Source of the DNA: Dehalococcoidia bacterium
GTDB lineage: Bacteria > Chloroflexota > Dehalococcoidia > Lucifugimonadales > GCA-2712585
DNA: 55,824 nucleotides
Assembly (NCBI GenBank): GCA_034420855.1
Contig: DAOUKX010000021.1
Span: forward strand, 1-55,824
Direction of reading: 5' to 3'
In this document: piece after piece, positions 1-55,824 of the stretch
How positions within the stretch are numbered: the stretch's first letter is position 1
Layout: every line of letters starts with the position of its first letter
Translations under genes and position numbers: made by a program
Notes under the pieces: generated by a model
Database searches by the model: none
What the model was told of the DNA's origin: nothing
Seen by the model: the letters and a program-made list of their open reading frames with translations, nothing else

Positions 1-351
1 CACCCGGTCCAGTTGACGGACATGGCCCCACCTGTAGCTGCGCAGGAATGTACCCAGGGTCGATGGCGCCTTCACCCTACAGCCCAGCACCCCCTCGGTA
101 CCTCCTGCACGCAACGCGTCCGCGTCGTCGATGCAGTCGCCCCCTGCCAGGGCCGAGGCCACCAGGGTCAGCATCTTGTCTGCCGGGTTTGCTCTCCCCA
201 GTGCATCCCCCAGATCGAGGTGGTTGTCTACCAGTTCACCCAGACCCACTCGCTGGGCGAGGGTGAGCGGCAGGATCAGTCCGGCATTGGCCACCAGTCG
301 GGGTTCGTCAAAGACTACGGAGATGCGGTCAGGACGCTCAGGTGATACCAT
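1..351 (-). mobile_element. IS1380-family transposase gene, N-terminal 117 codons only; the ORF is open to the window edge
   Basis: Own translation of the minus strand from ATG (351-349): MVSPERPDRISVVFDEPRLVANAGLILPLTLAQRVGLGELVDNHLDLGDALGRANPADKMLTLVASALAGGDCIDDADALRAGGTEGVLGCRVKAPSTLGTFLRSYRWGHVRQLDRV. There is no stop before position 1, so it is absent from the ORF track. The pattern FD.P.LV..AGL ... AG.D.IDD.D.LR.GG ... APSTLGTFLR...GHVRQLD is what I remember from IS1380-family transposase N-termini. The IS end must lie in 352-473, but it cannot be defined without the other end. Confidence 0.6.
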
Positions 352-473
352 CTATTGGGCGCTCCTTGTTCTGGATCGGTTTTAGCTATGAAAACCATTA
401 TCCCAGATTCATAGGAGCACTTTCTTTTCCCCCTATCTACAACCTCTCCCCTTCTCCTTCGGTGGATTGGGGG

Positions 474-1703
474 TTAGGGGGTTGGCGGATGTCCCAGGAT
501 GCGATAGCCCAAGTTATCGTCAGTTCTTTCATTGGCGGGCAAGACTTCGATGAGTACGTGCGACACGCCAACGACGTCGCCATTCTCGTCAAAACCAAAG
601 TCGTCACCGATCGCCCCGCTCCAAGTGAGGTCGTACAGGCAGTCTCTGAACCCGTCGGTATCCTGGTCGTCGTTGGTCTGTCGCAGGCATTCTGCGGCAA
701 TATAGACCCCGTCGTAAGCGGACCCCTGGAACCAAGGCCATGGCGCCGGAACGTCGAATCGGGCCCTGTAATTGGCAAGGAGATCCTTGCCTGCGGACGT
801 GGTCAGATCCGGGTTGGGCACGACAGCCTTCAGGCCGGTGGCGGCGTCGCCGGATATGCTCAGGGCACCGGGTCCGGTAGGCACAACTTCCGAGTAAATT
901 GGACCCTCGTAACCGAGTTCTCTTGCCTGCTTTACGATAGTGCCTCCAGAGGTCTCAGCTTGGGCGCTGAGGAGGAGTGCGTCGGGGTCTTCTCCCATCA
1001 TCTTGGTAAGCGGACTGCGGAAGTCAATTACTTCTGACGAGTAACTCTCTCTCGACACGATAGAGCCGCCCAGTCTTTCGAACTGAGCAACGGCAGTGCG
1101 CCGAACGCCTTCTGCGTAGTCTGTGGCCTCCGTAATGGTGGCTAATCTGCGAACGTCGTCGACCCAGAGGGTATTGCCGATGTCCGTGCCTACCTTCAGG
1201 GAGTTCAGGGCGGTTCGGAAGATATAGTCGCCCGCATTGGTTATGTCAGGACTTGTGGAGGCAGGCGACAATAGGATCACGCGGTCCTTCTCGGCCAGAG
1301 GCGCCACACCCAGGGTGCCGCTGCTGCACGTGGCGCCCAGGATTATCTTGATGCCTTCCACCTCCGTCAGTCGTCGGTAGGCAGTGATTGCATCGTTGGC
1401 CGTACATTTGGAGTCCTCTACAACAAGCTTGAGCATGCGACCGTTAATTCCACCGGCAGCGTTTATTTCTTCCACAGCAATAAACTTGGACTGGGACAAG
1501 GGGACCCCGTATGATTCGCCAAGCCCAGTGAGAGAGTCCAACGCTCCGATTACAAATGGTTGGCTCTCTTCACCTGTTTGAGTAGATGAGGTTGTTTTCG
1601 ACGTGCCCGGGCTGGAATTGGTCGTTTCGCCCGAACTACAGCCAAAGAGCAAGACAAGGCCCAAGGCAACGAGGGCAATCATTAACAAAGAAATGAATCG
1701 CAT
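474..1703 (-). CDS. ABC transporter substrate-binding lipoprotein, branched-chain amino acid (LivJ/PBP type 1) family
   Basis: 409-aa ORF. Signal peptide with lipobox (LLFGC-SS), then a Thr/Ser-rich linker. The body resembles Leu/Ile/Val-binding proteins (IGALDSLTGLGESYG, AVEEINAAGGINGR, VVEDSKC). No permease or ATPase genes are adjacent. Confidence 0.8.
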   Translation of the reverse strand: MRFISLLMIALVALGLVLLFGCSSGETTNSSPGTSKTTSSTQTGEESQPFVIGALDSLTGLGESYGVPLSQSKFIAVEEINAAGGINGRMLKLVVEDSKCTANDAITAYRRLTEVEGIKIILGATCSSGTLGVAPLAEKDRVILLSPASTSPDITNAGDYIFRTALNSLKVGTDIGNTLWVDDVRRLATITEATDYAEGVRRTAVAQFERLGGSIVSRESYSSEVIDFRSPLTKMMGEDPDALLLSAQAETSGGTIVKQARELGYEGPIYSEVVPTGPGALSISGDAATGLKAVVPNPDLTTSAGKDLLANYRARFDVPAPWPWFQGSAYDGVYIAAECLRQTNDDQDTDGFRDCLYDLTWSGAIGDDFGFDENGDVVGVSHVLIEVLPANERTDDNLGYRILGHPPTP

Positions 1704-1850
1704 TTTGTCTCCACAGAGCCAATGGTATGCGAAAAATTGACACCTAGTCCAGCAAGAGGTCGATCATTGCAACTATAGGATTATGTGCTTAGGTACGTTG
1801 TTTGGTTGCTGCAGCGATAATCGAGGCACAGCGTCGACTATAATTGCCCA

Positions 1851-2726
1851 ATGTCCGGGTTAGCTATTTCGCTGATTCTGCTGTCCGCGCTTTGTCATGT
1901 CTCGTGGAACCTGCTGCTTAAACGCACCGACAACCAGGAGATCTTCGTATGGACGCTTCTGGCGGTTGGAGCTGTAATGCTACTTCCCCTCGGAGTGGTC
2001 CTGTTTTGGCTGCATCCGGCGTCGTGGCCGGGCCACTGGCTGGTGATTGCTTCTGCATGTACCCACGTGTTCTATTTCATCCTGCTGGGACGGGCCTATT
2101 CCAAGGGCGACTTGTCCCTGGTCTATCCAATTGCGCGGGGGATCGGCCCTATGCTTGTGCCGGTTTTGGCCGTGCTCATTATTGGCGAGAAGATTACCCT
2201 GTCCGCAGGTATCGGCATCGCCTTGATTGTGGCGGGGATTTTCGTAGTTTCATGGTGGGGTCGGTTTCGTATGCTCTTGAACAGTCCAACTTTTCTGGCA
2301 CGAGATAGCGGCATTCGCTATGCGGTCCTTACCGGGATGACCATCACTATCTATAGTCTGGTCGATAAGGAAGGAGTTGAGCACGTGCAGCCCTTTCTTT
2401 ACATGTACCTGCTTACCCTTGGAGCAGCAGTTGGCATGGCTCCCTACATTCTCTTAAAGCACGGACTGGCTGTAGTTCGACAGGAGTGGAAATTGCACAC
2501 TTTGCCTGTTTTGGCATCAAGCATGCTGATGTTTCTCGCCTACGGGTTGGTGCTGACTGCACTTTCCTTGTCGCAAGTCAGTTACGTCGTCCCAGCCCGT
2601 GAAGTTGGCATTGTCCTTAGCGTCCTGATGGGGGTGTTCTTCCTGAAGGAGCAGTTTGGCCAAGGCCGACTGGTTGGCTCATTTCTCATAGCGATTGGGT
2701 TAGCGCTGATTGCCATATTTTCGTGA
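1851..2726 (+). CDS. EamA/DMT-family integral membrane transporter
   Basis: 291 aa with about 10 hydrophobic segments arranged as two EamA-like halves. Confidence 0.75.
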   Translation: MSGLAISLILLSALCHVSWNLLLKRTDNQEIFVWTLLAVGAVMLLPLGVVLFWLHPASWPGHWLVIASACTHVFYFILLGRAYSKGDLSLVYPIARGIGPMLVPVLAVLIIGEKITLSAGIGIALIVAGIFVVSWWGRFRMLLNSPTFLARDSGIRYAVLTGMTITIYSLVDKEGVEHVQPFLYMYLLTLGAAVGMAPYILLKHGLAVVRQEWKLHTLPVLASSMLMFLAYGLVLTALSLSQVSYVVPAREVGIVLSVLMGVFFLKEQFGQGRLVGSFLIAIGLALIAIFS

Positions 2727-3056
2727 GGTCTCTCTCAGCGGGGAAAGAAAAAGTCTTTGCCTCATGCAGGATATCCATGATTCCTGATGTGTCTGTTCTG
2801 CTCCTACGGTGTCGTTCAACAGAACCTTCAACGGGCGGGCTGGCGACTTCGGGAAGGAACTGTGCGATCACCAAAGCCAGTCGATACAGGCGGGCGGCAG
2901 AACGCGCAAACTGAGATTCTTTCCGAAGGTCTACAGGGCCCCGGACGTGAGCTTATCAGAGGTAGGGATGATTCGAAGCCAATACCAGCTTCGATTCATT
3001 GACCGGTGAATGGTGAAACAATTGAGAGGTGGGTTGTCTGAACAGCTGAGAACGGC

Positions 3057-3431
3057 TTAGTGCTTGCTTTCTGCGAAGGCGAGGGCAGACTCTACGTCCG
3101 AATGGATAGCTATAACCCTGTCAAAGCCGAGCAGTTCAAAAACCTGGTTGATGTAGGGTTTGAGATTACAGATGTGGAGGGCGCGTCCCTTCTCCTTCAA
3201 CTCTTTCCACAGACGGATAAAGACCCGCAGGCCGGCGGTGCTGAGATAGGTAACGCCGGAAGCCTCAATCACTACATCAGAGTCAGTCTCGCTTATTGTA
3301 CGGAAGGCTTCCGCCTCAAACGAGGCAACGCTTTGTGTATTGATGTGCCCTTGCGCTCTCAACAGGAGCACGGAGCCCTTTGACTCGACCGTATCAATCA
3401 CAGCAGTGTAGGAATTTTTGCTTAATACCAT
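3057..3431 (-). CDS. STAS-domain protein (anti-sigma-factor antagonist, SpoIIAA-like)
   Basis: 124 aa. The motif GVTYLSTAGLRVFI carries the conserved Ser/Thr position, and the ending ...VFELLGFDRVIAIH is typical of STAS/SpoIIAA. No partner kinase or phosphatase is nearby. Confidence 0.8.
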   Translation of the reverse strand: MVLSKNSYTAVIDTVESKGSVLLLRAQGHINTQSVASFEAEAFRTISETDSDVVIEASGVTYLSTAGLRVFIRLWKELKEKGRALHICNLKPYINQVFELLGFDRVIAIHSDVESALAFAESKH

Positions 3432-3751
3432 GTCTCTGTAAATTAGATTATGTTAAAAGGAGATGAAACGCAACTCCTTGTTGGCATATTGTTGCTAGAT
3501 TCTTAGGGTACTGATACACGTGCCGTGTTAGGGAGTTAATTCATCCCATGCTGAACTGGTTATTCCTGGGAAAGGTTGGATGTGCTTCGGTAGGAAAAAT
3601 GGATGTGATGATAGCCGGTTCCTTGAATCTTGAATTATGCTTGCCGTGTGGTTTAATGTTCATCAGTAGGCAAAATTCTTGAGAAGAATTGAGAAGTAGT
3701 TCCAGTGATCCACAATCCAGATTTCATTCGAACAGACTAGGAAGGTAAGAA

Positions 3752-4831
3752 GTGCGCACTCTAATTGCAGCAATCCTGGCAATGGGTATTCTCTTGTCTC
3801 TAATCGCCTGTACAGGCGATACAGGCCCGGCCGGACAGACCGGCCCTGCTGGTCCCCAAGGCCCTGCCGGCGCAGTCGGCCCTCAGGGTCCACCCGGTAA
3901 TGCTGGGCCTCCAGGCGCTGAAGGGCCTGCTGGACCGCCTGGCCCTCCCACTCCATCTGCCTTGCCAGCTCCAGTGGCCGAAACGCCTTTGGTGGACATG
4001 GCCGAAATCACCTCCCTGTTTGAAGGACTGATGGATCTGGCTGAGACCGGCGTGTCCGACGTGCCCAAGTGGGAGCCTGTCTTTTATACTCAAGAGTTCG
4101 TCAGAGAGGCTATCAGAAAATACCTATCAGAGGGTCTTGAAGCCACTGTTGACTACTACAACACTCCGGCAAGCATCGATGGCCAGTGGTATCTGTTCAT
4201 CTTCGACGAAAATGACGTTATGCTGGCTCACGGAGCTAATCCGGGATTCGTTGGCAAGCCTGCTTCGGAGGTCGACGGACCCAACAACTTTCCCGCCGGA
4301 GAAGCGGTAGTGGCGGTCGCCGACGAGGATGGCGAATGGTTCAGCTACTCATTCATTAACCCCGCAACCAACGGAGTTGAGGAAAAGCACTCCTGGATGG
4401 TTGAGGTAGACGGGCTGACTTTTGGTTCCGGCTGGTATGAACGAGGCGTCAGCAAGGCCGACGTGCAAGGTTACACCAGAGATTTCGTGAAGCGATCTAT
4501 AGACCTGTATAATGCGATCGGCCTGGAGGCAACCCTCGCCTACTACAACACAAGGGAAAGTGTGGACGGTCAGTGGTATGTATTCATCGTTGACGAGAAC
4601 GGTTACACCATCGGCCATCACAATTCCATGTTCATCGGCCGAGACCCCAGTGAGCGTATCGACTCTGAAGGCTACTTCTATGGCGACGACCTGCTGAGCG
4701 CTTCCGAGGGGGGGCGTTGGGTGGACTATGTGCTGCTGAATCCTGAGACGGGTGACGAGCGCCAGAAGCATACCTGGGCAGTCCGCCATGACGGTCTAAT
4801 CTTTGCCTCGGGATGGTACGAAAACAGATAA
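3752..4831 (+). CDS. Lipoprotein with a collagen-like Gly-X-Y stalk and two tandem single-Cache (sCache_2-like) domains
   Basis: GTG start preceded by AGGAAGG. Lipobox LSLIAC. 15 GXY triplets are followed by two paralogous modules of about 125 aa (DGQWYLFIFDENDVMLAHGANPGFVGK...GSGWYE and DGQWYVFIVDENGYTIGHHNSMFIGR...ASGWYE). Confidence 0.8.
   Translation: MRTLIAAILAMGILLSLIACTGDTGPAGQTGPAGPQGPAGAVGPQGPPGNAGPPGAEGPAGPPGPPTPSALPAPVAETPLVDMAEITSLFEGLMDLAETGVSDVPKWEPVFYTQEFVREAIRKYLSEGLEATVDYYNTPASIDGQWYLFIFDENDVMLAHGANPGFVGKPASEVDGPNNFPAGEAVVAVADEDGEWFSYSFINPATNGVEEKHSWMVEVDGLTFGSGWYERGVSKADVQGYTRDFVKRSIDLYNAIGLEATLAYYNTRESVDGQWYVFIVDENGYTIGHHNSMFIGRDPSERIDSEGYFYGDDLLSASEGGRWVDYVLLNPETGDERQKHTWAVRHDGLIFASGWYENR
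3815..3949 (+). repeat. Collagen-like triplet repeat: 15 uninterrupted Gly-X-Y codon triplets inside CDS 3752-4831
   Basis: Translation: GDT GPA GQT GPA GPQ GPA GAV GPQ GPP GNA GPP GAE GPA GPP GPP. Confidence 0.9.
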
Positions 4832-4932
4832 GACGAGTGTTGATGGTTGGCGATATTTTCGTCAGCCACTGCGACCCTGCTTTGCTGGGGCATACACCAA
4901 ATTACCTTTGACGATCGAACACTGCAGCCCTT

Positions 4933-5901
4933 TTATGGGGCTGCACGTTCGTCGAACCTCGCCCTGAAGTAGTCCACAACTCGACCCACATAATCCTCCG
5001 AAGAGTTGAAGAATGCCTCAGCGTGGTCTGTGTCCGGGACCAGCCAAAGTTCGCTGCCTGAATACGCCGCTTCAAACACTCGTATTCCGTGCTCTGTGGG
5101 AATGCGTGTGTCAGCCTGCCCATGTATAACTAGAATGGGGATGTTAACGGACAGGATGGCCTTCTCCGGGGCGAGCTTGCCTAAGTCTATGCCGTAGAGC
5201 ATGTTGGCGAGAAAGGATGCGCCTGGGATGAAGATCGGCGCTGCCCACTCTGGAACAGGAGTCTTGCGAGCAATCTCAAAGGATATGAGGTCGTTTACTT
5301 TGGCGTAAGTGCTATCGAGAACCATGGCGGTAATGCCCGGTTCGGCCTCCGCCGCCAGAACAGCCGCACCCGCTCCCATCGACCTGCCCAGTACTCCAAT
5401 CAGTTCTCCACCAGCGCTACGAGTTTGCAGGTAGTCATAGGCTCCCAGCACATCTTCAGCTTCGTCAATGCCCCCCGTGATTCTTTCGCCGCCGGAGGTG
5501 CCGTGGGCCCTCAGGTCGAAGAGCAGGACGTTGAAGCATGCCTCAACCAGATGGGCGGCTATCATGGTGGCCTCGCGGCTGGAGCGATTCGCGGTAATGC
5601 CGTGGACGAGGATTACACTTCCGTCGCAACCCGCTGAGGGCAAGTACCAGCCCGCAAGCGTGACATCGCCTTTTCGGGAGAGGAACTCAACATCTTCGTA
5701 GGTCAGGCCGTAGTGCAAAGGATGGTCATCAAATTCTGTGCGTTCGGCCCCGGTTACCCCTGAGGCAACAAAGTAGGAAACGCCTCCATAAACCAGCACG
5801 AAGAAAAGGGCTAACGTCGCCATACCGAGTACGTATTTCTTTGCCCGGCTGCTGCCCAGGGTTTCGTTGCCTTCGGGGAGATTAGCACCCAAAAATTCCA
5901 T
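4933..5901 (-). CDS. Membrane-anchored alpha/beta hydrolase (serine hydrolase)
   Basis: 322 aa. One N-terminal TM helix, an HG oxyanion motif (ILVHGITAN), the nucleophile elbow GRSMGAG, and late D/H residues (HGQADTRIP, DTDHAE). Confidence 0.8.
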   Translation of the reverse strand: MEFLGANLPEGNETLGSSRAKKYVLGMATLALFFVLVYGGVSYFVASGVTGAERTEFDDHPLHYGLTYEDVEFLSRKGDVTLAGWYLPSAGCDGSVILVHGITANRSSREATMIAAHLVEACFNVLLFDLRAHGTSGGERITGGIDEAEDVLGAYDYLQTRSAGGELIGVLGRSMGAGAAVLAAEAEPGITAMVLDSTYAKVNDLISFEIARKTPVPEWAAPIFIPGASFLANMLYGIDLGKLAPEKAILSVNIPILVIHGQADTRIPTEHGIRVFEAAYSGSELWLVPDTDHAEAFFNSSEDYVGRVVDYFRARFDERAAP

Positions 5902-6253
5902 GATTAGGCACCTAATTCTTATGGCCAGCTGTATTCCGGCTGTTCAACTTGCTTGACCGGCCAACAAATGGGCCAGCAACTGCCAATGCCGACACTACCA
6001 CAAGTTTGAGAAGACTTCATACATTCGGAAAGTCCCGGAATGCCTCAGAGAAAGCGAGAAAGTTGAAAGGCAGAGTCGACATGGATCACGGCACAGTCAA
6101 TACCATGCCGCAGGCAGTTTATGCAATCGCTCCGCCTGAACGCCCCGGGATTCATGAAGACTACAACCTTAACCGAACCCGTCAGGCTGACATGCCTGGA
6201 TCCAGAACAGTAACCTTTACGTTAGTTGGGACATCAGACGGGCCCGTCCTTTG

Positions 6254-6607
6254 TCAGGAACGAACAAAGAACGAACCTCGATCAGCCTCTCGGTGGGTCT
6301 CCAGCGTATCCAATACTTGTGCCAGTCGGGCGTTCTTCTCTTCGGTTGCAATCTGCTTAGATTCTTCCTCAATTGAGCGAAGAAGACTCATCACTTCCGG
6401 CCCATGAATGACTGCAACTTCATTGTCGGCATTCATAATACGGAGTAGCGGCGAATTTGGATTTTCTTGCATAAGGATGAATTCGTACTGTCCTACGTCT
6501 GCCGTCCATTTCTGGTCGCTGGATTGCGACGGCTTCTCCCAACGCAGCTTGTGCTCCCTAGTTGATGTCTTCAGTTCACCGAGGACATTTAGTTCAATCT
6601 GTGCCAT
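6254..6607 (-). CDS. Hypothetical protein (117 aa), no family recognised
   Basis: The ORF track starts at a TTG (6610). The next codon, ATG at 6607, sits 6 nt downstream of a GGAGG and is the more likely start. Long non-coding stretches lie on both sides. Confidence 0.5.
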   Translation of the reverse strand: MAQIELNVLGELKTSTREHKLRWEKPSQSSDQKWTADVGQYEFILMQENPNSPLLRIMNADNEVAVIHGPEVMSLLRSIEEESKQIATEEKNARLAQVLDTLETHREADRGSFFVRS

Positions 6608-7012
6608 CAATTACCTCCATAATTTGCGCACATCTGAAATTCGATTCGAAAGCCTCAAGGTCGTAAAGCTCGTTCAGAGCGTTACGCATCTGAAATTTGG
6701 ACCTGGAGGCTTGGTTGATCCCAGCCTGTTCAGTAAGGCCCAGTTTCTGCCCCCTGAAGTTCGTCGGTAGGTAGGTCGCACTTCAAATTGCGGCTGAAAT
6801 CGACACAAAGTCTACGGCAAACCGTTTTCGTGCGCCAAGGCCTGTGGATGCGAGTAACACCTATTTCGATGTGAACGGCGGTAGATTGAGCCTACAAGAA
6901 GGGTTAGTAAAGCAGGATTGCCCTCAGCAAGTCAGGCGGGTCAGGCTGTGTCCACCAGTTGTAGAGGGAAAGATGACTTCAGGCACCGGGCAATCCGTTT
7001 TAGAGGATGTGT

Positions 7013-8017
7013 TCAGAGGTTAAACTGAGGGTCGACCCAATTGGACTCTTTCTGGTACACCTGAATGCGAGCCCTCTGATTGTCTGCAACCAGCACCTTG
7101 CCGTCGTACGATATCTCGACGGCGCAGGGCCGGTTGAACCGCCATTCCGGCTCATGGCTCTTCACCCGAAGTCGGGCTTTGATGTAGTCAGGATTCGCGT
7201 CTATAAACTCTTGGGCCCACCTGGAAAGTCGTTCCGCATCGCCGCGGAAGCTGGTAATGTGGATTCCCGAAGGATCGTAGACCTCCAGCTTATGGTTCCA
7301 CCAGTCCGTGACGTATACGTCACCGTCCCTGTCGACTGCCACGTCGCTTGGATGCTTTACCTCACCTGGACCTTCGCCGGAGCTGCCAAAGCTCATGATG
7401 TAATCGCCGTCCGGGGTGAACTTCTGGATCCTGTCATTGTGCCAGTCGGCCACATAGACGTAGCCGTCATGGTCGATGGAGATACCCCAAGGGCGACGGA
7501 ATTTGCCCTCAGCTTTGCCCTCGCTTCCCCAGCCTAGGACAAAGTCGCCGTCCTTTGTGAACTTCTGCACCCTGTGGTTCAACTCCTCGGTAATGTAGAA
7601 GTGTCCGTTTCCGTCGAAGACAAGGCCGCCGGGGCTGTTCAGTTGTCCCTTTTCTTTTCCGGGAGTTCCCCATTTGGTGATAAACGTTCCGTCCTTATCG
7701 AACACGGAAACACGGCATAGCCACTCGTCGAGAACGTACACCATGTCGTCATCGTCCAGAGCAATTGCTACGGGCCAAACGAATTTGCCGTCCGCCTCTC
7801 CGTAGCCGCCAAACTCTCCGAGGTAGTCTTCGTCGATGGTGGCTATGCTGATGCGCTGGCACTTCTGAAACTCGTCGGTCTGGTTCACTACATAGATGAC
7901 TCCGTCCTTGCCGATAGCCAGATCAGCGGGGTACCTGAAGCCACGCCCCGACAGGGTGTTGATGCCAATGGTGTGGCTGTAGTTGTAGACCCGGCCGCGG
8001 ACCGTTACAGTCTGCAT
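7013..8017 (-). CDS. NHL-repeat beta-propeller protein
   Basis: 334 aa with at least four clear repeats of about 45 aa of the NHL type (for example GQLNSPGGLVFDGNGHFYITEELNHRVQKFTKDGDFVLGWG and GKFRRPWGISIDHDGYVYVADWHNDRIQKFTPDGDYIMSFG), plus more divergent N- and C-terminal blades. No signal peptide is evident. Confidence 0.85.
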   Translation of the reverse strand: MQTVTVRGRVYNYSHTIGINTLSGRGFRYPADLAIGKDGVIYVVNQTDEFQKCQRISIATIDEDYLGEFGGYGEADGKFVWPVAIALDDDDMVYVLDEWLCRVSVFDKDGTFITKWGTPGKEKGQLNSPGGLVFDGNGHFYITEELNHRVQKFTKDGDFVLGWGSEGKAEGKFRRPWGISIDHDGYVYVADWHNDRIQKFTPDGDYIMSFGSSGEGPGEVKHPSDVAVDRDGDVYVTDWWNHKLEVYDPSGIHITSFRGDAERLSRWAQEFIDANPDYIKARLRVKSHEPEWRFNRPCAVEISYDGKVLVADNQRARIQVYQKESNWVDPQFNL

Positions 8018-8044
8018 GGCGATGACTCCAAGAGTGCGGTGGAA

Positions 8045-9493
8045 TTAGCCAAACTGGTACTCGGGCGAGGAGGCAATCAGACGAAGCATTTCGCCGACAC
8101 GACGGGCGAAGGCCGCGCGTTCCTCTTCAGAGATGCCCCTCCGGACTGCGCCCTCAGCCTCCGTATGTGCAATGAGCTGACTGCGTGTATCGTCATTCAC
8201 TTGAACGGCGCCCATCAGGTGTGCGCAGCCATCAACAAACTCCCCCGCAGTGAAGCTGTCTTTGACGGAGAGCCTTTGGATAATGTTGCTCACTCCCTCC
8301 AAAGACACATCTCCCACCCTATCGGCTGCGAAGTTGATGCGCCGGACCAGAGCGCCTGTGTCAAGCCATTCATGTCCCGTGTGCCAGCCCTCAACGCTTG
8401 GGGGGTCCAATAGACTCTGTCCCTGGTACGCGGTTTCCATCCCGACCAGGCCAATTCCCGGCTTGGGGGATTGATGGTCCTGGACCAGACGCATAGTGCC
8501 GGCAATCACTTCCGCAGGGCTTTTTACCTTTGCGAAACGAACCGAGGGGTCCTTGAAGAAGTATGCATTGAATAACATGCTTAACGTGGTTCGGATGTCG
8601 TAACCCGAATCGACGAAAGTTGCGGCGATGCGGTTTATCGCCACGGGGTCTCTAGGCGACTCGTCCAGCCAACTGGGTACCTGAACTTCGTCGGCGACAA
8701 AGAAGTTGTACAGGTGGCGGGCCATGAAGCGCGCTGTCGCTGGCTGACGGACTACGATGTCAATGATGTCTTCACCATTGAACATGCCGCTGTGTCCCAG
8801 AAACGTCTTCTCTCCGTCATCGTGGTCGTCAGGGCGGTATTCAAACTCCCAGAGATGCCGTAGATAGGGCATACGAGGCAGCTTAGGGGCAATTGTCCAG
8901 CCAGTGAATGCGCGGGAGCACTCCTTCACGTCTTCCTCAGTGTAGTTGCCCTGCCCCATGGAGAAGAGTTCCAGCAGTTCACGTCCCCAGTTCTCGTTGG
9001 GGGCATCCTTGTGGTTCTCGTTGTTGTCCAGCCAGAAAATCATGGCCGGGTCCTTGGCCAGCCGCAGCAGCAGGTCCCGGTAGTTGCCCATTCCGTGTTG
9101 ACGAAACATCGAAATCTGGGCTTGCATCTGGTTGCAGTTGTCAAGCTTCGAGTGGCCGGTAGCGAAGACCTGGTGCCAGAACAGAGCCATCTTTTCTTCC
9201 AACGGCCTTGGCGTGTTTATCAGCCGATACATCCAGTGGCCCTGGCCGTTGTGCGGTAGTCCGCCAGGTATCTCGAAGCCGGGATTGTGACGGAATATGA
9301 TGCTTTCGTCGATGGGCGGTATCCCATGCTCTTCCGGATAGACCAACTCGTCTACCGTGGCTTCGTAGCCTTTGGCGAGCCTGGCTTCCAGCTCGCTTAT
9401 GGGGGCGCCGAATCCTGCCCTCCGCATCAGGTGTGCCATTAGTGCGATGTCTTTGTCTGCCATCATGTTATCCTGATTCTTGTTGATTCTCAT
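8045..9493 (-). CDS. DUF1800-family protein
   Basis: 482 aa. The DUF1800 core is present as I remember it: LEEKMALFWHQVFATG ... GNYRDLLLRLAKDPAMIFWLDN ... PNENWGRELLELFSMGQGNYTEEDVKECSRAFTGW. Confidence 0.8.
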   Translation of the reverse strand: MRINKNQDNMMADKDIALMAHLMRRAGFGAPISELEARLAKGYEATVDELVYPEEHGIPPIDESIIFRHNPGFEIPGGLPHNGQGHWMYRLINTPRPLEEKMALFWHQVFATGHSKLDNCNQMQAQISMFRQHGMGNYRDLLLRLAKDPAMIFWLDNNENHKDAPNENWGRELLELFSMGQGNYTEEDVKECSRAFTGWTIAPKLPRMPYLRHLWEFEYRPDDHDDGEKTFLGHSGMFNGEDIIDIVVRQPATARFMARHLYNFFVADEVQVPSWLDESPRDPVAINRIAATFVDSGYDIRTTLSMLFNAYFFKDPSVRFAKVKSPAEVIAGTMRLVQDHQSPKPGIGLVGMETAYQGQSLLDPPSVEGWHTGHEWLDTGALVRRINFAADRVGDVSLEGVSNIIQRLSVKDSFTAGEFVDGCAHLMGAVQVNDDTRSQLIAHTEAEGAVRRGISEEERAAFARRVGEMLRLIASSPEYQFG

Positions 9494-9614
9494 GATAGGT
9501 ACGAGTTAAAAGGAAGTCAATTTTGCCGATGATGTAGCAATGTCGTCCATGTCTCGATCTAAAGAGACAGCTATTGTATAGCCAGCGCTGAGTGACCGAC
9601 CTAGAATATGAGAT

Positions 9615-11003
9615 ATGGGCAATAGAAACAGCAGGACATCGCAAAACCGGATAGCGATAATAGGCGGGGGAATATCAGGTCTGGCAGCGGCGTGGGGGCT
9701 GCATCAACACCCCGACCGCTTTGATTTCCGCCTGTTTGAAGCCCAGGACCGGATTGGTGGAAATGCAGTCACAGTTGATATGCCGCAGGAAGACGGGACT
9801 GCCATTCCCTTCGATATTTCGGTAACTGCGTGCATTCCCTCGATTTACCACCACATTGTGCTGCTGATGGAAAATTTTGGCATTGAGCTGTTCGAGACGA
9901 AATTCAGCTACAGCGTTAAGTACAGGGGCCAAGTCTACGCTCACGATTTCGATTCCGAGATCAGAAAAGAGCTGCAGCCGGAGATTGATAAATTCCAACG
10001 CCTCCTTAAACGGCTTCACCGGTTCGGCAGGCTAAGTCGCTCGCAGTCCAAGTTCGTCAATGCCCTTAATCCCTACAACTACGTGAGCATGGGCACGGTG
10101 CTGAATTGGCACGGCTTTTCGGGGGAATTTCGTTACAAGATTCTCAAGCCGATGTTCGTTAACTTTGTGCTGGCGACGAACGTGTTCGACATGCCGGCGT
10201 CTCTCTTCTCCAGATACCTCGAGTTCTTTGACATAGAGTTCGCCACTCTCATGCAGACCTGGGACCAGGGAACCCGGCGAATATATGAAAACCTGACTTC
10301 GGGCCTTAGAGACAAGATTTACCTGAGCAGGCCCGTCCGAAAAGTCTATCGGAAGCCCTCCGGCGTTGTGGTAGAGGACGAAAACGGCGATCAGGAATCA
10401 TTTGACGAGGTGGTCTTTGCCTGCAACGCTAACCAGACGCTGATGATGCTTGATAACCCCACGATGCTGGAGCGTTATCTTCTCTCGTCGATTCGTTACG
10501 AGAGCGAGCTTCACAACCACACGGTAGTGCATTCGGACTCCTCGGTCTTGCCTGATAACGAGGTAAGGCCTCTGGAGACCAGGAGCAACCACATTGAGCA
10601 GTACGGGTCAAGGCCGGACAATTATGAAATCACCTACATCATGCACAACCAGCAGCCCTGGGCCCATGATTCCGACAAACCGTGTCTTGTGACCTACAAC
10701 CCGATCAGCAAGATCAACGAAGGGAAGGTCATCCGAAGACACTGGTTCCAACATATCGTGCACGACGTTCGGCACGTTGCGTTTCTCATGCATTTGTTTC
10801 GATTCGTTCAGGGCAAGAGACACACCTGGCACTGCGGCGCTCATACGCTGATCAACAGCCAGGAGACCTGTTTCGTCAGTGGACTGGCCGCGGCAAGACA
10901 GTTGGGCGCGGATTATCCCTTCGACGACCAGGAAGCAAGGAGGATGTTCAACTATTACGGGAGCATTCTGTACGGTTGGGCTTTCAAGAAAGCGAAGGGT
11001 TGA
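9615..11003 (+). CDS. NAD(P)/FAD-dependent oxidoreductase, COG2907 / amine-oxidase-like
   Basis: 462 aa. N-terminal dinucleotide fold IAIIGGGISGLAAAWGL ... LFEAQDRIGGN. The C-terminal signature W.CGA...(E)..SGL.AA..LG is typical of the COG2907 flavoproteins usually found next to CFA-synthase-like genes. Confidence 0.75.
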   Translation: MGNRNSRTSQNRIAIIGGGISGLAAAWGLHQHPDRFDFRLFEAQDRIGGNAVTVDMPQEDGTAIPFDISVTACIPSIYHHIVLLMENFGIELFETKFSYSVKYRGQVYAHDFDSEIRKELQPEIDKFQRLLKRLHRFGRLSRSQSKFVNALNPYNYVSMGTVLNWHGFSGEFRYKILKPMFVNFVLATNVFDMPASLFSRYLEFFDIEFATLMQTWDQGTRRIYENLTSGLRDKIYLSRPVRKVYRKPSGVVVEDENGDQESFDEVVFACNANQTLMMLDNPTMLERYLLSSIRYESELHNHTVVHSDSSVLPDNEVRPLETRSNHIEQYGSRPDNYEITYIMHNQQPWAHDSDKPCLVTYNPISKINEGKVIRRHWFQHIVHDVRHVAFLMHLFRFVQGKRHTWHCGAHTLINSQETCFVSGLAAARQLGADYPFDDQEARRMFNYYGSILYGWAFKKAKG

Positions 11004-11113
11004 ACAGGGACGGAGGCCGGGAGCGCCACATAATTGAGACCCCGAGTTGTGGGACTTCAGCAGTTGTTCACTTCACTTAAAGCCATGTTCGTGGGTATTT
11101 TTGGAACACTGAT

Positions 11114-11143
11114 TTGCATCCGCATCACCGCAGGAAGTATACT
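11114..11143 (+). promoter_or_regulatory. Candidate sigma70-type promoter for the GPP34-P450 gene (TTGCAT - 18 nt - TATACT)
   Basis: TTGCAT at 11114-11119 and TATACT at 11138-11143, about 60 nt upstream of the ATG at 11205. That ATG has an AAGGAGA ribosome-binding site. Pattern match only. Confidence 0.35.
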
Positions 11144-11204
11144 GAGTGTGTATCCGTTAAGAGTGGTTGAGATTAGTGCGTGGAATTGACGCAAGGAGAC
11201 AATC

Positions 11205-13232
11205 ATGGTTACAGCCACACAGGAAACTGCCCTTTACACGCTGACTCTGCCAGAGGAACTCATTCTGATGCTCCTCAACGAGGAGAACGGGTACTTTCAT
11301 CAGGTTCCCGGCTGGGATTTGAACTGCGCCATCGTCGGAGCTGCCCTTGGTGAACTCTCCCTTCTGTCTCGGATAGACACCGACCTTGAGTCTCTATTTC
11401 TCATTGACTCTACAGAAACCGGCGACCCTACACTGGACCCCATATTGAAGGAGATTGCGGAGGAAGAGAACAAGCGCGATGCGCTATATTGGATTGAAAG
11501 GCTCGCTCCCCGCGCTGAGTCCATCATCGACCTGACGCTCGACCGGCTTGTGGACATGAAGATTCTGGAGCAGCACGCGGGAGAATTCTGGACTCTTGCT
11601 CGCAATGCACGCATGGGTAAGTTTGCCGGCGGTTTCTCCGAGGGCACCCTGGTAGAGTTCGTCAAAACGCGGATTACCAAGGAGATCTTCGACGACGAGA
11701 TCCCTGACCCGCGGGACGCCATGCTCATCAGTCTCGTTGATGCATGCGATGTCTTTCGCTTCATGTTCCAACTGGATGAGGAGACGGAAAAACGCATCAA
11801 GTTTATTCGCCAGACAGCTTTGCTTGGGCGCACCATTGCCGCTGCCGTCGCCGAAAACATAGCCAGTCCGCTGCTCAGACGGTCTGCGTTAACCAAGAAG
11901 ATTCCAAACGTCTCACTGCGCAAGATGATGTTCAACAAGCGCCTGCGGGACGGAAACATTCCTGCCCTATTCGCAGATCTTGCAAGCGAGTACGGCCCAG
12001 TGTTTCAGATTCGGCCGCCGTTCCAGAAGCCCATGATTTTTCTGGCCGGGCCTGAGACAAATCATTGGGTGCACCGACGCGGGCGCATGTACCTCAGGGC
12101 GAAAGACTATATTGCAGACTTTGAGAAAGTTTATGGAGCAAACGGGGTCTTGCCTTCCCTAGATGGAGCGGATCATTTTAAATTGCGCAAGTCTCTGGCG
12201 CCGGCCTATTCCCGGGGAAGGCTATCAAGCCAGGTAGAGCAAGTGTATGAATATGTGAGGAAATTCATGTCTACCTGGGAGGTGGGAGACGTACACCCCG
12301 CAACAGCCATGTGCCGGCAAATGATTAACGCGCAACTCTCACCCCTGTTTATCAGCGTTGATTCCCAGGACATCATCGAAGACCTCGCAAAATACAAGGA
12401 ACGGGCGCTGCTGGTCCACATCGTAAAAATATTGCCGAAGTTCATGCTGAAGACGCCAGACATGAAACGCCGCGCAAAAGCAGTAGACGTCCTCCTGCAA
12501 AGAGTGCAGAATGTGCATACCCCATCCCAGAGAGCCGGGCAACCGCGAGATCTTGCGGATGACCTGCTGAGTCTGCACGCCAGCGATCCACAGCTTGTTT
12601 CCGAGTCGGACCTTCGGTTTGCTCTATCGGCGGCTTTGATTGCCAGCGTATACCTGGGCGATGCGTTCAGCTTTGCCGTGTATGCCATGTTAGCCCAGCC
12701 GGAACTCTACGCCAAGATCCAAGAAGAGGCAGACGCCCTCTTCGAGAACGGCGATCCAGAAGGCAAAGACTTCACCCTTGATGCCATCGACGTAACCCAC
12801 CGCTTTCTTATTGAATGTCTACGCATGTATCCAATTGTTCCAATGTCCATGCGAACGGTAATGAATTCGTGTGTGGTGGAGGACTATGAACTGCCCGTGG
12901 GTTCGCGCATTATCATTGCCCAGTCAGCCTCTCATTTTATGGAGGACGTTTTCCCGGACCCCTTCAAGTTTGACATAGACCGCTACAAGCCTCCTCGCAA
13001 TGAGCATCACAGCCCCGGATATGCACCATACGGATTGGGAACGCACATGTGCCTCGGTTCCCGGTGGATGGACCTGCAGTTGACCATCAACGTGCTTATG
13101 CTGGCCCATTACTTCACGCTCAAGATTTCTCCGTCCAACTACAAGTTGAAGGTCAACCCGATGCCGTCCTCTAAACCCAACAGCAAGCTGAAGTTCCAGG
13201 TAGTGAACAAAAGGCGAGATATCAACGTCTGA
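11205..13232 (+). CDS. Fusion protein: N-terminal GPP34/GOLPH3-like domain + C-terminal cytochrome P450
   Basis: 675 aa. Residues about 10-225 resemble GPP34 (LPEELILMLLNEENGYF ... DPRDAMLISLVDACDVF). Residues about 240-675 carry P450 hallmarks: ExxR (ECLR), PDPFKFDIDRY, and the heme loop YAPYGLGTHMCLGSRW (Cys codon at 13050-13052). One continuous frame with no internal stop. Confidence 0.85.
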   Translation: MVTATQETALYTLTLPEELILMLLNEENGYFHQVPGWDLNCAIVGAALGELSLLSRIDTDLESLFLIDSTETGDPTLDPILKEIAEEENKRDALYWIERLAPRAESIIDLTLDRLVDMKILEQHAGEFWTLARNARMGKFAGGFSEGTLVEFVKTRITKEIFDDEIPDPRDAMLISLVDACDVFRFMFQLDEETEKRIKFIRQTALLGRTIAAAVAENIASPLLRRSALTKKIPNVSLRKMMFNKRLRDGNIPALFADLASEYGPVFQIRPPFQKPMIFLAGPETNHWVHRRGRMYLRAKDYIADFEKVYGANGVLPSLDGADHFKLRKSLAPAYSRGRLSSQVEQVYEYVRKFMSTWEVGDVHPATAMCRQMINAQLSPLFISVDSQDIIEDLAKYKERALLVHIVKILPKFMLKTPDMKRRAKAVDVLLQRVQNVHTPSQRAGQPRDLADDLLSLHASDPQLVSESDLRFALSAALIASVYLGDAFSFAVYAMLAQPELYAKIQEEADALFENGDPEGKDFTLDAIDVTHRFLIECLRMYPIVPMSMRTVMNSCVVEDYELPVGSRIIIAQSASHFMEDVFPDPFKFDIDRYKPPRNEHHSPGYAPYGLGTHMCLGSRWMDLQLTINVLMLAHYFTLKISPSNYKLKVNPMPSSKPNSKLKFQVVNKRRDINV

Positions 13233-13271
13233 CGCTCTCCGTGCTGCGCAAGCTAGAGGGAAGAAAAGGAC

Positions 13272-14309
13272 TTAAGAAGGCTTGCGAGCCAGGAAGCAGT
13301 AGAGAGGCGTGAAGATCCCTGCCTTGCCGCCCGCCACATAGGCGTTGGCGGTGCAGTCCAAGAGCCCCACCACATCCGTAGATCCCTTTGGGAAAATCCT
13401 CAACGTCTCGGCCACTCTGGATGCTCCGATAAATAGCTTGCGTCCCAACGGAATCCTCCGCAGAGCGTCGCGCATTGTGCCGCCCCTGGTTTCCATGGGC
13501 TGGTACCACGGCGTACTCGGAGCGTTTTCATCCGCGGCCCGATCCATTGCTTCCATTACCTGAAATCCCGCCGTCTGAAGGGCCTGATTTACCTCTTCAA
13601 AACTGGCGATATCCTTGAGCGCGATGCCGTGCATCAGGTCTCTCTTGATGGCGCGGTGCCGCTCCAAGTCGGGGTTGAACTCATCCGTCATGCACATTTC
13701 CTGCCCCCAGAAAAGGGCGCCGGGTTTCAGTACGCGGTATATCTCAGCGAAGGCGCCCGCTTTGTCCGGCGCATGACAGGTTGATTCGATGGCGTAACCA
13801 CGGTCAATTGAATCGTCGGCGATTGCATCCATTTTCATGAAGCTGCATGCCAGATAGTCAACCATGTGGTCGATGCCTGCCTCTGAGTTCAACGCTTTCG
13901 CCTTCTGCAACTGAATTTCACTCCGATTGACGCCGACTACTCTTACATCCGCCTCACTGACAACACGGCGCATCGGGCCACCGATCCCGCAACCAACGTC
14001 TATAACGGTCATGCCCTTGCGCAAGTCCAGCTTGTCTATCATCAGCCGCTGGTGGCGTATCTTGGAATCCTCCAGACTTTCGCTAGGTGACAGGGGTGCA
14101 AAGTGCAGAGATTCACCCCAGCCGAACACCATGAACTCATTGCAGAGGTCGTAGTATTCCTTCACGGTTTCTGCGTGGTCGTAGCCCGGCCCTCCGGCTT
14201 CTTCCATCTTCGCCTTGTCCATCCACTCATGGAAGAGTCTCACGCGGCGACGGACGTCGGATCCTCGGTATGAGTCCTTCAGCCCGCTGGAGAGTTTGCG
14301 CAGTTGCAT
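13272..14309 (-). CDS. Sterol 24-C-methyltransferase (ERG6/SMT)-like SAM-dependent methyltransferase
   Basis: 345 aa. Matches the conserved SMT blocks as I remember them from ERG6: YYDLCNEFMVFGWGESLHFAP (ERG6 YYN..TDFYEYGWGSSFHF), IDVGCGIGGP, YAIESTCHAP (ERG6 YAIEATCHAP), IYRVLKPG, PWY, and the C-terminal AYVAGGKAGIFTPLYCFLARKP (ERG6 LVAGGKSKLFTPMMLFVARKP). Confidence 0.85.
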   Translation of the reverse strand: MQLRKLSSGLKDSYRGSDVRRRVRLFHEWMDKAKMEEAGGPGYDHAETVKEYYDLCNEFMVFGWGESLHFAPLSPSESLEDSKIRHQRLMIDKLDLRKGMTVIDVGCGIGGPMRRVVSEADVRVVGVNRSEIQLQKAKALNSEAGIDHMVDYLACSFMKMDAIADDSIDRGYAIESTCHAPDKAGAFAEIYRVLKPGALFWGQEMCMTDEFNPDLERHRAIKRDLMHGIALKDIASFEEVNQALQTAGFQVMEAMDRAADENAPSTPWYQPMETRGGTMRDALRRIPLGRKLFIGASRVAETLRIFPKGSTDVVGLLDCTANAYVAGGKAGIFTPLYCFLARKPS

Positions 14310-14332
14310 AAGTTCCCTTACCAGGACTTGAC

Positions 14333-16798
14333 CTATTCGTTTTCGTGGCGCCTATGCACGGCTTCTATGGCTTCATCCAATTCATCGGACCAACGCTGCA
14401 CCGAAGATCGGAGCCGCATGTTCTGGTAGGCGCCCCATACAGTCATCATGGGGGGCACCATGATGATGGATACGATGAGTGAATAGGCGATTGTTATGCC
14501 CGCGGTGATTCCGAATTGCTGAGACGCAGCCAGTGGTGAGAATACAAGCGCTCCCAGGCCAAGCCCGGTTGTGAGCGCAGAACCCAGGAGGGCCGAGCCG
14601 GTGGTGGAAAGAGTTTGTACGGCGGCTTGTTGCGGGTCGCGTGCCTTGGAGTATTCCTCACGATAACGGTGAATCATGTGAATTGTGTAGTCCACGCCAA
14701 TGCCGATTGAGAGAGCCGTGATGATTGACGTGATGATTGTGTACGGAATGCCCAGGAGGGCCATTGTTCCCAGGACCGAGATGAGGACAAGCACAATGGG
14801 CCCAACGGCGATTATTGCCAGAGCGGGCTGCCGCACCGTCACCCAGAAGAAAACGGCGAGAACTGTGAGTGCAGCCAGAATGGTGGTAATGATGGCCTCC
14901 GACTGCCGCTCCGTAATGGAGTCGGTGACGGTAACGGAGATAATGCTCTCCGAAGTGGCGGTGATTGTGTCGTCTTCGCCAAACCAGAGGTCTTCAATCT
15001 CCTGTTGGAGTATTTTAGTGCCGGATGGATCGCTGTTGATTACGCGGAATTGAAGCAACATGGCGTCGACCCCATTGGGGTCGTTGATCAGCATCCGGCC
15101 TAAGGCGGGGTCTTTTGCCTCCAGCTTGTCCAGGAACTCTTGCATGAGAGTCGCATCGAATTGGATGCCCGCGGAAGCTTCTTTGAATAGGGCAGCAAGT
15201 TTAGGGTCATACTTGTCCCCGGGTTCCCCACTTTCGGTCACCCAGTCGCGTACAAGTAGCTCGTAGGATGCGAGAATGGGTCCGGCGGCTGCTCTGGGTC
15301 GTCGGGCCTCATCAGCAAAACCTTCCTCAAGGTCCTGCAGATTTAGGAGGGTGCGAGTCTCCGTGGCTTCCCCCCTGACAAGGGCAGTGGCCATTTCGGT
15401 TGAGCCGCCAACTGCAACTTCAAGGGTGTCCAGGTCCTTCAACAAGGTCCCGCCCCGCGGAAGGATGTCGCGTATGTCGAATTCCGACTTGAGGTCGGTG
15501 GCCGCAAATCCGAATCCGATGGTCACGGCAATTACGCCAATGATGTAAGGGGCAGGTCTGTTCGTAACACTGCGTCCCAGCCACGCCGCGATGCGGCTGA
15601 CGCCGGGCAAGGCGTTCGCAATGGGACGAGGTGGAGTCAGGCTTCCACGTGCTTCGCGTCTGCGATCAATGATTGTCCTACCGGCAGGTACAAGGGTCAG
15701 CATTACGATAAGGCTCATGCCAACTCCCAATCCGGCGATGATGCCGAAATCTCCCACGATGTTGATCGGCGAGAAAAGGTTGGCCAGGAAGCTGATAATA
15801 GTGGTGACGGCAGCCAATACCAGAGGTATGGTGACGTTTCGCAGGCCCATCCTGACAGAGCTCAGGACCCCTTCCCCGGCGGTGCGCTGCTCTCGGTAGT
15901 GGGATACAATTTGGATTGCGTAGTCCACGGTGAGGCCGATGATGATTATGGGCACCATGGTGGTCAGGGAGTTGGGAGGGCCGGTGATTCCCAATCCGTT
16001 CGGTCCAAGCCAGCCTTCCGTGCCGACAATCCAGATTATCGACATGAGGAGACCGCCAAGGGTCAGGAAGAGGTCCGAGAATGTGCGCATGAAGAGGAGA
16101 ATCAACGCTGCGATCAGCAGGAAAGCGAGCCCGATAAGGGGCGCCATTCCTTCTTCGGTGGCCTTCCTGTATTCGTCCTCTATGACGATGGGAGAAACGC
16201 TGCTCACGGTCAGCGGGCCTTCATCGCCAATTGCCAAATCTTGAATCAGACGCTCTGCGACCTTTATTCGTTCGTCGCCGGTGTCCTGGAGGCGGATGAT
16301 GGCAATTGACACTGCGGTACCGTCGATGTCTGTACCGGTTACTGCGTCCAAGGCGGCCTGAATCTCCGGGATGCTACGAACAGAATCTATTTCCGCCTGG
16401 GTGACGGACTCGAAGGAGTCCACCTGAAGCAGGGACTTGATCATGAACGAGGGAGCGAAGACGGGGTCTTCGTGCTCCAACAGGGTTCCAACGCTTGGAT
16501 TGCTAACCATGGACGATACGAGGCCATCCATCTGCCCGAGTCCCTGTGGGGTAAAGGCCTCGCCGCGAAAGACCAAAGTCACTACATTGGCTTCACCGGA
16601 ATCTCCAAAAAGCTCGTCGATTTCCACTAGGACTTCAGCCACGCGGCTATTATCGGGAAGGGTTTCCGCGGTTTCTGGCGGCGGGGCTCTCCGGGTGGCT
16701 CCCGCGCCCAGCAATACGGTGATGAGGACTAGGACGAGGATGGTGATGTACGGGCGTCCCGTGATTATTCGGCTCAACCTGCCTGGTATGTCGCTCAT
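14333..16798 (-). CDS. RND-superfamily exporter, COG1033/MMPL/HpnN-like (two 6-TM bundles with sterol-sensing-domain-like topology)
   Basis: 821 aa. Two homologous halves, each an extracytoplasmic domain followed by about 5-6 TM helices. Paired motifs GLTVDYAIQIVSHYREQ and GIGVDYTIHMIHRYREE are typical of COG1033/HpnN-type transporters. Confidence 0.8.
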   Translation of the reverse strand: MSDIPGRLSRIITGRPYITILVLVLITVLLGAGATRRAPPPETAETLPDNSRVAEVLVEIDELFGDSGEANVVTLVFRGEAFTPQGLGQMDGLVSSMVSNPSVGTLLEHEDPVFAPSFMIKSLLQVDSFESVTQAEIDSVRSIPEIQAALDAVTGTDIDGTAVSIAIIRLQDTGDERIKVAERLIQDLAIGDEGPLTVSSVSPIVIEDEYRKATEEGMAPLIGLAFLLIAALILLFMRTFSDLFLTLGGLLMSIIWIVGTEGWLGPNGLGITGPPNSLTTMVPIIIIGLTVDYAIQIVSHYREQRTAGEGVLSSVRMGLRNVTIPLVLAAVTTIISFLANLFSPINIVGDFGIIAGLGVGMSLIVMLTLVPAGRTIIDRRREARGSLTPPRPIANALPGVSRIAAWLGRSVTNRPAPYIIGVIAVTIGFGFAATDLKSEFDIRDILPRGGTLLKDLDTLEVAVGGSTEMATALVRGEATETRTLLNLQDLEEGFADEARRPRAAAGPILASYELLVRDWVTESGEPGDKYDPKLAALFKEASAGIQFDATLMQEFLDKLEAKDPALGRMLINDPNGVDAMLLQFRVINSDPSGTKILQQEIEDLWFGEDDTITATSESIISVTVTDSITERQSEAIITTILAALTVLAVFFWVTVRQPALAIIAVGPIVLVLISVLGTMALLGIPYTIITSIITALSIGIGVDYTIHMIHRYREEYSKARDPQQAAVQTLSTTGSALLGSALTTGLGLGALVFSPLAASQQFGITAGITIAYSLIVSIIMVPPMMTVWGAYQNMRLRSSVQRWSDELDEAIEAVHRRHENE

Positions 16799-17057
16799 AT
16801 TTTACCCTTCTGTCGAATCAAGACGGTTGGTACAGCGCCCTTCGCTTTTCGGCTCATCGTATCAAGTCTATAGAGTATGTGCCTGTTGAAGTTATTGCCT
16901 GCCATGAATCCGCTCTACAAACTCTTACCGTAGGCGAGAAGACTCGGCAATACTGGTAGACAAGTAAGTCGGGGGCGCAACACATGGACCGGCTAAATGG
17001 TTCTGTCATTTATTATGCAAGTTGCCGGTCTTGGAAGGTTTGTGACGGTTGTAATGT

Positions 17058-18134
17058 TCAACGGACAGCGCCGCTATGTGCAAGAGGCTCAGGCTGAGCA
17101 GCCTTGCTTGGATTTGGGTAGAACTGGGCACAGTAGGCCCTGAAGGGCATTACCTCTCCGTCGGAGCGGGATAGACGAGGGCGGGAGACGTACTGCTTAC
17201 GGCTCCAGATGATTACATCCTGAAGTACGTCTCTGAGCTGAACGGCCGAGATGAACTTGTTGATAATGGGGGCGCGCAGTCCTGTGGGAAGAAATCCCAA
17301 GCCGGCGAGCAGCTTCTTTGGGTTGCGGATTTCTCGTACTTGTGACACGAGAGTTAAGTCAATGAACGTTCCGTCTACGGGCGTTGCGAGGACCCAGAGG
17401 CGCATGTCCATGCCAATTGAGTGTTCACGGATCTCCACATGGGAGTAGCCCAGTCCGCAAACAAGGGTTTTTGCTGAGATGTTCATAGTGAAGGTTGGGA
17501 GCTTGGCGAAAGAAAAGGTCCTGGAGAAATCGAACCGGCTATCCAGATATGGGCCGGTTATCGTTGCTTTACCGACCCGCTTAACGCTGTCGTAGCCATG
17601 AACGTAGCGCAGGTGGGCCAAATCTACGGAGTTCTCAGATGTTTCCTGGGGGTGACCGGAAAAGCGGACGGTCCTGATGCTGTTGCTGCACCAACCGGTT
17701 TGATCGAGCAGTTCTGTGGGCAGGCGCCATTGGGGTTTGCGGCCCTCAATCCCCCACCATGCGAATAAGAGGCCGTTGATTTCCCGGGTCTCATATACTT
17801 TCAGCCTGGCAGTCTTGGGAGGTTCTGCATAGGGTGTGGCGACGCATTGGCCTGTGGCATCGAATTCAAAACCATGGAAGGGACAGACCAGCCGCCCGGC
17901 GCATACGCGTCCACCGGCAGCAGGGCCTAACTGCGAACCCAGATGAGGACAGTAGGCATCGGCCACGCATATTTGGCCGTCCTCGTCACACCAGACAACG
18001 ATGTTTTCTCCCATCCAGGTCTTCTGGATGAGCTTGGCTTTCAGGATGTCCTTACGGTTTGTGATGAAGTACCAACCCTCAGGAAAAGGGGAAAGCGATT
18101 GGGCATACGTGAGTTTCGTACGTTGGGCTGACAT
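17058..18134 (-). CDS. Rieske [2Fe-2S] non-heme-iron oxygenase, alpha-subunit type
   Basis: 358 aa. Rieske motif CPHLGSQLG-x13-CPFHGFEF (C62/H64/C84/H87, nt 17874-17951). Mononuclear iron motif ENSVDLAHLRYVH (E/N..D..H....H). No ferredoxin or reductase gene is adjacent. Confidence 0.85.
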   Translation of the reverse strand: MSAQRTKLTYAQSLSPFPEGWYFITNRKDILKAKLIQKTWMGENIVVWCDEDGQICVADAYCPHLGSQLGPAAGGRVCAGRLVCPFHGFEFDATGQCVATPYAEPPKTARLKVYETREINGLLFAWWGIEGRKPQWRLPTELLDQTGWCSNSIRTVRFSGHPQETSENSVDLAHLRYVHGYDSVKRVGKATITGPYLDSRFDFSRTFSFAKLPTFTMNISAKTLVCGLGYSHVEIREHSIGMDMRLWVLATPVDGTFIDLTLVSQVREIRNPKKLLAGLGFLPTGLRAPIINKFISAVQLRDVLQDVIIWSRKQYVSRPRLSRSDGEVMPFRAYCAQFYPNPSKAAQPEPLAHSGAVR

Positions 18135-18197
18135 CGTTCAAAACTCCCTCTCAAAGTTCCTATACCGGCGCCTTCCATGTCACGCATATTTCACTAA

Positions 18198-18214
18198 TAG
18201 AATATCACATTCTA
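18198..18214. promoter_or_regulatory. Palindrome TAGAAT-atcac-ATTCTA, 64-80 nt upstream of the Rieske oxygenase start (candidate operator and/or -10 element)
   Basis: Perfect 6-bp inverted arms with a 5-nt spacer in the AT-rich 18135-18335 intergenic region. The octamer TAGAATAT also occurs at 9601-9608, directly upstream of the flavoenzyme ATG (9615). Confidence 0.3.
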
Positions 18215-18335
18215 GTACCTGTCTCACCGTGAAAACATGCATAGAAGTAATTTGTGCTTCAGAATCCGAGCCAGGCAAAGGGTTGCAGATCAAGTTTGGC
18301 CTTTTGCGTAACAAGACGAGCATGCTTCAATAAGC

Positions 18336-21300
18336 TTACGTGTCGTTCTCTGTTATCTTCTGTAGTAGTTCAAGTTGCGCCTCTACCTCGCCGGAGAGCT
18401 TATCGAAGACCTGACAGGCCTGGGTTGTTGGGGGGAAGTCGCCGCTGGCCACAACTTCCGAGAGAGAGGCTAGCTTGGGGCCAAGCCGGGTCGGAGGAGG
18501 CTTCTGGGGATTCGATCCGAGGATTGGTATGAGTTGTTCCTCCACGGACGAGAGGTCTTGCTTCATTGTCGAGGCGGTGGTGGATGACTCGTCTATGTTT
18601 TCGCGTATCTCCCGTATCTTGGCAACGGCATTGTTGGTTTTCTTGATGGTGTCGCGAATTCTGATGAGGAGGTCGAACTGGGCCTGAAGATCCTCTTCAG
18701 ATACCGGCACTCGCGAGTCCTTGTAGATTTGGAAGGGCTGAATTTGGGACGCGTTTCCCACGGTGAGGTTGACCTGGTAGTCGCCGGGCGGGGCGATGGG
18801 TCCTTCCATATGAGTTGTTCCCTCCGCACCAGGATAGCGCATGTCCCAGATAAAACGGTTCATCCCGGGTATCGTGGGTATTCTCTGCCCGTTTTCGCTT
18901 CGGCTGGAGAACTCCTTAATGAAGTTGCCGGCAGAATCAAGGAAGGTCAGCTTGACCTCATCCTGATGTTCTCCATGCAGAAGGTAGGTAAGGGAGACGC
19001 CTCTGGGAGGGTTGGCTCCCGCGACAAGGTAGGTGTGGCGAAGCTGACCCGTGGAAGTATGGCTCTGGTAGAAGGGTGCGATTTCACCGCTAACCATGCG
19101 GTAGTTCTTGCTCCTTCCCGGCCTGTAAGGGAAACTCTGCGGCAGCGCAATGCGGCGGGCTGGCCTTGGTGCGAACAGGAAATCGGTAGCAGGAGCGATG
19201 CCGTCTTTGATCTGGTGCAGAGGCGTCAGATCGTCGAGGATCCAGATGGCCCTTCCGTGGGTGGCGATGACCAGATCGTCGTTCTTGATGACCATATCGT
19301 GGACCGGGACTGCGGGCAGGTTCAGGCTCAATGGCTTCCAGCTGTCGCCGTCGTCAAAGCTGACGTAGACGCTGGTCTCTGTTCCTGCGTACAGCAGTCC
19401 CTGGCGGGCCGGATCCTCCCGTATGACGCGAGTAAAGTCGTTCTCTGGAATACCATTGGTGATTTTCGTCCAGGTTTTGCCGTAATCGTGGGTCTTAAAC
19501 AGGTAGGGCCTGGTGTCGTCCATCTTGTGGTGGGTGGCGGCAAGGTAGGCCGTGGCCGGGTCATGAGAGGAGGGATCGATTGTAATTATAATGGACCACG
19601 AGGGGAGGTCAGGAGGAGTCACGTTCTCCCAGTTCTCTCCGCCGTCTCTTGTTATGTGGACCAGGCCGTCGTCGGAACCGGCCCACAGGAGGCCTTCCGC
19701 GAGGGTGGACTCGTCTAGGGTCATTATACTGCCCATGTTGAAGGGGTTTACCACCTGGATGCTGATGGGACCGCCGTGCAGTTTCGACATTACAGACACG
19801 TCGTTGGTGGTGAGGTCCGGGCTGATGATGGACCAGCTGTGCCCCTCGTCGGTGGAACGAAAGACGACGTGGGCTGCAATGTAGAGCACGCTCGGGTCGT
19901 GAGGCGAAAGGAAGGTGGGGAAGTGGAACTGGAACCGGTACGGGTTGTCCTTGCCAGGGACCATGCCCATGTTCTCAGGCCAGGCCGTAATCATGCGAGT
20001 CTGTCCGGTGGAATGATCGTACATAGTCAGGTTGCCGCCGCCGCCGGGGGAACTCCCAATGGCTCCGGCGAAGACGATGTTTGGGTTCTCGGGATGAACG
20101 GCGATATGGCCGCTTTCGGCGGGGCCAGCGATATGACAATGCTGCCACAGGATGGCTGCGTCGTTGGTGCTGCTGGGCACGCTCATGGCGGTGTTGTCCA
20201 TCTGGGTGGCGTACACGCGATATGGGTCCTGGTTGTCGGTGGTGAGGTGGAAGAAGCTGGCGGTGGGCTGGTTGTAGAGGGTGGACCAGGTGAAGCCGCC
20301 GTTCAGCGAAACCACAGCCCCGCCGTCGCTTCCTTCAATCATGCGGTCCGGATTGTTGGGGTCTATCCAAAGATCATGATTGTCGCCGTGGGGCATCGGC
20401 AGACTCTCGAAGGTGCGCCCTCCGTCAGTGGACTTCCAGAACTCTACGGATAGGACGTAGCAGGTGTCCGCTTCAGTGGGGTGAGCAAAAACGTGGATGT
20501 AGTAGGTACCGCGCCACCACAGGTTTGCCTGGCCGGTTAGCTTCTGCCACGTTTCCCCTGAGTCGTCAGAGCGGTAGAGGCCGCCGTCCTCGGCTTCAAT
20601 CAGCGCCCAAACTCGCTCAGGCATTGCGGGGGAAATAGCAACGCCGATCTTGCCAAGGATACCCGGGGGCATGCCGGGGTTGCAGCTGATTTCGGTCCAT
20701 GTATCACCGCCGTCTTCAGAACGAGAGAGGCCGCTGTGGGGGCCGCCGCTTTGGTGCGTCCACGGATAGCCGCGCAGTTGATATAGAGAGGCGAAGAGAC
20801 GCCGGGGGTTGTTTGGGTCCATGCTGATGTCGATGCCACCAGCTTGCGGCGTGTTGTAGAGGACTTTCTCCCAGCTTCGGCCTCCGTCCCTGGAGCGGAA
20901 TATACCCCGATCCTCATTCGGCCCCCAGACGTGGCCGAGGGCAGCAACGTAGACCAGTTCCGGGTCTTCCGGATGGACGCGAATCTTGGCTATGTGCCGG
21001 GTGTCTTTAAGGCCCATGTTTACCCATGTGCGTCCGCCGTCCGTGGACTTGTACACACCGTCGCCGTGGGACTCGTTGCTCTGGAAGGTGGACTCGCCGG
21101 TGCCAACGTAGATGACATTGGGATCGGAAGGTGCCACGGCAATGGCGCCCACGGAGGCGGTGGTAAAGAAGGCGTCGGATACGTTTTCCCAGTGGGTCCC
21201 CGCGTCTACGGTCTTCCAGACTCCCCCACCGCTGGCGCCGAAGTAGAATACCAGGGGGTTTGAGGGATCGGCGGCAACGGCGACCACTCTGGCGCCGCGG

Positions 21301-21359
21301 AACGGGCCGATGCATCGCCATTCCATTGCCTGAAACTTGGCAGGGCTAACGTTTACCAT
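18336..21359 (-). CDS. BNR/Asp-box repeat, sortilin/VPS10-like double beta-propeller protein (commonly annotated as glycosyl hydrolase, BNR repeat)
   Basis: 1007 aa with at least 9 Asp-box-like motifs of S.D.G.TW type (STDGGRTW, SRDGGRSW, SEDGGDTW, SDDSGETW, STDGGRTF, STDEGHSW, TRDGGENW, THDYGKTW, FDDGDSW). No obvious signal peptide. Confidence 0.8.
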   Translation of the reverse strand: MVNVSPAKFQAMEWRCIGPFRGARVVAVAADPSNPLVFYFGASGGGVWKTVDAGTHWENVSDAFFTTASVGAIAVAPSDPNVIYVGTGESTFQSNESHGDGVYKSTDGGRTWVNMGLKDTRHIAKIRVHPEDPELVYVAALGHVWGPNEDRGIFRSRDGGRSWEKVLYNTPQAGGIDISMDPNNPRRLFASLYQLRGYPWTHQSGGPHSGLSRSEDGGDTWTEISCNPGMPPGILGKIGVAISPAMPERVWALIEAEDGGLYRSDDSGETWQKLTGQANLWWRGTYYIHVFAHPTEADTCYVLSVEFWKSTDGGRTFESLPMPHGDNHDLWIDPNNPDRMIEGSDGGAVVSLNGGFTWSTLYNQPTASFFHLTTDNQDPYRVYATQMDNTAMSVPSSTNDAAILWQHCHIAGPAESGHIAVHPENPNIVFAGAIGSSPGGGGNLTMYDHSTGQTRMITAWPENMGMVPGKDNPYRFQFHFPTFLSPHDPSVLYIAAHVVFRSTDEGHSWSIISPDLTTNDVSVMSKLHGGPISIQVVNPFNMGSIMTLDESTLAEGLLWAGSDDGLVHITRDGGENWENVTPPDLPSWSIIITIDPSSHDPATAYLAATHHKMDDTRPYLFKTHDYGKTWTKITNGIPENDFTRVIREDPARQGLLYAGTETSVYVSFDDGDSWKPLSLNLPAVPVHDMVIKNDDLVIATHGRAIWILDDLTPLHQIKDGIAPATDFLFAPRPARRIALPQSFPYRPGRSKNYRMVSGEIAPFYQSHTSTGQLRHTYLVAGANPPRGVSLTYLLHGEHQDEVKLTFLDSAGNFIKEFSSRSENGQRIPTIPGMNRFIWDMRYPGAEGTTHMEGPIAPPGDYQVNLTVGNASQIQPFQIYKDSRVPVSEEDLQAQFDLLIRIRDTIKKTNNAVAKIREIRENIDESSTTASTMKQDLSSVEEQLIPILGSNPQKPPPTRLGPKLASLSEVVASGDFPPTTQACQVFDKLSGEVEAQLELLQKITENDT

Positions 21360-21460
21360 GGGGAATACCTCCGTGCAGTCTAGTGGCAGTCCATTACGTC
21401 AGGGCATGGTCTTCTGCCGTTAAGGCGCCGCAATTTGGCGTCTTGCAAATCCGATAGGGC

Positions 21461-21895
21461 CTAAACAATCTTGGAACCGAGGCACTTGAAGAAGCGGCCA
21501 ATCTGCTGCTGGGCCACGTTGGTCATCAGGCGTTGTCCGGCTCTAGCGAGGACACCAGTTACCTGAACGTCTCCGTTGAAGGAGAGGGTTGTCCCTCCGT
21601 CTTTCTCACGCAGAGCAATCTCGCCTTCCGCAGAGAGGTTTGTCCGTACTCCTGAGCCGCGGACTTTCATGCGGTAGGAGTGGGGAGGAGCTTTGTCTGC
21701 TATCTCCATTGTGCCGTTGTAGGTGGCGGATACGATTCCTACTCGCAGGGCGACTTCCACTTTGTAGCTGTCGGGCGAAAGAGGGGTGAATGATTTTACG
21801 CCGGGAATGCACTCCTTCACGACTTCCGGGTCCAACAGGGCGTCCCATAGCCGTTCCGGAGGCGCCTGAAACTGGTAGTTTCCTTGTAATTTCAT
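21461..21895 (-). CDS. SRPBCC-fold CoxG-like protein (carbon monoxide dehydrogenase subunit G family)
   Basis: 144 aa. MKLQGNYQFQAPPERLWDALLDPEVVKECIPG... is typical of the CoxG family. Divergent from the coxS-like gene. Confidence 0.8.
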   Translation of the reverse strand: MKLQGNYQFQAPPERLWDALLDPEVVKECIPGVKSFTPLSPDSYKVEVALRVGIVSATYNGTMEIADKAPPHSYRMKVRGSGVRTNLSAEGEIALREKDGGTTLSFNGDVQVTGVLARAGQRLMTNVAQQQIGRFFKCLGSKIV

Positions 21896-22045
21896 ACGGG
21901 GATTATAGCAGAGGCGGAAGATTCATTCGAGAAAACCTTCACGTTCTCTTTATCGTTGACAAAATAGCGGCATCTGATACACTTCCCGCAACGGTGTAAC
22001 CAGACACTCAAATGTCTGGAATGGCAGTAAAAGGGCAGGTGCGAC

Positions 22046-22519
22046 GTGAAAGTTCCTGTGGAAATCACTATCAATGGGAAGAGTTGCAGCGGCGAAGTAG
22101 AGCCACGCCAGTTGCTTGTACACTTCATCCGAGAAGACGCCGGCTTAACGGGGACGAAAGTCGGCTGCGACACGAGCCAGTGCGGCTCCTGTACGGTGAA
22201 GTTGGACGGGATGGCGGTAAAGGCCTGCACGGTGCTGACTGTACAGGCATCCGGGTCCGAAGTTACTACAATCGAAGGGCTGGCAGACGGGTCAGACTTG
22301 CATCCGCTGCAGGAGGCCTTCTGGAACAAGCACGGCCTGCAGTGCGGCTTCTGTACCCCAGGGATGATTATCGCGGCGGATGAACTGCTCCGAAAGAACC
22401 CTTCGCCGACCCGGTCGGAAATTCGACACGGCCTTGAAGGAAACATCTGCCGGTGCACCGGCTATCAGAACATCGTGCTTGCCGTCGAAGAGGCTGCTCG
22501 CGGAATGGGAGGCTCTTAG
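22046..22519 (+). CDS. (2Fe-2S)-binding small subunit of a xanthine dehydrogenase/CODH-family molybdenum hydroxylase (CoxS-like)
   Basis: 157 aa, GTG start. Two cluster motifs: [12 protein letters not shown] and CGFCTPG...CRCTGY. Confidence 0.9.
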
Positions 22520-22522
22520 CCT

Positions 22523-24877
22523 ATGACTACACGCATATTTGGCTCAGGCATTCGCCGTCGCGAAGACCCCAGGCTCATCACGGGACGGGCTGCTTACACC
22601 GACGACATCAAAATTCCAGGCATGGTGCATGCAGCTATCCTGCGCAGCCCCTATGCCCACGCGACCATTACGTCCATTAACACCAGCGATGCGGCCCAGC
22701 AGCCGGGCGTCATTGCCGTCTATACGGGAGAAGACACGGACGGGGTCCTGAACGGACTTCCCTGCGCCTGGCTGATTCCGAATTCCGACCTGAAGACTCC
22801 GGACCATCCGGCCATTGCCAAGGACAGGGTGCGATACGTGGGGGACGCCGTGGCGGTGGTCGTCGCAAACACCCGCTACGAGGCGGAAGACGCCCTTGAG
22901 TTCATCTCCGTGGAGTACGAGCCTCTGGATGCGGTCTTAAACCCCAAAGAGGCCACGCAGGACGGCGCGCCCCAACTCCACGATGACGTGCCCAACAACC
23001 TGGCGTTCACATGGGCTGTCGCGGGCGGAGACACCGACGCTGCCTTTGCCGACGCGGACGTAACCGTAAGTGACACAATCACCCTGCAGAGGCTGATTGC
23101 GAATCCAATGGAGCCCCGCTCAGCCATCGCACAATGGGTGGGACAAACCGGAGACCTCACTCTCTGGAGTACTACCCAGAACCCTCACATCGCCCGGTTC
23201 CTGACCTCCGTAGTCACCGGCGTAGGGGAACACAAAATACGCGTGATTGCACCTGAAGTCGGAGGCGGGTTCGGCAGCAAGATTCCCTACTATGCGGACG
23301 AGGCTATCGCCGCATTCTGTTCCATGAAGCTGGACGTGCCGGTCAAGTGGACGGAGACCCGGAGCGAGAACTATCTGATTACTACCCAAGGCCGCGACCA
23401 CATCGAAGAAGTGGAGATGGCGGCCACGTCGGACGGGAAGATAACCGGACTGCGCACGACGGTCTACGCAGGTCTGGGAGCGTATCTTTCGACGGCCAGT
23501 CCGGGCGTTCCTACGATTCTGCACGGGCTGATGTACTCCGGTTCCTACGACATCCCGAATATCTCCGGCACGGTCTACGGCGTGTTCAACAATGGCACTC
23601 CGGTGGACGCCTATCGTGGAGCGGGACGTCCTGAGGCTACGATGCTGATAGAACGGCTTGTAGACCTGATGGCCGCCAAGCTCGGAATGGACGCGGTGGA
23701 ATTCAGACGGAAGAATCTGATTCCCAAGTTTGAGAACGGACATGACGTTGCCACCGGAATCACCTACGACAGCGGCAACTACCATGCAACGCTGGATACC
23801 TGCCTGGACGCTGCCGGCTACTCAAGTCTCAGGGAGAAGCAGAGCGAGCTGCGCAAACAGGGACGCTACATGGGCATAGGCGTGAGCACCTACGTGGAAA
23901 TTTGCGGCCTTGGCCCATCCCAGGTAGCGGGCGCCGTCGGCTTCCAGGGTGGCCTATGGGAGAGCGCCATCGTTCGTTTCCATCCCACGGGGAAGGTCAA
24001 CGTGATGGTTGGGTCTTCACCCCACGGACAGGGGGAAGAGACCACCTTCGCCCAGATAGTGGCGGATGAGGTGGGTGTGGACGTGGACGACGTGGAGATC
24101 ATCCACGGAGACACGGACCTGACACCCATGGGCTGGGGCACCTACGGCAGTCGCACTACGGCGGTTTCCGGCGCCGCAGTAACCCTGGCCACGCGCAAGA
24201 TTAAAGAAAAGTCCAAGGCCCTGGCAGCCCACCTGCTGGAGGCCGCGGCCGAGGACATCGAGTACGAGGATGGCAGGTTCTTTGTGAGAGGGTCTCCTGA
24301 TCAGGCCAAGACCATTCAGGACATTGCCCTCATGGCCAACGTGGCCTGGGACATGCCGGAAGGCATGGAGCCGGGCCTCGAGGCCAGCGCCTTCTACGAC
24401 CCGCCGAACTTCACCTATCCCTTCGGAGCGCACCTGGCCGTGGTGGAGGTTGATCCGGCCACGGGCGAGATCGACCTGCAGAAGTACTACGCCGTGGACG
24501 ATTGCGGCCCGCAGATCAATCCCATGATTGTAGAAGGCCAGGTACACGGGGGCGTTGTCCAGGGAGTCGGCCCAGCCCTCTGGGAAGGCGTCGTATACGA
24601 CGATGACGGCCAGCTTCTGACGGGGACGATGCTTGATTACGCGCTGCCGCGCGCCGACGGATTCCCGGACATCCACGTGCAGTCCAACGTGACTCCCTCC
24701 CCCCATCACCCACTAGGCTTGAAGGGAGTGGGTGAGGCGGGAACCATCGCATCTACCCCAACGGTCTATAACGCTGTCATGGACGCGCTGCGGCCGCTGG
24801 GAGTTACCCGAATAGACATGCCGTTGACACCTGAAAAGGTGTGGCGGGCGATCAATTCCGCACAGAACGGAGCATAG
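22523..24877 (+). CDS. Molybdopterin-binding large subunit, form-II CoxL-like (xanthine dehydrogenase family)
   Basis: 784 aa. The active-site loop reads AYRGAGR (nt 23609-23629), the form-II signature, not the AYRCSFR of bona fide aerobic CO dehydrogenase. Gene order is S-L-M, as in form-II clusters. Confidence 0.9.
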   Translation: MTTRIFGSGIRRREDPRLITGRAAYTDDIKIPGMVHAAILRSPYAHATITSINTSDAAQQPGVIAVYTGEDTDGVLNGLPCAWLIPNSDLKTPDHPAIAKDRVRYVGDAVAVVVANTRYEAEDALEFISVEYEPLDAVLNPKEATQDGAPQLHDDVPNNLAFTWAVAGGDTDAAFADADVTVSDTITLQRLIANPMEPRSAIAQWVGQTGDLTLWSTTQNPHIARFLTSVVTGVGEHKIRVIAPEVGGGFGSKIPYYADEAIAAFCSMKLDVPVKWTETRSENYLITTQGRDHIEEVEMAATSDGKITGLRTTVYAGLGAYLSTASPGVPTILHGLMYSGSYDIPNISGTVYGVFNNGTPVDAYRGAGRPEATMLIERLVDLMAAKLGMDAVEFRRKNLIPKFENGHDVATGITYDSGNYHATLDTCLDAAGYSSLREKQSELRKQGRYMGIGVSTYVEICGLGPSQVAGAVGFQGGLWESAIVRFHPTGKVNVMVGSSPHGQGEETTFAQIVADEVGVDVDDVEIIHGDTDLTPMGWGTYGSRTTAVSGAAVTLATRKIKEKSKALAAHLLEAAAEDIEYEDGRFFVRGSPDQAKTIQDIALMANVAWDMPEGMEPGLEASAFYDPPNFTYPFGAHLAVVEVDPATGEIDLQKYYAVDDCGPQINPMIVEGQVHGGVVQGVGPALWEGVVYDDDGQLLTGTMLDYALPRADGFPDIHVQSNVTPSPHHPLGLKGVGEAGTIASTPTVYNAVMDALRPLGVTRIDMPLTPEKVWRAINSAQNGA

Positions 24878-24879
24878 CC

Positions 24880-25746
24880 GTGTTTCCAGCACAGACCGAA
24901 TATCATCGCCCTAATTCCGTGGCCGAAGCCGTAGACCTGCTCTCCAGCAACGAAGGTGCCAAGGTGCTGGCGGGCGGTCACAGTTTGATTCCACTTATGA
25001 AGCTGAGGCTTGTTGCGCCTTCCGTCCTGGTGGATATCGGTCGTATTGGAGCCTTGAAAGGGATAGTGGCCACCGATGACGGGCTGTCAATCGGCGCTTT
25101 GACTACTCAGGCGAGCATCGCAGGCAGCGATATTGTCAACGACCGAGCGCCCCTGCTGGCGGAAGCCGCAGGAATGGTGGGAGACCCGGCGGTGCGCAAT
25201 CGGGGCACCATTGGCGGAAATGTCTCCCACAGTGATCCGGCTTCGGACCTGCCGGCGGTTCTCACGGCTCTTGGAGCCACGTTCAACGTAACAGGCCCAG
25301 CGGGAGAGCGCAGCGTCGCGGCGTCTGATTTCGCCACGGGACTGCTGGAGAACACGCTACAGGAAGATGAGATTTTGACCAGCATAGCGGTCCCGTCGGT
25401 GGTGTCTGGGTCCGGCTCGGCTTATGTCAAATTTGCCCACCCCGCATCACGGTACGCCGTGGTCGGCGTTGCGGCCATCGTTGGGGCGTCCAACGGGCGG
25501 TGTTCTTCTGCAAGCGTCGTTGTTGGAGGTGTGGAGACTACACCTACTCGTGCTTCATCCGTCGAGTCCGCATTGCTGGGTTCGGACCTGAGTGACGAAG
25601 CCTTGGATAACGCGGCTGCGGCAGTATCGGGAGACTTTCAGGGTGATCCGATGAGCGATATTTTCGCATCCGCCGAATACCGGCAGGCGATGGCGGCGGT
25701 TTACGTGCGCCGGGCCCTGGGTGCAGCCGTTTCTCGGGCGGGCTAG
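24880..25746 (+). CDS. FAD-binding medium subunit (CoxM-like)
   Basis: The track ORF starts at 24841 inside the large-subunit gene. An in-frame GTG at 24880 follows directly after the large-subunit stop (24875-24877) and gives VFPAQTEYHRPNSVAEAV..., a typical CoxM N-terminus. Also LAGGHSLIPLMKLR and GTIGGN. Confidence 0.85.
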   Translation: MFPAQTEYHRPNSVAEAVDLLSSNEGAKVLAGGHSLIPLMKLRLVAPSVLVDIGRIGALKGIVATDDGLSIGALTTQASIAGSDIVNDRAPLLAEAAGMVGDPAVRNRGTIGGNVSHSDPASDLPAVLTALGATFNVTGPAGERSVAASDFATGLLENTLQEDEILTSIAVPSVVSGSGSAYVKFAHPASRYAVVGVAAIVGASNGRCSSASVVVGGVETTPTRASSVESALLGSDLSDEALDNAAAAVSGDFQGDPMSDIFASAEYRQAMAAVYVRRALGAAVSRAG

Positions 25747-25805
25747 GTTACCTGAGCCTGCGCCGTCGGCTGGACAGGTATGCTTGGGCCCTATCTCTTT
25801 AGTAT

Positions 25806-26777
25806 TTGCATGAGGCGTTTTGCGCCAGAAGGACATGGAATTTGAACGATATATCTGAGGTGCGCCTCCCGGAATCGGTTGACGAGCTCCAACAAGTTCT
25901 CCGCAAACAGCTTTACGTGGCTGACCGCGGGCTGGCGATGTCCGTCTATCTGGCGTTGAAGTTGAAGCGGCCGCTGTTCCTTGAAGGGGAGGCGGGCGTA
26001 GGCAAGACGGAGGTCGCGAGATCCCTGGCGTCCGCCTTTGGCGCTCGACTTATCCGGCTGCAGTGCTACGAAGGACTGGACGTAAATCAGGCAGTCTACG
26101 AGTGGAACTACTCTCGCCAGCTTCTTCACATCAGGATGATGGAAGCATCTGGAAGCACGGACAGGAAGGAGATTGAAAAGGAGCTGTTCAGCGAGGAATT
26201 TCTCATCAAGCGGCCCCTTCTGCAGGCCCTTGAGAGTTCGGACCGGACGGTTCTGCTGATAGACGAGCTCGACCGCGCGGACGAAGAGTTCGAGGGCTAT
26301 CTGTTGGAGATGCTCGCCGACTTCCAGATAACCATTCCTGAGGTCGGCACGTACACGGCCGAGGAACCTCCAATAGTGGTGATCACCTCCAACCGCACCC
26401 GCGAAATTCACGACGCTCTTAAACGACGCTGCCTCTACTACTGGATCGATTATCCGGACGCAGCCAAGGAAACGCAGATTGTCCGCAGCAAGATGCCGGA
26501 AGCATCCCAGAAGCTGGCAGGGCAGGTGACGGCCTTCGTTCAGGAGCTGCGATCGACGGAGCTGTACAAGATTCCCGGGGTCTCAGAGACGCTGGACTGG
26601 ACGGCGGCCCTGATTAGCCTCAACGAAAATGAGTTAACGCCCTCGGTGATTGACGACACCCTCGGTGTAATGCTGAAGTACCGGGAGGACCTGGAGGCCA
26701 CCCGTGGCGAGCAGACTCGCGCCCTGGTGAATCGCGCGCTGAATCCCGGTACTCGCCGTGGGAGACGGCGTGGGTAA
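25806..26777 (+). CDS. MoxR-type AAA+ ATPase (CoxD-like)
   Basis: 323 aa. Walker A LEGEAGVGKTEVA, LIRLQCYEGLD, Walker B LLIDELDRA. The TTG start is uncertain; another TTG at 25842 follows a GAAGGA. Confidence 0.85.
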   Translation: MHEAFCARRTWNLNDISEVRLPESVDELQQVLRKQLYVADRGLAMSVYLALKLKRPLFLEGEAGVGKTEVARSLASAFGARLIRLQCYEGLDVNQAVYEWNYSRQLLHIRMMEASGSTDRKEIEKELFSEEFLIKRPLLQALESSDRTVLLIDELDRADEEFEGYLLEMLADFQITIPEVGTYTAEEPPIVVITSNRTREIHDALKRRCLYYWIDYPDAAKETQIVRSKMPEASQKLAGQVTAFVQELRSTELYKIPGVSETLDWTAALISLNENELTPSVIDDTLGVMLKYREDLEATRGEQTRALVNRALNPGTRRGRRRG

Positions 26778-28068
26778 GGGCGTAGACGGACATTTCCTGA
26801 ACAACCTTCTCCTCTTTGGCCGCCTACTGAGGCGTCTTGGCTTGGACGTACACACGGGACGCATGCTCGACGCAATCCGAGTCCTGGAGGACATCGGAAT
26901 TCATCGCCGCATGGACGTGCGGGCGGCGCTGAGGACCCTGATGGTACATCGCAGGGAGGACCTGGCGGTTTTTGACGAGGCATTCGCCGTGTTCTGGCGT
27001 CAGAGAAAGGACCGTCTGTCTTCGCTGGATCTGCGGTCAATGGGTGAACAGCGCAGGTATCGACGAATAGAGGCGGGGCCGCCCCCTCCCAACGGTTTTG
27101 GTCAGAGTCAACCTGATTCCAACGGGTCCCCCGACCGAATTGACCTGTCGAGGACCTTTAGTGCCAGAGAGGTCCTGCAAGCGAAGGACTTTAATGAGTT
27201 CACCCCTCAGGAGGCTAGACAAGCGAGGCGGATGCTGGCGTCGCTCCACTGGAATCCCGGCGTCAGGCGCACCCGCCGCAAGGAACCCGGCAAGGGTGCG
27301 GAGTTGGACGTGCGGAGGAGCTTGCAACGCAACGTAAAGTTCGGCGGCGAGATGCTGCAATTGCAGAACAGGCGCAGGAAGGAAAAGCCCCGCAGGCTTG
27401 TGGTCATCTGCGACGTCAGCGGCTCCATGGAAAGCTACACGCGCATGCTCCTTCACTTCATTCACAGCCTCTATGCAGGATTGGAGAGCAAGATAGAGGC
27501 GTTTCTGTTCGCCACCAGGCTTACACGCATCACCAGGCAGCTGGCCAATCGAGACATAGACCAGGCTGTGGATAGCGTAGCAAAGGCCGTACCTGACTGG
27601 TCGGGGGGCACGCGCATCGGCTCGGCGTTGAAGGAGTTCAATTTCAAGTGGGCGCGCAGGACCCTGACCTGGGGTTCCATAGTGTTGATTGTGTCGGATG
27701 GATGGGACCGGGGAGATCCGGAAGTCCTGGGAAGCGAGATGCACCGCCTACAACGCAGTTGCCGGCGTTTGATCTGGCTGAACCCACTGGCCGGACGAGA
27801 AGGATACGAATCCCTGACCCGGGGAATGCTGGCAGCCGAACCCTACGTAGATGATCTGTTGCCGGTCCACAATCTGGCTGCGCTTATTGACCTGGCTGAG
27901 CACCTGAACGGCCTGCGGGAGGGTTGGCCGGTGCGCAGGCAGGCGCCGCGAAGCGAAACGAAAAAGGAAGAGGTTCTAACTCCAGCGACGCAGGTCCAGC
28001 GATCGTGGCACAAGGGGGCCAATCCCACCTTCCGCCATCCGATGTGGGGACGGGGTCAGCAGAATTAG
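26758..28068 (+). CDS. VWA-domain protein (CoxE-like)
   Basis: 436 aa. VWA MIDAS-type DVSGSM motif, and LVIVSDGWDRGDP is typical of the CoxE family. Overlaps the MoxR gene end by 20 nt, consistent with coupling. Confidence 0.85.
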   Translation: MGDGVGKGVDGHFLNNLLLFGRLLRRLGLDVHTGRMLDAIRVLEDIGIHRRMDVRAALRTLMVHRREDLAVFDEAFAVFWRQRKDRLSSLDLRSMGEQRRYRRIEAGPPPPNGFGQSQPDSNGSPDRIDLSRTFSAREVLQAKDFNEFTPQEARQARRMLASLHWNPGVRRTRRKEPGKGAELDVRRSLQRNVKFGGEMLQLQNRRRKEKPRRLVVICDVSGSMESYTRMLLHFIHSLYAGLESKIEAFLFATRLTRITRQLANRDIDQAVDSVAKAVPDWSGGTRIGSALKEFNFKWARRTLTWGSIVLIVSDGWDRGDPEVLGSEMHRLQRSCRRLIWLNPLAGREGYESLTRGMLAAEPYVDDLLPVHNLAALIDLAEHLNGLREGWPVRRQAPRSETKKEEVLTPATQVQRSWHKGANPTFRHPMWGRGQQN

Positions 28069-28106
28069 AACCCTGAGAGTGGGAGACGATTTGGACTGAA
28101 GCTCCC

Positions 28107-28658
28107 CTAGCTGTCGGTGGGAGTCTCACCCTTCAATTTCAGGGGCAGTCCGGCGGCCATAAAGTAAACGATATCGGCCGCAGCCGCTATCTGTTGGTTA
28201 ACCCTGCCAAGCTCGTCGGCGTAGTGGCGGCCCAATTTGGTGGGAGAAATGACGCCCAGGCCCACCTCGTTGCTGACGATTATCCAGCAAGCACTGCCAT
28301 CTCTATAAAGGTCCAAAAGCTGTCTGACCCTTGTGGGAATATCGGGCATTGTCTCGTTTCCCGCCGATTCGCTCAGCATTAGGTTGCTGAGCCAAAGGGT
28401 GACGCATTCCAGTATAACGACGTCATAGTCGCCAATGACGGGAGATAGGGCATCAGCCAGTTCTGACGGCTCCTCCAGGGTGCCCCACTCGGTGGGACGA
28501 CTCTCTTTGTGGGCCTTGATGCGCGCCGCCATCTCCGGGTCGCCAGCCTCAGCCGTGGCCAGAAAGAGCACCCGATTGTTCCCGGTGGCGAGACGTTGGG
28601 CAAAGCTGCTCTTGCCGGACCTGACGCCACCCAGGATAAGGGTCAGATTCTTGCTCAC
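28107..28658 (-). CDS. cobU: Bifunctional adenosylcobinamide kinase / adenosylcobinamide-phosphate guanylyltransferase
   Basis: P-loop LILGGVRSGKSSFAQ. The track ORF begins at a TTG (28706) inside cobC. An in-frame GTG at 28658-28656 overlaps the cobC TGA (GTGA), which I take as the real, translationally coupled start. Confidence 0.85.
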   Translation of the reverse strand: MSKNLTLILGGVRSGKSSFAQRLATGNNRVLFLATAEAGDPEMAARIKAHKESRPTEWGTLEEPSELADALSPVIGDYDVVILECVTLWLSNLMLSESAGNETMPDIPTRVRQLLDLYRDGSACWIIVSNEVGLGVISPTKLGRHYADELGRVNQQIAAAADIVYFMAAGLPLKLKGETPTDS

Positions 28659-29290
28659 AACCCACCTTTGAGTGAGTGGGAATCCTCGGGTACTGTATGG
28701 TTCCAAAGCTCAAGGACACCGCCGGTGGAGTAGCGTCTGATTACTGACAGGCTGGCGCAGTCCACGCGAAATCGCCAATAATGCTCTTCCGGTAGATCCA
28801 GGAGGCAGAGGGCTAGTGCTCGAATGGAGCCGCCGTGGGCTGTTACAAGCACGTCATCGTCTGGACCGTGCTTCGCCGAAGCTCTTTTGTAGAATTGGCG
28901 AACTCGCCGGAGTAGCTGCACGGCGCTTTCTCCCCCGGGAGCGGCAAAATCAACGTCTCTCCGGTTGAACCGATGGGCAAAGCCGCTGGAGTCTTGAGCC
29001 TGCACCTCCTCTAAAGACAGACCCTCCCACTCGCCGTAGGAGAACTCCCGCAGGTCCGGGTCGGTTTGGACGGAAACCCCGGAGCCATTGACGAGTATCT
29101 GCGCCGTTTCGACGGCTCTGGAGAGGTCGCTGGAGTAGACGGCTGAGAAGGACAAATTGGCCAGTTCCGTCGCAAGGGACCGTACTTTCTTGCGCCCCGT
29201 TTCGGATAGAGAAACGTCTGTATGCCCTTGTATGCGATTCTTCAGGTTCCAGTGAGTGTTCCCGTGGCGTACTAGGTACCAGATGCTCAT
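28655..29290 (-). CDS. cobC: Histidine phosphatase family protein, alpha-ribazole phosphatase by context
   Basis: 211 aa. RHG catalytic motif (LVRHGNTHWN) and a later HGG. Located between cobS and cobU. Confidence 0.75.
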   Translation of the reverse strand: MSIWYLVRHGNTHWNLKNRIQGHTDVSLSETGRKKVRSLATELANLSFSAVYSSDLSRAVETAQILVNGSGVSVQTDPDLREFSYGEWEGLSLEEVQAQDSSGFAHRFNRRDVDFAAPGGESAVQLLRRVRQFYKRASAKHGPDDDVLVTAHGGSIRALALCLLDLPEEHYWRFRVDCASLSVIRRYSTGGVLELWNHTVPEDSHSLKGGL

Positions 29291-29336
29291 CTCTTACCGG
29301 CCGGGGCCGCAAATGGCAGGATTGTTGGCGTTGTGG

Positions 29337-30107
29337 CTACCACAAGCGCGCTCCCAAAAGACTGCCGACGACGGGGAAGAGAAGAGCCGCTAACAATAGC
29401 ACGGACACCTCTGTCACCTCGTTGATGGCGCCGTATGTATCCCCTGTCATTCCACCGATCAGCCTTGAAATCCACAATCCGAAGGCAAGTGCAATCGTCA
29501 ATGAAGCTGTAAGAAGGATCAGCCCCCCGCCGCCCATAAGTAGGACTGCAACCGCTGCGGCAGTGATGAATCCAGCAACCCAGCGCCACCTGCTGCGGCC
29601 AAGCATTAAGGAGGTTCCCAGGCCCCGTTCCCTGACGTATGTGAAGGCCATCATGGTGGTGAGCATACCAAACCTGGAAAGGCACGGGAACAGCGCCAGC
29701 AATTCGATTCGCACGTCGAAAGGGGCGCTGGTAAGCAGGGTCCATTTCAGCAAAAGTAGGCTGGCCCCGCCGACAACGGCAAATGCGCCCACGTGGGAGT
29801 CGCGAAGAATCTTGAGTCTTTGCGCCCTATTCTTGCCCCCCAGAAGCCCGTCGCAGCTATCGAGGAAACCCTCGACGTGGATTGCCCGGGTTGCGATGAG
29901 AGACGCCGCGAGTAGCATCGCGCCCACCACGGGCAGAGGCAGTCCTTCTCTTGCAGCAACGTCGAGTCCGGCCAGTATTCCGCCCAACGCCAGCCCCACC
30001 AGTGGAAAGAAGGCTGCGGCCGATGCCGTGGGAGCTTTCCCACGCGGCCCGACCGGAAGAATCGTCAGGAATGCGAATGCGTGGCGGAGATCCGTTATGA
30101 TTCGCAC
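29337..30107 (-). CDS. cobS: Adenosylcobinamide-GDP ribazoletransferase (cobalamin synthase)
   Basis: 256 aa, polytopic membrane protein. The N-terminus ...AFAFLTILPV is typical of CobS. Overlaps the cobT end by 13 nt. Confidence 0.85.
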   Translation of the reverse strand: MRIITDLRHAFAFLTILPVGPRGKAPTASAAAFFPLVGLALGGILAGLDVAAREGLPLPVVGAMLLAASLIATRAIHVEGFLDSCDGLLGGKNRAQRLKILRDSHVGAFAVVGGASLLLLKWTLLTSAPFDVRIELLALFPCLSRFGMLTTMMAFTYVRERGLGTSLMLGRSRWRWVAGFITAAAVAVLLMGGGGLILLTASLTIALAFGLWISRLIGGMTGDTYGAINEVTEVSVLLLAALLFPVVGSLLGARLW

Positions 30108-31174
30108 GGGGAATTGGACTCCGTAGGGCGGTTTGATACGCTGGCGTCCTGAAATGTCGCCATGCCGTTGAGACAGGCCGCGGATGCTTCGATCAATGGC
30201 ATGGCCAGCGCAGCCCCGGTACCCTCGCCAAGTCTCATGTCTAAGTTCAACAGCGGCTTTAGCCCGAGATAAGACAAGACAACCCTATGTCCCAACTCTG
30301 CGGATTGATGGGCGGCGATCATGTAGTCCGTAGCTGTTGGGCATAGGCTGTATGCAATGAGCGCCGCCGCACCAGAGATGAACCCGTCCAACACCACAGG
30401 CCGACGGGCAAAGGCGCCTCCGAGTACCACGCCTGCGAGGACGCCTATCTCGTATCCTCCAACCTTTGCCAGGACGTCCAGTCCGTCGTTGGGGTTGGGT
30501 TTGTTGATGTTTAGAGCCTGTTGGACGACGGCTATCTTCCGGTCCAGTTCTTCGTCCGTTCGCCCGGTGCCGCGACCTGTAGTCTCGCGGGGTGACCGTC
30601 CTGTGATTGTGGAGGCGATGGCACTGGATGGGGTGGTGTTTCCGATGCCCATGTCGCCGGTGCCGAGGACGTCAGTGCCAGACTCAGCTGCTTCCAAGGC
30701 CAGTTGAACTCCTGCCATAACTATCCCCTCAGCGTCACTATGGCCCATGGCGGGCCCTCGGCTGATATCTCCCGTAGGGTGTCCTTTGCCGACGACTTGC
30801 AGATTGGGATGAGGTGGCAGAGGAGTGCCAACGCCCGCGTCGACAATAACCAGATTGACGCCCGTTTTTTGAGCAATTACGTTGATGGCTGCACCACCGG
30901 CCAGGAAGTTCAACACCATCTGCGATGTGACTGACTGGGGGTAGTCAGTGACGTTTTGGGCCGTGACTCCGTGGTCGCCTGCGGCAACTATGACGGTCTT
31001 TCGCCTTACCGAGGGGCGCTCCGTGCCGAAGATGCCCGCCAGCTGGATTGATAGCTCTTCCAGGCGTCCTAGACTCCCGGGAGGCTTGGTCAACTGATCC
31101 TGACGTTCGGCGGAACACCGCATGATGCCAGAGTCAATGGGCTTTATACCGACAATGACCTCATCAAGGGTCAT
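30095..31174 (-). CDS. cobT: Nicotinate-nucleotide--dimethylbenzimidazole phosphoribosyltransferase
   Basis: 359 aa. LTKPPGSLGRLEELSIQLAGI, GDMGIGNTT and LGEGTGAALA motifs are typical of CobT. Confidence 0.9.
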   Translation of the reverse strand: MTLDEVIVGIKPIDSGIMRCSAERQDQLTKPPGSLGRLEELSIQLAGIFGTERPSVRRKTVIVAAGDHGVTAQNVTDYPQSVTSQMVLNFLAGGAAINVIAQKTGVNLVIVDAGVGTPLPPHPNLQVVGKGHPTGDISRGPAMGHSDAEGIVMAGVQLALEAAESGTDVLGTGDMGIGNTTPSSAIASTITGRSPRETTGRGTGRTDEELDRKIAVVQQALNINKPNPNDGLDVLAKVGGYEIGVLAGVVLGGAFARRPVVLDGFISGAAALIAYSLCPTATDYMIAAHQSAELGHRVVLSYLGLKPLLNLDMRLGEGTGAALAMPLIEASAACLNGMATFQDASVSNRPTESNSPCES

Positions 31175-31176
31175 AG

Positions 31177-31752
31177 TCAGAACTCAATCCCCTGTTGTGC
31201 TCGGATGCCCTTCTCCTGGTATGGATGCTTGATGAGTTTCATCTCCGTTACAAGATCGGCGCAGTCGATTAGTTCCTGGGGCGCGTACCGGCCCGTTATG
31301 ATGATATGCAGGTCATCGGGCCGCCGCTGGAGGGTATCGATTGCATCCGCAACAGGGACCCAGCCGTAGTGGAGGGCATACGTGAACTCGTCCAGGACGA
31401 TTATGTCTTCTTCGCCTCCCAGGATGGCCTCCTTACATCTGCTCCACTGTTCCACCGCGAGAGCCTCCGTCCTGTCCATATCCTTGGATAGCCACGTAAA
31501 GCCGTCCCCCAGGGATTCGATGGGAATGTTCATCTTTTTTGCGGCTCGCTGTTCGCCGAACCGGGCGCCTGTGTGCTTGATGAACTGAAACATCCTGATG
31601 CGAAAATCCCTTCCCCAAGCGCGGAATATGACGCCCAGGGCCGCCGTGGTCTTTCCCTTGCCCTCGCCGGTGTTTACTATCACCAGTCCTTGTCGGACCT
31701 TTGGCCTTCGGGGTGCCCGGGGGGAGGATTTGCCGTTGCCAGACTTAATCAT
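31177..31752 (-). CDS. cobO: Cob(I)yrinic acid a,c-diamide (corrinoid) adenosyltransferase
   Basis: 191 aa. GLVIVNTGEGKGKTTAALG and ILDEFTYAL are typical of the CobA/CobO/BtuR family. Confidence 0.9.
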   Translation of the reverse strand: MIKSGNGKSSPRAPRRPKVRQGLVIVNTGEGKGKTTAALGVIFRAWGRDFRIRMFQFIKHTGARFGEQRAAKKMNIPIESLGDGFTWLSKDMDRTEALAVEQWSRCKEAILGGEEDIIVLDEFTYALHYGWVPVADAIDTLQRRPDDLHIIITGRYAPQELIDCADLVTEMKLIKHPYQEKGIRAQQGIEF

Positions 31753-32594
31753 CTCACACCTTCTTTTGCAATTGGGATGTCACGGGGCTGCGCAGCCCCG
31801 TTTGCAGGCCCTATGAGACTCACGGTCATGGAGTCGGTAATAGGGTCCCGATAGACCACAGCCTTCACCTTGAAGACCGCTTCTATCAACTCGGGATTGA
31901 GTACTTCTTCTGGCGGCCCGGTGGCAATGATTTTCCCTCCGGACATCACCGCCAATCTGTCGCTATAACGCGCGGCCATTGAGAGGTCATGGAATGCGGC
32001 AACGGCAGTCAATCCCTCGTCCACCAACTTTCGAACAAGATCCAACACCATGAGTTGGTGCAGCACATCCAGGTTGGATGTTGGCTCATCAAGGAGAAGA
32101 ATGCGGGGCTGCTGTGCAAGGGCGCGAGCAACGAAAACCCGCTGTCTCTCACCCCCTGACAGAGTGTCCAGAGTCCTGTTGGCAAACCGGTCCGTCTCAG
32201 TCATTGCCATGGCGTCTCGGGCAATTTGCTCATCCGCGTTACCCTCAACTTGAAAGCGGCCTAGATGGGGGTAGCGGCCCATAAGCACCAGCTCCATGGA
32301 GGTGAATCCGTGGGTGTATGGAGCAATCTGGGGGACCAGGGCGAGCCCGGCCGCCACGTCCTTGGCAGTCAAGCCTGCAATGTCCTTGCCCTCAAGGGTC
32401 ACTGCGCCGTCCTGACAGCGTATGATGCCGGATATGGCGCGTAAGAGCGTCGACTTTCCTGCGCCGTTGGGCCCTATCAGCCCGACCATCTCGCCCTTGT
32501 CGATGTGGAGGTTCACCCCATCCAATAACCACCGGGCCTCGACCTTGTAGGCCAGGTCTTGAGCCGAGACTGCCTGTTCTTTGTGATTGTTCAC
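31749..32594 (-). CDS. ABC transporter ATP-binding protein, iron-siderophore/cobalamin (FepC/BtuD) type
   Basis: 281 aa. Walker A GPNGAGKSTLL, signature LSGGERQRV, Walker B LLLDEPTSNLD. A 4-nt ATGA overlap with cobO. Confidence 0.9.
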   Translation of the reverse strand: MNNHKEQAVSAQDLAYKVEARWLLDGVNLHIDKGEMVGLIGPNGAGKSTLLRAISGIIRCQDGAVTLEGKDIAGLTAKDVAAGLALVPQIAPYTHGFTSMELVLMGRYPHLGRFQVEGNADEQIARDAMAMTETDRFANRTLDTLSGGERQRVFVARALAQQPRILLLDEPTSNLDVLHQLMVLDLVRKLVDEGLTAVAAFHDLSMAARYSDRLAVMSGGKIIATGPPEEVLNPELIEAVFKVKAVVYRDPITDSMTVSLIGPANGAAQPRDIPIAKEGVR

Positions 32595-32600
32595 TTTTCG

Positions 32601-33962
32601 CTACTCCGGCAGGCTGAAGTTAGGGGAGGGTGCATCTGAAAATGCATCGGGCCAAAGTAATCTCACCAAGTCCTCAGCGCCTCTGATGTTCCAGTATGAG
32701 AGGGTGGTGAAGTGCTTGCTCTCCACCACGTAGACCTGACTCTCTCTGATTGCGGGAACATTGGCCAGCGCCTCGTTAGCCAGCAGGCTCGCTTTGAACT
32801 CTTCAGCGCCGAATGCGACGGGCTGGGGAATGATAATGACCTGGGGGTCCATGGCGATGACACCCTCCAGGCTTGTTATCTGATTCCCCTCTATCCCAGC
32901 GTCTTCAGCGGCATTGATGCCGCCGGCAGCAACTATGACGCCACCCTCCGTGGAGTTTTTGCCGGCTGTCCACAGGTTATCGGAATACTTGGTCAGTGCC
33001 AACACCCTGGGCTTGGGATCCGCCGCAGCGGTCACTTCTACGAGCGATTCGTACCGCTCCCGCACCTCCGCTGCAAACTCTAAAGCCCGTTCTTCCTCAC
33101 CGAGGATGTAGCCCATGAAGAGGATGTTGTTGATCCTTGCCTTGGGGCCTTGTATGAGGTCCGTCTGAATCGCCGGAATACCCACGGAAGTCAAGGCCTG
33201 TATTGCGTCTGCGGGGAAGAAGGGACTGGTGACCAGCACGTCCGGGTCCTGAGCGATTATTACCTCCGGGTCCCTGCTGATTTCCGGCTTGTCCTGCAGC
33301 AGTGAGGCCACGTTCGAATAGGTTGCGTTCTTTGTGGCGCTCCCCACAGCAACCAGGCGCTCAATTGGGACCAGGGCAAGGACCATTTCGTCGTGGCCAA
33401 CCGACGCGGTTATGATCTTATGGGGCTTTACCAGAATGCTTACAATTCCGTTCAGCCCCTCCACCTCACGGGGCCATCCGAGGTTTGTCGGGTCCACAAT
33501 ACCCGGTATCCCGGACAGGGCCGCGATGACAGGGTCAGGTGTTGGTTCCGGCGTGGGGGTTGGCACGGGCTCCGGCGTGGCCGCAGGAGCAGGCGCAGGC
33601 GTCGGCGCGGGTGTTGGGACAGGCGTTGCCGCAGGAGTCGGTGTGGTTGCCGCAGTCGGTGTGGGTGTAGGACCAGGTGTTTCAGCGGGCGTTGGCACAG
33701 CCGTCGGAGCCGGCGTGGCGGTGGGTGCAGGCGTCGCAGTAGGCGTTGGCCTCACCGTGGGTGCAGGCATGGCGGTAGGGGCCGGTGTGGCTGCGGGCGC
33801 AGGCGCCACAGTTGGGGCTTGGGTCGCTGTTGGCGCCGGGGTGGGTGCCGGTGTAGTAGTTTCTGAAGAACAAGCCACCAGCGAAATTGCTAACAGGCTG
33901 GCAAGCAAAAGCGGGATGACGGAAATTCGAAGAATTGACATGGAAGCTCCTTTCAGATGCAT
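32601..33962 (-). CDS. Periplasmic-binding-protein (BtuF/FhuD class) lipoprotein with a long Pro/Thr/Ala-rich tether
   Basis: 453 aa. Lipobox LVAC, a low-complexity linker of about 110 aa, then a class III PBP-like domain (KIITASVGHDEMVLAL ... DPDVLVTS ... PQVIIIP). The start may be the second ATG (33941). Confidence 0.8.
   Translation of the reverse strand: MHLKGASMSILRISVIPLLLASLLAISLVACSSETTTPAPTPAPTATQAPTVAPAPAATPAPTAMPAPTVRPTPTATPAPTATPAPTAVPTPAETPGPTPTPTAATTPTPAATPVPTPAPTPAPAPAATPEPVPTPTPEPTPDPVIAALSGIPGIVDPTNLGWPREVEGLNGIVSILVKPHKIITASVGHDEMVLALVPIERLVAVGSATKNATYSNVASLLQDKPEISRDPEVIIAQDPDVLVTSPFFPADAIQALTSVGIPAIQTDLIQGPKARINNILFMGYILGEEERALEFAAEVRERYESLVEVTAAADPKPRVLALTKYSDNLWTAGKNSTEGGVIVAAGGINAAEDAGIEGNQITSLEGVIAMDPQVIIIPQPVAFGAEEFKASLLANEALANVPAIRESQVYVVESKHFTTLSYWNIRGAEDLVRLLWPDAFSDAPSPNFSLPE
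33534..33866 (-). repeat. Low-complexity coding repeat (Pro/Thr/Ala-rich linker) inside CDS 32601-33962
   Basis: Translation runs [106 protein letters not shown]. The plus strand shows mirror-image G/V/A-rich shadow ORFs. Confidence 0.9.
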
Positions 33963-33966
33963 TGTT

Positions 33967-35061
33967 TCATAGCGAGTATGCTTTATGTTTGTTCTTGATT
34001 AGCAGGAAGATGAAGAACGGTGCGCCAACAAAGGCGGTAAGAATGCCAACCCGTAGCTCTGCGGGCTGAATAACTGTCCTGGCCACGGTGTCAGCCAGGA
34101 TGACGAACATGCCTCCACCAAGAGCGCTCATGGGGATAAGCACACGGTGGTCGGGCCCCAGCAACAGTCTCAGCACGTGGGGAGTGACAAGGCCCACAAA
34201 GGCGATGGTCCCACTTACTGCAACGGCTGCTCCAGTCGCCATTGCTGCTGCTGACAGCAGAATTATTCGCGCCGGGCCAACGCGAACGCCCATAGAGCGC
34301 GCTTCATCGTCCCCCAGCATCAGCAGGTTGAGGTCTCTGGTCATCAGCAGAATGACGCCTAATCCACCGATTATGAATGGCGCTGCAATTCGGACGTGCT
34401 CCCAGGCCCGGGAGTCGAGGCCTCCGGCGAGCCAAAACAGGATTTCTCTCATGGCTGCATTGTCAGGCAAGAAAATGATGATGGCGGAGATCACTGCTCC
34501 AAGAAAGGCGTTGACTGCCACGCCCGCCAGAAGCAGTGTTGCCATGGAGAATCTTCCGCCCACTGCAGCGATGCCGTAGACCAGAAATGAAGCAGCCATG
34601 GCCCCGGCGAAGGCAAAAAGGGGCAGGGCAAGGAAGAAGAGACCTGTCGCGCCGGTGGCTATTGTCACCACCGCGCCCAAGGCTCCGCCGGCAGAGACGC
34701 CGATGATGCCGGGGTCGGCCATTGGGTTTCGGAACAGCCCCTGCATGGTCGCTCCCGCAACACCGAGGGCCATTCCCACAATGCCGCCAACGATTATCCG
34801 GGGAAGGCGGATTTGCTGGATAACCAACTCGTCAGTACGCCCGAACTCGACCAGGTCAAGTCCTACGTACGAAAATACTATGGAGGCCACGTGAGCGGCG
34901 GGGATCTCCACAGGTCCCATGCTCAGGGAAAGAAGGGCCGTACCCAGAAGCAGCAGTCCAAGGACTGCAGAGCCAAAGGCAAGCCGCGCCGTTACCCCCC
35001 ATTGCCTGTAGGACGACAGTCTTGACGATTCGACTGCCTTTAACAAAAACACCTCCGGCAT
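33967..35061 (-). CDS. FecCD-family ABC permease (BtuC-like)
   Basis: 364 aa with about 9-10 TM helices. GPDHRVLIPMSALGGGMFVILADTVAR is typical of the FecCD/BtuC family. Confidence 0.9.
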   Translation of the reverse strand: MPEVFLLKAVESSRLSSYRQWGVTARLAFGSAVLGLLLLGTALLSLSMGPVEIPAAHVASIVFSYVGLDLVEFGRTDELVIQQIRLPRIIVGGIVGMALGVAGATMQGLFRNPMADPGIIGVSAGGALGAVVTIATGATGLFFLALPLFAFAGAMAASFLVYGIAAVGGRFSMATLLLAGVAVNAFLGAVISAIIIFLPDNAAMREILFWLAGGLDSRAWEHVRIAAPFIIGGLGVILLMTRDLNLLMLGDDEARSMGVRVGPARIILLSAAAMATGAAVAVSGTIAFVGLVTPHVLRLLLGPDHRVLIPMSALGGGMFVILADTVARTVIQPAELRVGILTAFVGAPFFIFLLIKNKHKAYSL

Positions 35062-35099
35062 CTCTCCGCCGGAGGCCTTGGTGTCGCTCTATTCGGGTT

Positions 35100-35310
35100 T
35101 TACCCGAAGTTCGAGGGACCCTCTCTTATGCGGAGAGTGGTCACCTTCCGTTCAGGCAGGTCTCCTGGCTTGCGGGTTAATCTACCTGGGCCGACCCTTC
35201 CCATCGGAATGCCGACAGTGGGTTCCGGCCTTCAACCCCGCTTACAGTGGCGCTACCACGGCGGATTTTCACCGCCTTCCCTATTCTCCCTAGGTGGGCA
35301 CCTGAACGGG
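35100..35310 (-). promoter_or_regulatory. Cobalamin (B12) riboswitch leading the btuCFD-like/cobOTSCU operon
   Basis: The minus strand reads ...GGGAGAATAGGGAAGGCGGTGAAAATCCGCCGTGGTAGCGCCACTGTAAGCGGGGTTGAAGGCCGGAACCCACTGTCGGCATTCCGATGGGAAGGGTCGGCCCAGGTAGATTAACCCGCAAGCCAGGAGACCTGCCTGAACGG... It contains GGTGAAAATCC, GCCACTG (35251-35245) and the B12 box AGCCAGGAGACCTGCC (35170-35155), in canonical order, just upstream of the permease start. The outer boundaries are approximate. Confidence 0.85.
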
Positions 35311-35591
35311 CAGTGGCTGTATATATTTGCTGCCGGTGATAATATGCCGCCCATTGGAGGCTGTCAAGGGTTGCACCTCCCCAAGAGATACGGCGCCAAC
35401 GGTATACTCCGATGCGAGGATGCGAGGCTCGTTGTGCCCCTTGCGGTAAGAGGCTCTTTATCCGACTATGGGCGGGTTGTGAATAAACACGGACAAATCG
35501 CCAAACAGTCTCCCATGAGTAGGTTCCGTTGCTTGGAAGACTCAGAGGCAGGCCGATTCAAGCCTGACGACTTACCGCCGGTTTTCTGATT

Positions 35592-36554
35592 ATGTTTACT
35601 GCGTGGTTGGACGGTCTGGCACTTAACGCCATAATGTTGCTGTTGTCTGTCTTGCTGGACCGGCTTCTGCCGGAACCCCCTTTGAAGATGCACCCAGTGG
35701 TCTGGATGGGGTGGAACATCAACTTGCTGAAGCGTCCTGCCCCGCAAAGGCCCATTCTGGCATTCCTCTACGGCTGCTTCATCGTGATTGTGGTTGTGTC
35801 ATTCTGGGCCGGAATTGTCTACGTGGTCGCCGACCTTTTGAGGGCAGCGGGTGCGGTAGTTTACGTGCTGGGCGGCGCTCTGATTCTTCGAACGACGTTC
35901 ACCGTCAGGGGGCTGTCATCGGCGGCCAACGGTGTCCGGGATGCGCTGAAGCAGGGCAGTCTTAGTGAAGCTCGTGATGGATTGAAGCACTTGGTAAGCC
36001 GTGACGCATCCTTCCTTTCCGCTCCGTTGGTAGTCGCTGCTGCCATTGAGTCGGTGGCCGAAAATACCACCGACAGCTATCTTGCTCCGTGGCTGGCCTT
36101 TGCCGTATTCGGCGTCCCTGGTGCAATGGCTTATCGGGCGATAAACACTCTGGACAGTATGCTGGGGCATCGCGGGAAGTATGAATACCTGGGTAAAGCG
36201 TCCGCTCGTGTGGACGACGTGGTGAACTTGATTCCGGCGCGGGTCAGTGCGCTGCTTCTAATCGTATCCGGCGCATTTTCTCGCCTTTCTGCCGGCGTTG
36301 GGTGGAAGATTCTCTTGAGAGACCGAAATCTTACCGCCAGTCCAAACGCTGGGTGGACCATGAGCACCATGGCCGGTCTGCTGGGAAGTCGACTGGAAAA
36401 AGTTGGCCACTATTGTCTTGGTTGGGGCATGCCGGAGCCGAAAGTCGAGGACATCAGCAAAGCCGTGCGCGTGGCTGAGATTGTGGCCATTCTTGGGCTT
36501 GTGACCACCCTGGGGTTGCTGGCGACACGTCATGCTATAGTGGCGTTGATCTAA
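35592..36554 (+). CDS. cbiB: Adenosylcobinamide-phosphate synthase
   Basis: 320 aa membrane protein. The N-terminus LLDRLLPEPPLKMHPVVWMG and later GHRGKYEYLG and AGWTMSTMAGLLG are typical of CbiB (CobD in P. denitrificans naming). Confidence 0.9.
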   Translation: MFTAWLDGLALNAIMLLLSVLLDRLLPEPPLKMHPVVWMGWNINLLKRPAPQRPILAFLYGCFIVIVVVSFWAGIVYVVADLLRAAGAVVYVLGGALILRTTFTVRGLSSAANGVRDALKQGSLSEARDGLKHLVSRDASFLSAPLVVAAAIESVAENTTDSYLAPWLAFAVFGVPGAMAYRAINTLDSMLGHRGKYEYLGKASARVDDVVNLIPARVSALLLIVSGAFSRLSAGVGWKILLRDRNLTASPNAGWTMSTMAGLLGSRLEKVGHYCLGWGMPEPKVEDISKAVRVAEIVAILGLVTTLGLLATRHAIVALI

Positions 36555-36566
36555 CTGGAGGCAAAC

Positions 36567-37625
36567 GTGACTACGGTACATGGTGGGTTGGACACGGCGG
36601 AGTTGCGACGCTTGGGCCTTATGCCCGAGCAGTTGGTGGACTTCAGCTCCAACATTAACCCTTTGGGACCGTCTCCACGGGTCCGAGAAGCCGCATCAAA
36701 GGCCGATTTGTCCGCTTATCCGGACCGCCATTGCCTTGAGCTGCGAGAGGCATTGTCAGGGCGTTTGGGCGTCGACATTCAGAATATCCTGCTCGGCAAT
36801 GGCTCCGTACAGTTGATACATTTAGAGGCCCGCGCCCTCCTGAGTCCGGGCCAGTCGTGTGTAATCTTCGGCCCAACCTTCGGCGAATACGAAGAGGCGG
36901 CAACCCTTGCCGGTGGAGAAGTGCATTTTCTTCGTGCCGAAGAAGCCGATGGATTCCGCTGGTCAATTAATGATTCTGTAACTGCAATTAAGCGCATCCG
37001 TCCCCGCCTGGTGTTCCTCTGCAATCCCAACAACCCCACGGGCGTATTCCTTGACCGTGAGGAAGTGCAGAGAATTCGTGATGCTGTGGGAAGAAGCGGA
37101 CTGCTGGTTCTTGACGACTCTTATTCGTCACTGGCTGACCATCCGTGGGACGCTATTCCTCTCCTCAAGCTTGGCAACGTCGCGATTCTGCGCTCAATGA
37201 CTAAGGAACATGCCCTTGCAGGTGTGAGACTGGGCTACATGATTGCCGAGACAAGCGTTGTCTCTGCTACAGCAAGACTTCAACCGTCATGGAGCGTGAA
37301 TGCCGTGGCACAAGCTACGGGACTAGCGGCTCTCAAGGATGATGGACACGTGGAAGATGCAAGAGAGGTCGTCGCGGCGTCTAAGGCATATCTTTACCGT
37401 GAATTGGTCTCGTTGGGCCTTACGGTAAAACCGTCAGCAGCCAACTTTCTGTTGGTGCGGGTGGGGAACGGCGCCAAGGTCAGGGGCGCCTTGTTGAAGA
37501 GGTGCATTGTGGTGCGCGATTGCAGCTCATTCGGACTGCCGGAGCACATCCGGATTGCGGTCCGGCGGCCGGAGGAATGCCAGAGACTTATACAGTTTCT
37601 GAGGGAAGTGCTGGGCAATGAGTAG
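36567..37625 (+). CDS. cobD: L-threonine-O-3-phosphate decarboxylase (class I/II aminotransferase fold)
   Basis: 352 aa, GTG start. VHGG...VDFSSNINPLGPSP, LCNPNNPTG and the SMTKEHALAGVRLGY PLP-lysine region. Sits between cbiB and cobQ. Confidence 0.8.
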   Translation: MTTVHGGLDTAELRRLGLMPEQLVDFSSNINPLGPSPRVREAASKADLSAYPDRHCLELREALSGRLGVDIQNILLGNGSVQLIHLEARALLSPGQSCVIFGPTFGEYEEAATLAGGEVHFLRAEEADGFRWSINDSVTAIKRIRPRLVFLCNPNNPTGVFLDREEVQRIRDAVGRSGLLVLDDSYSSLADHPWDAIPLLKLGNVAILRSMTKEHALAGVRLGYMIAETSVVSATARLQPSWSVNAVAQATGLAALKDDGHVEDAREVVAASKAYLYRELVSLGLTVKPSAANFLLVRVGNGAKVRGALLKRCIVVRDCSSFGLPEHIRIAVRRPEECQRLIQFLREVLGNE

Positions 37626-39144
37626 CGTCAGCCCTGCGAGGGTGGTCATGGTCCAGGGCACCTCGTCCCACGCGGGAAAGTCCATCCTGGCTACGGCCCT
37701 TTGCCGCATCTTCGCCCGGGACGGTCTGCAAGCTGCACCGTTCAAGGCCCAAAACATGTCTCTCAATTCGTTTGCAACGCCGGACGGCGGGGAGATTGGA
37801 CGCTCCCAGGCAGTCCAGGCAGCGGCGGCCATGACAGCGCCCAGGGTTGAGATGAACCCTCTGTTGCTGAAGCCCGAGGGGGACAGCCGCTCACAAGTGG
37901 TCCTTATGGGCAGGCCCCATGCCGTCAAATCGGCTCGTGACTACTACAAGATGAAACCCCGCATCTGGAATACCGTGACCGTTGCCCTGGACCGTCTGCG
38001 CACCGAGTATGACGTAATTGTAATCGAAGGGGCGGGCAGTCCTGCTGAGGTCAACCTGAAGCGGCACGACATCGTCAACATGAGGGTCGCCCTTCATGCA
38101 AGCGCCCCCGTCCTGCTGGTTGGCGACATCGACCGGGGCGGCGTGTTCGCGCAGCTGGTCGGCACCATGGTCCTGCTGGAGCCGGAGGAAAGAGAGCTGG
38201 TAAAAGGTCTGGTCATCAACAAGTTTCGGGGCGATCCGTCCCTGCTCACCGATGGCCTTAATTTCCTGGAGAAGCGGACAAGGACGCCCGTTGCCGGCGT
38301 TATTCCCTACTTTACGGACATCCACATTGCCGAGGAAGACTCCATGGGGCTTGTTTCCGAAAGTGGCATCGCGGGCGAGGCAGCAGTGGACGTGGCCGTT
38401 ATGCGACTGCCCCACATCGCAAACTTCGACGATTTTGACCCGCTTGTCCATGAGTCTGCTGTCAACGTTCGTTACGTTGGGCGGGCGGAAGAGTACGGGG
38501 ACCCGGACCTTGTGATTATTCCGGGGAGCAAGACCACCGTGGCGGATCTGGACTGGCTGCGCTCCATGGGGCTCGACGGATCTATCCTGGCATCTCGCAG
38601 AAAAGGCATACCCGTCATTGGAATCTGCGCGGGCTATCAGATTCTTGGCGAAGCCCTCTTTGACCCTGATGGTGTGGAATCCCCCCGCACTGAAACGGCG
38701 GGACTGGGGCTGCTGCCGGCGTCAACCACTTTCCTGAGCCAGAAAGCGACAAATCAGGTGAAAGGCAGGGTGGCTTCGGGCAAGGGAATGTTGAGTGGCT
38801 GCGAAGGCGCTGAAGTCATCGCCTATGAAATCCACATGGGTTCCACGACTTCGAATGGATTGTCCAGCCCATTTAACATTGAATCTCGATCAGGCCGCGC
38901 CATCAGTTTGTCCGACGGCGCTCTGGACCCGGAGGGTCTAACACTGGGCACGTACCTTCACGGGCTCTTTCACAATCAAGCCGTCCGACGGTCGATTCTT
39001 GAGTGTGCTGCCCGGCGAAAAGAAGTGCTTTTCCCCGCTTCATACACCAATATCGAGCCAAGCATTGAGTACGACAAGCTGGCAGCGTTGGTGCGTGAAC
39101 ACCTGGACATGGACCTTGTCTATCGGGTCATGGGACTGGTTTGA
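37618..39144 (+). CDS. cobQ: Cobyric acid synthase
   Basis: 508 aa. VMVQGTSSHAGKSILATALCRIF N-terminus, EGAGSPAE, and a C-terminal GATase domain (GICAGYQILG ... HG). Overlaps cobD by 8 nt. Confidence 0.9.
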   Translation: MSSVSPARVVMVQGTSSHAGKSILATALCRIFARDGLQAAPFKAQNMSLNSFATPDGGEIGRSQAVQAAAAMTAPRVEMNPLLLKPEGDSRSQVVLMGRPHAVKSARDYYKMKPRIWNTVTVALDRLRTEYDVIVIEGAGSPAEVNLKRHDIVNMRVALHASAPVLLVGDIDRGGVFAQLVGTMVLLEPEERELVKGLVINKFRGDPSLLTDGLNFLEKRTRTPVAGVIPYFTDIHIAEEDSMGLVSESGIAGEAAVDVAVMRLPHIANFDDFDPLVHESAVNVRYVGRAEEYGDPDLVIIPGSKTTVADLDWLRSMGLDGSILASRRKGIPVIGICAGYQILGEALFDPDGVESPRTETAGLGLLPASTTFLSQKATNQVKGRVASGKGMLSGCEGAEVIAYEIHMGSTTSNGLSSPFNIESRSGRAISLSDGALDPEGLTLGTYLHGLFHNQAVRRSILECAARRKEVLFPASYTNIEPSIEYDKLAALVREHLDMDLVYRVMGLV

Positions 39145-39172
39145 CCAAGATTTGCTGAAGTTATAGCTCCTT

Positions 39173-40750
39173 CTAAGTTTCCAATCTGCCCCTTCTCAAG
39201 GACCTGCCGGCCAGAGCGCCCGTGTGATTCCCATCGACCACTACCACTTTGCCATTTACTACCACGTGGCTGATTCCGACGGGGAACTGCTTGGGATGGT
39301 TTCGGGTAGCCGGTGAGTCAACCGTGTCTGGGTCGAACACAACCAGGTCAGCCTTGAAACCATCCCGCAGAAGTCCCCGGTCTGGTATGCCCAACCGCTG
39401 GGCGGGGAAGGAGGTCATCTTGCGCACTGCGTCCGGCAGGGACATTCCCCCTTCCTCCCTCACGAACTTCGCAAGCACCGTCGGGAATGTGCCGTAGGTG
39501 CGAGGACTTGGAAAGTCACCCAGCAGCACGCCGTCGCTCCCAATCATGGAGAGGGGATGATTGATGAACTTTGGCAGCGTCATGCCGTTGTTCCCTGCCA
39601 TTATGTAGCACACCTGCAGGTCTTCATCCAACAGCAGGTCGCACATCGCGTCCAGTGGGTCTCTGTCCATGAGTGACGCTGTTTCGGATATTGTCTTCCC
39701 TTCGAATCTGTGATTGTGGGGCCTTTTGAAATAGGTGAGCCACATCTCGTCGTAGGAAACGACCCCGGGTATCATCTCCTCCTTCAAGCGCTCGCGGCCT
39801 TCACGAGAAGCGAGTACCTGTTTCTGACGTTCCGGCCCGCCGTCCATGGTCCACTGGGGAAACAGGATAGTGAGCCGCGTGCTGCCATACAGGGATGGAA
39901 ACATGTCGAAGGTCACGTCTACACCATCGTTGCGGCTCCTTTCCACCAGTTCAAGAATCTCCTCCGCTCCGCCGGGGTGCCGCTTCTGTTGGGACAGGTG
40001 GGTAATGTGGCTTGGAATCTCCCCGTAACGCCCAATGTCTATGGCTTCCCGCAAGGGGTCCAGAAACTGGTCGCCCAACGTATTCCTCACATGGGTGTGG
40101 TATATACCGCCCAATCGGGCAGCTTCTTTGGAAAGCTCGATCAGCTCCTGGGTGGTGGCGTAGCTTCCGGGAGGATAGTCCAGACCCGTCGAAATTCCGT
40201 AGGCCCCCTCCTCCATTCCCTCCCTGAGGATGGCTTTCATGTTCTCAAGGTCTGCACCTGAAGCCGGCTTGTCCTCCCAACCGGTAGTTGCGATTCGGAG
40301 GGGCGAGTTCCCGATCACGTACGCCACGTTTACCGCTACCTTGTTGTCGAACATCGCGAGATATTCCGCCACGGTAGACCACCTGCCCGGTAGAGGCGGG
40401 TCGCCGTCCAGCCCGGAGTTCAATTCGACGAAGCGAAGGAAGTCCCGGTGAGTACGGAATGGGGCGTAGGAGTTGCCATCGATGCCAATGAGCTCCGTGG
40501 TTACCCCTTGCATTACTTTGGGTTCGTGCTGGGGCTTGCTCAACATCACCAGGCCGGAATGGGCGTGCATGTCGATAAAGCCGGGACACACAACCTTTCC
40601 TGAAGCGTCAATGCGCCCTGCGGCCTCCACCCGTGAAACATCGCCCCGCAGGACGCGCACCTTCTCTCCCTCTATTCCCACCGCGCCGTAGAAGCCGGGA
40701 CTACCCGTCCCGTCGATTATCATCCCCTTCTCAACTATCAGGTCCAGCAT
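39173..40750 (-). CDS. N-acyl-D-amino-acid deacylase (D-aminoacylase) family amidohydrolase
   Basis: 525 aa. N-terminus LIVEKGMIIDGTG...GIEGEKV...DASGKVVCPGFIDMHAHS (HxH metal site), with the C-terminal beta-sandwich region typical of the family. Confidence 0.85.
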   Translation of the reverse strand: MLDLIVEKGMIIDGTGSPGFYGAVGIEGEKVRVLRGDVSRVEAAGRIDASGKVVCPGFIDMHAHSGLVMLSKPQHEPKVMQGVTTELIGIDGNSYAPFRTHRDFLRFVELNSGLDGDPPLPGRWSTVAEYLAMFDNKVAVNVAYVIGNSPLRIATTGWEDKPASGADLENMKAILREGMEEGAYGISTGLDYPPGSYATTQELIELSKEAARLGGIYHTHVRNTLGDQFLDPLREAIDIGRYGEIPSHITHLSQQKRHPGGAEEILELVERSRNDGVDVTFDMFPSLYGSTRLTILFPQWTMDGGPERQKQVLASREGRERLKEEMIPGVVSYDEMWLTYFKRPHNHRFEGKTISETASLMDRDPLDAMCDLLLDEDLQVCYIMAGNNGMTLPKFINHPLSMIGSDGVLLGDFPSPRTYGTFPTVLAKFVREEGGMSLPDAVRKMTSFPAQRLGIPDRGLLRDGFKADLVVFDPDTVDSPATRNHPKQFPVGISHVVVNGKVVVVDGNHTGALAGRSLRRGRLET

Positions 40751-40804
40751 GAATCCTCCCGTTTGAAAGCATCGTTTACCGATATTCTGCCTGTTTCCTG
40801 GTTC

Positions 40805-42223
40805 TCACATATAGGCTCCCACCCGGAGCACTTTCAGAAAGTTGGTAGGGACTCGTGCTGCCAGGGGGGAAGAACCTACCACGACTATCTTATCGCCCAG
40901 TTTTGCGAGGCCCTTCTCCAAAAGCACTTTTTCTATGACGCCGTAGGAGTCCACCGTTACCTGGGGAAGGTCTGCCAGCACCGGCAGTACTCCCCACCAC
41001 AACTTCAGTCTGCGCGCTATTCGCTTGTCCTTGGTCAATGCCAGAACCGGTACGGTGGGCCTGGACTTTGAAACCCTGTGGGCGGTTACGCCCGAACGAG
41101 TAAGCACCGCAATGGCGTGGGCCTTCAGGCCGTCGGCCAGGCTGCAAGCCGCCCGCGCCACGGCTTCGGATTCCTGGACTGACCTGCCGCTTACGTCCGT
41201 TTCTTCCGGAACGTATACTTCCAGTGTCTTGTCGATTATCCGCGACATTACCCTCGCAGCCTCTACGGGATGCGAGCCGATGGCCGTCTCTCCGCTCAAC
41301 ATTACGGCGTCGACGCCTTCCCAAACGGCGTTGGCGACATCTGAGACCTCCGCTCTCGTTGGCCTGGGCTCATTGATCATAGACTCCAACATCTGAGTGG
41401 CGACTATAGATATCTTGCCCTTCTGACGCGCTTTGCTGATGATGGTTTTCTGCCAGACCGGCACCTCTTCCGGTGGGAGCTCCACCCCCATGTCGCCTCG
41501 TGCAACCATCACGCCGTCGAAGGAGCTGAGAATGGCTTCCAGGTTTTGGAGCGCCCTCACCCTCTCAACCTTTGCAATAATGGGCACACGCACTCGTGTT
41601 TCTCTCATCAGTTCTCGCAGAGGATTCGCATCGTCGCCGCTCCTCACAAAGCTCATTGCCACCCAATCTACTCCCATCTGCAGGCCTGCTTCCAGATCAT
41701 CCCGGTCCTTTCGCGTAAACGTAGGGATATCCAGAAAAACGCCGGGCAGGTTAATTCCCTGGTATGCGCCAAGCAGTCCGCCCTTAACCACGCGGCATCT
41801 AATGTCCTGCCCCTCGATGGACAACACCTCGGATTCGAGCCGTCCGTCATCCAGCATCACCCGGTTGCCCTGCGCAACGAAGCGGTGTATGTGAGGGCTG
41901 GTGCTGCCAATTCTTCCTTCTTCACTGGGCACCGGAACGTGGGCGATTACAAACTCAGACCCTTGCTTGAGTTCCAGCGCACCACCCTCGCCCAACGGAC
42001 CGGTGCGGATTCGCGGGCCTTGAAGGTCTTGAAGCACGGCAACGTGCCTATCCAGTCTGCAGGCCGCTTCCCGCACCGTCCGAATCACGTTGGCGTGGTC
42101 TTCGTGGGAGCCGTGGGAGAAATTCAGGCGGACCACGTCTACGCCCACCTCAACTAACTTGCTAATCTGCTCCGGGACAGATGAGGCGGGGCCTATGGTT
42201 GCTACTATCTTTGTGGCACGCAT
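40805..42223 (-). CDS. pyk: Pyruvate kinase
   Basis: 472 aa. MRATKIVATIGPAS, VVRLNFSHG, MVARGDMGVE and ATQMLESM are classic PK motifs. Confidence 0.95.
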   Translation of the reverse strand: MRATKIVATIGPASSVPEQISKLVEVGVDVVRLNFSHGSHEDHANVIRTVREAACRLDRHVAVLQDLQGPRIRTGPLGEGGALELKQGSEFVIAHVPVPSEEGRIGSTSPHIHRFVAQGNRVMLDDGRLESEVLSIEGQDIRCRVVKGGLLGAYQGINLPGVFLDIPTFTRKDRDDLEAGLQMGVDWVAMSFVRSGDDANPLRELMRETRVRVPIIAKVERVRALQNLEAILSSFDGVMVARGDMGVELPPEEVPVWQKTIISKARQKGKISIVATQMLESMINEPRPTRAEVSDVANAVWEGVDAVMLSGETAIGSHPVEAARVMSRIIDKTLEVYVPEETDVSGRSVQESEAVARAACSLADGLKAHAIAVLTRSGVTAHRVSKSRPTVPVLALTKDKRIARRLKLWWGVLPVLADLPQVTVDSYGVIEKVLLEKGLAKLGDKIVVVGSSPLAARVPTNFLKVLRVGAYM

Positions 42224-42458
42224 GACGGAACGTTATTCTAGTCCCTTCTATGGATCTGTGACGGAATCATCCGTCGTTCCAATTGGAACTGTCCAGCTTA
42301 CCTGTATTTTGCTTCTATAGGGTCGCATACTGCAAGTCTCTGATATAGCGGTTTTAGATATCCAATGAACCTGCACCCCTGTCTTGCCCGAGAGTTCAAT
42401 TGACATGCAGGATTAACCACTATTCCTTCGTCCGTAGGCAATCGGCCGGAGTCATCAG

Positions 42459-42875
42459 ATGCCTGCATTTTTCATAGCGGTTGCGGCAATTGCAGTCCTC
42501 ATGTTGGGCCTGTGCCTCAACAGTGAAGCGCCTGCTTGCCCCGAAGGCGCCGACCACTTAGTTGAATACCAGCTTTTCATGGGCAGAAGCAATGCATCGG
42601 GAGAAATCGTAGACGATGCAGCGTGGGCCGAATTTCTGGGAGACACGGTAATTCCCCGATTTCCCGACGGGCTAACCGTTATTGACGGTCAGGGCCATTG
42701 GAGGGGATCCCAGGGTATCGCCTATCAAGAGCGGTCCAAGCTGCTTGTAGTCCTTGCGCCGCCTGGAGACGATCCAATGAGGTTAACCATAGAAATCTCC
42801 GACCAGTACAGGCGCAGGTTTGGTCAGGAGTCAGTCCTGCACGTCGTTAGTGATACTTGTGTATCCTTCACCTGA
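42459..42875 (+). CDS. DUF3574-family lipoprotein
   Basis: 138 aa. Signal/lipobox MLGLC. YQLFMGRS...W..F....VIPRFPDGLTVIDGQGHW matches my memory of DUF3574. Confidence 0.65.
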   Translation: MPAFFIAVAAIAVLMLGLCLNSEAPACPEGADHLVEYQLFMGRSNASGEIVDDAAWAEFLGDTVIPRFPDGLTVIDGQGHWRGSQGIAYQERSKLLVVLAPPGDDPMRLTIEISDQYRRRFGQESVLHVVSDTCVSFT

Positions 42876-43003
42876 TGAAGGTAATCTGCCCTTGCCGGTT
42901 AAACGTGATACATGATAAAACTATCGAGAACCGATCACGCAGTCGTGATTACACCAATAAACCAGGAGACAGGAACAGCGATATAAACGGGAGGTCGTCA
43001 ACT

Positions 43004-43198
43004 ATGCCGATGAACAAGGTTTCCCAAGCTTTTGAGATTGAGCAGGCGCAATTGGACTGGCTCGGGCAGATGGCCGAGCAGTACGGACTTGCCGACGAGG
43101 CGAAATCCTTGCGGGTCCTCCTTGACTTCGCCATTCAGGACGCGGACAACGATCTCATCTTCGCCCCACAAAACGCTCGGTGCCGTTTCTGCGGCTAA
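43004..43198 (+). CDS. Small hypothetical protein (64 aa)
   Basis: The track ORF starts at 42857, but GGGAGG (42988-42993) lies 10 nt before the in-frame ATG at 43004. Product: MPMNKVSQAFEIEQAQLDWLGQMAEQYGLADEAKSLRVLLDFAIQDADNDLIFAPQNARCRFCG. No family recognised. Confidence 0.45.
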   Translation: MPMNKVSQAFEIEQAQLDWLGQMAEQYGLADEAKSLRVLLDFAIQDADNDLIFAPQNARCRFCG

Positions 43199-44412
43199 CG
43201 GGCAGTGAATGACTCCGTAATTTCCGAGTTGACCGTAACGGAATATTCCGCACCGGGCTCAAAGTCCTGCCCCAGGGGAACAAAGGTCTCTATGACAGGA
43301 TAGTCTGCGGTGCAGACTGCTTCGGGCTCCGACACCTCGTGATGGGTTATGGCCACGTCAACCCTGTCGGGTACGACTCGCCGAATTTCGTAGCCGTTGA
43401 ACTGGGAACATCCGCTGCCCCTTGACATACCTGACACAACGCGCAGCTGGTATTGAGGCGGCGTCCCTTCCGATGTGATTACTTCCACGCTCTCGATGGG
43501 CGACTCTTCAATGAAAGTGAGCCCCAAGCTGGGCTTCGGCAGGGTGAATGTGGTTGTTTCCACATCGTTTACTTTCACCCTGTAGGTCTGACCGGGCTCA
43601 AGGGGTTCAGCAATGTGCTCCACCGTGTCCAGTTCTACTACCTGATCGTCACAGGGAATAGCCCAAGGAGTCGCTGGCGGTTGCATGAGCGTAACGCTGG
43701 CAATTATATCGTTGCCGTTCACCTGCAGGCTCTGGCCCCCGGGAAGAGCACATCCTTCTATGGTCGACTGGTAGTAGCCCACCTGCAGGTAGTTCTCAGG
43801 TTCATTAGGAATGAGATTGGCCCAAATGACTCGGGCGGGGACTTCTACCCAATCCCGCCAATCCGAATCGGTGGAACCCCCAGGGATCAGGTCTGGAGGC
43901 GGCTGGACCAAGACCAGAATCATGTCCACCTTCGACGGACTGCCGCCTGTGATTACGTCGTAGGCGGTATCGTTGGCGAAGGCTAGCCGTCCGCCAGCCT
44001 CTATGATTCTGGCGCTGACGGAGTAGATATTCTGAGGTTCTATGTCTTCGCGATTGTATCCGACCCTGAACTCGATTGGCGGTTGCCCGGGACTGGAGAT
44101 GGTCTGACGGGCGATTAATGGAGCCGACGCATCGGCGTAGCTAGTGTCCCGTATCTCGACTACCAGACTCGCGCCCTCAGTGAGTTCCAACCTCTCACGA
44201 TAGGTCACGGTGCCGCTGACGGATGCGTTGGGGTCCTTGCCGGAGGTAATTTCCAGCAGGGAGTTGGAGAGGTCAGGCTCGTTCTCACAGGCAACAAATG
44301 CCAGCAGAAAGCCTATGACAGCTGCAACAGAGAGCAGGGAGTTCTTCAATTTAGTCTGCACCGGTCCACATAAAAACGGAGTCAAATATCGGCTGTATAG
44401 ATAAATACGCAA
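43195..44412 (-). CDS. Lipoprotein with an N-terminal YbaY/YscW-like domain and a C-terminal region of about 250 aa of unknown type
   Basis: 405 aa. Lipobox LAFVAC. SGTVTYRERLELTEGASLVVEIRDTSYADASAPLIARQTI...IEFRVGY...YSVSARI resembles YbaY-type lipoproteins. The start is uncertain; the first about 25 aa may not be translated. Its stop codon overlaps the stop of the convergent gene at 43004-43198. Confidence 0.6.
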   Translation of the reverse strand: MRIYLYSRYLTPFLCGPVQTKLKNSLLSVAAVIGFLLAFVACENEPDLSNSLLEITSGKDPNASVSGTVTYRERLELTEGASLVVEIRDTSYADASAPLIARQTISSPGQPPIEFRVGYNREDIEPQNIYSVSARIIEAGGRLAFANDTAYDVITGGSPSKVDMILVLVQPPPDLIPGGSTDSDWRDWVEVPARVIWANLIPNEPENYLQVGYYQSTIEGCALPGGQSLQVNGNDIIASVTLMQPPATPWAIPCDDQVVELDTVEHIAEPLEPGQTYRVKVNDVETTTFTLPKPSLGLTFIEESPIESVEVITSEGTPPQYQLRVVSGMSRGSGCSQFNGYEIRRVVPDRVDVAITHHEVSEPEAVCTADYPVIETFVPLGQDFEPGAEYSVTVNSEITESFTAR

Positions 44413-44534
44413 TCTGATGCAGTTTGGTTCCCGAATCCGCGTTGTTCAAACTGGAAGACGTCGGGGGACTTCAGCTTTTTGGGGCTGTGCATGTATACGG
44501 GCCCATTCTGTGCGCGCCAGAAAGAAACATTGCT

Positions 44535-45365
44535 TCATTCTATGCGACGAACGAGATACGCCTCCGATGACATGATCCTGTCGACACGAGAAGGAAAGTC
44601 CTCAAACTTGTCAGTCACCGCTTGCACCAATCGTCCTGAAAGCTTGCCGCAGGAATCGCTTCCCAGAAAGACGGCCAATGCTGCCGCCCGCTCAATCGAT
44701 GCGCCCTGGCCCGAGGTAACCTGAACTCCCTGGCGATACATTGCATCTTCGCCAATCTCAAGGGCCAGGTCTCGCGTTTCTTCCCACATGCGCGTGTGAA
44801 TAGACCCGGGGCTCATTGCATTCACCGTGATGCCCGTATCTGCCAACTCCATGGCCAGATTCTCTGTGAGATTGACTATGGCGGTTTTCGCTGCATAGTA
44901 GGCGGTGAGGTTGGGCCCTCCCACTCCGGCCATGTTGACGATGCGTCCGCGATTCTGGTTAAGCATGTGGGGAATGACGGCCCGGCAGCAGTAGTAGGTC
45001 CCGAACAAGTGGATTGCGATGGTGCGCTCCCATTCCGATGGGTCGTTTTCCCAAAGCGGCCCGACCGGGCCAAGATTACCGGCATTGTTCAGCAGAACGT
45101 CAATTGCGCCAAAGGTCTCCACCGTGTTGGCAACCAACTTTTCTACCTGTAGTCTGTTGCTGACGTCCGTTGCCACCGTATGCACCTTGGCCTGGTATTG
45201 GCGAGCGATGGCGTCGGCTGTTTCCTCCAACTCCGCCTTGGTTCTAGACGCCAGCGCCAGATGGGCACCCTCAGCCGCGCAGGCCATAGCAATTGCCTTC
45301 CCGATTCCGCGTCCTCCCCCGGTGACCAACACAACGCGGCCTGCTAAGCGGCGTTGATATTTCAT
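44535..45365 (-). CDS. SDR-family oxidoreductase (classical short-chain dehydrogenase/reductase)
   Basis: 276 aa. Cofactor motif VTGGGRGIGKA, NNAG, and the catalytic YAAKTA (YxxxK). Confidence 0.9.
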   Translation of the reverse strand: MKYQRRLAGRVVLVTGGGRGIGKAIAMACAAEGAHLALASRTKAELEETADAIARQYQAKVHTVATDVSNRLQVEKLVANTVETFGAIDVLLNNAGNLGPVGPLWENDPSEWERTIAIHLFGTYYCCRAVIPHMLNQNRGRIVNMAGVGGPNLTAYYAAKTAIVNLTENLAMELADTGITVNAMSPGSIHTRMWEETRDLALEIGEDAMYRQGVQVTSGQGASIERAAALAVFLGSDSCGKLSGRLVQAVTDKFEDFPSRVDRIMSSEAYLVRRIE

Positions 45366-45414
45366 GGACTTTCAGGGGAATAGATCAAGGTCTGGGAATT
45401 GGTGCGGTGCTCCT

Positions 45415-46173
45415 TCAAACGGCGACGTTTACCTGCGTGTGGGCTTTCAGAAATTCCCGCACCTGGTCAATCGTTCGGTCATATATATCCTTGGACTCCT
45501 TCCAGGGATATTCCGTGACTTGCGCCTTAGGAGCCAGCTCCACCAAGTCCATGCAAGGCTCGTAGGGATGCGTCGGAGTGCTGTCGGGCATCACAAGCAG
45601 CGGAGTCTGACAAGAACCGGCGAATTCCCTAGAAACGCTGTACATGAAATCTGGCTGAACGCGATAGAGACTGTGCAGATAGTTTTCTACAGTCTCCATT
45701 GAAATGTCGGGCCGTTGGGCGCGGAGCTTGGGAGCCCAAACGTCTTTGCCTGAATCATACATTGCGTCCGGGAACTCCGGATGATGACCTACGGGCTGGC
45801 AAAGCACAGCGGCAGCAACTCTATCGGGGGCTCGTTCAATGAGCTTCATAGCAAAGGGACCGCCGATGCAGTAGCCGATAAAGAGGAACCGGTCTATGCC
45901 GAGGTGGTCCATCAGCCCAAGCTGGTCGTCGGCGAAAGCGCCCCAAGCGTCGTCCGTCTGGACAGGGCCTGCCGACCCGCCTCCGTTTGCGTTCCGCTGG
46001 TCCATGGTGATGCAGCGAAAGTAGTCCTTGAAAACTTCCATGGCGTTGAAGACCTGATCGGGCCAGCCGGCCATGATGGAGTCCAGGCCACCGCCCGGCG
46101 TCGCAAGAAGCGGAAACCCGGACCCGACCTCCTCATACTGTATACGAACGTCTCCCTTTGTGTAGAACGGCAT
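45415..46173 (-). CDS. Alpha/beta-fold hydrolase with Cys at the nucleophile elbow (G-Y-C-I-G-G)
   Basis: The track ORF starts at 46200. The second ATG (46173) is preceded by GGAGGAGGAG at good spacing. The elbow FIGYCIGG has its Cys codon at 45870-45868. Confidence 0.75.
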   Translation of the reverse strand: MPFYTKGDVRIQYEEVGSGFPLLATPGGGLDSIMAGWPDQVFNAMEVFKDYFRCITMDQRNANGGGSAGPVQTDDAWGAFADDQLGLMDHLGIDRFLFIGYCIGGPFAMKLIERAPDRVAAAVLCQPVGHHPEFPDAMYDSGKDVWAPKLRAQRPDISMETVENYLHSLYRVQPDFMYSVSREFAGSCQTPLLVMPDSTPTHPYEPCMDLVELAPKAQVTEYPWKESKDIYDRTIDQVREFLKAHTQVNVAV

Positions 46174-46344
46174 AATGGCTCCTCCTCCTGCATTTTGCAT
46201 CTGGTCCTACAGACGATTCTAGCTTGGCAGAACCGGGTGTCAAGACAGAACATCCTAACCTTGTCTTGCCAGGGCAGCTGTAGTACAAAGAACTGGAGAA
46301 TGCAAAATGGGGCTGTTTCGCCTTAACCGGGAGTTGAGAGACGA

Positions 46345-47013
46345 ATGAACATCAGGCTGATCAGGCACGCCGAGAGCACGGGGAACGTGGAGAACCGCTG
46401 GATTGGCAGGGAAGACGTGCCGTTGTCCGAAGCAGGCCGCTGGCAGGCCGAGCAGCTGCGTTCCAGGCTGGAAGATGAGGGGTACATCCCCACCCACATC
46501 TACGCGAGTCCCCTGAGCAGAGCATTCGAAACTGCCCGCATTGTAGCCGCAAATTGGGAGTGTCCCATTGAGCCGTGGGGAGACTTGGTCGAATTAAAGG
46601 TCGGCATATTCTCCAACATGACAGGCGAGGAAATTGAGAAAGCGTTTCCAGCGATAGCCCGCGAGTTCGCCGCCTCCCAGAACTTTGACATCATTGATGG
46701 CGCCGAGACCCATGAGGAGTGCAATGCTCGCGCTCAGCGGGTACTGAATCGGATGGCCGGAATGCATAGCAACAGCGACCGGGTGATGCTGTTTTCCCAC
46801 GGTGGGATACTTCGTTACCTTATCTCCCGACTCTTGGGCACCGAGCAGGTATGGTCGCTGGACGTTGACAATGCGGCGATTTTCGAGTTCACAGTAGACG
46901 TTGATAGCTGGGATCTGGAACCCAAGACACGGATGAATCTAAGCATGTGGCGCATAAACAGGTTCAACGACACAGACCACCTGGACGATTTGACTGCCCA
47001 TTCAGGCCCGTAG
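46345..47013 (+). CDS. Histidine phosphatase (phosphoglycerate mutase-like) family protein
   Basis: 222 aa. LIRHAESTGN (RHG-type motif) and a late SHGG. Confidence 0.85.
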   Translation: MNIRLIRHAESTGNVENRWIGREDVPLSEAGRWQAEQLRSRLEDEGYIPTHIYASPLSRAFETARIVAANWECPIEPWGDLVELKVGIFSNMTGEEIEKAFPAIAREFAASQNFDIIDGAETHEECNARAQRVLNRMAGMHSNSDRVMLFSHGGILRYLISRLLGTEQVWSLDVDNAAIFEFTVDVDSWDLEPKTRMNLSMWRINRFNDTDHLDDLTAHSGP

Positions 47014-47073
47014 TGCGACCCAGGCAAAGACCGTAGACGAAGCCGCGAAACAATTCCGCCCCTTACGCAGCCG

Positions 47074-48063
47074 CTACCTGGAAGGGAACAGCTCTGCCAG
47101 CAGGTCCAGAATCAGCTTGGCGGTGCACATTGTCGACGTTTCGGCGTGGTCGTAGGGCGGGGCCACCTCCACGAAGTCGCAGCCCACGATGTTTACCCGA
47201 TTTGATAGGGCAATCAGTGCGTCCCGCATTTCGTAGTAGAAGAATCCACCCGGGGCGGGAGAGCCGGTTCCGGGCACCTGCATCGGGTCCATCACGTCCA
47301 CGTCAACGGTGAGATAGACGTTGCCCCCGGCCGGAACGTGGGCAACGGCCCCTTCCGGCCCCAAGGCGCGAAACTGCTCCGTAGTTATCAGCTTTACTCC
47401 CTTGGAAATGGCGTCGTCGAAGATGTCTTTGGTAGCCTTGCGTATGCCGATGGAGGTGACGTTATTCACGTTTGGCAGGTCGAAGCAGCGACGGATGGGA
47501 CAGCCGTGGTGGTAATAGGTTCCCTGAAGCTCGTGGCTGAAGTCCATGTGGGCGTCGAAGTGTACCACGTCCAGGTCCGCGTAGCTGTCAAATCCCCGTG
47601 CCGCCGGGAAGGTGATGGAGTGGTCTCCGCCGACGATGACGGGGAAGGAGCCGCGGGCAATGATCCTTCTGACAGCGTGGGTGATCTTGGCGAAGTTATT
47701 CTCCACGTCGGACGGAATGATTGTCACGTCGCCGCAGTCGGCCATGGTGACGCCCTTCAGAAAGGTCTGCTGCCTGTCGATGTCGAAGTAGCCCTGGGCC
47801 TGCTTTTCGACCCGGAAAGAATCGTAGCTGTAAACGTCCCTCACGTATCGGATGCCGTTGGGTCCGAAACGGGCGCCGGGCCGCGCGAAGGTGCCCTGGT
47901 CATAGGGAACGCCGATGAAGGCCACGTCTGCGTTCAGGGTGTCCAAGTCGTTCACCAAGGGCGCGGCGAAGAAGGAGAGGGGCACGGCCCTGGTGGCGGG
48001 CCAGGGCCCATCCCAAGTGTCATTGAGGGATAGGGATCTGTTGATTTCTTGCTCCGAATTCAT
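47074..48063 (-). CDS. Ureohydrolase (agmatinase/arginase/guanidino-acid hydrolase) family protein
   Basis: 329 aa. Mn-binding motifs GGDHSIT, DAHMD and DVDVMDP. The exact substrate cannot be told from sequence alone. Confidence 0.85.
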   Translation of the reverse strand: MNSEQEINRSLSLNDTWDGPWPATRAVPLSFFAAPLVNDLDTLNADVAFIGVPYDQGTFARPGARFGPNGIRYVRDVYSYDSFRVEKQAQGYFDIDRQQTFLKGVTMADCGDVTIIPSDVENNFAKITHAVRRIIARGSFPVIVGGDHSITFPAARGFDSYADLDVVHFDAHMDFSHELQGTYYHHGCPIRRCFDLPNVNNVTSIGIRKATKDIFDDAISKGVKLITTEQFRALGPEGAVAHVPAGGNVYLTVDVDVMDPMQVPGTGSPAPGGFFYYEMRDALIALSNRVNIVGCDFVEVAPPYDHAETSTMCTAKLILDLLAELFPSR

Positions 48064-48183
48064 TTCTTTTCGTCCAATCGCTTCAGGGATATGTGGCGCC
48101 CATTATATCGCATCCCATCCGTCAGTTCGTCCCTGGACGGACGGCACCTGCCGGCTCCGCGGCTATCTTTCGGAAGAGTTGAA

Positions 48184-48603
48184 TCATGCTTCGGCATTGG
48201 CCTTGGAATGATCGTAGGATCTTTGAATGAGTTCTCGCAGAACGTCCATATCCACGTCCGCCAGTTTGTTTATGTAAAGGCACGAAACGCTCTTGCGATG
48301 CTTCCCAAGCCTGGTCAATAACTTGTCACGCCCATCGAACCCGTCCATGATGTACAGCGACAGGCTCTGCTTTCTTGGGGAGAAGCCGGTCAAAAATATT
48401 TCCCCTTCCCGGCCGGATTCATATTTGTAATGATGGTCGCCGAAACCAATTATGCTGGGCCCCCACATCTCCGGTTGCAGCCCGGTAATCTCCCGCATCA
48501 TAGCCAGAAGTGCCAATCCGTCTTCACGACGTCGCTTGTTCACGACGGACGAAAGGAATTCCTCAACGCTCGCGCCGGTTTTGCGTGTTTTGTTTTCAGC
48601 CAT
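48184..48603 (-). CDS. DUF1801 (YdhG-like) domain protein
   Basis: 139 aa. ...VEEFLSSV...RREDGLALLAMMREITG..P.MWGPSIIGFG.YHYKYESGREG resembles the DUF1801/YdhG family. Confidence 0.65.
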   Translation of the reverse strand: MAENKTRKTGASVEEFLSSVVNKRRREDGLALLAMMREITGLQPEMWGPSIIGFGDHHYKYESGREGEIFLTGFSPRKQSLSLYIMDGFDGRDKLLTRLGKHRKSVSCLYINKLADVDMDVLRELIQRSYDHSKANAEA

Positions 48604-48698
48604 GAATGCTCTCCCTGTTCGTTCAGCTTCCCTTAGACCTGGGAACCGTAATGATATACCCTATGACGAAAGGTGGAAGCAAGCAATGGAGGATTTAG

Positions 48699-49487
48699 AT
48701 GAAGCCGAACGTACTACGAGAAAAGCTGAAAGCGGGCGAGCCTACCGTAAGCACCCACATCCATTCCACATGGCCGTCGGTCATTGAAGCCATCGGGCAC
48801 ACCGGAATTTACGATTACGTGGAGTTCGTAGCTGAGTACGGACCGTCGGACTTGCACGACCTCGACAACATGGCCAGAGCGGCAGAGCTTTTCGACATGG
48901 GCATGATGATCAAGGTGGACCAGAGCCACCAGTCATATCTGGCTCAGCGCGCCGTCGGGTCAGGCTTCGGCAGCGTTCTCTTCACGGATGCCAGGTCAGC
49001 CGCCGACGTGCGAGAGCAGATTTTGACGGTTAAGCCGGATACGCCGGAGGACAAGGGGTGGTACGGCGTCGCCACACGTCGTCACACGTACATGGGCTAC
49101 GGTGGAACGGCTACGTACGTGAAGGCCCTTCAGGACACCGTGGTAGCGGTAATGATAGAAAAGAGAGGCGCCGTGGAGGAGCTTGATGAGATTCTGGAAA
49201 TTCCCGGCCTTGACATGGTCCAGTGGGGCGGGTCGGACTACTCGGTCAGCATTGGACTACCGGGACGAAAGAGCCATCCCGACGTGATGGAAGCTCACGA
49301 TAAGGTCTTCAAACAGGCAGTCGCTGCGGGAATTCCCGCCCGCGCCGAAATCAACTCCCCTGACGAGGCGCGAAAATACCTGGATATGGGAGTCCGTCAC
49401 TTCTCCATTGGGACGGATATTTCTATCCTGCACGGCTGGTGGCAGTCCAACGGCGAGGACCTTTGGAGGGCCATCAACGGCGAATAG
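48699..49487 (+). CDS. HpcH/HpaI-family aldolase
   Basis: 262 aa. The N-terminus LREKLKAGEPTVSTHI...PSVIEAIGHTGIYDYVEFVAEYGP and later IEKRGAVEELDEILEIPGLDMVQWGGSDYS are typical of class II HpcH/HpaI aldolases. Confidence 0.8.
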   Translation: MKPNVLREKLKAGEPTVSTHIHSTWPSVIEAIGHTGIYDYVEFVAEYGPSDLHDLDNMARAAELFDMGMMIKVDQSHQSYLAQRAVGSGFGSVLFTDARSAADVREQILTVKPDTPEDKGWYGVATRRHTYMGYGGTATYVKALQDTVVAVMIEKRGAVEELDEILEIPGLDMVQWGGSDYSVSIGLPGRKSHPDVMEAHDKVFKQAVAAGIPARAEINSPDEARKYLDMGVRHFSIGTDISILHGWWQSNGEDLWRAINGE

Positions 49488-49499
49488 GTGTCTGTATGG

Positions 49500-50333
49500 C
49501 TAGGTAGACGGAGTAGTTTGAAGTGTGACGGGAGTGCTGGACTCCTCCTCGCTTTCCTCTTCCTGCTCACCTTCATCGGATGAAGAGGTTTCGGACTTGG
49601 GCTCTGTGTCCGAGGCGGAGTGGGATTTCTGAACGTCTTCTTCCCAATCCGGCCATTCAACTGTTGCGGATGCTGATTCGTTCTCTCCGGCATATGCGGC
49701 AACCGTATTCATTGGGGTGTTCTTCCACTTAACAAAAAGCGCGACCACTCCCAGAATAAGCCTCATCGAGAACTCCAGGGCGACGAGGAACAGCATGTAG
49801 TAGAGGATGCTCTCGCGGTAATCATCGGCGCCTTTCAGCACATTAAGCGATTCGCTAACCTGGAAGAAGGTCGCGTCAATGAGGAACAGGCCCAGCACTG
49901 CGAAGGGCAACACCTTGGCTACGTCTCTCGATAGGTCCTCGTTGTAGTACGCAGAGACACGGATGACTGCCACCGTCGCCAGCGCAATAATCAGGATTTC
50001 GGAGATTGCTCTCTCCTTTGAGAGCAACGCAAGAATTAACGTAAGCACTGCGAACCAGAAGAAGGCGAGGGCCGGGAACACAATCAGGTATTTGGCGACA
50101 TACATGACCACGTGAAGGAAACGCCGCACCCAGAGATAACGAGACTTCTCATAGCTGGACAGGTCTAACTCAAACATGTCCCGAGAGGCGATGAACCTGT
50201 AGAACTTGAAGATGAAGACGGCGTAGGCAACCATGCCCAGGACGTAGAAGAGCAGGGGCCAGACCAGCTCGATGCCAGCCTCCAGACTCAGACCGTTGGG
50301 AAAAACGCTGTCAACAATGTCATTTATTTGCAT
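49500..50333 (-). CDS. Hypothetical polytopic membrane protein with an acidic Ser/Glu-rich C-terminal tail
   Basis: 277 aa with about 6 hydrophobic segments. The tail reads ...SASDTEPKSETSSSDEGEQEEESEEESSTP. No family recognised. Confidence 0.6.
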   Translation of the reverse strand: MQINDIVDSVFPNGLSLEAGIELVWPLLFYVLGMVAYAVFIFKFYRFIASRDMFELDLSSYEKSRYLWVRRFLHVVMYVAKYLIVFPALAFFWFAVLTLILALLSKERAISEILIIALATVAVIRVSAYYNEDLSRDVAKVLPFAVLGLFLIDATFFQVSESLNVLKGADDYRESILYYMLFLVALEFSMRLILGVVALFVKWKNTPMNTVAAYAGENESASATVEWPDWEEDVQKSHSASDTEPKSETSSSDEGEQEEESEEESSTPVTLQTTPST

Positions 50334-50501
50334 GAATGGCGCTACCTGTCAGATGGAATATCGATCAAGATTAGAATCACTCGCCACGACAAAACCGCTT
50401 TTGATTCTAAGTTAGGTGCATTTGATCGTTCAATTGACCTGCCCCGCGAGCTAGGGTCTCTTTTGGGTCCCGTCCTTCAATTCAGGAAGTTGGTAAATTA
50501 G

Positions 50502-51697
50502 GGAACCTCTAAACAACCGACTTCAGGTAGGACTTAAGGTAAATTACAAGGGGTTCAGGAGGGGATGAGCCGCCAGACGAGGCCTCTAAGGGGTTGGTTT
50601 CGGGGTAAAATTGGGCTTGGGGAGGCATCTAGCGGCCGGCAACCCTGATTTTGGGCGAACTGGACAAGGTCACGACGCCAAGTATTGCTCGGCCCTCATC
50701 TTTCTTGGCGAACCCCAGCAACATCATCAACCGTTGGGTGTTCTTGGCCAACCCACGGTAGCGAACCTTGGCATGCCCGAAGCGACGCTTTACCCACAGG
50801 AAGGGATGCTCCACCTTGGCCCTTATGGACGCCTTCCGTTTCTCCTCCACCGCTTCCTCACTCTCAGGTTCCAGCTTCCTCCTCTGGCCAGGCCTCATGG
50901 CCACCTGCCACTCCACCTCCAGGTCCCGATTCTCAGGCCTCTTGTCAACTCCCAGATATCCCGCATCTCCCCACACCCGCTTCTCTCCCCCATGCAGCAA
51001 GTGCGGCGTCTGCGTCACGTCATGCACGTTAGCCCCCGTCGTACTCATGTCATGTACCACTCCCGTATCAGCGTCCACACCTATATGCACCTTCATCCCG
51101 AAATACCACTCATTCCCCTTCTTCGTCTGATGCATCTCCGGGTCCCGCTCTCCAGCCCTATTCTTAGTAGACGACGGCGCCTCTATAATACTGGCATCCA
51201 CTATGGTCCCCTCCTGAAGGCGAAGCCCCTGGGATTCCAGATGACCGTTGATCTCCTTCATCAGTCCCTCCCCAAGCTGGTGCTCTTCCAGCAGGTGCCG
51301 GAAGTTCAGTATCGTCGTCTCGTCGGGCAACGGGCCACTCAACCTCAATCCCACGAACCTCCTCACCGACTCCGCTTCGTAGAGCAGATCCTCCATGCCA
51401 GGGTAGCTCAGGTTGTAGAACAGCTGCACACAGTGTATCCGCAGCATCGCCGACATCTCGTAGGGCCGCCGGCCCCGGCCAGCCTTGGCATAGTGCGGGC
51501 GGATGAGACCCTCTAGCCTCTCCCATGGGATCAGACCGTCCATCCGCTCAAGGAACCTCTCCCTCCGGGTCTTCCGCTTCTTGCCTTCGAACTCCAACTA
51601 CCCAAAGGTCGGCTGCTCCTTCATGACTTCACCCCGTCGTCAGTCTCCCTCCCATCTTACTATGACCCAGAACCATCAGTACTTATTCAGGGTTTCC
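50502..51697 (-). mobile_element. Complete IS5-family insertion sequence (1196 bp) with imperfect terminal inverted repeats and a 4-bp TTAG target-site duplication
   Basis: The left end GGAACCTCTAAACAAC (50502-) and the reverse complement of the right end GGAAACCCTGAATAAG (51697-) match at 11 of 16 ungapped positions. Both resemble the GGAAGGTGCGAA(C/T)AAG termini I recall for E. coli IS5. TTAG lies directly outside both ends (50498-50501 and 51698-51701), fitting the YTAR 4-bp duplication of the IS5 group. A single DDE transposase ORF lies inside. Confidence 0.85.
50629..51597 (-). CDS. IS5-family DDE transposase
   Basis: 322 aa. MEFEGKKRKTRRERFLERMDGLIPWERLEGLIRPHY...GRRPYEMSAMLRIHCVQLFYNLSYPGMEDLLYE..SVRRFVGL is the characteristic IS5 N-terminus. 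DASIIEAP, GVDADTG and DAGY are DDE-region motifs. Confidence 0.9.
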   Translation of the reverse strand: MEFEGKKRKTRRERFLERMDGLIPWERLEGLIRPHYAKAGRGRRPYEMSAMLRIHCVQLFYNLSYPGMEDLLYEAESVRRFVGLRLSGPLPDETTILNFRHLLEEHQLGEGLMKEINGHLESQGLRLQEGTIVDASIIEAPSSTKNRAGERDPEMHQTKKGNEWYFGMKVHIGVDADTGVVHDMSTTGANVHDVTQTPHLLHGGEKRVWGDAGYLGVDKRPENRDLEVEWQVAMRPGQRRKLEPESEEAVEEKRKASIRAKVEHPFLWVKRRFGHAKVRYRGLAKNTQRLMMLLGFAKKDEGRAILGVVTLSSSPKIRVAGR

Positions 51698-51895
51698 TTA
51701 GGTCTGTGGCATCAGTCAATCAGCGTCATACAACCGCGATTCACGCCTGAGGACGGTTGGGAATTCGCCCAATTACGTTAACTCAACATGCCTGGCACTT
51801 GATTCAGGCGCCTCAGAATTGTGATACTCTACACCAACATAATTTGCTAACATTCTGCTTACTTACCTCCGAGGGCCACAGGAGGGGATTTACAA

Positions 51896-53797
51896 ATGCG
51901 TTTCCTTCTCGACAGATGGCGGCGGATCGGAGTTCGTCTATATATCGCTCTGGGTTTTGCCGTTTTTCTGACGCTCGTGTCGGGCGCCACGGCCGTTTTC
52001 TATTTCGAGCAGAGCGGCGACCTAAACTATGAACTAGAATCGGAGTCCGTGCCTGCCCTGGAGGCTTCGTGGGAGGCGGCGCGGGAGGCCGAACGGCTGC
52101 GCGTTCTGGCTTTGGGTCTGATGGCGGAACCCGGAGCCGGGATCCAGGAATTTGAAACGGAGTCCGTCACTGATTCCCTAGACCGTCTTGGTGCGGTATT
52201 GGACGTGGTTGGCGGAATTCCATCCCTCACGTCCGATGCGGAAAGGGTAAACAATTCCGCGAACGAATTGGCCCAGGTCATCGATAACCTGGCTGCAAAT
52301 CGCGACGCTCTATTTGCAGCCAATATCAACGCCGCAAAACTTCAGGCGGCTGCGGCAACCCTTTCCCCGGCTTCAAGCGAGTCGCGAGAGGCTTTGTTGG
52401 TCTTGCAGAGAGTATGGCTGACGGACAATGAAGCCGACCTCCAGGCGCTCTGGGACCAGTTTTCAACCTTAGCTGCTGTGGGCGGCGACAGGGAAGTGGC
52501 ATCCCTGGGAGAGGGCGAAGGAGCTTTCTTTATTCGCGGCCAACAGTTGATCTTGTCAGCCAACCTTGAGGGACTTACAAGGGACTTCGACAGACTAGGC
52601 GAGGCCCTGGGGAACTCCGTGTCCGACCTTCTGGTCTCTGCCAAGGCCAACTCATCCGAGAACCTGGCTCTGGCAGTCAGCAGCTTCGACGAGGGACGGA
52701 CCTTGCTCACGGGCATAAGCGTCATAAGCGTCATCGCAGCCACCATAGCGGCATGGGTTTGGGTCGGCAATGGAATGGTGCGCAGGCTTTCCCGCATGTC
52801 TGACCGTATGCGTGGCATGGCTGATGGCGACTTGGAGACCCCGGTGCCGGAAATTGGACGTGACGAGATAGGAGAATTGGCAAACGCGTTAGAGGTCTTC
52901 AGGCAAAATGCCCTGGAAGTGCAGCGCTTGAACCTGGTCGAGCAGCTCTATGAGGAGCTAAGGGTAACTAATGAAGAACTGAAGCAGACCCAGGCCCGTC
53001 TGGTAGCCCAGGAAAAACTGGCGGCGCTGGGCGAGTTGGTGTCCGGTGTGGCGCACGAAATCAGTAATCCGTTGAATTTCGTCAAGAACTTCACCGAAGG
53101 TTCGCTGGACCTGTATGATGAGCTATCGGAGATGTTGGAAGCCTACAAGGGTAGAATGTCCACGGACGACATGGCCGTCCTAGATGAAATCAGCCAGGAG
53201 ATGACAGATAGCCTTAAACGAGTTCTTTCCAACGGAGGACGGGCTCTCGCCATCGTAGAGCGCATGCGTGGATTGGGCCTTGTGGGCGGCGAACCCGCCT
53301 TGACGGACCTGAATGCAGTGCTGAGGGATGCGGTGGTCTCCAGTTACAACACCTTTACGGGCGACTGGAAGGAATTCTCCATGAGGACCGAGTTTGACCT
53401 GGATTCGTCCGTGGGTGAGATGATGCTGGTGGAGGGCGATTTTGGCGACGCCATTGTCAACCTGGTATCAAACGCCTGCTTTGCCATGATGGCCAAGGGG
53501 CAAGAAACCGAAGACAGCTACGAGCCGGTTTTGCTGGTCTCTTCCCGACTGGACAACGGCGCGGTCACTATACGGATACGAGACAACGGCCCCGGCATAG
53601 CAGATGACGTTCTCGGGCACATATTCAATCCGTTCTTCTCAACCCGGAGCGGGGCAGAAGGAGCGGGATTGGGCCTTCCGGTGGCCGCGGACGTGGCCCG
53701 CAGGATGGGAGGAGACCTTTCGGTTAACACCGACTTCGGTCACTACGCAGAGTTCGTGATGACGTTGCCGACCGCCGCTGTTGTCGCGACCACATAG
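51896..53797 (+). CDS. Sensor histidine kinase: TM - extracytoplasmic domain of about 230 aa - TM - HAMP - coiled coil - HisKA - HATPase
   Basis: 633 aa. TM1 is aa about 13-36 and TM2 about 268-292. HAMP (DLETPVPEIGRDEIGELANALEVF), H-box GVAHEISNPLNF, N-box NLVSNACFAM, G-boxes RDNGPGI and GAGLGL. No response regulator in the window. Confidence 0.9.
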   Translation: MRFLLDRWRRIGVRLYIALGFAVFLTLVSGATAVFYFEQSGDLNYELESESVPALEASWEAAREAERLRVLALGLMAEPGAGIQEFETESVTDSLDRLGAVLDVVGGIPSLTSDAERVNNSANELAQVIDNLAANRDALFAANINAAKLQAAAATLSPASSESREALLVLQRVWLTDNEADLQALWDQFSTLAAVGGDREVASLGEGEGAFFIRGQQLILSANLEGLTRDFDRLGEALGNSVSDLLVSAKANSSENLALAVSSFDEGRTLLTGISVISVIAATIAAWVWVGNGMVRRLSRMSDRMRGMADGDLETPVPEIGRDEIGELANALEVFRQNALEVQRLNLVEQLYEELRVTNEELKQTQARLVAQEKLAALGELVSGVAHEISNPLNFVKNFTEGSLDLYDELSEMLEAYKGRMSTDDMAVLDEISQEMTDSLKRVLSNGGRALAIVERMRGLGLVGGEPALTDLNAVLRDAVVSSYNTFTGDWKEFSMRTEFDLDSSVGEMMLVEGDFGDAIVNLVSNACFAMMAKGQETEDSYEPVLLVSSRLDNGAVTIRIRDNGPGIADDVLGHIFNPFFSTRSGAEGAGLGLPVAADVARRMGGDLSVNTDFGHYAEFVMTLPTAAVVATT

Positions 53798-53816
53798 CGC
53801 ACATGCAGGCCTAAAC

Positions 53817-53834
53817 GGGAACCTGTTGGTTCCC
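53817..53834. terminator. Candidate bidirectional stem-loop between convergent genes (GGGAACC-tgtt-GGTTCCC)
   Basis: Perfect 7-bp stem with a 4-nt loop, lying between the kinase stop (53797) and the stop of the minus-strand gene (53857). The flanking T/A tracts are weak. Confidence 0.35.
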
Positions 53835-53856
53835 TTGCCGTAGAGCGCTGGAGAGG

Positions 53857-54981
53857 TTAGCGTCGGCGGAGAATCAGGTAGGCAAAAACCGTGAACGCCC
53901 ACAGTATTGCCAGCCCCTGAATGATGATGAGAGTCATCCGCTTCCGCGGGCTGGACGCTATTCCGCTTAGGGTATTTCGGACTCGTTCCACTGGCGCGCC
54001 TATCACGGGAATTGGAGGCTGCTCCAACTCCCGTAACCTGATCTTCTGCTCCTCGGCTGCAGGGGGTGGGGTTGGCACAACTGCCGATTGAACAGCCAGA
54101 GTATCGGTTGGTTGGGCCGTGGGCGCAGACATGATGTTTGGCGGGGCAACGAGAGTCGGCGCCGGGGTGGGGGAAGGTGTTGGAGTAGGTGTGGGTTCCT
54201 GCGTAGCAGTAGGTGTAGGTTCCGGTGTAGGTGTAGGTGTAGGCTCCGGCGTGGGTGTGGGCGTCGGTTCCGGCGTTGGAGTAGGTGTGGGCTCCGGAGT
54301 GGGCGGTTGTGTTGGTTCCGGCGTAGGAGTTGGCATCGGTTCGGGTGTGGGAGCGGGCATCGGCTCAGGTGTAGAAGTTGGCGTAGGCGTAGTGATACGT
54401 GTTGGCCTTGGCGTCACCTGACGTGTCGGCCTCTGTGTCGCAATTGCAGTAGGTCGTGGAGTAGGAGTTGCCGTCGGTGTTGGGGTGGGAGTAGGCGTAG
54501 GCGTTGGAGTGGACGTAGATTCGGGAGTGGGCCTGGGCGTTGGCGTTTCCTCCTCTTCTGGAGGCGGAGGGGGCGGCGGAGGGGGTGGTGGTGAGCCTCC
54601 GGCGGGGATGGGTCCCGTAAATCCCGCATCGTTGTGAAAACATACCAGTATCACGGCTCCGGCTCTGGTTGTCCTGTAGGAGACCTTGTAATATACCCCC
54701 TGAGTTGGAACGGTGAGTTCATTTCCGTCGAAATCAAACGTCGTACCGCCTTGCATAATGGAATTAGATAGACTGGAAACTCCGTTGCCCCGCTTGAAGA
54801 TTATATGATCGTGCGAACTGCCCACATATAGCAGGTATCTACCTGGCGGACCGTCGGTAACATGCTCTATGTAATTACCTTCTCCATCTGATTCGCAAGC
54901 TGAATTGCCGTGCCCTAAAGCGACGCTGGCGGCGAAGGCTACCATAAATCCTGTGACGGCTATGACAACGAGAAGCCTCAT
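53857..54981 (-). CDS. Surface stalk protein: signal peptide, globular domain of about 105 aa, Pro/Thr/Glu-rich region of about 180 aa, C-terminal TM anchor
   Basis: 374 aa. Signal [24 protein letters not shown] run of 11 Pro, then [10 protein letters not shown] repeats. C-terminus [29 protein letters not shown]. The N-terminal domain was not recognised. Confidence 0.7.
54058..54594 (-). repeat. Proline-rich low-complexity coding repeat, including about four tandem 24-bp (EPTPTPTP) units
   Basis: Translation aa 130-308: [48 protein letters not shown]...[72 protein letters not shown]... Confidence 0.9.
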
Positions 54982-55356
54982 CGGCCCCCTGCAATGTCTG
55001 AATCGAGTTCAAGTTGTTCCACCGATCGCTCCCGAGCGCTGATGGCCCCCCATCTGAAATCACAAATTAGTCACGCCAGCAGTGAATGAATTGTGAGCTA
55101 AGTAGATAATATACATAACGCTAATGAAATCGATACCTTATTTCAGGCCGTTAATGCATGGATTGCTACCGCAAATCAGTGCAGTTCACGTTGCATAAAG
55201 CAGAGCGAAGATCTTTGTCCCAATGTTCTGTAACGACCTTAGTCGGTTGAGACGAGCGCGACTGAAAGGACTAGTAGATTCTTACGTCTGAGACGCCACA
55301 TGCCGCTTCGGGCACAGCTGGCAAAAAGCATGACGTCCTGCCGCAAGTAGTGCGGA

Positions 55357-55824
55357 CTAAGAATCTTGAGACCGGCTCCGCAACTCCTGAAGAGTAATAT
55401 TTGCTTCGCGACGGAGCCGGTTCGCATTGACCCTCTCAGCGTCCACCGCAATGAAGGCATCCACTGTGAAGGGCTGCCAGGTGTTCTGCAGCGCACGTAT
55501 CGCCCCTTCTTCCCTGCCCGCCGCTTCGACAACTAGGGTGTATGCGGGCAACAGATAACCGGATTGGGGAAGGTCGCGCACTCGGCGTCCGATTTCAGAA
55601 ATCCGGGAATTGAATTGGGCGATGGTCTCCAGCACTTCCCCTTCATCACAACCGCCACCGGTCCTGCGCCACTCGTTATAGCGCTTGTGGAACGAATCCC
55701 ACTCATTTCGAAGGAACTCATACTCCCCAATAAAGAACTCCATTTCCCCCAGGTCCTGCAATGCGGTGCCATCAAATACATCACTGAGCGCTTTCTGCGC
55801 GTCCTTAAGGGACGACTCTGAGTC
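55357..55824 (-). CDS. Hypothetical protein, 5' end outside the window
   Basis: The track gives 55357-55761 from a TTG. The same frame stays open up to the last base of the window (DSESSLKDAQKALSDVFDGTA-LQDLGEMEFF...), so the gene is probably truncated by the window edge. No family recognised. Confidence 0.5.
   Translation of the reverse strand, partial: DSESSLKDAQKALSDVFDGTALQDLGEMEFFIGEYEFLRNEWDSFHKRYNEWRRTGGGCDEGEVLETIAQFNSRISEIGRRVRDLPQSGYLLPAYTLVVEAAGREEGAIRALQNTWQPFTVDAFIAVDAERVNANRLRREANITLQELRSRSQDS

What the first reader, a model, noticed from the sequence alone, without database searches (positions are those of the whole stretch)
9615..18134. Candidate sterol-type lipid tailoring and export module (ERG6-like SMT + GPP34-P450 + Rieske oxygenase + COG1033 RND + COG2907 flavoenzyme) with no cyclase in the window
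Seen: five consecutive genes. They are a flavoenzyme (9615-11003, +), a GPP34-P450 fusion (11205-13232, +), an SMT homologue (13272-14309, -), an RND exporter (14333-16798, -) and a Rieske oxygenase (17058-18134, -). The SMT matches ERG6 conserved blocks across its length, including the C-terminal ...AGGK..(I/L)FTP...(F)(L/V)ARKP region. Established: SMTs alkylate C-24 of sterol side chains. As I recall, bacterial sterol producers use a Rieske-type oxygenase (SdmA, with the reductase SdmB) for C-4 demethylation, and eukaryotes use Rieske enzymes (Neverland/DAF-36) for C-7 desaturation. P450s perform C-14 demethylation and C-22 desaturation. HpnN/COG1033-type RND proteins move hopanoids, and as I recall BstA of Methylococcus moves sterols. 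Inference: this block modifies and exports a sterol or related cyclic triterpenoid. I see no squalene epoxidase, oxidosqualene cyclase, CYP51 signature or SdmB-like reductase anywhere in the 55.8 kb. The substrate is therefore either made elsewhere in the genome or taken from a eukaryotic host or prey. I do not know this gene combination, especially the lipid-binding-domain/P450 fusion, as a described pathway.
Basis: partly seen in the sequence, partly recalled or inferred. Interest (0 to 1): 0.85.

Follow-up and report, generated by a model that had tools for sequence, protein, structure and literature searches.

The report
Cyclase-less sterol-type tailoring and export module
Five neighbouring genes form a conserved, horizontally shared gene set, found here only in sponge-associated bacteria, that most likely methylates, oxidises and pumps out a sterol-like lipid the bacterium does not make itself; this bears on who makes the unusual sponge sterols used as fossil markers of early animals.

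Summary
All five ORFs sit at the stated coordinates with the stated domains and intact catalytic motifs. No cyclase, epoxidase, CYP51 or SdmB is encoded in the 55.8 kb window.

The genes form a real module. Across 80 species-level Chloroflexota/SAR202 genomes, anchored on the SMT, the RND exporter and the GPP34-P450 fusion each co-occur in 66 loci, the Rieske gene in 56 and the flavoenzyme in 39. The outer flanking genes are not conserved.

The same enzymes (57-78% identical) recur around the fusion in Bryobacterales, Rhodospirillaceae and other large genomes. There the single-component exporter is replaced by a tripartite AcrB/MFP/OMF pump, which implies export.

All 39 metagenome hits whose source can be identified come from sponge metagenomes.

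The SMT belongs to the ERG6 family but to an untested clade with a changed side-chain pocket (M81, L89, I249). In four genomes the module also holds a fully canonical SMT.

The Rieske enzyme is KshA-like, not SdmA. The P450 lacks the I-helix acid-alcohol pair. The GPP34-P450 fusion was published in 2025 as a sponge-symbiont hallmark, but it was not linked to these neighbours.

Substrate and products remain inferred.

The parts
9615..11003 (+). FAD flavoenzyme with the amine-oxidase fold (462 aa), related to LkcE and to the P. acnes fatty-acid isomerase. It is first in a two-gene unit with the fusion P450.
   Evidence: Pfam Amino_oxidase 1.2e-20 and NAD_binding_8. PDB: LkcE 4.4e-35 over the full length; P. 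acnes PUFA isomerase 2b9w 7.4e-12. GxGxxG motif at the N-terminus. Present in 39/80 Chloroflexota loci. 77-78% identical orthologues in L087, L091 and L092.
11205..13232 (+). GPP34-P450 fusion protein (675 aa), the 'GPP34_L' type. It is predicted to be cytoplasmic.
   Evidence: Both domains in one ORF. No signal peptide and no clear TM segment: one borderline hydrophobic stretch at aa 474-492 lies in the I-helix region. Present in 66/80 loci, always convergent with the SMT. The fusion type is described in PMC11706023.
11247..11855 (+). GPP34 (GOLPH3/Vps74-like) lipid- or membrane-binding domain, aa 15-217 of the fusion.
   Evidence: Pfam GPP34 6.2e-28, profile positions 1-200 of 201. Only weak sequence matches to Vps74 and GOLPH3 structures. 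PI4P ligands are only partly conserved: R171 is kept, R90 aligns with V and R174 with D (low-confidence alignment).
11949..13181 (+). Cytochrome P450 domain, aa 249-659 of the fusion, with an atypical I-helix.
   Evidence: Heme-Cys loop YGLGTHMCLG at aa 609 and ExxR at aa 537, both conserved. The I-helix reads IASV-YLGD where most fusions have AGx(D/E)T, so there is no acid-alcohol pair and there is a one-residue deletion. The nearest structures are generic class-E P450s.
13272..14309 (-). Atypical sterol-methyltransferase-family enzyme (345 aa). It is last in the Rieske-RND-SMT unit.
   Evidence: Sterol_MT_C 9.8e-16 and Methyltransf_11. 33% identical to ERG6. 23 of 25 residues invariant in functional SMTs are kept. 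The clade carries L89, M81 and I249 in 121/121 sequences; position 78 is N in the window and S, G or N in most of the clade. More than 1800 homologues, the top 120 at 75-97% identity. 326 matching stretches in the GTDB species-representative genome collection.
14310..14332 (-). 23-nt spacer between the RND stop and the SMT start. The two genes are adjacent and co-directional, and this RND-SMT core is the most constant arrangement across relatives.
   Evidence: Coordinates. RND+ SMT+ adjacency is the dominant arrangement in the architecture table.
14333..16798 (-). Single-component RND lipid exporter of the HAE3/MmpL type (821 aa), with two 1+5 TM bundles and two large external loops.
   Evidence: Pfam MMPL 3.8e-44, Sterol-sensing 2.4e-14, Patched 1.9e-12. 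NCBIfam HAE3 TIGR00921 4.4e-61 (below cutoff), HpnN and BstA far below cutoff. PDB: MmpL4/5, HpnN, NPC1, Patched. TM layout. Present in 66/80 loci.
17058..18134 (-). KshA-like Rieske non-heme-iron oxygenase (358 aa). It is first in the minus-strand unit.
   Evidence: Rieske 5.6e-19 and KshA_C 1.2e-20. PDB: KshA 4qdc 5.2e-27 over the full length. CPH..CPFH at aa 62 and the iron site ENSVDLAHLRYVH at aa 167, both conserved. Present in 56/80 loci. 57-62% identical orthologues in four non-Chloroflexota loci.

Best explanation
This is a self-contained, horizontally mobile lipid-tailoring-and-export module of sponge-associated bacteria. It acts on a sterol-type lipid that the module does not itself synthesise, most probably a sterol of the sponge host that partitions into the bacterial membrane.

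Proposed working, with every step inferred unless marked as shown:
1. The N-terminal GPP34 domain holds the otherwise soluble P450 at the membrane, or hands it the lipid. It would do the job that an N-terminal membrane anchor does for eukaryotic sterol P450s.
2. The P450 (atypical I-helix), the KshA-like Rieske oxygenase and the LkcE/isomerase-like flavoenzyme oxidise, desaturate or isomerise the steroid nucleus or side chain.
3. The atypical SMT adds a methyl group from SAM at a position or on an acceptor different from that of canonical C-24 SMTs. Its pocket residues 81, 89 and 249 are changed. In some genomes a canonical SMT in the same module would supply the first C-24 methylation.
4. The RND pump encoded immediately upstream of the SMT expels the product. 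This is an HAE3/MmpL-type pump in single-membrane Chloroflexota and a tripartite AcrB/MFP/OMF pump in double-membrane bacteria, sometimes joined by an LprG-like lipoprotein with an MFS transporter.

Shown here: domain identities, intact catalytic motifs, tight synteny, cross-phylum recurrence with an exporter swap, and restriction of the identifiable metagenome hits to sponges.

Inferred: the substrate, the reaction order, the regiochemistry and where the product ends up.
For: A real module:
- SMT-anchored synteny in 80 species-level genomes: RND 66, fusion 66, Rieske 56, flavoenzyme 39, with non-conserved flanks.

Cross-phylum recurrence with orthologous enzymes:
- L086 (5.9 Mb; its P450 cluster-mates are named Bryobacterales) has Rieske + MFP + AcrB + SMT + fusion + OEP.
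- L087 (Rhodospirillaceae) has OEP + MFP + fusion + SMT + AcrB + Rieske + flavoenzyme.
- L090, L091 and L092 are similar.
- Identities to the window: flavoenzyme 77-78%, SMT 64-71%, Rieske 57-62%, fusion 45-46%.
- The exporter type changes with the cell envelope while the enzymes stay. This argues for export as part of the function.

Sterol theme:
- SMT family membership (Sterol_MT_C, 23 of 25 functional residues).
- Four loci add a canonical SMT to the module with 24-25 of 25 functional residues, Y81, G249, 38-42% identity to ERG6 and Sterol_MT_C at 86-91 bits.
- The Rieske enzyme's nearest solved relative is the steroid hydroxylase KshA.
- The RND protein is of the lipid-transporter type.
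- An LprG-like lipoprotein with an MFS transporter is present in 17 loci.

No cyclase in the window or within +/-10 kb in 80 relatives.

Sponge link:
- All 39 metagenome hits lie in the MKWU01, LXNJ01, LXNI01 and JGIcombinedJ30088 series or in unidentified Ga/JGI sets.
- GPP34_L is reported as exclusive to sponge symbionts, present in 80% of sponge Dehalococcoidia MAGs, and expressed in A. aerophoba (PMC11706023).

All four enzymes lack signal peptides.
Against: - No substrate or product is known and nothing here is experimental.
- The SMT deviates at F89 (L in the whole clade) and at T78. Deviations from the 25 invariant residues were seen in 7 of the 11 SMTs that failed to methylate desmosterol or 24-methylenecholesterol in vitro (bioRxiv 10.64898/2025.12.19.695621). 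It may therefore not act on common Delta-24 sterols.
- The P450 is not a recognisable sterol P450, and its missing acid-alcohol pair is unexplained.
- KshA_C is the general catalytic fold of this Rieske group and is not proof of a steroid substrate.
- No ferredoxin or reductase partner is found in the module.
- I could not scan whole genomes, so a cyclase elsewhere in these genomes is not excluded.
- About 15% of genome loci, and more of the metagenome loci, carry the SMT alone.
- Outside Chloroflexota the SMT accompanies the fusion in only 3 of 7 loci.
- The window's own sponge origin and Chloroflexota assignment are inferred from its relatives.
Confidence: 0.5

Rival explanations
1. The module tailors a lipid the bacterium makes itself, such as squalene, a hopanoid or another isoprenoid with a terminal double bond, and exports it to the cell envelope. 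This would parallel HpnN with hopanoids or MmpL with mycobacterial lipids. Host sterols would play no part.
For: SMT-family enzymes are known to methylate linear triterpenes (Botryococcus squalene and botryococcene methyltransferases; from my own knowledge). In L087 a squalene-hopene cyclase remnant (TIGR01507, 5.2e-59) lies between the fusion and the SMT. The RND protein is of the HAE3/HpnN-related type. Whole genomes could not be scanned for cyclases.
Against: No intact cyclase or squalene synthase lies next to the module in the window or in any of the related loci examined. The L087 cyclase is a 163-aa fragment. All identifiable metagenome hits are from sponges, and GPP34_L is absent from free-living relatives. 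That pattern is hard to explain for a housekeeping envelope lipid. In diderm bacteria the pump is a tripartite efflux system that expels compounds from the cell rather than building the envelope.
Confidence: 0.17
2. The module is a detoxification system. Host-derived or neighbour-derived membrane-active lipophilic metabolites (sterols, terpenoids, saponin aglycones) are oxidised, methylated and then pumped out to protect the symbiont. The product would have no role for the host.
For: The exporter is the most constant partner of the fusion (AcrB-type in 6 of 7 non-Chloroflexota loci, with a TetR regulator in L092). Canonical-I-helix fusions in other lineages sit beside conjugating enzymes and exporters: EcKL/APH kinases with MFS transporters, a sulfotransferase, an acyltransferase. 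This resembles an oxidise-conjugate-export logic.
Against: C-methylation of an olefin by an SMT-type enzyme is a biosynthetic reaction, not a typical detoxification step. The enzymes are highly conserved and specific (flavoenzyme 77-78% identical across phyla). Some modules hold two different SMTs, which suggests a defined multi-step product.
Confidence: 0.15
3. This is the published view. The GPP34 domain is a eukaryote-like PI4P-binding effector that symbionts use to interfere with phagosome maturation. The P450 and the neighbouring genes would be incidental or serve that role.
For: PMC11706023 reports GPP34 enriched in sponge symbionts of 16 phyla, absent from free-living relatives and expressed in situ. 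One PI4P ligand (the R171 equivalent) is conserved.
Against: The fusion has no signal peptide. The R90 and R174 equivalents are not basic in the alignment, although that alignment is of low confidence. The fusion is embedded in a conserved enzyme-plus-exporter module, a context the paper did not examine: it never mentions 'sterol' or 'methyltransferase', and it analysed flanks only for the short form. Two genomes fuse GPP34 to a Rieske domain instead. That fits GPP34 as an accessory domain of lipid oxygenases.
Confidence: 0.1
4. The module is a steroid degradation cluster. The KshA-like oxygenase and a side-chain P450 would start catabolism of sponge sterols as a carbon source.
For: The Rieske enzyme's best solved match is KshA. 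SAR202 have been proposed to oxidise recalcitrant alicyclic compounds, including sterol-like ones (PMC5395668, listed; I did not read it).
Against: No KstD, KshB, Hsa, FadD or beta-oxidation genes are conserved beside the module. An SMT is anabolic. The constant partner is an exporter, not an importer.
Confidence: 0.04

Closest known systems
Bacterial sterol biosynthesis gene clusters with SMTs (Brown et al. 2023, PMC10070321; Brown & Welander 2025 preprint)
   Same: Both have an ERG6-family SMT with Sterol_MT_C in uncultured bacteria, many from the same sponge metagenomes (A. aerophoba, P. ficiformis, S. foetidus). Both can hold two SMTs in one cluster. In both, a Rieske oxygenase is next to the SMT.
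   Different: Those clusters contain OSC/SMO, ERG11, ERG24 and sdmA/sdmB, so they can make sterols de novo. This module has none of these. Instead it has a GPP34-P450 fusion, a KshA-like (not SdmA) Rieske enzyme, an LkcE-like flavoenzyme and an exporter. Its SMT clade has M81, L89 and I249. It lies on none of the contigs whose SMTs were tested, among the IDs I could read.
GPP34_L, the GPP34-cytochrome P450 fusion of sponge symbionts (PMC11706023)
   Same: Same domain architecture. The same organisms carry it (Dehalococcoidia, Acidobacteriota, Proteobacteria and others from sponges). The window protein is a member.
   Different: The paper interprets it as a PI4P-binding modulator of phagocytosis and did not report the SMT, Rieske, flavoenzyme or RND neighbours. 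Here the family splits into a canonical-I-helix group with kinase, sulfotransferase or MFS neighbours, and an atypical-I-helix group tied to this module.
Sterol-modifying toolkit of sterol-auxotrophic animals (DAF-36/Neverland Rieske 7-desaturase, DAF-9-type P450, STRM-1 SMT-like C-4 methylase)
   Same: The same three enzyme classes (a Rieske oxygenase, a P450 and an SMT-family methylase) act on an externally acquired sterol without any cyclase. STRM enzymes show that the SMT family can methylate the steroid nucleus of 3-ketosteroids (PMC9136925).
   Different: This is an analogy only. Homology to DAF-36, DAF-9 or STRM-1 specifically was not tested, because I held no sequences. The bacterial genes are clustered, and the module adds a flavoenzyme and an exporter.
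HpnN (hopanoid), BstA (Methylococcus sterol) and MmpL / LprG-P55 (mycobacterial lipid) export systems
   Same: The window's transporter is an RND lipid transporter of the same superfamily (MMPL and SSD-like hits; structural relatives MmpL4/5 and HpnN). An LprG-like lipoprotein with an MFS transporter sits beside the module in 17 loci.
   Different: Scores are far below the HpnN and BstA equivalog cutoffs. No BstB or BstC partners were seen. In diderm bacteria the module uses an AcrB-type tripartite pump instead.
KshA, the 3-ketosteroid 9-alpha-hydroxylase oxygenase
   Same: Rieske plus KshA_C architecture, full-length alignment at 5e-27, and conserved cluster and iron ligands.
   Different: No KshB reductase and no catabolic neighbours. 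The pairwise match is distant. The regiochemistry is unknown.
UfaM/UfaD furan-fatty-acid pathway (PMC7380195)
   Same: The logic is shared: a SAM-dependent methylase acts on a lipid double bond, and an FAD enzyme of the desaturase or amine-oxidase type then works next to the new methyl branch.
   Different: Homology of the window flavoenzyme to UfaD was not tested. The lipid class differs.

Membership tests
Sterol C-24 methyltransferase family (ERG6/SMT) | C-terminal Sterol_MT_C domain (PF08498) after a class I SAM-MT domain | tested here: met
   58.1 bits against a 21.7 cutoff, aa 284-344; Methyltransf_11 7.6e-16.
Sterol C-24 methyltransferase family (ERG6/SMT) | SAM-binding Region II (DxGxGxxGP), E195 in Region III and G217 in Region IV | tested here: met
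   All are present, and they are kept in 120-121 of 121 clade members.
Sterol C-24 methyltransferase family (ERG6/SMT) | Sterol-binding Region I Y/F81-x-Y/F83-GWGxxFHF, and all 25 residues invariant in experimentally active SMTs | tested here: not met
   23 of 25 are kept. F89 is L in 121/121 clade members. T78 is N in the window and S, G or N in most of the clade. Position 81 is M (121/121) and position 249 is I (121/121). The residue list comes from bioRxiv 10.64898/2025.12.19.695621.
Sterol C-24 methyltransferase family (ERG6/SMT) | Methylation of a Delta-24 sterol in vitro | not testable with these tools
   This needs an enzyme assay. No contig carrying this clade matches the contig IDs of tested SMTs that I could read.
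Bacterial de novo sterol biosynthesis cluster | Oxidosqualene cyclase and squalene monooxygenase (plus ERG11, ERG24, sdmAB) in the cluster | tested here: not met
   None in the window. None among the conserved neighbours in 80 loci. Whole genomes were not scanned.
SdmA (bacterial C-4 sterol demethylase Rieske oxygenase) | Match to the SdmA equivalog model, and an adjacent SdmB reductase | tested here: not met
   NF052579 scores 34.5 bits against a 600 cutoff, on the Rieske domain only. No SdmB-like gene is in the window.
KshA-type Rieske oxygenase | Rieske CxH...CxxH cluster, a mononuclear iron site with two His ligands, and the KshA_C catalytic domain | tested here: met
   Motifs at aa 62 and aa 167 are conserved in 51 sequences. 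KshA_C 1.2e-20. 4qdc 5.2e-27.
KshA-type Rieske oxygenase | A KshB reductase partner and a steroid-catabolic gene context | tested here: not met
   No reductase or catabolic genes are among the conserved neighbours or in the window.
GPP34_L (GPP34-P450 fusion of sponge symbionts) | PF05719 and PF00067 in one polypeptide | tested here: met
   The family is defined in PMC11706023.
GPP34_L (GPP34-P450 fusion of sponge symbionts) | Origin in a sponge symbiont | tested here: inconclusive
   The window's own source is unknown. The relatives of its neighbouring SMT lie in sponge metagenomes and in MAGs whose bin names suggest sponge origin. The fusion itself was not used as a query against the metagenome collection.
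GOLPH3/Vps74 PI4P-binding proteins | PI4P ligands W81, R90, R171 and R174 (human GOLPH3 numbering; the residue list is from my own knowledge) | tested here: inconclusive
   R171 aligns with a conserved R. R90 aligns with V and R174 with D. W81 is ambiguous. The alignments have E-values of 0.006-0.3.
CYP51 sterol 14-alpha-demethylase | Specific, top-ranking similarity to CYP51 | tested here: not met
   CYP51 matches (1e-18) are no better than CYP102-like, taxadiene hydroxylase or CYP120 matches. The I-helix lacks the acid-alcohol pair altogether.
HpnN / BstA lipid RND transporters | Score above the equivalog cutoff | tested here: not met
   HpnN 126.7 against 751.9 and 82.8 against 1100; BstA 23.9 against 1400.
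HAE3 / MMPL RND superfamily | MMPL domain pair with a 12-TM layout | tested here: met
   PF03176 3.8e-44 in two stretches. TM profile. TIGR00921 scores 206.9 bits, below its 351.9 cutoff.

The most novel reading that the evidence does not exclude
Phylogenetically distant sponge symbionts share, by horizontal transfer, a module that takes up host sterols, remodels them and pumps them back. The remodelling would include an unconventional SAM-dependent alkylation by the M81/L89/I249 SMT clade, for example at C-26 or on an already alkylated side chain. It would be assisted in some genomes by a canonical G249-type SMT. The 'unconventional' sponge sterols behind the 24-isopropylcholestane and 26-methylstigmastane biomarkers would then be joint host-symbiont products, and GPP34_L would be a lipid-oxygenase accessory domain rather than a phagocytosis effector.
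Probability: 0.12. Interest if true: 0.95.

Novelty: new variant of a known kind. Interest (0 to 1): 0.75.

Why it matters
Two recent lines of work meet in this locus without having been connected.

The first is that uncultured bacteria own working sterol methyltransferases. This undermines the use of side-chain-alkylated steranes as proof of early sponges.

The second is that a GPP34-P450 fusion is one of the strongest genomic hallmarks of sponge symbiosis, and its function is unknown.

Here the hallmark fusion sits in a conserved, cross-phylum module with an untested SMT clade, a steroid-hydroxylase-like Rieske enzyme and an exporter. No sterol-synthesis genes are nearby.

If the reading is right, three things follow:
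- There is a concrete, cloneable candidate route by which symbionts alter host sterols.
- The function of GPP34_L gets a testable alternative explanation.
- There is a defined set of genes to test in the debate over who makes sponge biomarker sterols.

If it is wrong about sterols, it is still a widespread, symbiosis-linked lipid-tailoring and efflux system of unknown product.

Tried and rejected
- Looked for the tested SMT sequences of Brown et al. in the supplements. No sequences are held. The 2025 alignment is stored as an unreadable OCR table. I could therefore compare only contig IDs, and those do not overlap.
- Tried to name the window's organism from 90%-identity clusters of housekeeping and module proteins. 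No member carries a taxon name.
- PDB sequence search for the SMT found only generic methyltransferases. The entry 6f5z, named '24-sterol C-methyltransferase', matches weakly (3.7e-07) and only over the methyltransferase core.
- Promoter and terminator scans over the module were not above the shuffled expectation.
- Bayer et al. 2018 on sponge Chloroflexi contains nothing on sterols, P450 or squalene.
- The Melophlus 'msb' cluster (PMC7074536) is a canonical gamma-proteobacterial sterol cluster with a cyclase and is a different system.
- Rejected a steroid-catabolism reading (no catabolic partners), a chance-neighbourhood reading (synteny statistics) and an SdmA, CYP51, BstA or HpnN identity (scores far below cutoffs).
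- The neighbours of the solitary SMT copies were checked and are unrelated: sarcosine oxidase subunits, a carboxyltransferase and an MFS transporter.
- No structure prediction was run. It returns no coordinates, so it could not test pocket geometry.

Full report
**1. The observation**

Pfam confirms each assignment:
- 9615-11003(+): Amino_oxidase flavoenzyme.
- 11205-13232(+): one 675-aa protein with GPP34 (aa 15-217) and p450 (aa 249-659).
- 13272-14309(-): methyltransferase with Sterol_MT_C (58 bits, cutoff 21.7).
- 14333-16798(-): MMPL-type RND protein with sterol-sensing-like and Patched-like hits.
- 17058-18134(-): Rieske plus KshA_C oxygenase.

Catalytic motifs are intact and conserved across relatives:
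- the heme-Cys loop and ExxR in the P450;
- CxH...CxxH and the mononuclear-iron histidines in the Rieske protein;
- GxGxxG in the flavoenzyme.

None of the four enzymes has a signal peptide, and none has a clear TM segment. The only hydrophobic stretch, aa 474-492 of the fusion, is borderline and lies in the I-helix region. The RND protein has the usual two 1+5 TM bundles.

On the minus strand the order is Rieske, then RND, then SMT, with only 23 nt between RND and SMT. This unit converges on flavoenzyme-then-fusion on the plus strand.

All window ORFs of 300 aa or more were scanned. They encode ordinary bacterial functions: cobalamin salvage, a CoxL-type molybdoenzyme, pyruvate kinase and transporters. 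None is a cyclase, squalene epoxidase, CYP51 or SdmB-like reductase.

**2. It is a module, not a chance neighbourhood**

The SMT has more than 1800 homologues. The best 120 are 75-97% identical, and the few with names are Chloroflexota/Dehalococcoidia MAGs.

In a collection holding one genome per species, 326 stretches encode a relative. The best 80 are almost all Dehalococcoidia, SAR202 or Chloroflexota MAGs, several with bin names (APA, COS, RHO, SB06xx) that look like sponge bins.

With the SMT as anchor, tblastn over +/-10 kb gives these counts:

| Partner | Loci (of 80) |
|---|---|
| RND | 66 |
| GPP34-P450 fusion | 66 |
| Rieske | 56 |
| Flavoenzyme | 39 |
| Window's outer neighbours (NHL, DUF1800, sortilin-like) | essentially never |

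Unsupervised clustering of all ORFs in these loci recovers exactly these five families at the top (75, 63, 62, 50 and 37 loci). An MFS transporter and an LppX/LprG-type lipoprotein follow at 17 loci each. Everything else is noise at 8 loci or fewer.

The invariant core is RND-then-SMT, co-directional, with the fusion convergent. The Rieske, flavoenzyme and LprG-MFS genes move around this core. A 97%-identical relative on a 400-kb contig is syntenic throughout.

**3. The module crosses phyla, and the exporter changes with the envelope**

A search of the fusion against 50%-identity representatives shows a large family: 396 representatives below 1e-30, many full-length at 27-41% identity.

Alignment splits it in two:
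- Most members have the canonical P450 I-helix AGx(D/E)T.
- The window's clade and its nearest representatives read ASxYLG, with a one-residue deletion and no acid-alcohol pair.

Four canonical-type fusions from other lineages (L082-L085) have no SMT, Rieske or flavoenzyme nearby. They sit instead beside EcKL/APH-type kinases with MFS transporters, a sulfotransferase, sulfatases or an acyltransferase.

Seven atypical-type fusions outside Chloroflexota behave differently:
- L086 (5.9 Mb genome; its P450 cluster-mates are named Bryobacterales): Rieske/KshA_C, MFP, AcrB, SMT, fusion, OEP.
- L087 (Rhodospirillaceae): OEP, MFP, fusion, SMT, AcrB, Rieske/KshA_C and Amino_oxidase.
- L090 (Bryobacterales MAG): AcrB, SMT, fusion, OEP.
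- L091: AcrB, Rieske, flavoenzyme, fusion.
- L092: OEP, TetR, Rieske, fusion, AcrB, MFP, flavoenzyme.
- L089: only the tripartite pump.
- L088: none of the partners.

Identities to the window proteins are flavoenzyme 77-78%, SMT 64-71%, Rieske 57-62% and fusion 45-46%. These values are very high for comparisons between Chloroflexota, Acidobacteriota and Alphaproteobacteria, so the enzymes have moved horizontally.

The window's HAE3-type exporter has no orthologue in those loci. An AcrB/MFP/OMF tripartite pump takes its place. The enzymes are kept while the exporter is swapped to suit a one-membrane or a two-membrane cell. This is the strongest argument that export of the product is part of the module's function, because tripartite RND systems expel compounds from the cell.

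**4. Link to sponges**

The single scan of 241 million metagenome records found 39 loci.

| Contig series | Source | Hits |
|---|---|---|
| MKWU01 | Aplysina aerophoba (from memory, the Slaby et al. assembly; not verified here) | 11 |
| LXNJ01 | Petrosia ficiformis (label used in Brown et al.) | 10 |
| LXNI01 | Sarcotragus foetidus (label used in Brown & Welander) | 8 |
| JGIcombinedJ30088 | A. aerophoba (label used in Brown et al.) | 2 |
| Ga02090xx/Ga02095xx/Ga02097xx, JGI24796 | source not verified | 8 |

The scan uses clade-specific peptide patterns, so it is blind to distant relatives. No hit from an identifiable non-sponge environment appeared.

Independently, PMC11706023 reports that GPP34-P450 fusions occur only in sponge symbionts. 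They are present in 80% of sponge Dehalococcoidia MAGs and in none of the free-living relatives analysed, and they are expressed in A. aerophoba.

The window's own source is not known to me. Its sponge and Chloroflexota origin is inferred from its relatives and from the monoderm-type exporter.

**5. What each enzyme is and is not**

*SMT.* I used an ERG6 sequence recalled from memory. I validated it against 27 numbered residues printed in the Brown & Welander 2025 preprint, and all 27 matched.

The window SMT is 33% identical to ERG6 and keeps 23 of the 25 residues invariant in experimentally active SMTs. The whole clade (121/121 sequences) has L at position 89 instead of F, M at 81 instead of Y or F, and I at 249. 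Position 78 is S, G or N in most members instead of T.

Residues 81 and 249 lie within 5 Å of the docked sterol side chain in those authors' models. Deviations from the 25 residues were found in 7 of the 11 SMTs that were inactive on desmosterol or 24-methylenecholesterol. So this is an SMT-family enzyme with a remodelled acceptor pocket, and its regiochemistry cannot be assumed.

STRM-type family members methylate C-4 of 3-ketosteroids (PMC9136925). That is one credible alternative to a side-chain position.

In four Chloroflexota loci the module edge carries a second, fully canonical SMT. It has 25 of 25 residues in three cases and 24 of 25 in one. All four have Y81 and G249, and one has F83. 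They are 38-42% identical to ERG6, with Sterol_MT_C at 86-91 bits. This is the best contextual evidence that the module works on a sterol side chain.

*Rieske.* Its nearest solved relative is the steroid 9-alpha-hydroxylase KshA (5e-27, full length). The SdmA model matches only the Rieske domain, at 34.5 bits against a 600 cutoff.

*P450.* It is a generic class-E enzyme with no CYP51 specificity and has the atypical I-helix described above.

*Flavoenzyme.* Its closest structures are LkcE (4e-35) and the P. acnes polyunsaturated fatty-acid isomerase. Both are members of the 'amine oxidase' fold that act on polyketide or lipid chains rather than on amines.

*RND.* It is of the HAE3/MmpL type and related to MmpL4/5, HpnN, NPC1 and Patched. 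It scores far below the HpnN and BstA equivalog cutoffs.

*GPP34 domain.* In low-confidence alignments to Vps74 and GOLPH3, only one of the four PI4P ligands I recall is clearly conserved: R171 is kept, R90 aligns with V, R174 aligns with D, and W81 is ambiguous.

**6. Most likely mechanism**

My preferred reading, at confidence about 0.5, is a cyclase-independent module that tailors an externally supplied sterol-type lipid and exports the product.
1. The GPP34 domain brings a soluble P450 to the membrane-embedded substrate.
2. The P450, the Rieske oxygenase and the flavoenzyme oxidise, desaturate or isomerise it.
3. The atypical SMT adds an unconventional methyl group. In some genomes this would follow a canonical C-24 methylation by the second SMT.
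4. The adjacent RND pump expels the product.

The closest functional analogy is the toolkit with which sterol-auxotrophic animals modify dietary sterol: a Rieske enzyme (DAF-36/Neverland), a P450 (DAF-9) and an SMT-like methylase (STRM-1). That analogy rests on my own knowledge, and I did not test homology.

What is shown: the domains, the motifs, the synteny, the horizontal spread, the exporter swap and the sponge restriction of the identifiable hits. What is inferred: the substrate, the order of steps, the regiochemistry and the fate of the product. The electron donors for the P450 and the Rieske enzyme are not encoded in the module.

**7. Rivals**

- *A self-made isoprenoid lipid (squalene or hopanoid).* Whole genomes were not scanned, so this is not excluded. 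L087 has a 163-aa squalene-hopene cyclase remnant inside the module. But no intact cyclase neighbours any locus, and the sponge-restricted distribution does not fit an envelope-housekeeping role.
- *Detoxification and efflux of host lipophiles.* This fits the constant pump, and it fits the kinase and sulfotransferase neighbours of the canonical fusions. It does not fit olefin C-methylation or the presence of two SMTs.
- *The published PI4P-effector hypothesis for GPP34_L.* It is weakened by the absence of a secretion signal and by the enzyme-plus-exporter context, but it is not excluded.
- *Steroid catabolism.* This is unlikely, because there are no catabolic partners and the SMT is anabolic.

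**8. Novelty**

Bacterial SMTs (2023) and the GPP34-P450 fusion (2025) are both published. In nine full-text searches I found no paper that links the fusion to an SMT, a KshA-like Rieske enzyme, this flavoenzyme or an exporter. I also found none that describes this SMT clade. The GPP34 paper never mentions sterols or methyltransferases.

I therefore rate this as a new variant of a known kind (bacterial sterol-type gene clusters). It has high interest because it joins two open questions and yields directly testable enzymes.

Noticed in passing
L010:14423-15439(-), L018:14438-15511(-), L014:17223-18251(-), L058:18080-19177(-): A second, canonical SMT sits at the edge of the module in four Chloroflexota genomes. 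It matches 24-25 of the 25 'functional' residues and carries Y81 and Gly249. The L058 copy also has F83, giving the combination (F at 81 or 83, plus G249) that Brown & Welander associate with 24-isopropyl formation.
   Followed up: partly
L087:12758-13249(-): A 163-aa remnant of squalene-hopene cyclase (TIGR01507 5.2e-59, profile positions 436-575 of 640) is wedged between an AcrB fragment and the SMT in the Rhodospirillaceae copy of the module. It may mark insertion into, or decay of, a hopanoid locus.
   Followed up: partly
L086:12357-13010(-), L087:12065-12706(-), L090:8555-9280(-): A gene of about 215-240 aa equal to the C-terminal fifth of the AcrB-type pump lies immediately after the fusion gene in L086 and L087. 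It is 64-68% identical to the full pumps, and the two copies are 66.5% identical to each other. It is either a conserved remnant or a small functional gene. In L090 the piece in this position is contiguous with an 824-aa ACR_tran ORF and looks like a split pump; I did not compare its sequence.
   Followed up: partly
L083:11991-13256, L085:7126-9983, L084:8858-9971: GPP34-P450 fusions with a canonical I-helix in other lineages sit next to EcKL/APH (ecdysteroid-kinase-like) kinases with MFS exporters, or next to a sulfotransferase. This suggests a parallel oxidise-conjugate-export logic.
   Followed up: no
L022, L025, L044, L051 (SMT at about 9944-11038 in each): Solitary copies of the atypical SMT, without the module, lie beside heterotetrameric sarcosine oxidase subunits (SoxA, SoxB, SoxG), a carboxyltransferase and MFS transporters. 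The SMT's best NCBIfam hit, though very weak, is sarcosine/dimethylglycine N-methyltransferase.
   Followed up: partly
window 35138-35320 (-): A cobalamin riboswitch (RF00174, 106.9 bits) lies upstream of a FecCD / periplasmic-binding / ABC transporter operon. The surrounding 30-39 kb holds cobalamin salvage genes (CobT, CobD, CobQ, an aminotransferase).
   Followed up: no
window 18336-21359 (-), 7013-8017 (-), 3752-4831 (+): Eukaryote-like proteins flank the module: a 1007-aa Sortilin-Vps10/BNR protein directly next to the Rieske gene, an NHL-repeat propeller, and a protein with a collagen triple-helix repeat and Cache domains. From my own knowledge, such proteins are typical of sponge symbionts.
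   Followed up: no
window 50629-51597 (-): A DDE-type transposase (DDE_Tnp_1 plus DUF772), far from the module. Transposase genes also lie inside the module in L086 (DDE_3, DDE_Tnp_1_4).
   Followed up: no
window 21892-28068: A CoxL/M/S-type molybdenum hydroxylase (large subunit, FAD subunit, small Fe-S subunit) with AAA (CoxD-like) and VWA CoxE accessory genes.
   Followed up: no
window 12606-12710 (aa 468-502 of the fusion): The P450 I-helix of this clade lacks the conserved acid-alcohol pair (IASV-YLGD against AGxDT) while keeping a normal Cys loop. I have no explanation. Possibilities are substrate-assisted oxygen activation or peroxide or rearrangement chemistry.
   Followed up: partly

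Follow-up and report, generated by a model that had tools for sequence, protein, structure and literature searches.

What is the role of a bacterial gene that joins, in one reading frame, a GPP34/GOLPH3-like domain to a cytochrome P450? The gene lies on the forward strand of the window (the whole 55.8-kb stretch of DNA analysed here), whose nearest genomes are uncultured Dehalococcoidia MAGs. We consider it somewhat probable that the product is a cytoplasmic sterol-tailoring P450, part of a tailoring-and-export module of sponge symbionts, held at the membrane or at a partner by a GPP34 domain whose PI4P pocket is not used.

The open reading frame (11205..13232, +) has 675 codons with an ATG start and zero internal stops; a ribosome-binding site, AAGGAG (11193..11198, +), can be read from the sequence 6 nt before the ATG. 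The uninterrupted frame and good ribosome-binding site given in a preliminary description of this DNA were confirmed. That description had also claimed an in-frame GPP34-P450 fusion, and a Pfam search places the two domains on one chain: GPP34 (PF05719) at aa 15-217 (11247..11855, +) and p450 (PF00067) at aa 249-659 (11949..13181, +). A basic stretch located by charge count (aa 215-252; 11847..11960, +) runs across the domain junction. Pfam gives GPP34 and p450 only, so that no flavin or iron-sulfur domain is fused to the chain as it is in BM3, CYP116B and CYP51-Fdx; a signal peptide and a TM segment were sought in the protein and neither was found. For the whole chain, AF2 gives a model with pLDDT 88.8 and pTM 0.86; the pTM suggests that both domains may keep a fixed arrangement, while the hinge between them (aa 223-227) has pLDDT <50.

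Split or frameshifted copies at related loci (L012, L059 and L010) raise the possibility that an assembly or gene-calling error merged two separate genes. A junction artefact was excluded on the strength of independent assemblies, not of reads: different samples yielded more than 119 full-length orthologues, and relatives are encoded in 220 GTDB species-level genomes. Several of the 80 fetched fusion loci are carried by closed long-read chromosomes, the linker is conserved, and the exact fusion protein of the window is also present on another public contig. Because of the >119 independent orthologues, the 220 genomes and the confident whole-chain model, the gene is a genuine fusion and not an assembly artefact; we treat the probability of a merging error as negligible. 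Odd fusion lengths among the 80 loci come down to crude start-codon calls and three split copies only. No stand-alone GPP34 genes were found near the fusion in the 80 loci, and no second GPP34 or P450 gene is present elsewhere in the window.

The PF05719 + PF00067 architecture was named GPP34_L in Microbiome in January 2025, with 656 cases, in sponge symbionts only (PMC11706023). GPP34_L includes the window gene, whose architecture (one chain, about 675 aa) is identical, and the lineages match (Chloroflexota, Nitrospirota, Gemmatimonadota, Actinobacteriota, Proteobacteria and others). The architecture is therefore not new, although the preliminary description had spoken of a new way of targeting a P450 to a lipid substrate, nor do bacterial GPP34 proteins ‘normally stand alone’, given that 47.5% of those in sponge symbionts are fused (PMC11706023). 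Of the further possibility raised there, that the architecture is common and already characterised, the first part holds, as it is both common and described, and the second does not hold as far as biochemistry is concerned. The published work, which is purely comparative, reported transcription of GPP34_L representatives in sponge tissue; its proposal was an effector that is secreted, binds PI4P and helps the symbiont evade phagocytosis (PMC11706023). The text of that paper does not mention ‘sterol’ or ‘methyltransferase’, and our literature search on GPP34 together with sterol terms returned nothing relevant. Added here are the sterol genes, the lost PI4P arginines and the I-helix variant.

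The N-terminal domain, described earlier as GPP34-like, has a true GOLPH3/Vps74 fold. The PF05719 match (E 6e-28, 98.7 bits vs cut-off 29.1) covers model positions 1-200 of 201, the GPP34 profile matches GOLPH3 (3kn1) with E 1.5e-12, and GOLPH3 and Vps74 are the only significant PDB matches of the domain in Foldseek (TM 0.71, E 3e-9). The domain has in common with eukaryotic GOLPH3 and yeast Vps74 the fold, the full-length Pfam match and a hydrophobic beta-hairpin; in contrast to them, it is acidic, enzyme-fused and bacterial. The residues of the PI4P pocket differ as well. Residues W81, R90, R171 and R174 of GOLPH3 (list taken from PMC13408441) align to P35, V44, E105 and I108 of the fusion, and the 119 orthologues have P, V/A/I/T, E/D and I/V at these positions. 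The mapping of W81 is uncertain, with a conserved W37 two residues later, beside an alignment gap. Judged by the alignment, three of the four binding residues of the pocket (R90, R171 and R174) are lost in the fusion.

The hairpin (aa 121-131; 11565..11597, +) aligns with the membrane-inserting hairpin of GOLPH3. Its strands are 121-124 and 128-131 (DSSP, both models), and F128-W129-T130-L131 is aligned with GOLPH3 F194-L-L-F197; the F is conserved in 118 of 119 orthologues and the W/Y in all 119. The net charge is -19 for aa 1-214 and +7 for the linker, aa 215-252 (orthologue median, +6); the domain carries no cofactor-binding motif. PI4P binding, which the preliminary description had cited for the eukaryotic protein, is not transferable from GOLPH3, given the three replaced arginines and the charge of -19. 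The peripheral membrane role suggested in the same place is plausible, since the hairpin is kept and neither a TM helix nor a signal peptide is present. Such a charge is unfavourable for binding directly to bacterial membranes, which are anionic.

These observations bear on the published proposal, in which a secreted effector binds host PI4P and blocks phagosome maturation so that the symbiont is spared digestion (PMC11706023). A genuinely GOLPH3-like fold and a family confined to sponge and coral symbionts and expressed in sponge tissue agree with it. However, all 119 orthologues have the substitutions listed above at the R90, R171 and R174 positions, the domain is strongly negative, there is no signal peptide, and the same polypeptide bears an intact haem enzyme. 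Furthermore, in many lineages the gene sits among cytoplasmic and membrane lipid-tailoring enzymes and an RND pump, and in one it adjoins a de novo sterol cluster; the sterol genes were never examined in PMC11706023. We regard an effector function as very unlikely. Sterol chemistry is favoured over host manipulation because the fusion is located in a widely shared sterol-modifying and export cluster, a link that challenges the sole published functional hypothesis for GPP34_L.

The P450 domain (PF00067 match with E 7e-39, 134.3 bits vs cut-off 22.8) has an E-class fold and ≤22% identity to any solved P450 (PDB sequence search); Foldseek gives TMt 0.83-0.85 to CYP184A1 and M. capsulatus CYP51. 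The P450 motifs quoted in the preliminary description are all present: ECLR is the K-helix EXXR motif E537-C-L-R540 (12813..12824, +; family and orthologue alignments), FDIDRY holds R593, and YGLGTHMCLG is the haem-binding loop Y609-G-L-G-T-H-M-C616-L-G618 (13029..13058, +), with the C616 codon at 13050-13052. Cys616, at the position of the haem thiolate ligand, does not vary among the 119 orthologues or the 53 family members; E537, R540 and R593 are invariant in the 53-member family alignment, and among the orthologues E537 is found in 119/119 and R540 in 118/119. The catalytic core (Cys616, E537, R540 and R593) is, by these residues, intact.

The I-helix is non-canonical. Alignment to the CYP102-like 7f3w and the family alignment place the motif A480-S-V-Y483-L-G-D486 (12642..12662, +) opposite A-G-x-D-T of the relatives, with one residue deleted and Tyr at the Thr position; the usual acid-alcohol pair had already been noted as missing, and ASVYLGD is what stands there. 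Residues A480, S481, Y483, G485 and D486 are identical in 119/119 orthologues. Most other GPP34-P450 fusions have AGxDT, and ASVYLGD is specific to the clade of the window protein and invariant within it. Replacement of Thr by Tyr483, with the preceding acid missing, hints that oxygen is activated differently or that the reaction is not a hydroxylation; Tyr483 and the invariant Asp486, one helical turn on, could form a substitute proton relay. The atypical oxygen or peroxide chemistry brought up in the preliminary description is conjectural. The conserved Thr and preceding acid are likewise absent from EryF/CYP107A1, CYP74 allene oxide synthase and CYP152 peroxygenases, which have no sequence relationship to the fusion beyond the superfamily; none of them is known to have Tyr at the I-helix Thr position.

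Several P450 assignments were rejected. Family-level similarity in P450 nomenclature means 40% identity or more, and the fusion has about 19-21% identity to solved CYP51s, along with the ASVYLGD I-helix; the earlier remark that CYP51 signatures are absent agrees with this. In locus L032, described below, the ERG11/CYP51 slot is moreover taken by a P450 gene other than the fusion. NCBIfam gave no P450 name, with far sub-threshold terpenoid matches only (pentalenene oxygenase and albaflavenone monooxygenase), and its CYP152 match was weak (E 1e-4, 21 bits vs cut-off 600).

Bacterial P450s with a second functional domain are known, such as P450 BM3/CYP102 and the M. capsulatus CYP51-ferredoxin; BM3 and the M. 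capsulatus CYP51 domain are also among the closest structural matches of the fusion P450. Their partners are C-terminal redox domains, whereas GPP34 is N-terminal and without a cofactor motif. In microsomal (class II) eukaryotic P450s, as in the fusion, a targeting element at the N-terminus and a basic stretch precede the E-class fold. In them the element is a TM helix; in the fusion it is a peripheral GOLPH3-like domain of ~200 residues, and the fusion is without an evident CPR-type partner.

The neighbouring genes point to lipid chemistry. Immediately upstream, on the same strand, is an FAD-dependent amine-oxidase-fold oxidoreductase of 462 aa (9615..11003, +; Pfam Amino_oxidase and NAD_binding_8), whose closest solved proteins are LkcE (E 4e-35) and the P. 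acnes ‘putative aminooxidase’ 2b9w. Convergent with the fusion, 40 bp from the P450 stop, is a sterol-type C-methyltransferase (SMT) of 345 aa (13272..14309, -; Pfam PF08498 with E 1e-15, and CMAS). It has methyltransferase and Sterol_MT_C domains, and its Region I reads GWGESLHF, not GWGxxFHF (F89L). Every SMT with demonstrated activity on desmosterol or 24-methylenecholesterol carries the latter motif; the F89L deviation makes the substrate of the cluster SMT uncertain. Next come an MMPL/HAE3-type RND transporter of 821 aa (14333..16798, -; Pfam MMPL, Sterol-sensing with E 2e-14, and Patched), with sub-threshold NCBIfam matches to HAE3 and HpnN, and a Rieske oxygenase of 358 aa with a KshA-type catalytic domain (17058..18134, -; Pfam Rieske and KshA_C). 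The Rieske protein matches KshA 4qdc over its full length (E 5e-27); SdmA identity was rejected (34 bits vs cut-off 600).

No oxidosqualene cyclase (OSC), CYP51, ERG24 or SdmA/B gene was found within the 55.8-kb window, and no redox partner for the P450 is encoded in the cluster. Since the window lacks the cyclase, the substrate could be host-derived or no sterol. A promoter/terminator scan of 9400-18400 gave counts no higher than in shuffled sequence, and base composition provided no usable island signal (GC 0.53-0.565 in the cluster vs 0.575-0.61 in the neighbouring cox/cob genes).

We assessed synteny in 80 species-level loci, counting partners ≤10 kb from the fusion. The loci come from Dehalococcoidia/SAR202, Latescibacterota, Nitrospirales, Longimicrobiales/Gemmatimonadota, Acidimicrobiia, and Gamma- and Alphaproteobacteria. 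A Rieske/KshA_C gene was present in 59 of them, an SMT in 47, an MMPL/SSD RND transporter in 45 (others have AcrB with a membrane-fusion protein and an outer-membrane factor instead), and the FAD oxidoreductase in 35; an RND transporter of any kind was found in 67 loci and at least one partner in 79. Cluster membership is kept across loci and gene order is shuffled. Ordinary flanking genes are common to the 2-4 closest relatives only, and identity of the fusion across distantly related lineages is 65-85%. When SMT orthologues were chosen independently of the P450, the fusion was adjacent in both of the two contigs with enough flank. The Sterol_MT_C, Sterol-sensing/Patched and KshA_C domains, together with ERG4_ERG24 reductases nearby in four loci, support the sterol reading; the lipid substrate conjectured in the preliminary description is much better supported by this conserved sterol-type cluster. 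Judging by record prefixes and cited papers, the relatives presumably come from Aplysina, Petrosia, Ircinia and Rhopaloeides metagenomes or MAGs; we take all those of nameable source to be sponge material, except one coral MAG, and none is labelled free-living.

In one locus the module meets a sterol pathway. Locus L032 belongs to Nitrospira sp. bin75 from Aplysina aerophoba (the 12 kb compared are identical to JGI contig L090). Here, a complete de novo sterol cluster lies directly against the fusion and a window-type SMT; it comprises a second SMT, a fused squalene-epoxidase/oxidosqualene-cyclase (SMO-OSC), a second P450 gene, an ERG24 homologue and SdmA. The second P450 gene occupies the slot of the ERG11/CYP51 homologue in the cluster of Brown et al., and gene order and SMO-OSC fusion match the published JGIcombinedJ30088_10000835 (PMC10070321); judging by these two features, L032/L090 may be that contig. 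The Brown et al. (2023) criteria for a cluster were ≥3 sterol homologues including an SMT (PMC10070321). Published bacterial sterol clusters with SMTs (PMC10070321; Ircinia symbionts, PMC9531527) resemble the window module: they occur in the same hosts and lineages, their SMT likewise has Sterol_MT_C, and there is evidence that they too were transferred horizontally. Unlike them, the window module has no OSC, CYP51, ERG24 or SdmAB, and instead has the KshA-type Rieske oxygenase, the FAD oxidoreductase, the RND pump and the divergent SMT (GWGESLHF). It forms a tailoring and transport module of its own, absent from the descriptions in PMC10070321 and PMC9531527.

The same data speak to two other uses of such genes. 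As KshA (3-ketosteroid 9-alpha-hydroxylase) is the closest solved relative of the Rieske protein, this enzyme and the P450 might start degradation of host sterols for carbon. This is highly improbable: no KstD, Hsa, Mce4 or beta-oxidation genes are among the recurrent neighbours in the 80 loci, the module has a biosynthetic methyltransferase and an exporter, and in L032 biosynthetic genes adjoin it. Detoxification is rather unlikely. In this scenario the P450 acts together with the methyltransferase and the Rieske and FAD enzymes on lipophilic toxins, which the RND pump expels, a matter of resistance and not of membrane-lipid biosynthesis; the toxins in view are metabolites of host or neighbours, namely natural products of the sponge holobiont that are steroids or terpenoids. 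The frequency of RND pumps, the exporting AcrB-type sets in lineages with an outer-membrane-factor gene, and the window without a cyclase are consistent with it, and the cross-lineage identity fits a mobile, niche-specific trait. On the other side are the sterol-specific C-terminal domain of the methyltransferase, the fusion-SMT pair abutting the de novo pathway in Nitrospira and the ERG4/ERG24 reductases.

In the sterol-tailoring reading, the haem-thiolate P450 would act in the cytoplasm on a sterol or a closely related triterpenoid, within a horizontally spread module that also comprises the divergent SMT, the KshA-like Rieske oxygenase, the FAD oxidoreductase and the RND transporter. The most likely task of GPP34 would be to tether a P450 that is soluble by itself to the cytoplasmic side of the membrane, either by the conserved hydrophobic hairpin and the basic linker or by docking of its acidic surface on a membrane protein, e.g. 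the RND pump. By either route the P450 would meet a membrane-embedded substrate, a role that the N-terminal TM helix has in eukaryotic P450s, with the GOLPH3-type PI4P pocket presumably idle. Bacteria could in this manner bring a P450 to membrane substrates without a TM helix. Domain content, folds, conservation, synteny and the loss of the PI4P arginines are shown by the data, while the sterol substrate, the docking to membrane or partner and the direction of transport are inferred. The reported GPP34-Rieske fusions (two genomes) and stand-alone GPP34 genes beside P450 genes (PMC11706023) fit GPP34 as a general oxygenase-targeting module.

Alternatively, GPP34 might be an adaptor or substrate-handling domain and not a membrane anchor. 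Its acidic surface would dock the P450 on a basic cytoplasmic segment, in the RND transporter or in a different partner, or the domain would bind the sterol itself and present it. We give this a minor but appreciable chance. The acidic domain with its basic linker, the RND pump in most loci and the fixed two-domain arrangement suggested by the model are in line with it, as is the acidic groove of GOLPH3 that recognises basic tails of client enzymes (PMC13408441); against it, the conserved hydrophobic hairpin points to lipid contact. The adaptor role concerns one domain and is compatible with sterol tailoring.

A more specific form of the sterol-tailoring reading is unlikely. The fusion, the divergent SMT, the KshA-like Rieske oxygenase and the FAD enzyme might together make an unconventional sponge-type sterol side chain. 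In this picture the Tyr-for-Thr P450 would work at the membrane without hydroxylating its substrate, and the product would pass to the host through the RND pump. Candidate side chains would be 26-methyl or aplysterol-type, further alkylated or unusually desaturated. If so, bacteria and not the sponge would make some ‘sponge biomarker’ sterols. More generally, the link of the fusion to sterol genes bears on the use of 24-isopropyl and 26-methyl steranes as animal (sponge) biomarkers, and a fusion class abundant in sponge microbiomes moves from ‘eukaryote-like protein’ to a testable candidate for a bacterial sterol-tailoring enzyme.

The wider fusion family is not all sterol-linked; contexts of P0124, P0127, P0138 and P0160 are mixed. 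Distant fusion paralogues lie beside a sulfotransferase and an acyltransferase, beside an RND pump and an MpaB-like oxygenase, or beside nothing related. In favour of the sterol reading, P0160, a more distant stand-alone P450 of the same non-canonical clade (41% identical), is also located 3.4 kb from an SMT.

The gene at 11205..13232 (+ strand) is one ORF of 675 codons with an ATG start and no internal stops; a ribosome-binding site, AAGGAG, was read from the sequence at 11193-11198 (+), six bases 5′ of the ATG. Pfam assigns a GPP34 (GOLPH3-like) domain to aa 15-217 (model positions 1-200/201, E 6e-28, 98.7 bits against a cut-off of 29.1) and a cytochrome P450 domain to aa 249-659 (E 7e-39). 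The single-frame GPP34 and P450 ORF proposed in the preliminary description is therefore confirmed, and the assembly artefact it considered at the junction is excluded by independent orthologues, relatives in many species, a second contig and structure prediction. In a search of 5.8 billion proteins, more than 120 clusters were found at 69-98% identity, all with PF05719 and PF00067. Relatives of the fusion are encoded by 220 GTDB species genomes, and several of the 80 loci that we fetched lie on closed chromosomes; a second public contig encodes exactly the same protein. AlphaFold2 modelled the whole chain with pLDDT 88.8 and pTM 0.86, low confidence being limited to residues 1-10, 136-147 and 223-227. 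Copies split or shortened by a frameshift or premature stop were seen in three of the fetched loci (L012, 10001-12028; L059, 9902-10915; L010, 9947-11794); either pseudogene formation or indel errors in long reads could explain them.

The fusion is real and well observed, and its headline novelty is already in print. The fusion is a member of the published GPP34_L class. A study in Microbiome in January 2025 (PMC11706023) separated bacterial GPP34 proteins into GPP34_S (short) and GPP34_L (long). There, 656 of 663 long forms combine GPP34 with P450, the long class accounts for 47.5% of all GPP34 proteins from a sponge-symbiont data set of 20 phyla, and long-form representatives are transcribed in Aplysina aerophoba (PMC11706023). 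Our scan of 1.84 billion cluster representatives showed a wider family, which includes ∼45 different full-length fusions of 640-720 aa, each from its own 50%-identity cluster and with identities as low as 27%, along with stand-alone P450 relatives of about 440-460 aa. The words ‘sterol’ and ‘methyltransferase’ are absent from the text of PMC11706023, and a literature search for GPP34 fusions with sterol genes returned no paper linking them.

The fusion is flanked by genes for an FAD protein of amine-oxidase fold (9615..11003, +) and a methyltransferase with a sterol-specific C-terminal domain (sterol C-methyltransferase, SMT; 13272..14309, −). Its neighbourhood also contains an MMPL/HAE3-type RND transporter with a sterol-sensing/Patched domain (14333..16798, −) and a Rieske oxygenase with a KshA-type catalytic domain (17058..18134, −). 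We compared the 80 loci over 10 kb on each side of the fusion; they come from Dehalococcoidia/SAR202, Latescibacterota, Nitrospirales, Longimicrobiales/Gemmatimonadota, Acidimicrobiia, Gammaproteobacteria, Paracoccaceae and others. Within this distance a Rieske/KshA_C gene was present in 59 loci, an SMT in 47, an MMPL/SSD-type RND transporter in 45, an FAD oxidoreductase in 35 and an AcrB-type RND transporter in 23, some of these last loci also having genes for a membrane-fusion protein and outer-membrane factor. Any RND transporter was found in 67/80 loci and at least one partner class in 79/80, the sole partnerless locus being a 2.9-kb contig. The ordinary neighbours in the window (DUF1800, NHL and BNR proteins) were found again only in the 2-4 closest genomes. 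Gene order and orientation vary across loci while membership is stable, and the fusion protein retains 65-85% identity between distantly related lineages; together these observations point to a functionally coupled, horizontally moving module.

In a reverse check, SMT orthologues were chosen without reference to the P450. The fusion was the immediate neighbour in both of the two contigs with enough flank, and both also carried Rieske, FAD and RND genes (one of them with two ERG4/ERG24 sterol-reductase homologues). Such homologues occur in four loci overall. In L088, whose contig derives from the study that also yielded the twin contig of the window, two tandem ERG4/ERG24-family homologues (14945-17065) adjoin the module of GPP34-P450, SMT, Rieske, FAD and RND genes.

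We regard sterol (triterpenoid) tailoring as the most likely function, with moderate confidence. The GPP34-P450 would act on its substrate at the membrane, its GPP34 domain would serve as a targeting or docking module independent of PI4P, and the genes around it would form a mobile tailoring-and-export set in sponge symbionts. In loci with outer-membrane-factor genes (Latescibacterota, Gemmatimonadota and others; L039, 6750-9929; L025, 5414-6625; L077, 4020-5591; L081, 8067-16661) the MMPL/sterol-sensing RND transporter gives way to an AcrB-type pump, accompanied next to the fusion by a membrane-fusion protein and outer-membrane factor. This replacement implies that the product is exported. 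A less probable reading is a detoxification-and-efflux system.

A direct link between the fusion and de novo sterol synthesis is provided by L032, a locus of Nitrospira sp. bin75 (a MAG assigned by accession to Aplysina aerophoba assemblies), which matches JGI contig Ga0209021_1000731 (L090) without a difference across the 12 kb that were compared. The gene order in L032 is GPP34-P450, an SMT of the window type, a canonical SMT, a squalene-epoxidase/oxidosqualene-cyclase, a second P450 (490 aa), an ERG4/ERG24 homologue and SdmA (E 2e-114). The squalene-epoxidase/oxidosqualene-cyclase fusion is a single ORF of 1219 aa (15078-18740, −; oxidosqualene cyclase model E 2e-216), also present in L090. 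Against NCBIfam, the 490-aa P450 matched only terpenoid-P450 models, all sub-threshold. Brown et al. (2023, PMC10070321) described a cluster with a propylating SMT, JGIcombinedJ30088_10000835, in which SMTs are encoded by genes 9 and 11, SMO+OSC by gene 12, ERG11 by gene 13 and ERG24 by gene 14, followed by sdmAB (genes 15 and 16). L032 matches this cluster in gene order and shares its unusual SMO-OSC fusion, and the 490-aa P450 thus falls in the ERG11/CYP51 slot. From this gene order we infer that the GPP34-P450 probably corresponds to the unannotated gene 8 in that numbering. Because the ERG11/CYP51 slot of this cluster is filled by another P450 gene, we think it improbable that the fusion is the 14-demethylase. 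No cyclase is encoded in the window; the substrate may be synthesised by enzymes encoded elsewhere in the genome, or acquired from the host.

The cluster SMT has the Region II motif DVGCGIGGP, the Region I motif GWGESLHF and Met/Val/Phe at yeast positions 81-83. GWGxxFHF is reported for all SMTs with activity on desmosterol or 24-methylenecholesterol (bioRxiv 10.64898/2025.12.19.695621), whereas the cluster SMT has Leu in place of the Region I Phe, as do 33 of the 50 SMTs adjoining GPP34-P450 genes. The Leu variants may thus be a subfamily acting on a different sterol intermediate or with different regiochemistry. The Rieske protein aligns with KshA from end to end (E 5e-27); its identification as SdmA was rejected (34 bits versus 600 for the SdmA model). 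The nearest solved relatives of the FAD protein are LkcE (E 4e-35) and PDB 2b9w, deposited as a ‘putative aminooxidase’, which we take to be the Propionibacterium acnes fatty-acid double-bond isomerase. The module has no ferredoxin or reductase gene, which is uninformative because the Rieske enzyme needs a reductase too.

In the PDB, the P450 part has structural matches to CYP184A1, the CYP51 domain of M. capsulatus, BM3 and CYP120A1 (TM 0.80-0.85, identity only 14-22%). E537-x-x-R540, the meander R593 and Cys616 (in Y-G-L-G-T-H-M-C-L-G) are invariant in a 53-member family alignment; among close orthologues E537 and C616 are present in 119/119 and R540 in 118/119. The I-helix is indeed non-canonical, as had been noticed from the sequence: ‘LIAGHETTS’ of a CYP102-like structure aligns with ‘LIASVYLGD’, and the family alignment has A-S-V-(gap)-Y in place of the usual A-G-x-D-T. 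A480, S481, Y483, G485 and D486 are identical in all 119 orthologues. The deletion and Tyr occur only in the clade of the query, down to ∼36% identity (e.g. ASVYLGD, ASIYIGA, AAIYLGS, AGHYTGS), whereas most other fusions and the stand-alone P450 relatives have a normal A-G-x-D-T; the variant is thus derived and fixed within the SMT-linked clade. A stand-alone P450 of this clade (P0160, 41% identical) is located 3.4 kb from an SMT. In known P450s the Thr position points to the distal side of the haem. Tyr483 sits at this position with the invariant Asp486 one helical turn further on, and an alternative Tyr/Asp relay is possible. A distant paralogue with canonical AGxDT (P0138, 35% identical; L083, 8360-12439) is directly followed by genes for a sulfotransferase and acyltransferase_3, and PhyH and SDR genes are close by; the lipid-tailoring context is a different one, possibly with sulfated products.

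When the N-terminal domain was modelled alone, its only PDB matches were GOLPH3 and Vps74 (E 3e-9, TM 0.71). The authors of the GPP34_L study proposed that these proteins are secreted as effectors, bind PI4P of the host and stop phagosomes from maturing (PMC11706023). In GOLPH3, PI4P is bound by W81, R90, R171 and R174, and residues 190-201 form a membrane-inserting hairpin (PMC13408441). Alignment to GOLPH3 by a profile of 18 bacterial domains (E 1.5e-12) places V44 at R90 (V/A/I/T in the 119 orthologues), E105 at R171 (E/D in 119/119) and I108 at R174 (I/V). W81 falls on P35 (mostly P), with an invariant W37 two residues further beside an alignment gap, so the mapping of this position is uncertain. 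The hairpin tip F194-L-L-F197 corresponds to F128-W129-T130-L131, conserved in the 119 orthologues and modelled within two strands (121-124 and 128-131). Thus, compared with GOLPH3, the domain keeps the fold and the hydrophobic hairpin but has lost the phosphoinositide pocket, which counts against the PI4P-effector model for the fusion protein; we disfavour it. The protein has no signal peptide, and no TM-like segment except the buried I-helix. Residues 1-214 have a net charge of −19 and the linker (215-252) +7 (orthologue median +6). For PI4P-independent targeting two options can be suggested: the hairpin and linker may hold the enzyme on the membrane of the bacterium, or its acidic surface may dock on a basic segment of a membrane partner, much as GOLPH3 docks with its client enzymes. 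GPP34-Rieske fusions and stand-alone GPP34 genes adjoining P450 genes are on record (PMC11706023); both fit a role of GPP34 as a general targeting module for oxygenases.

Elsewhere in the window, the gene directly past the Rieske gene (18336-21359, −) encodes a protein of 1007 aa that combines Sortilin-Vps10 with BNR/Asp-box repeats. This domain set is eukaryote-like, and the protein is kept only in the 4-5 closest genomes. Another eukaryote-like feature, of a kind reported for sponge symbionts, is a 359-aa protein with collagen triple-helix repeats and Cache sensor domains (3752-4831, +). Upstream of the cluster (7013-9493, −) are genes for a beta-propeller protein with NHL repeats (ScyF-like, sub-threshold) and for a DUF1800 protein, which the window shares only with the two closest Dehalococcoidia MAGs (90-93% identity). 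An aerobic CO-dehydrogenase-type set occupies 21461-28068, with CoxG on the (−) strand and the small [2Fe-2S], large Mo and FAD subunits, an AAA ATPase and a CoxE-like VWA protein on the (+) strand; the large subunit scores under the CoxL equivalog cut-off, leaving the substrate of the enzyme uncertain. A cobalamin salvage/lower-ligand block (28107-39144) encodes CobU, a CobC-like phosphatase, CobT (DBI_PRT), CobD and CobQ together with a FecCD-type permease and a periplasmic binding protein.
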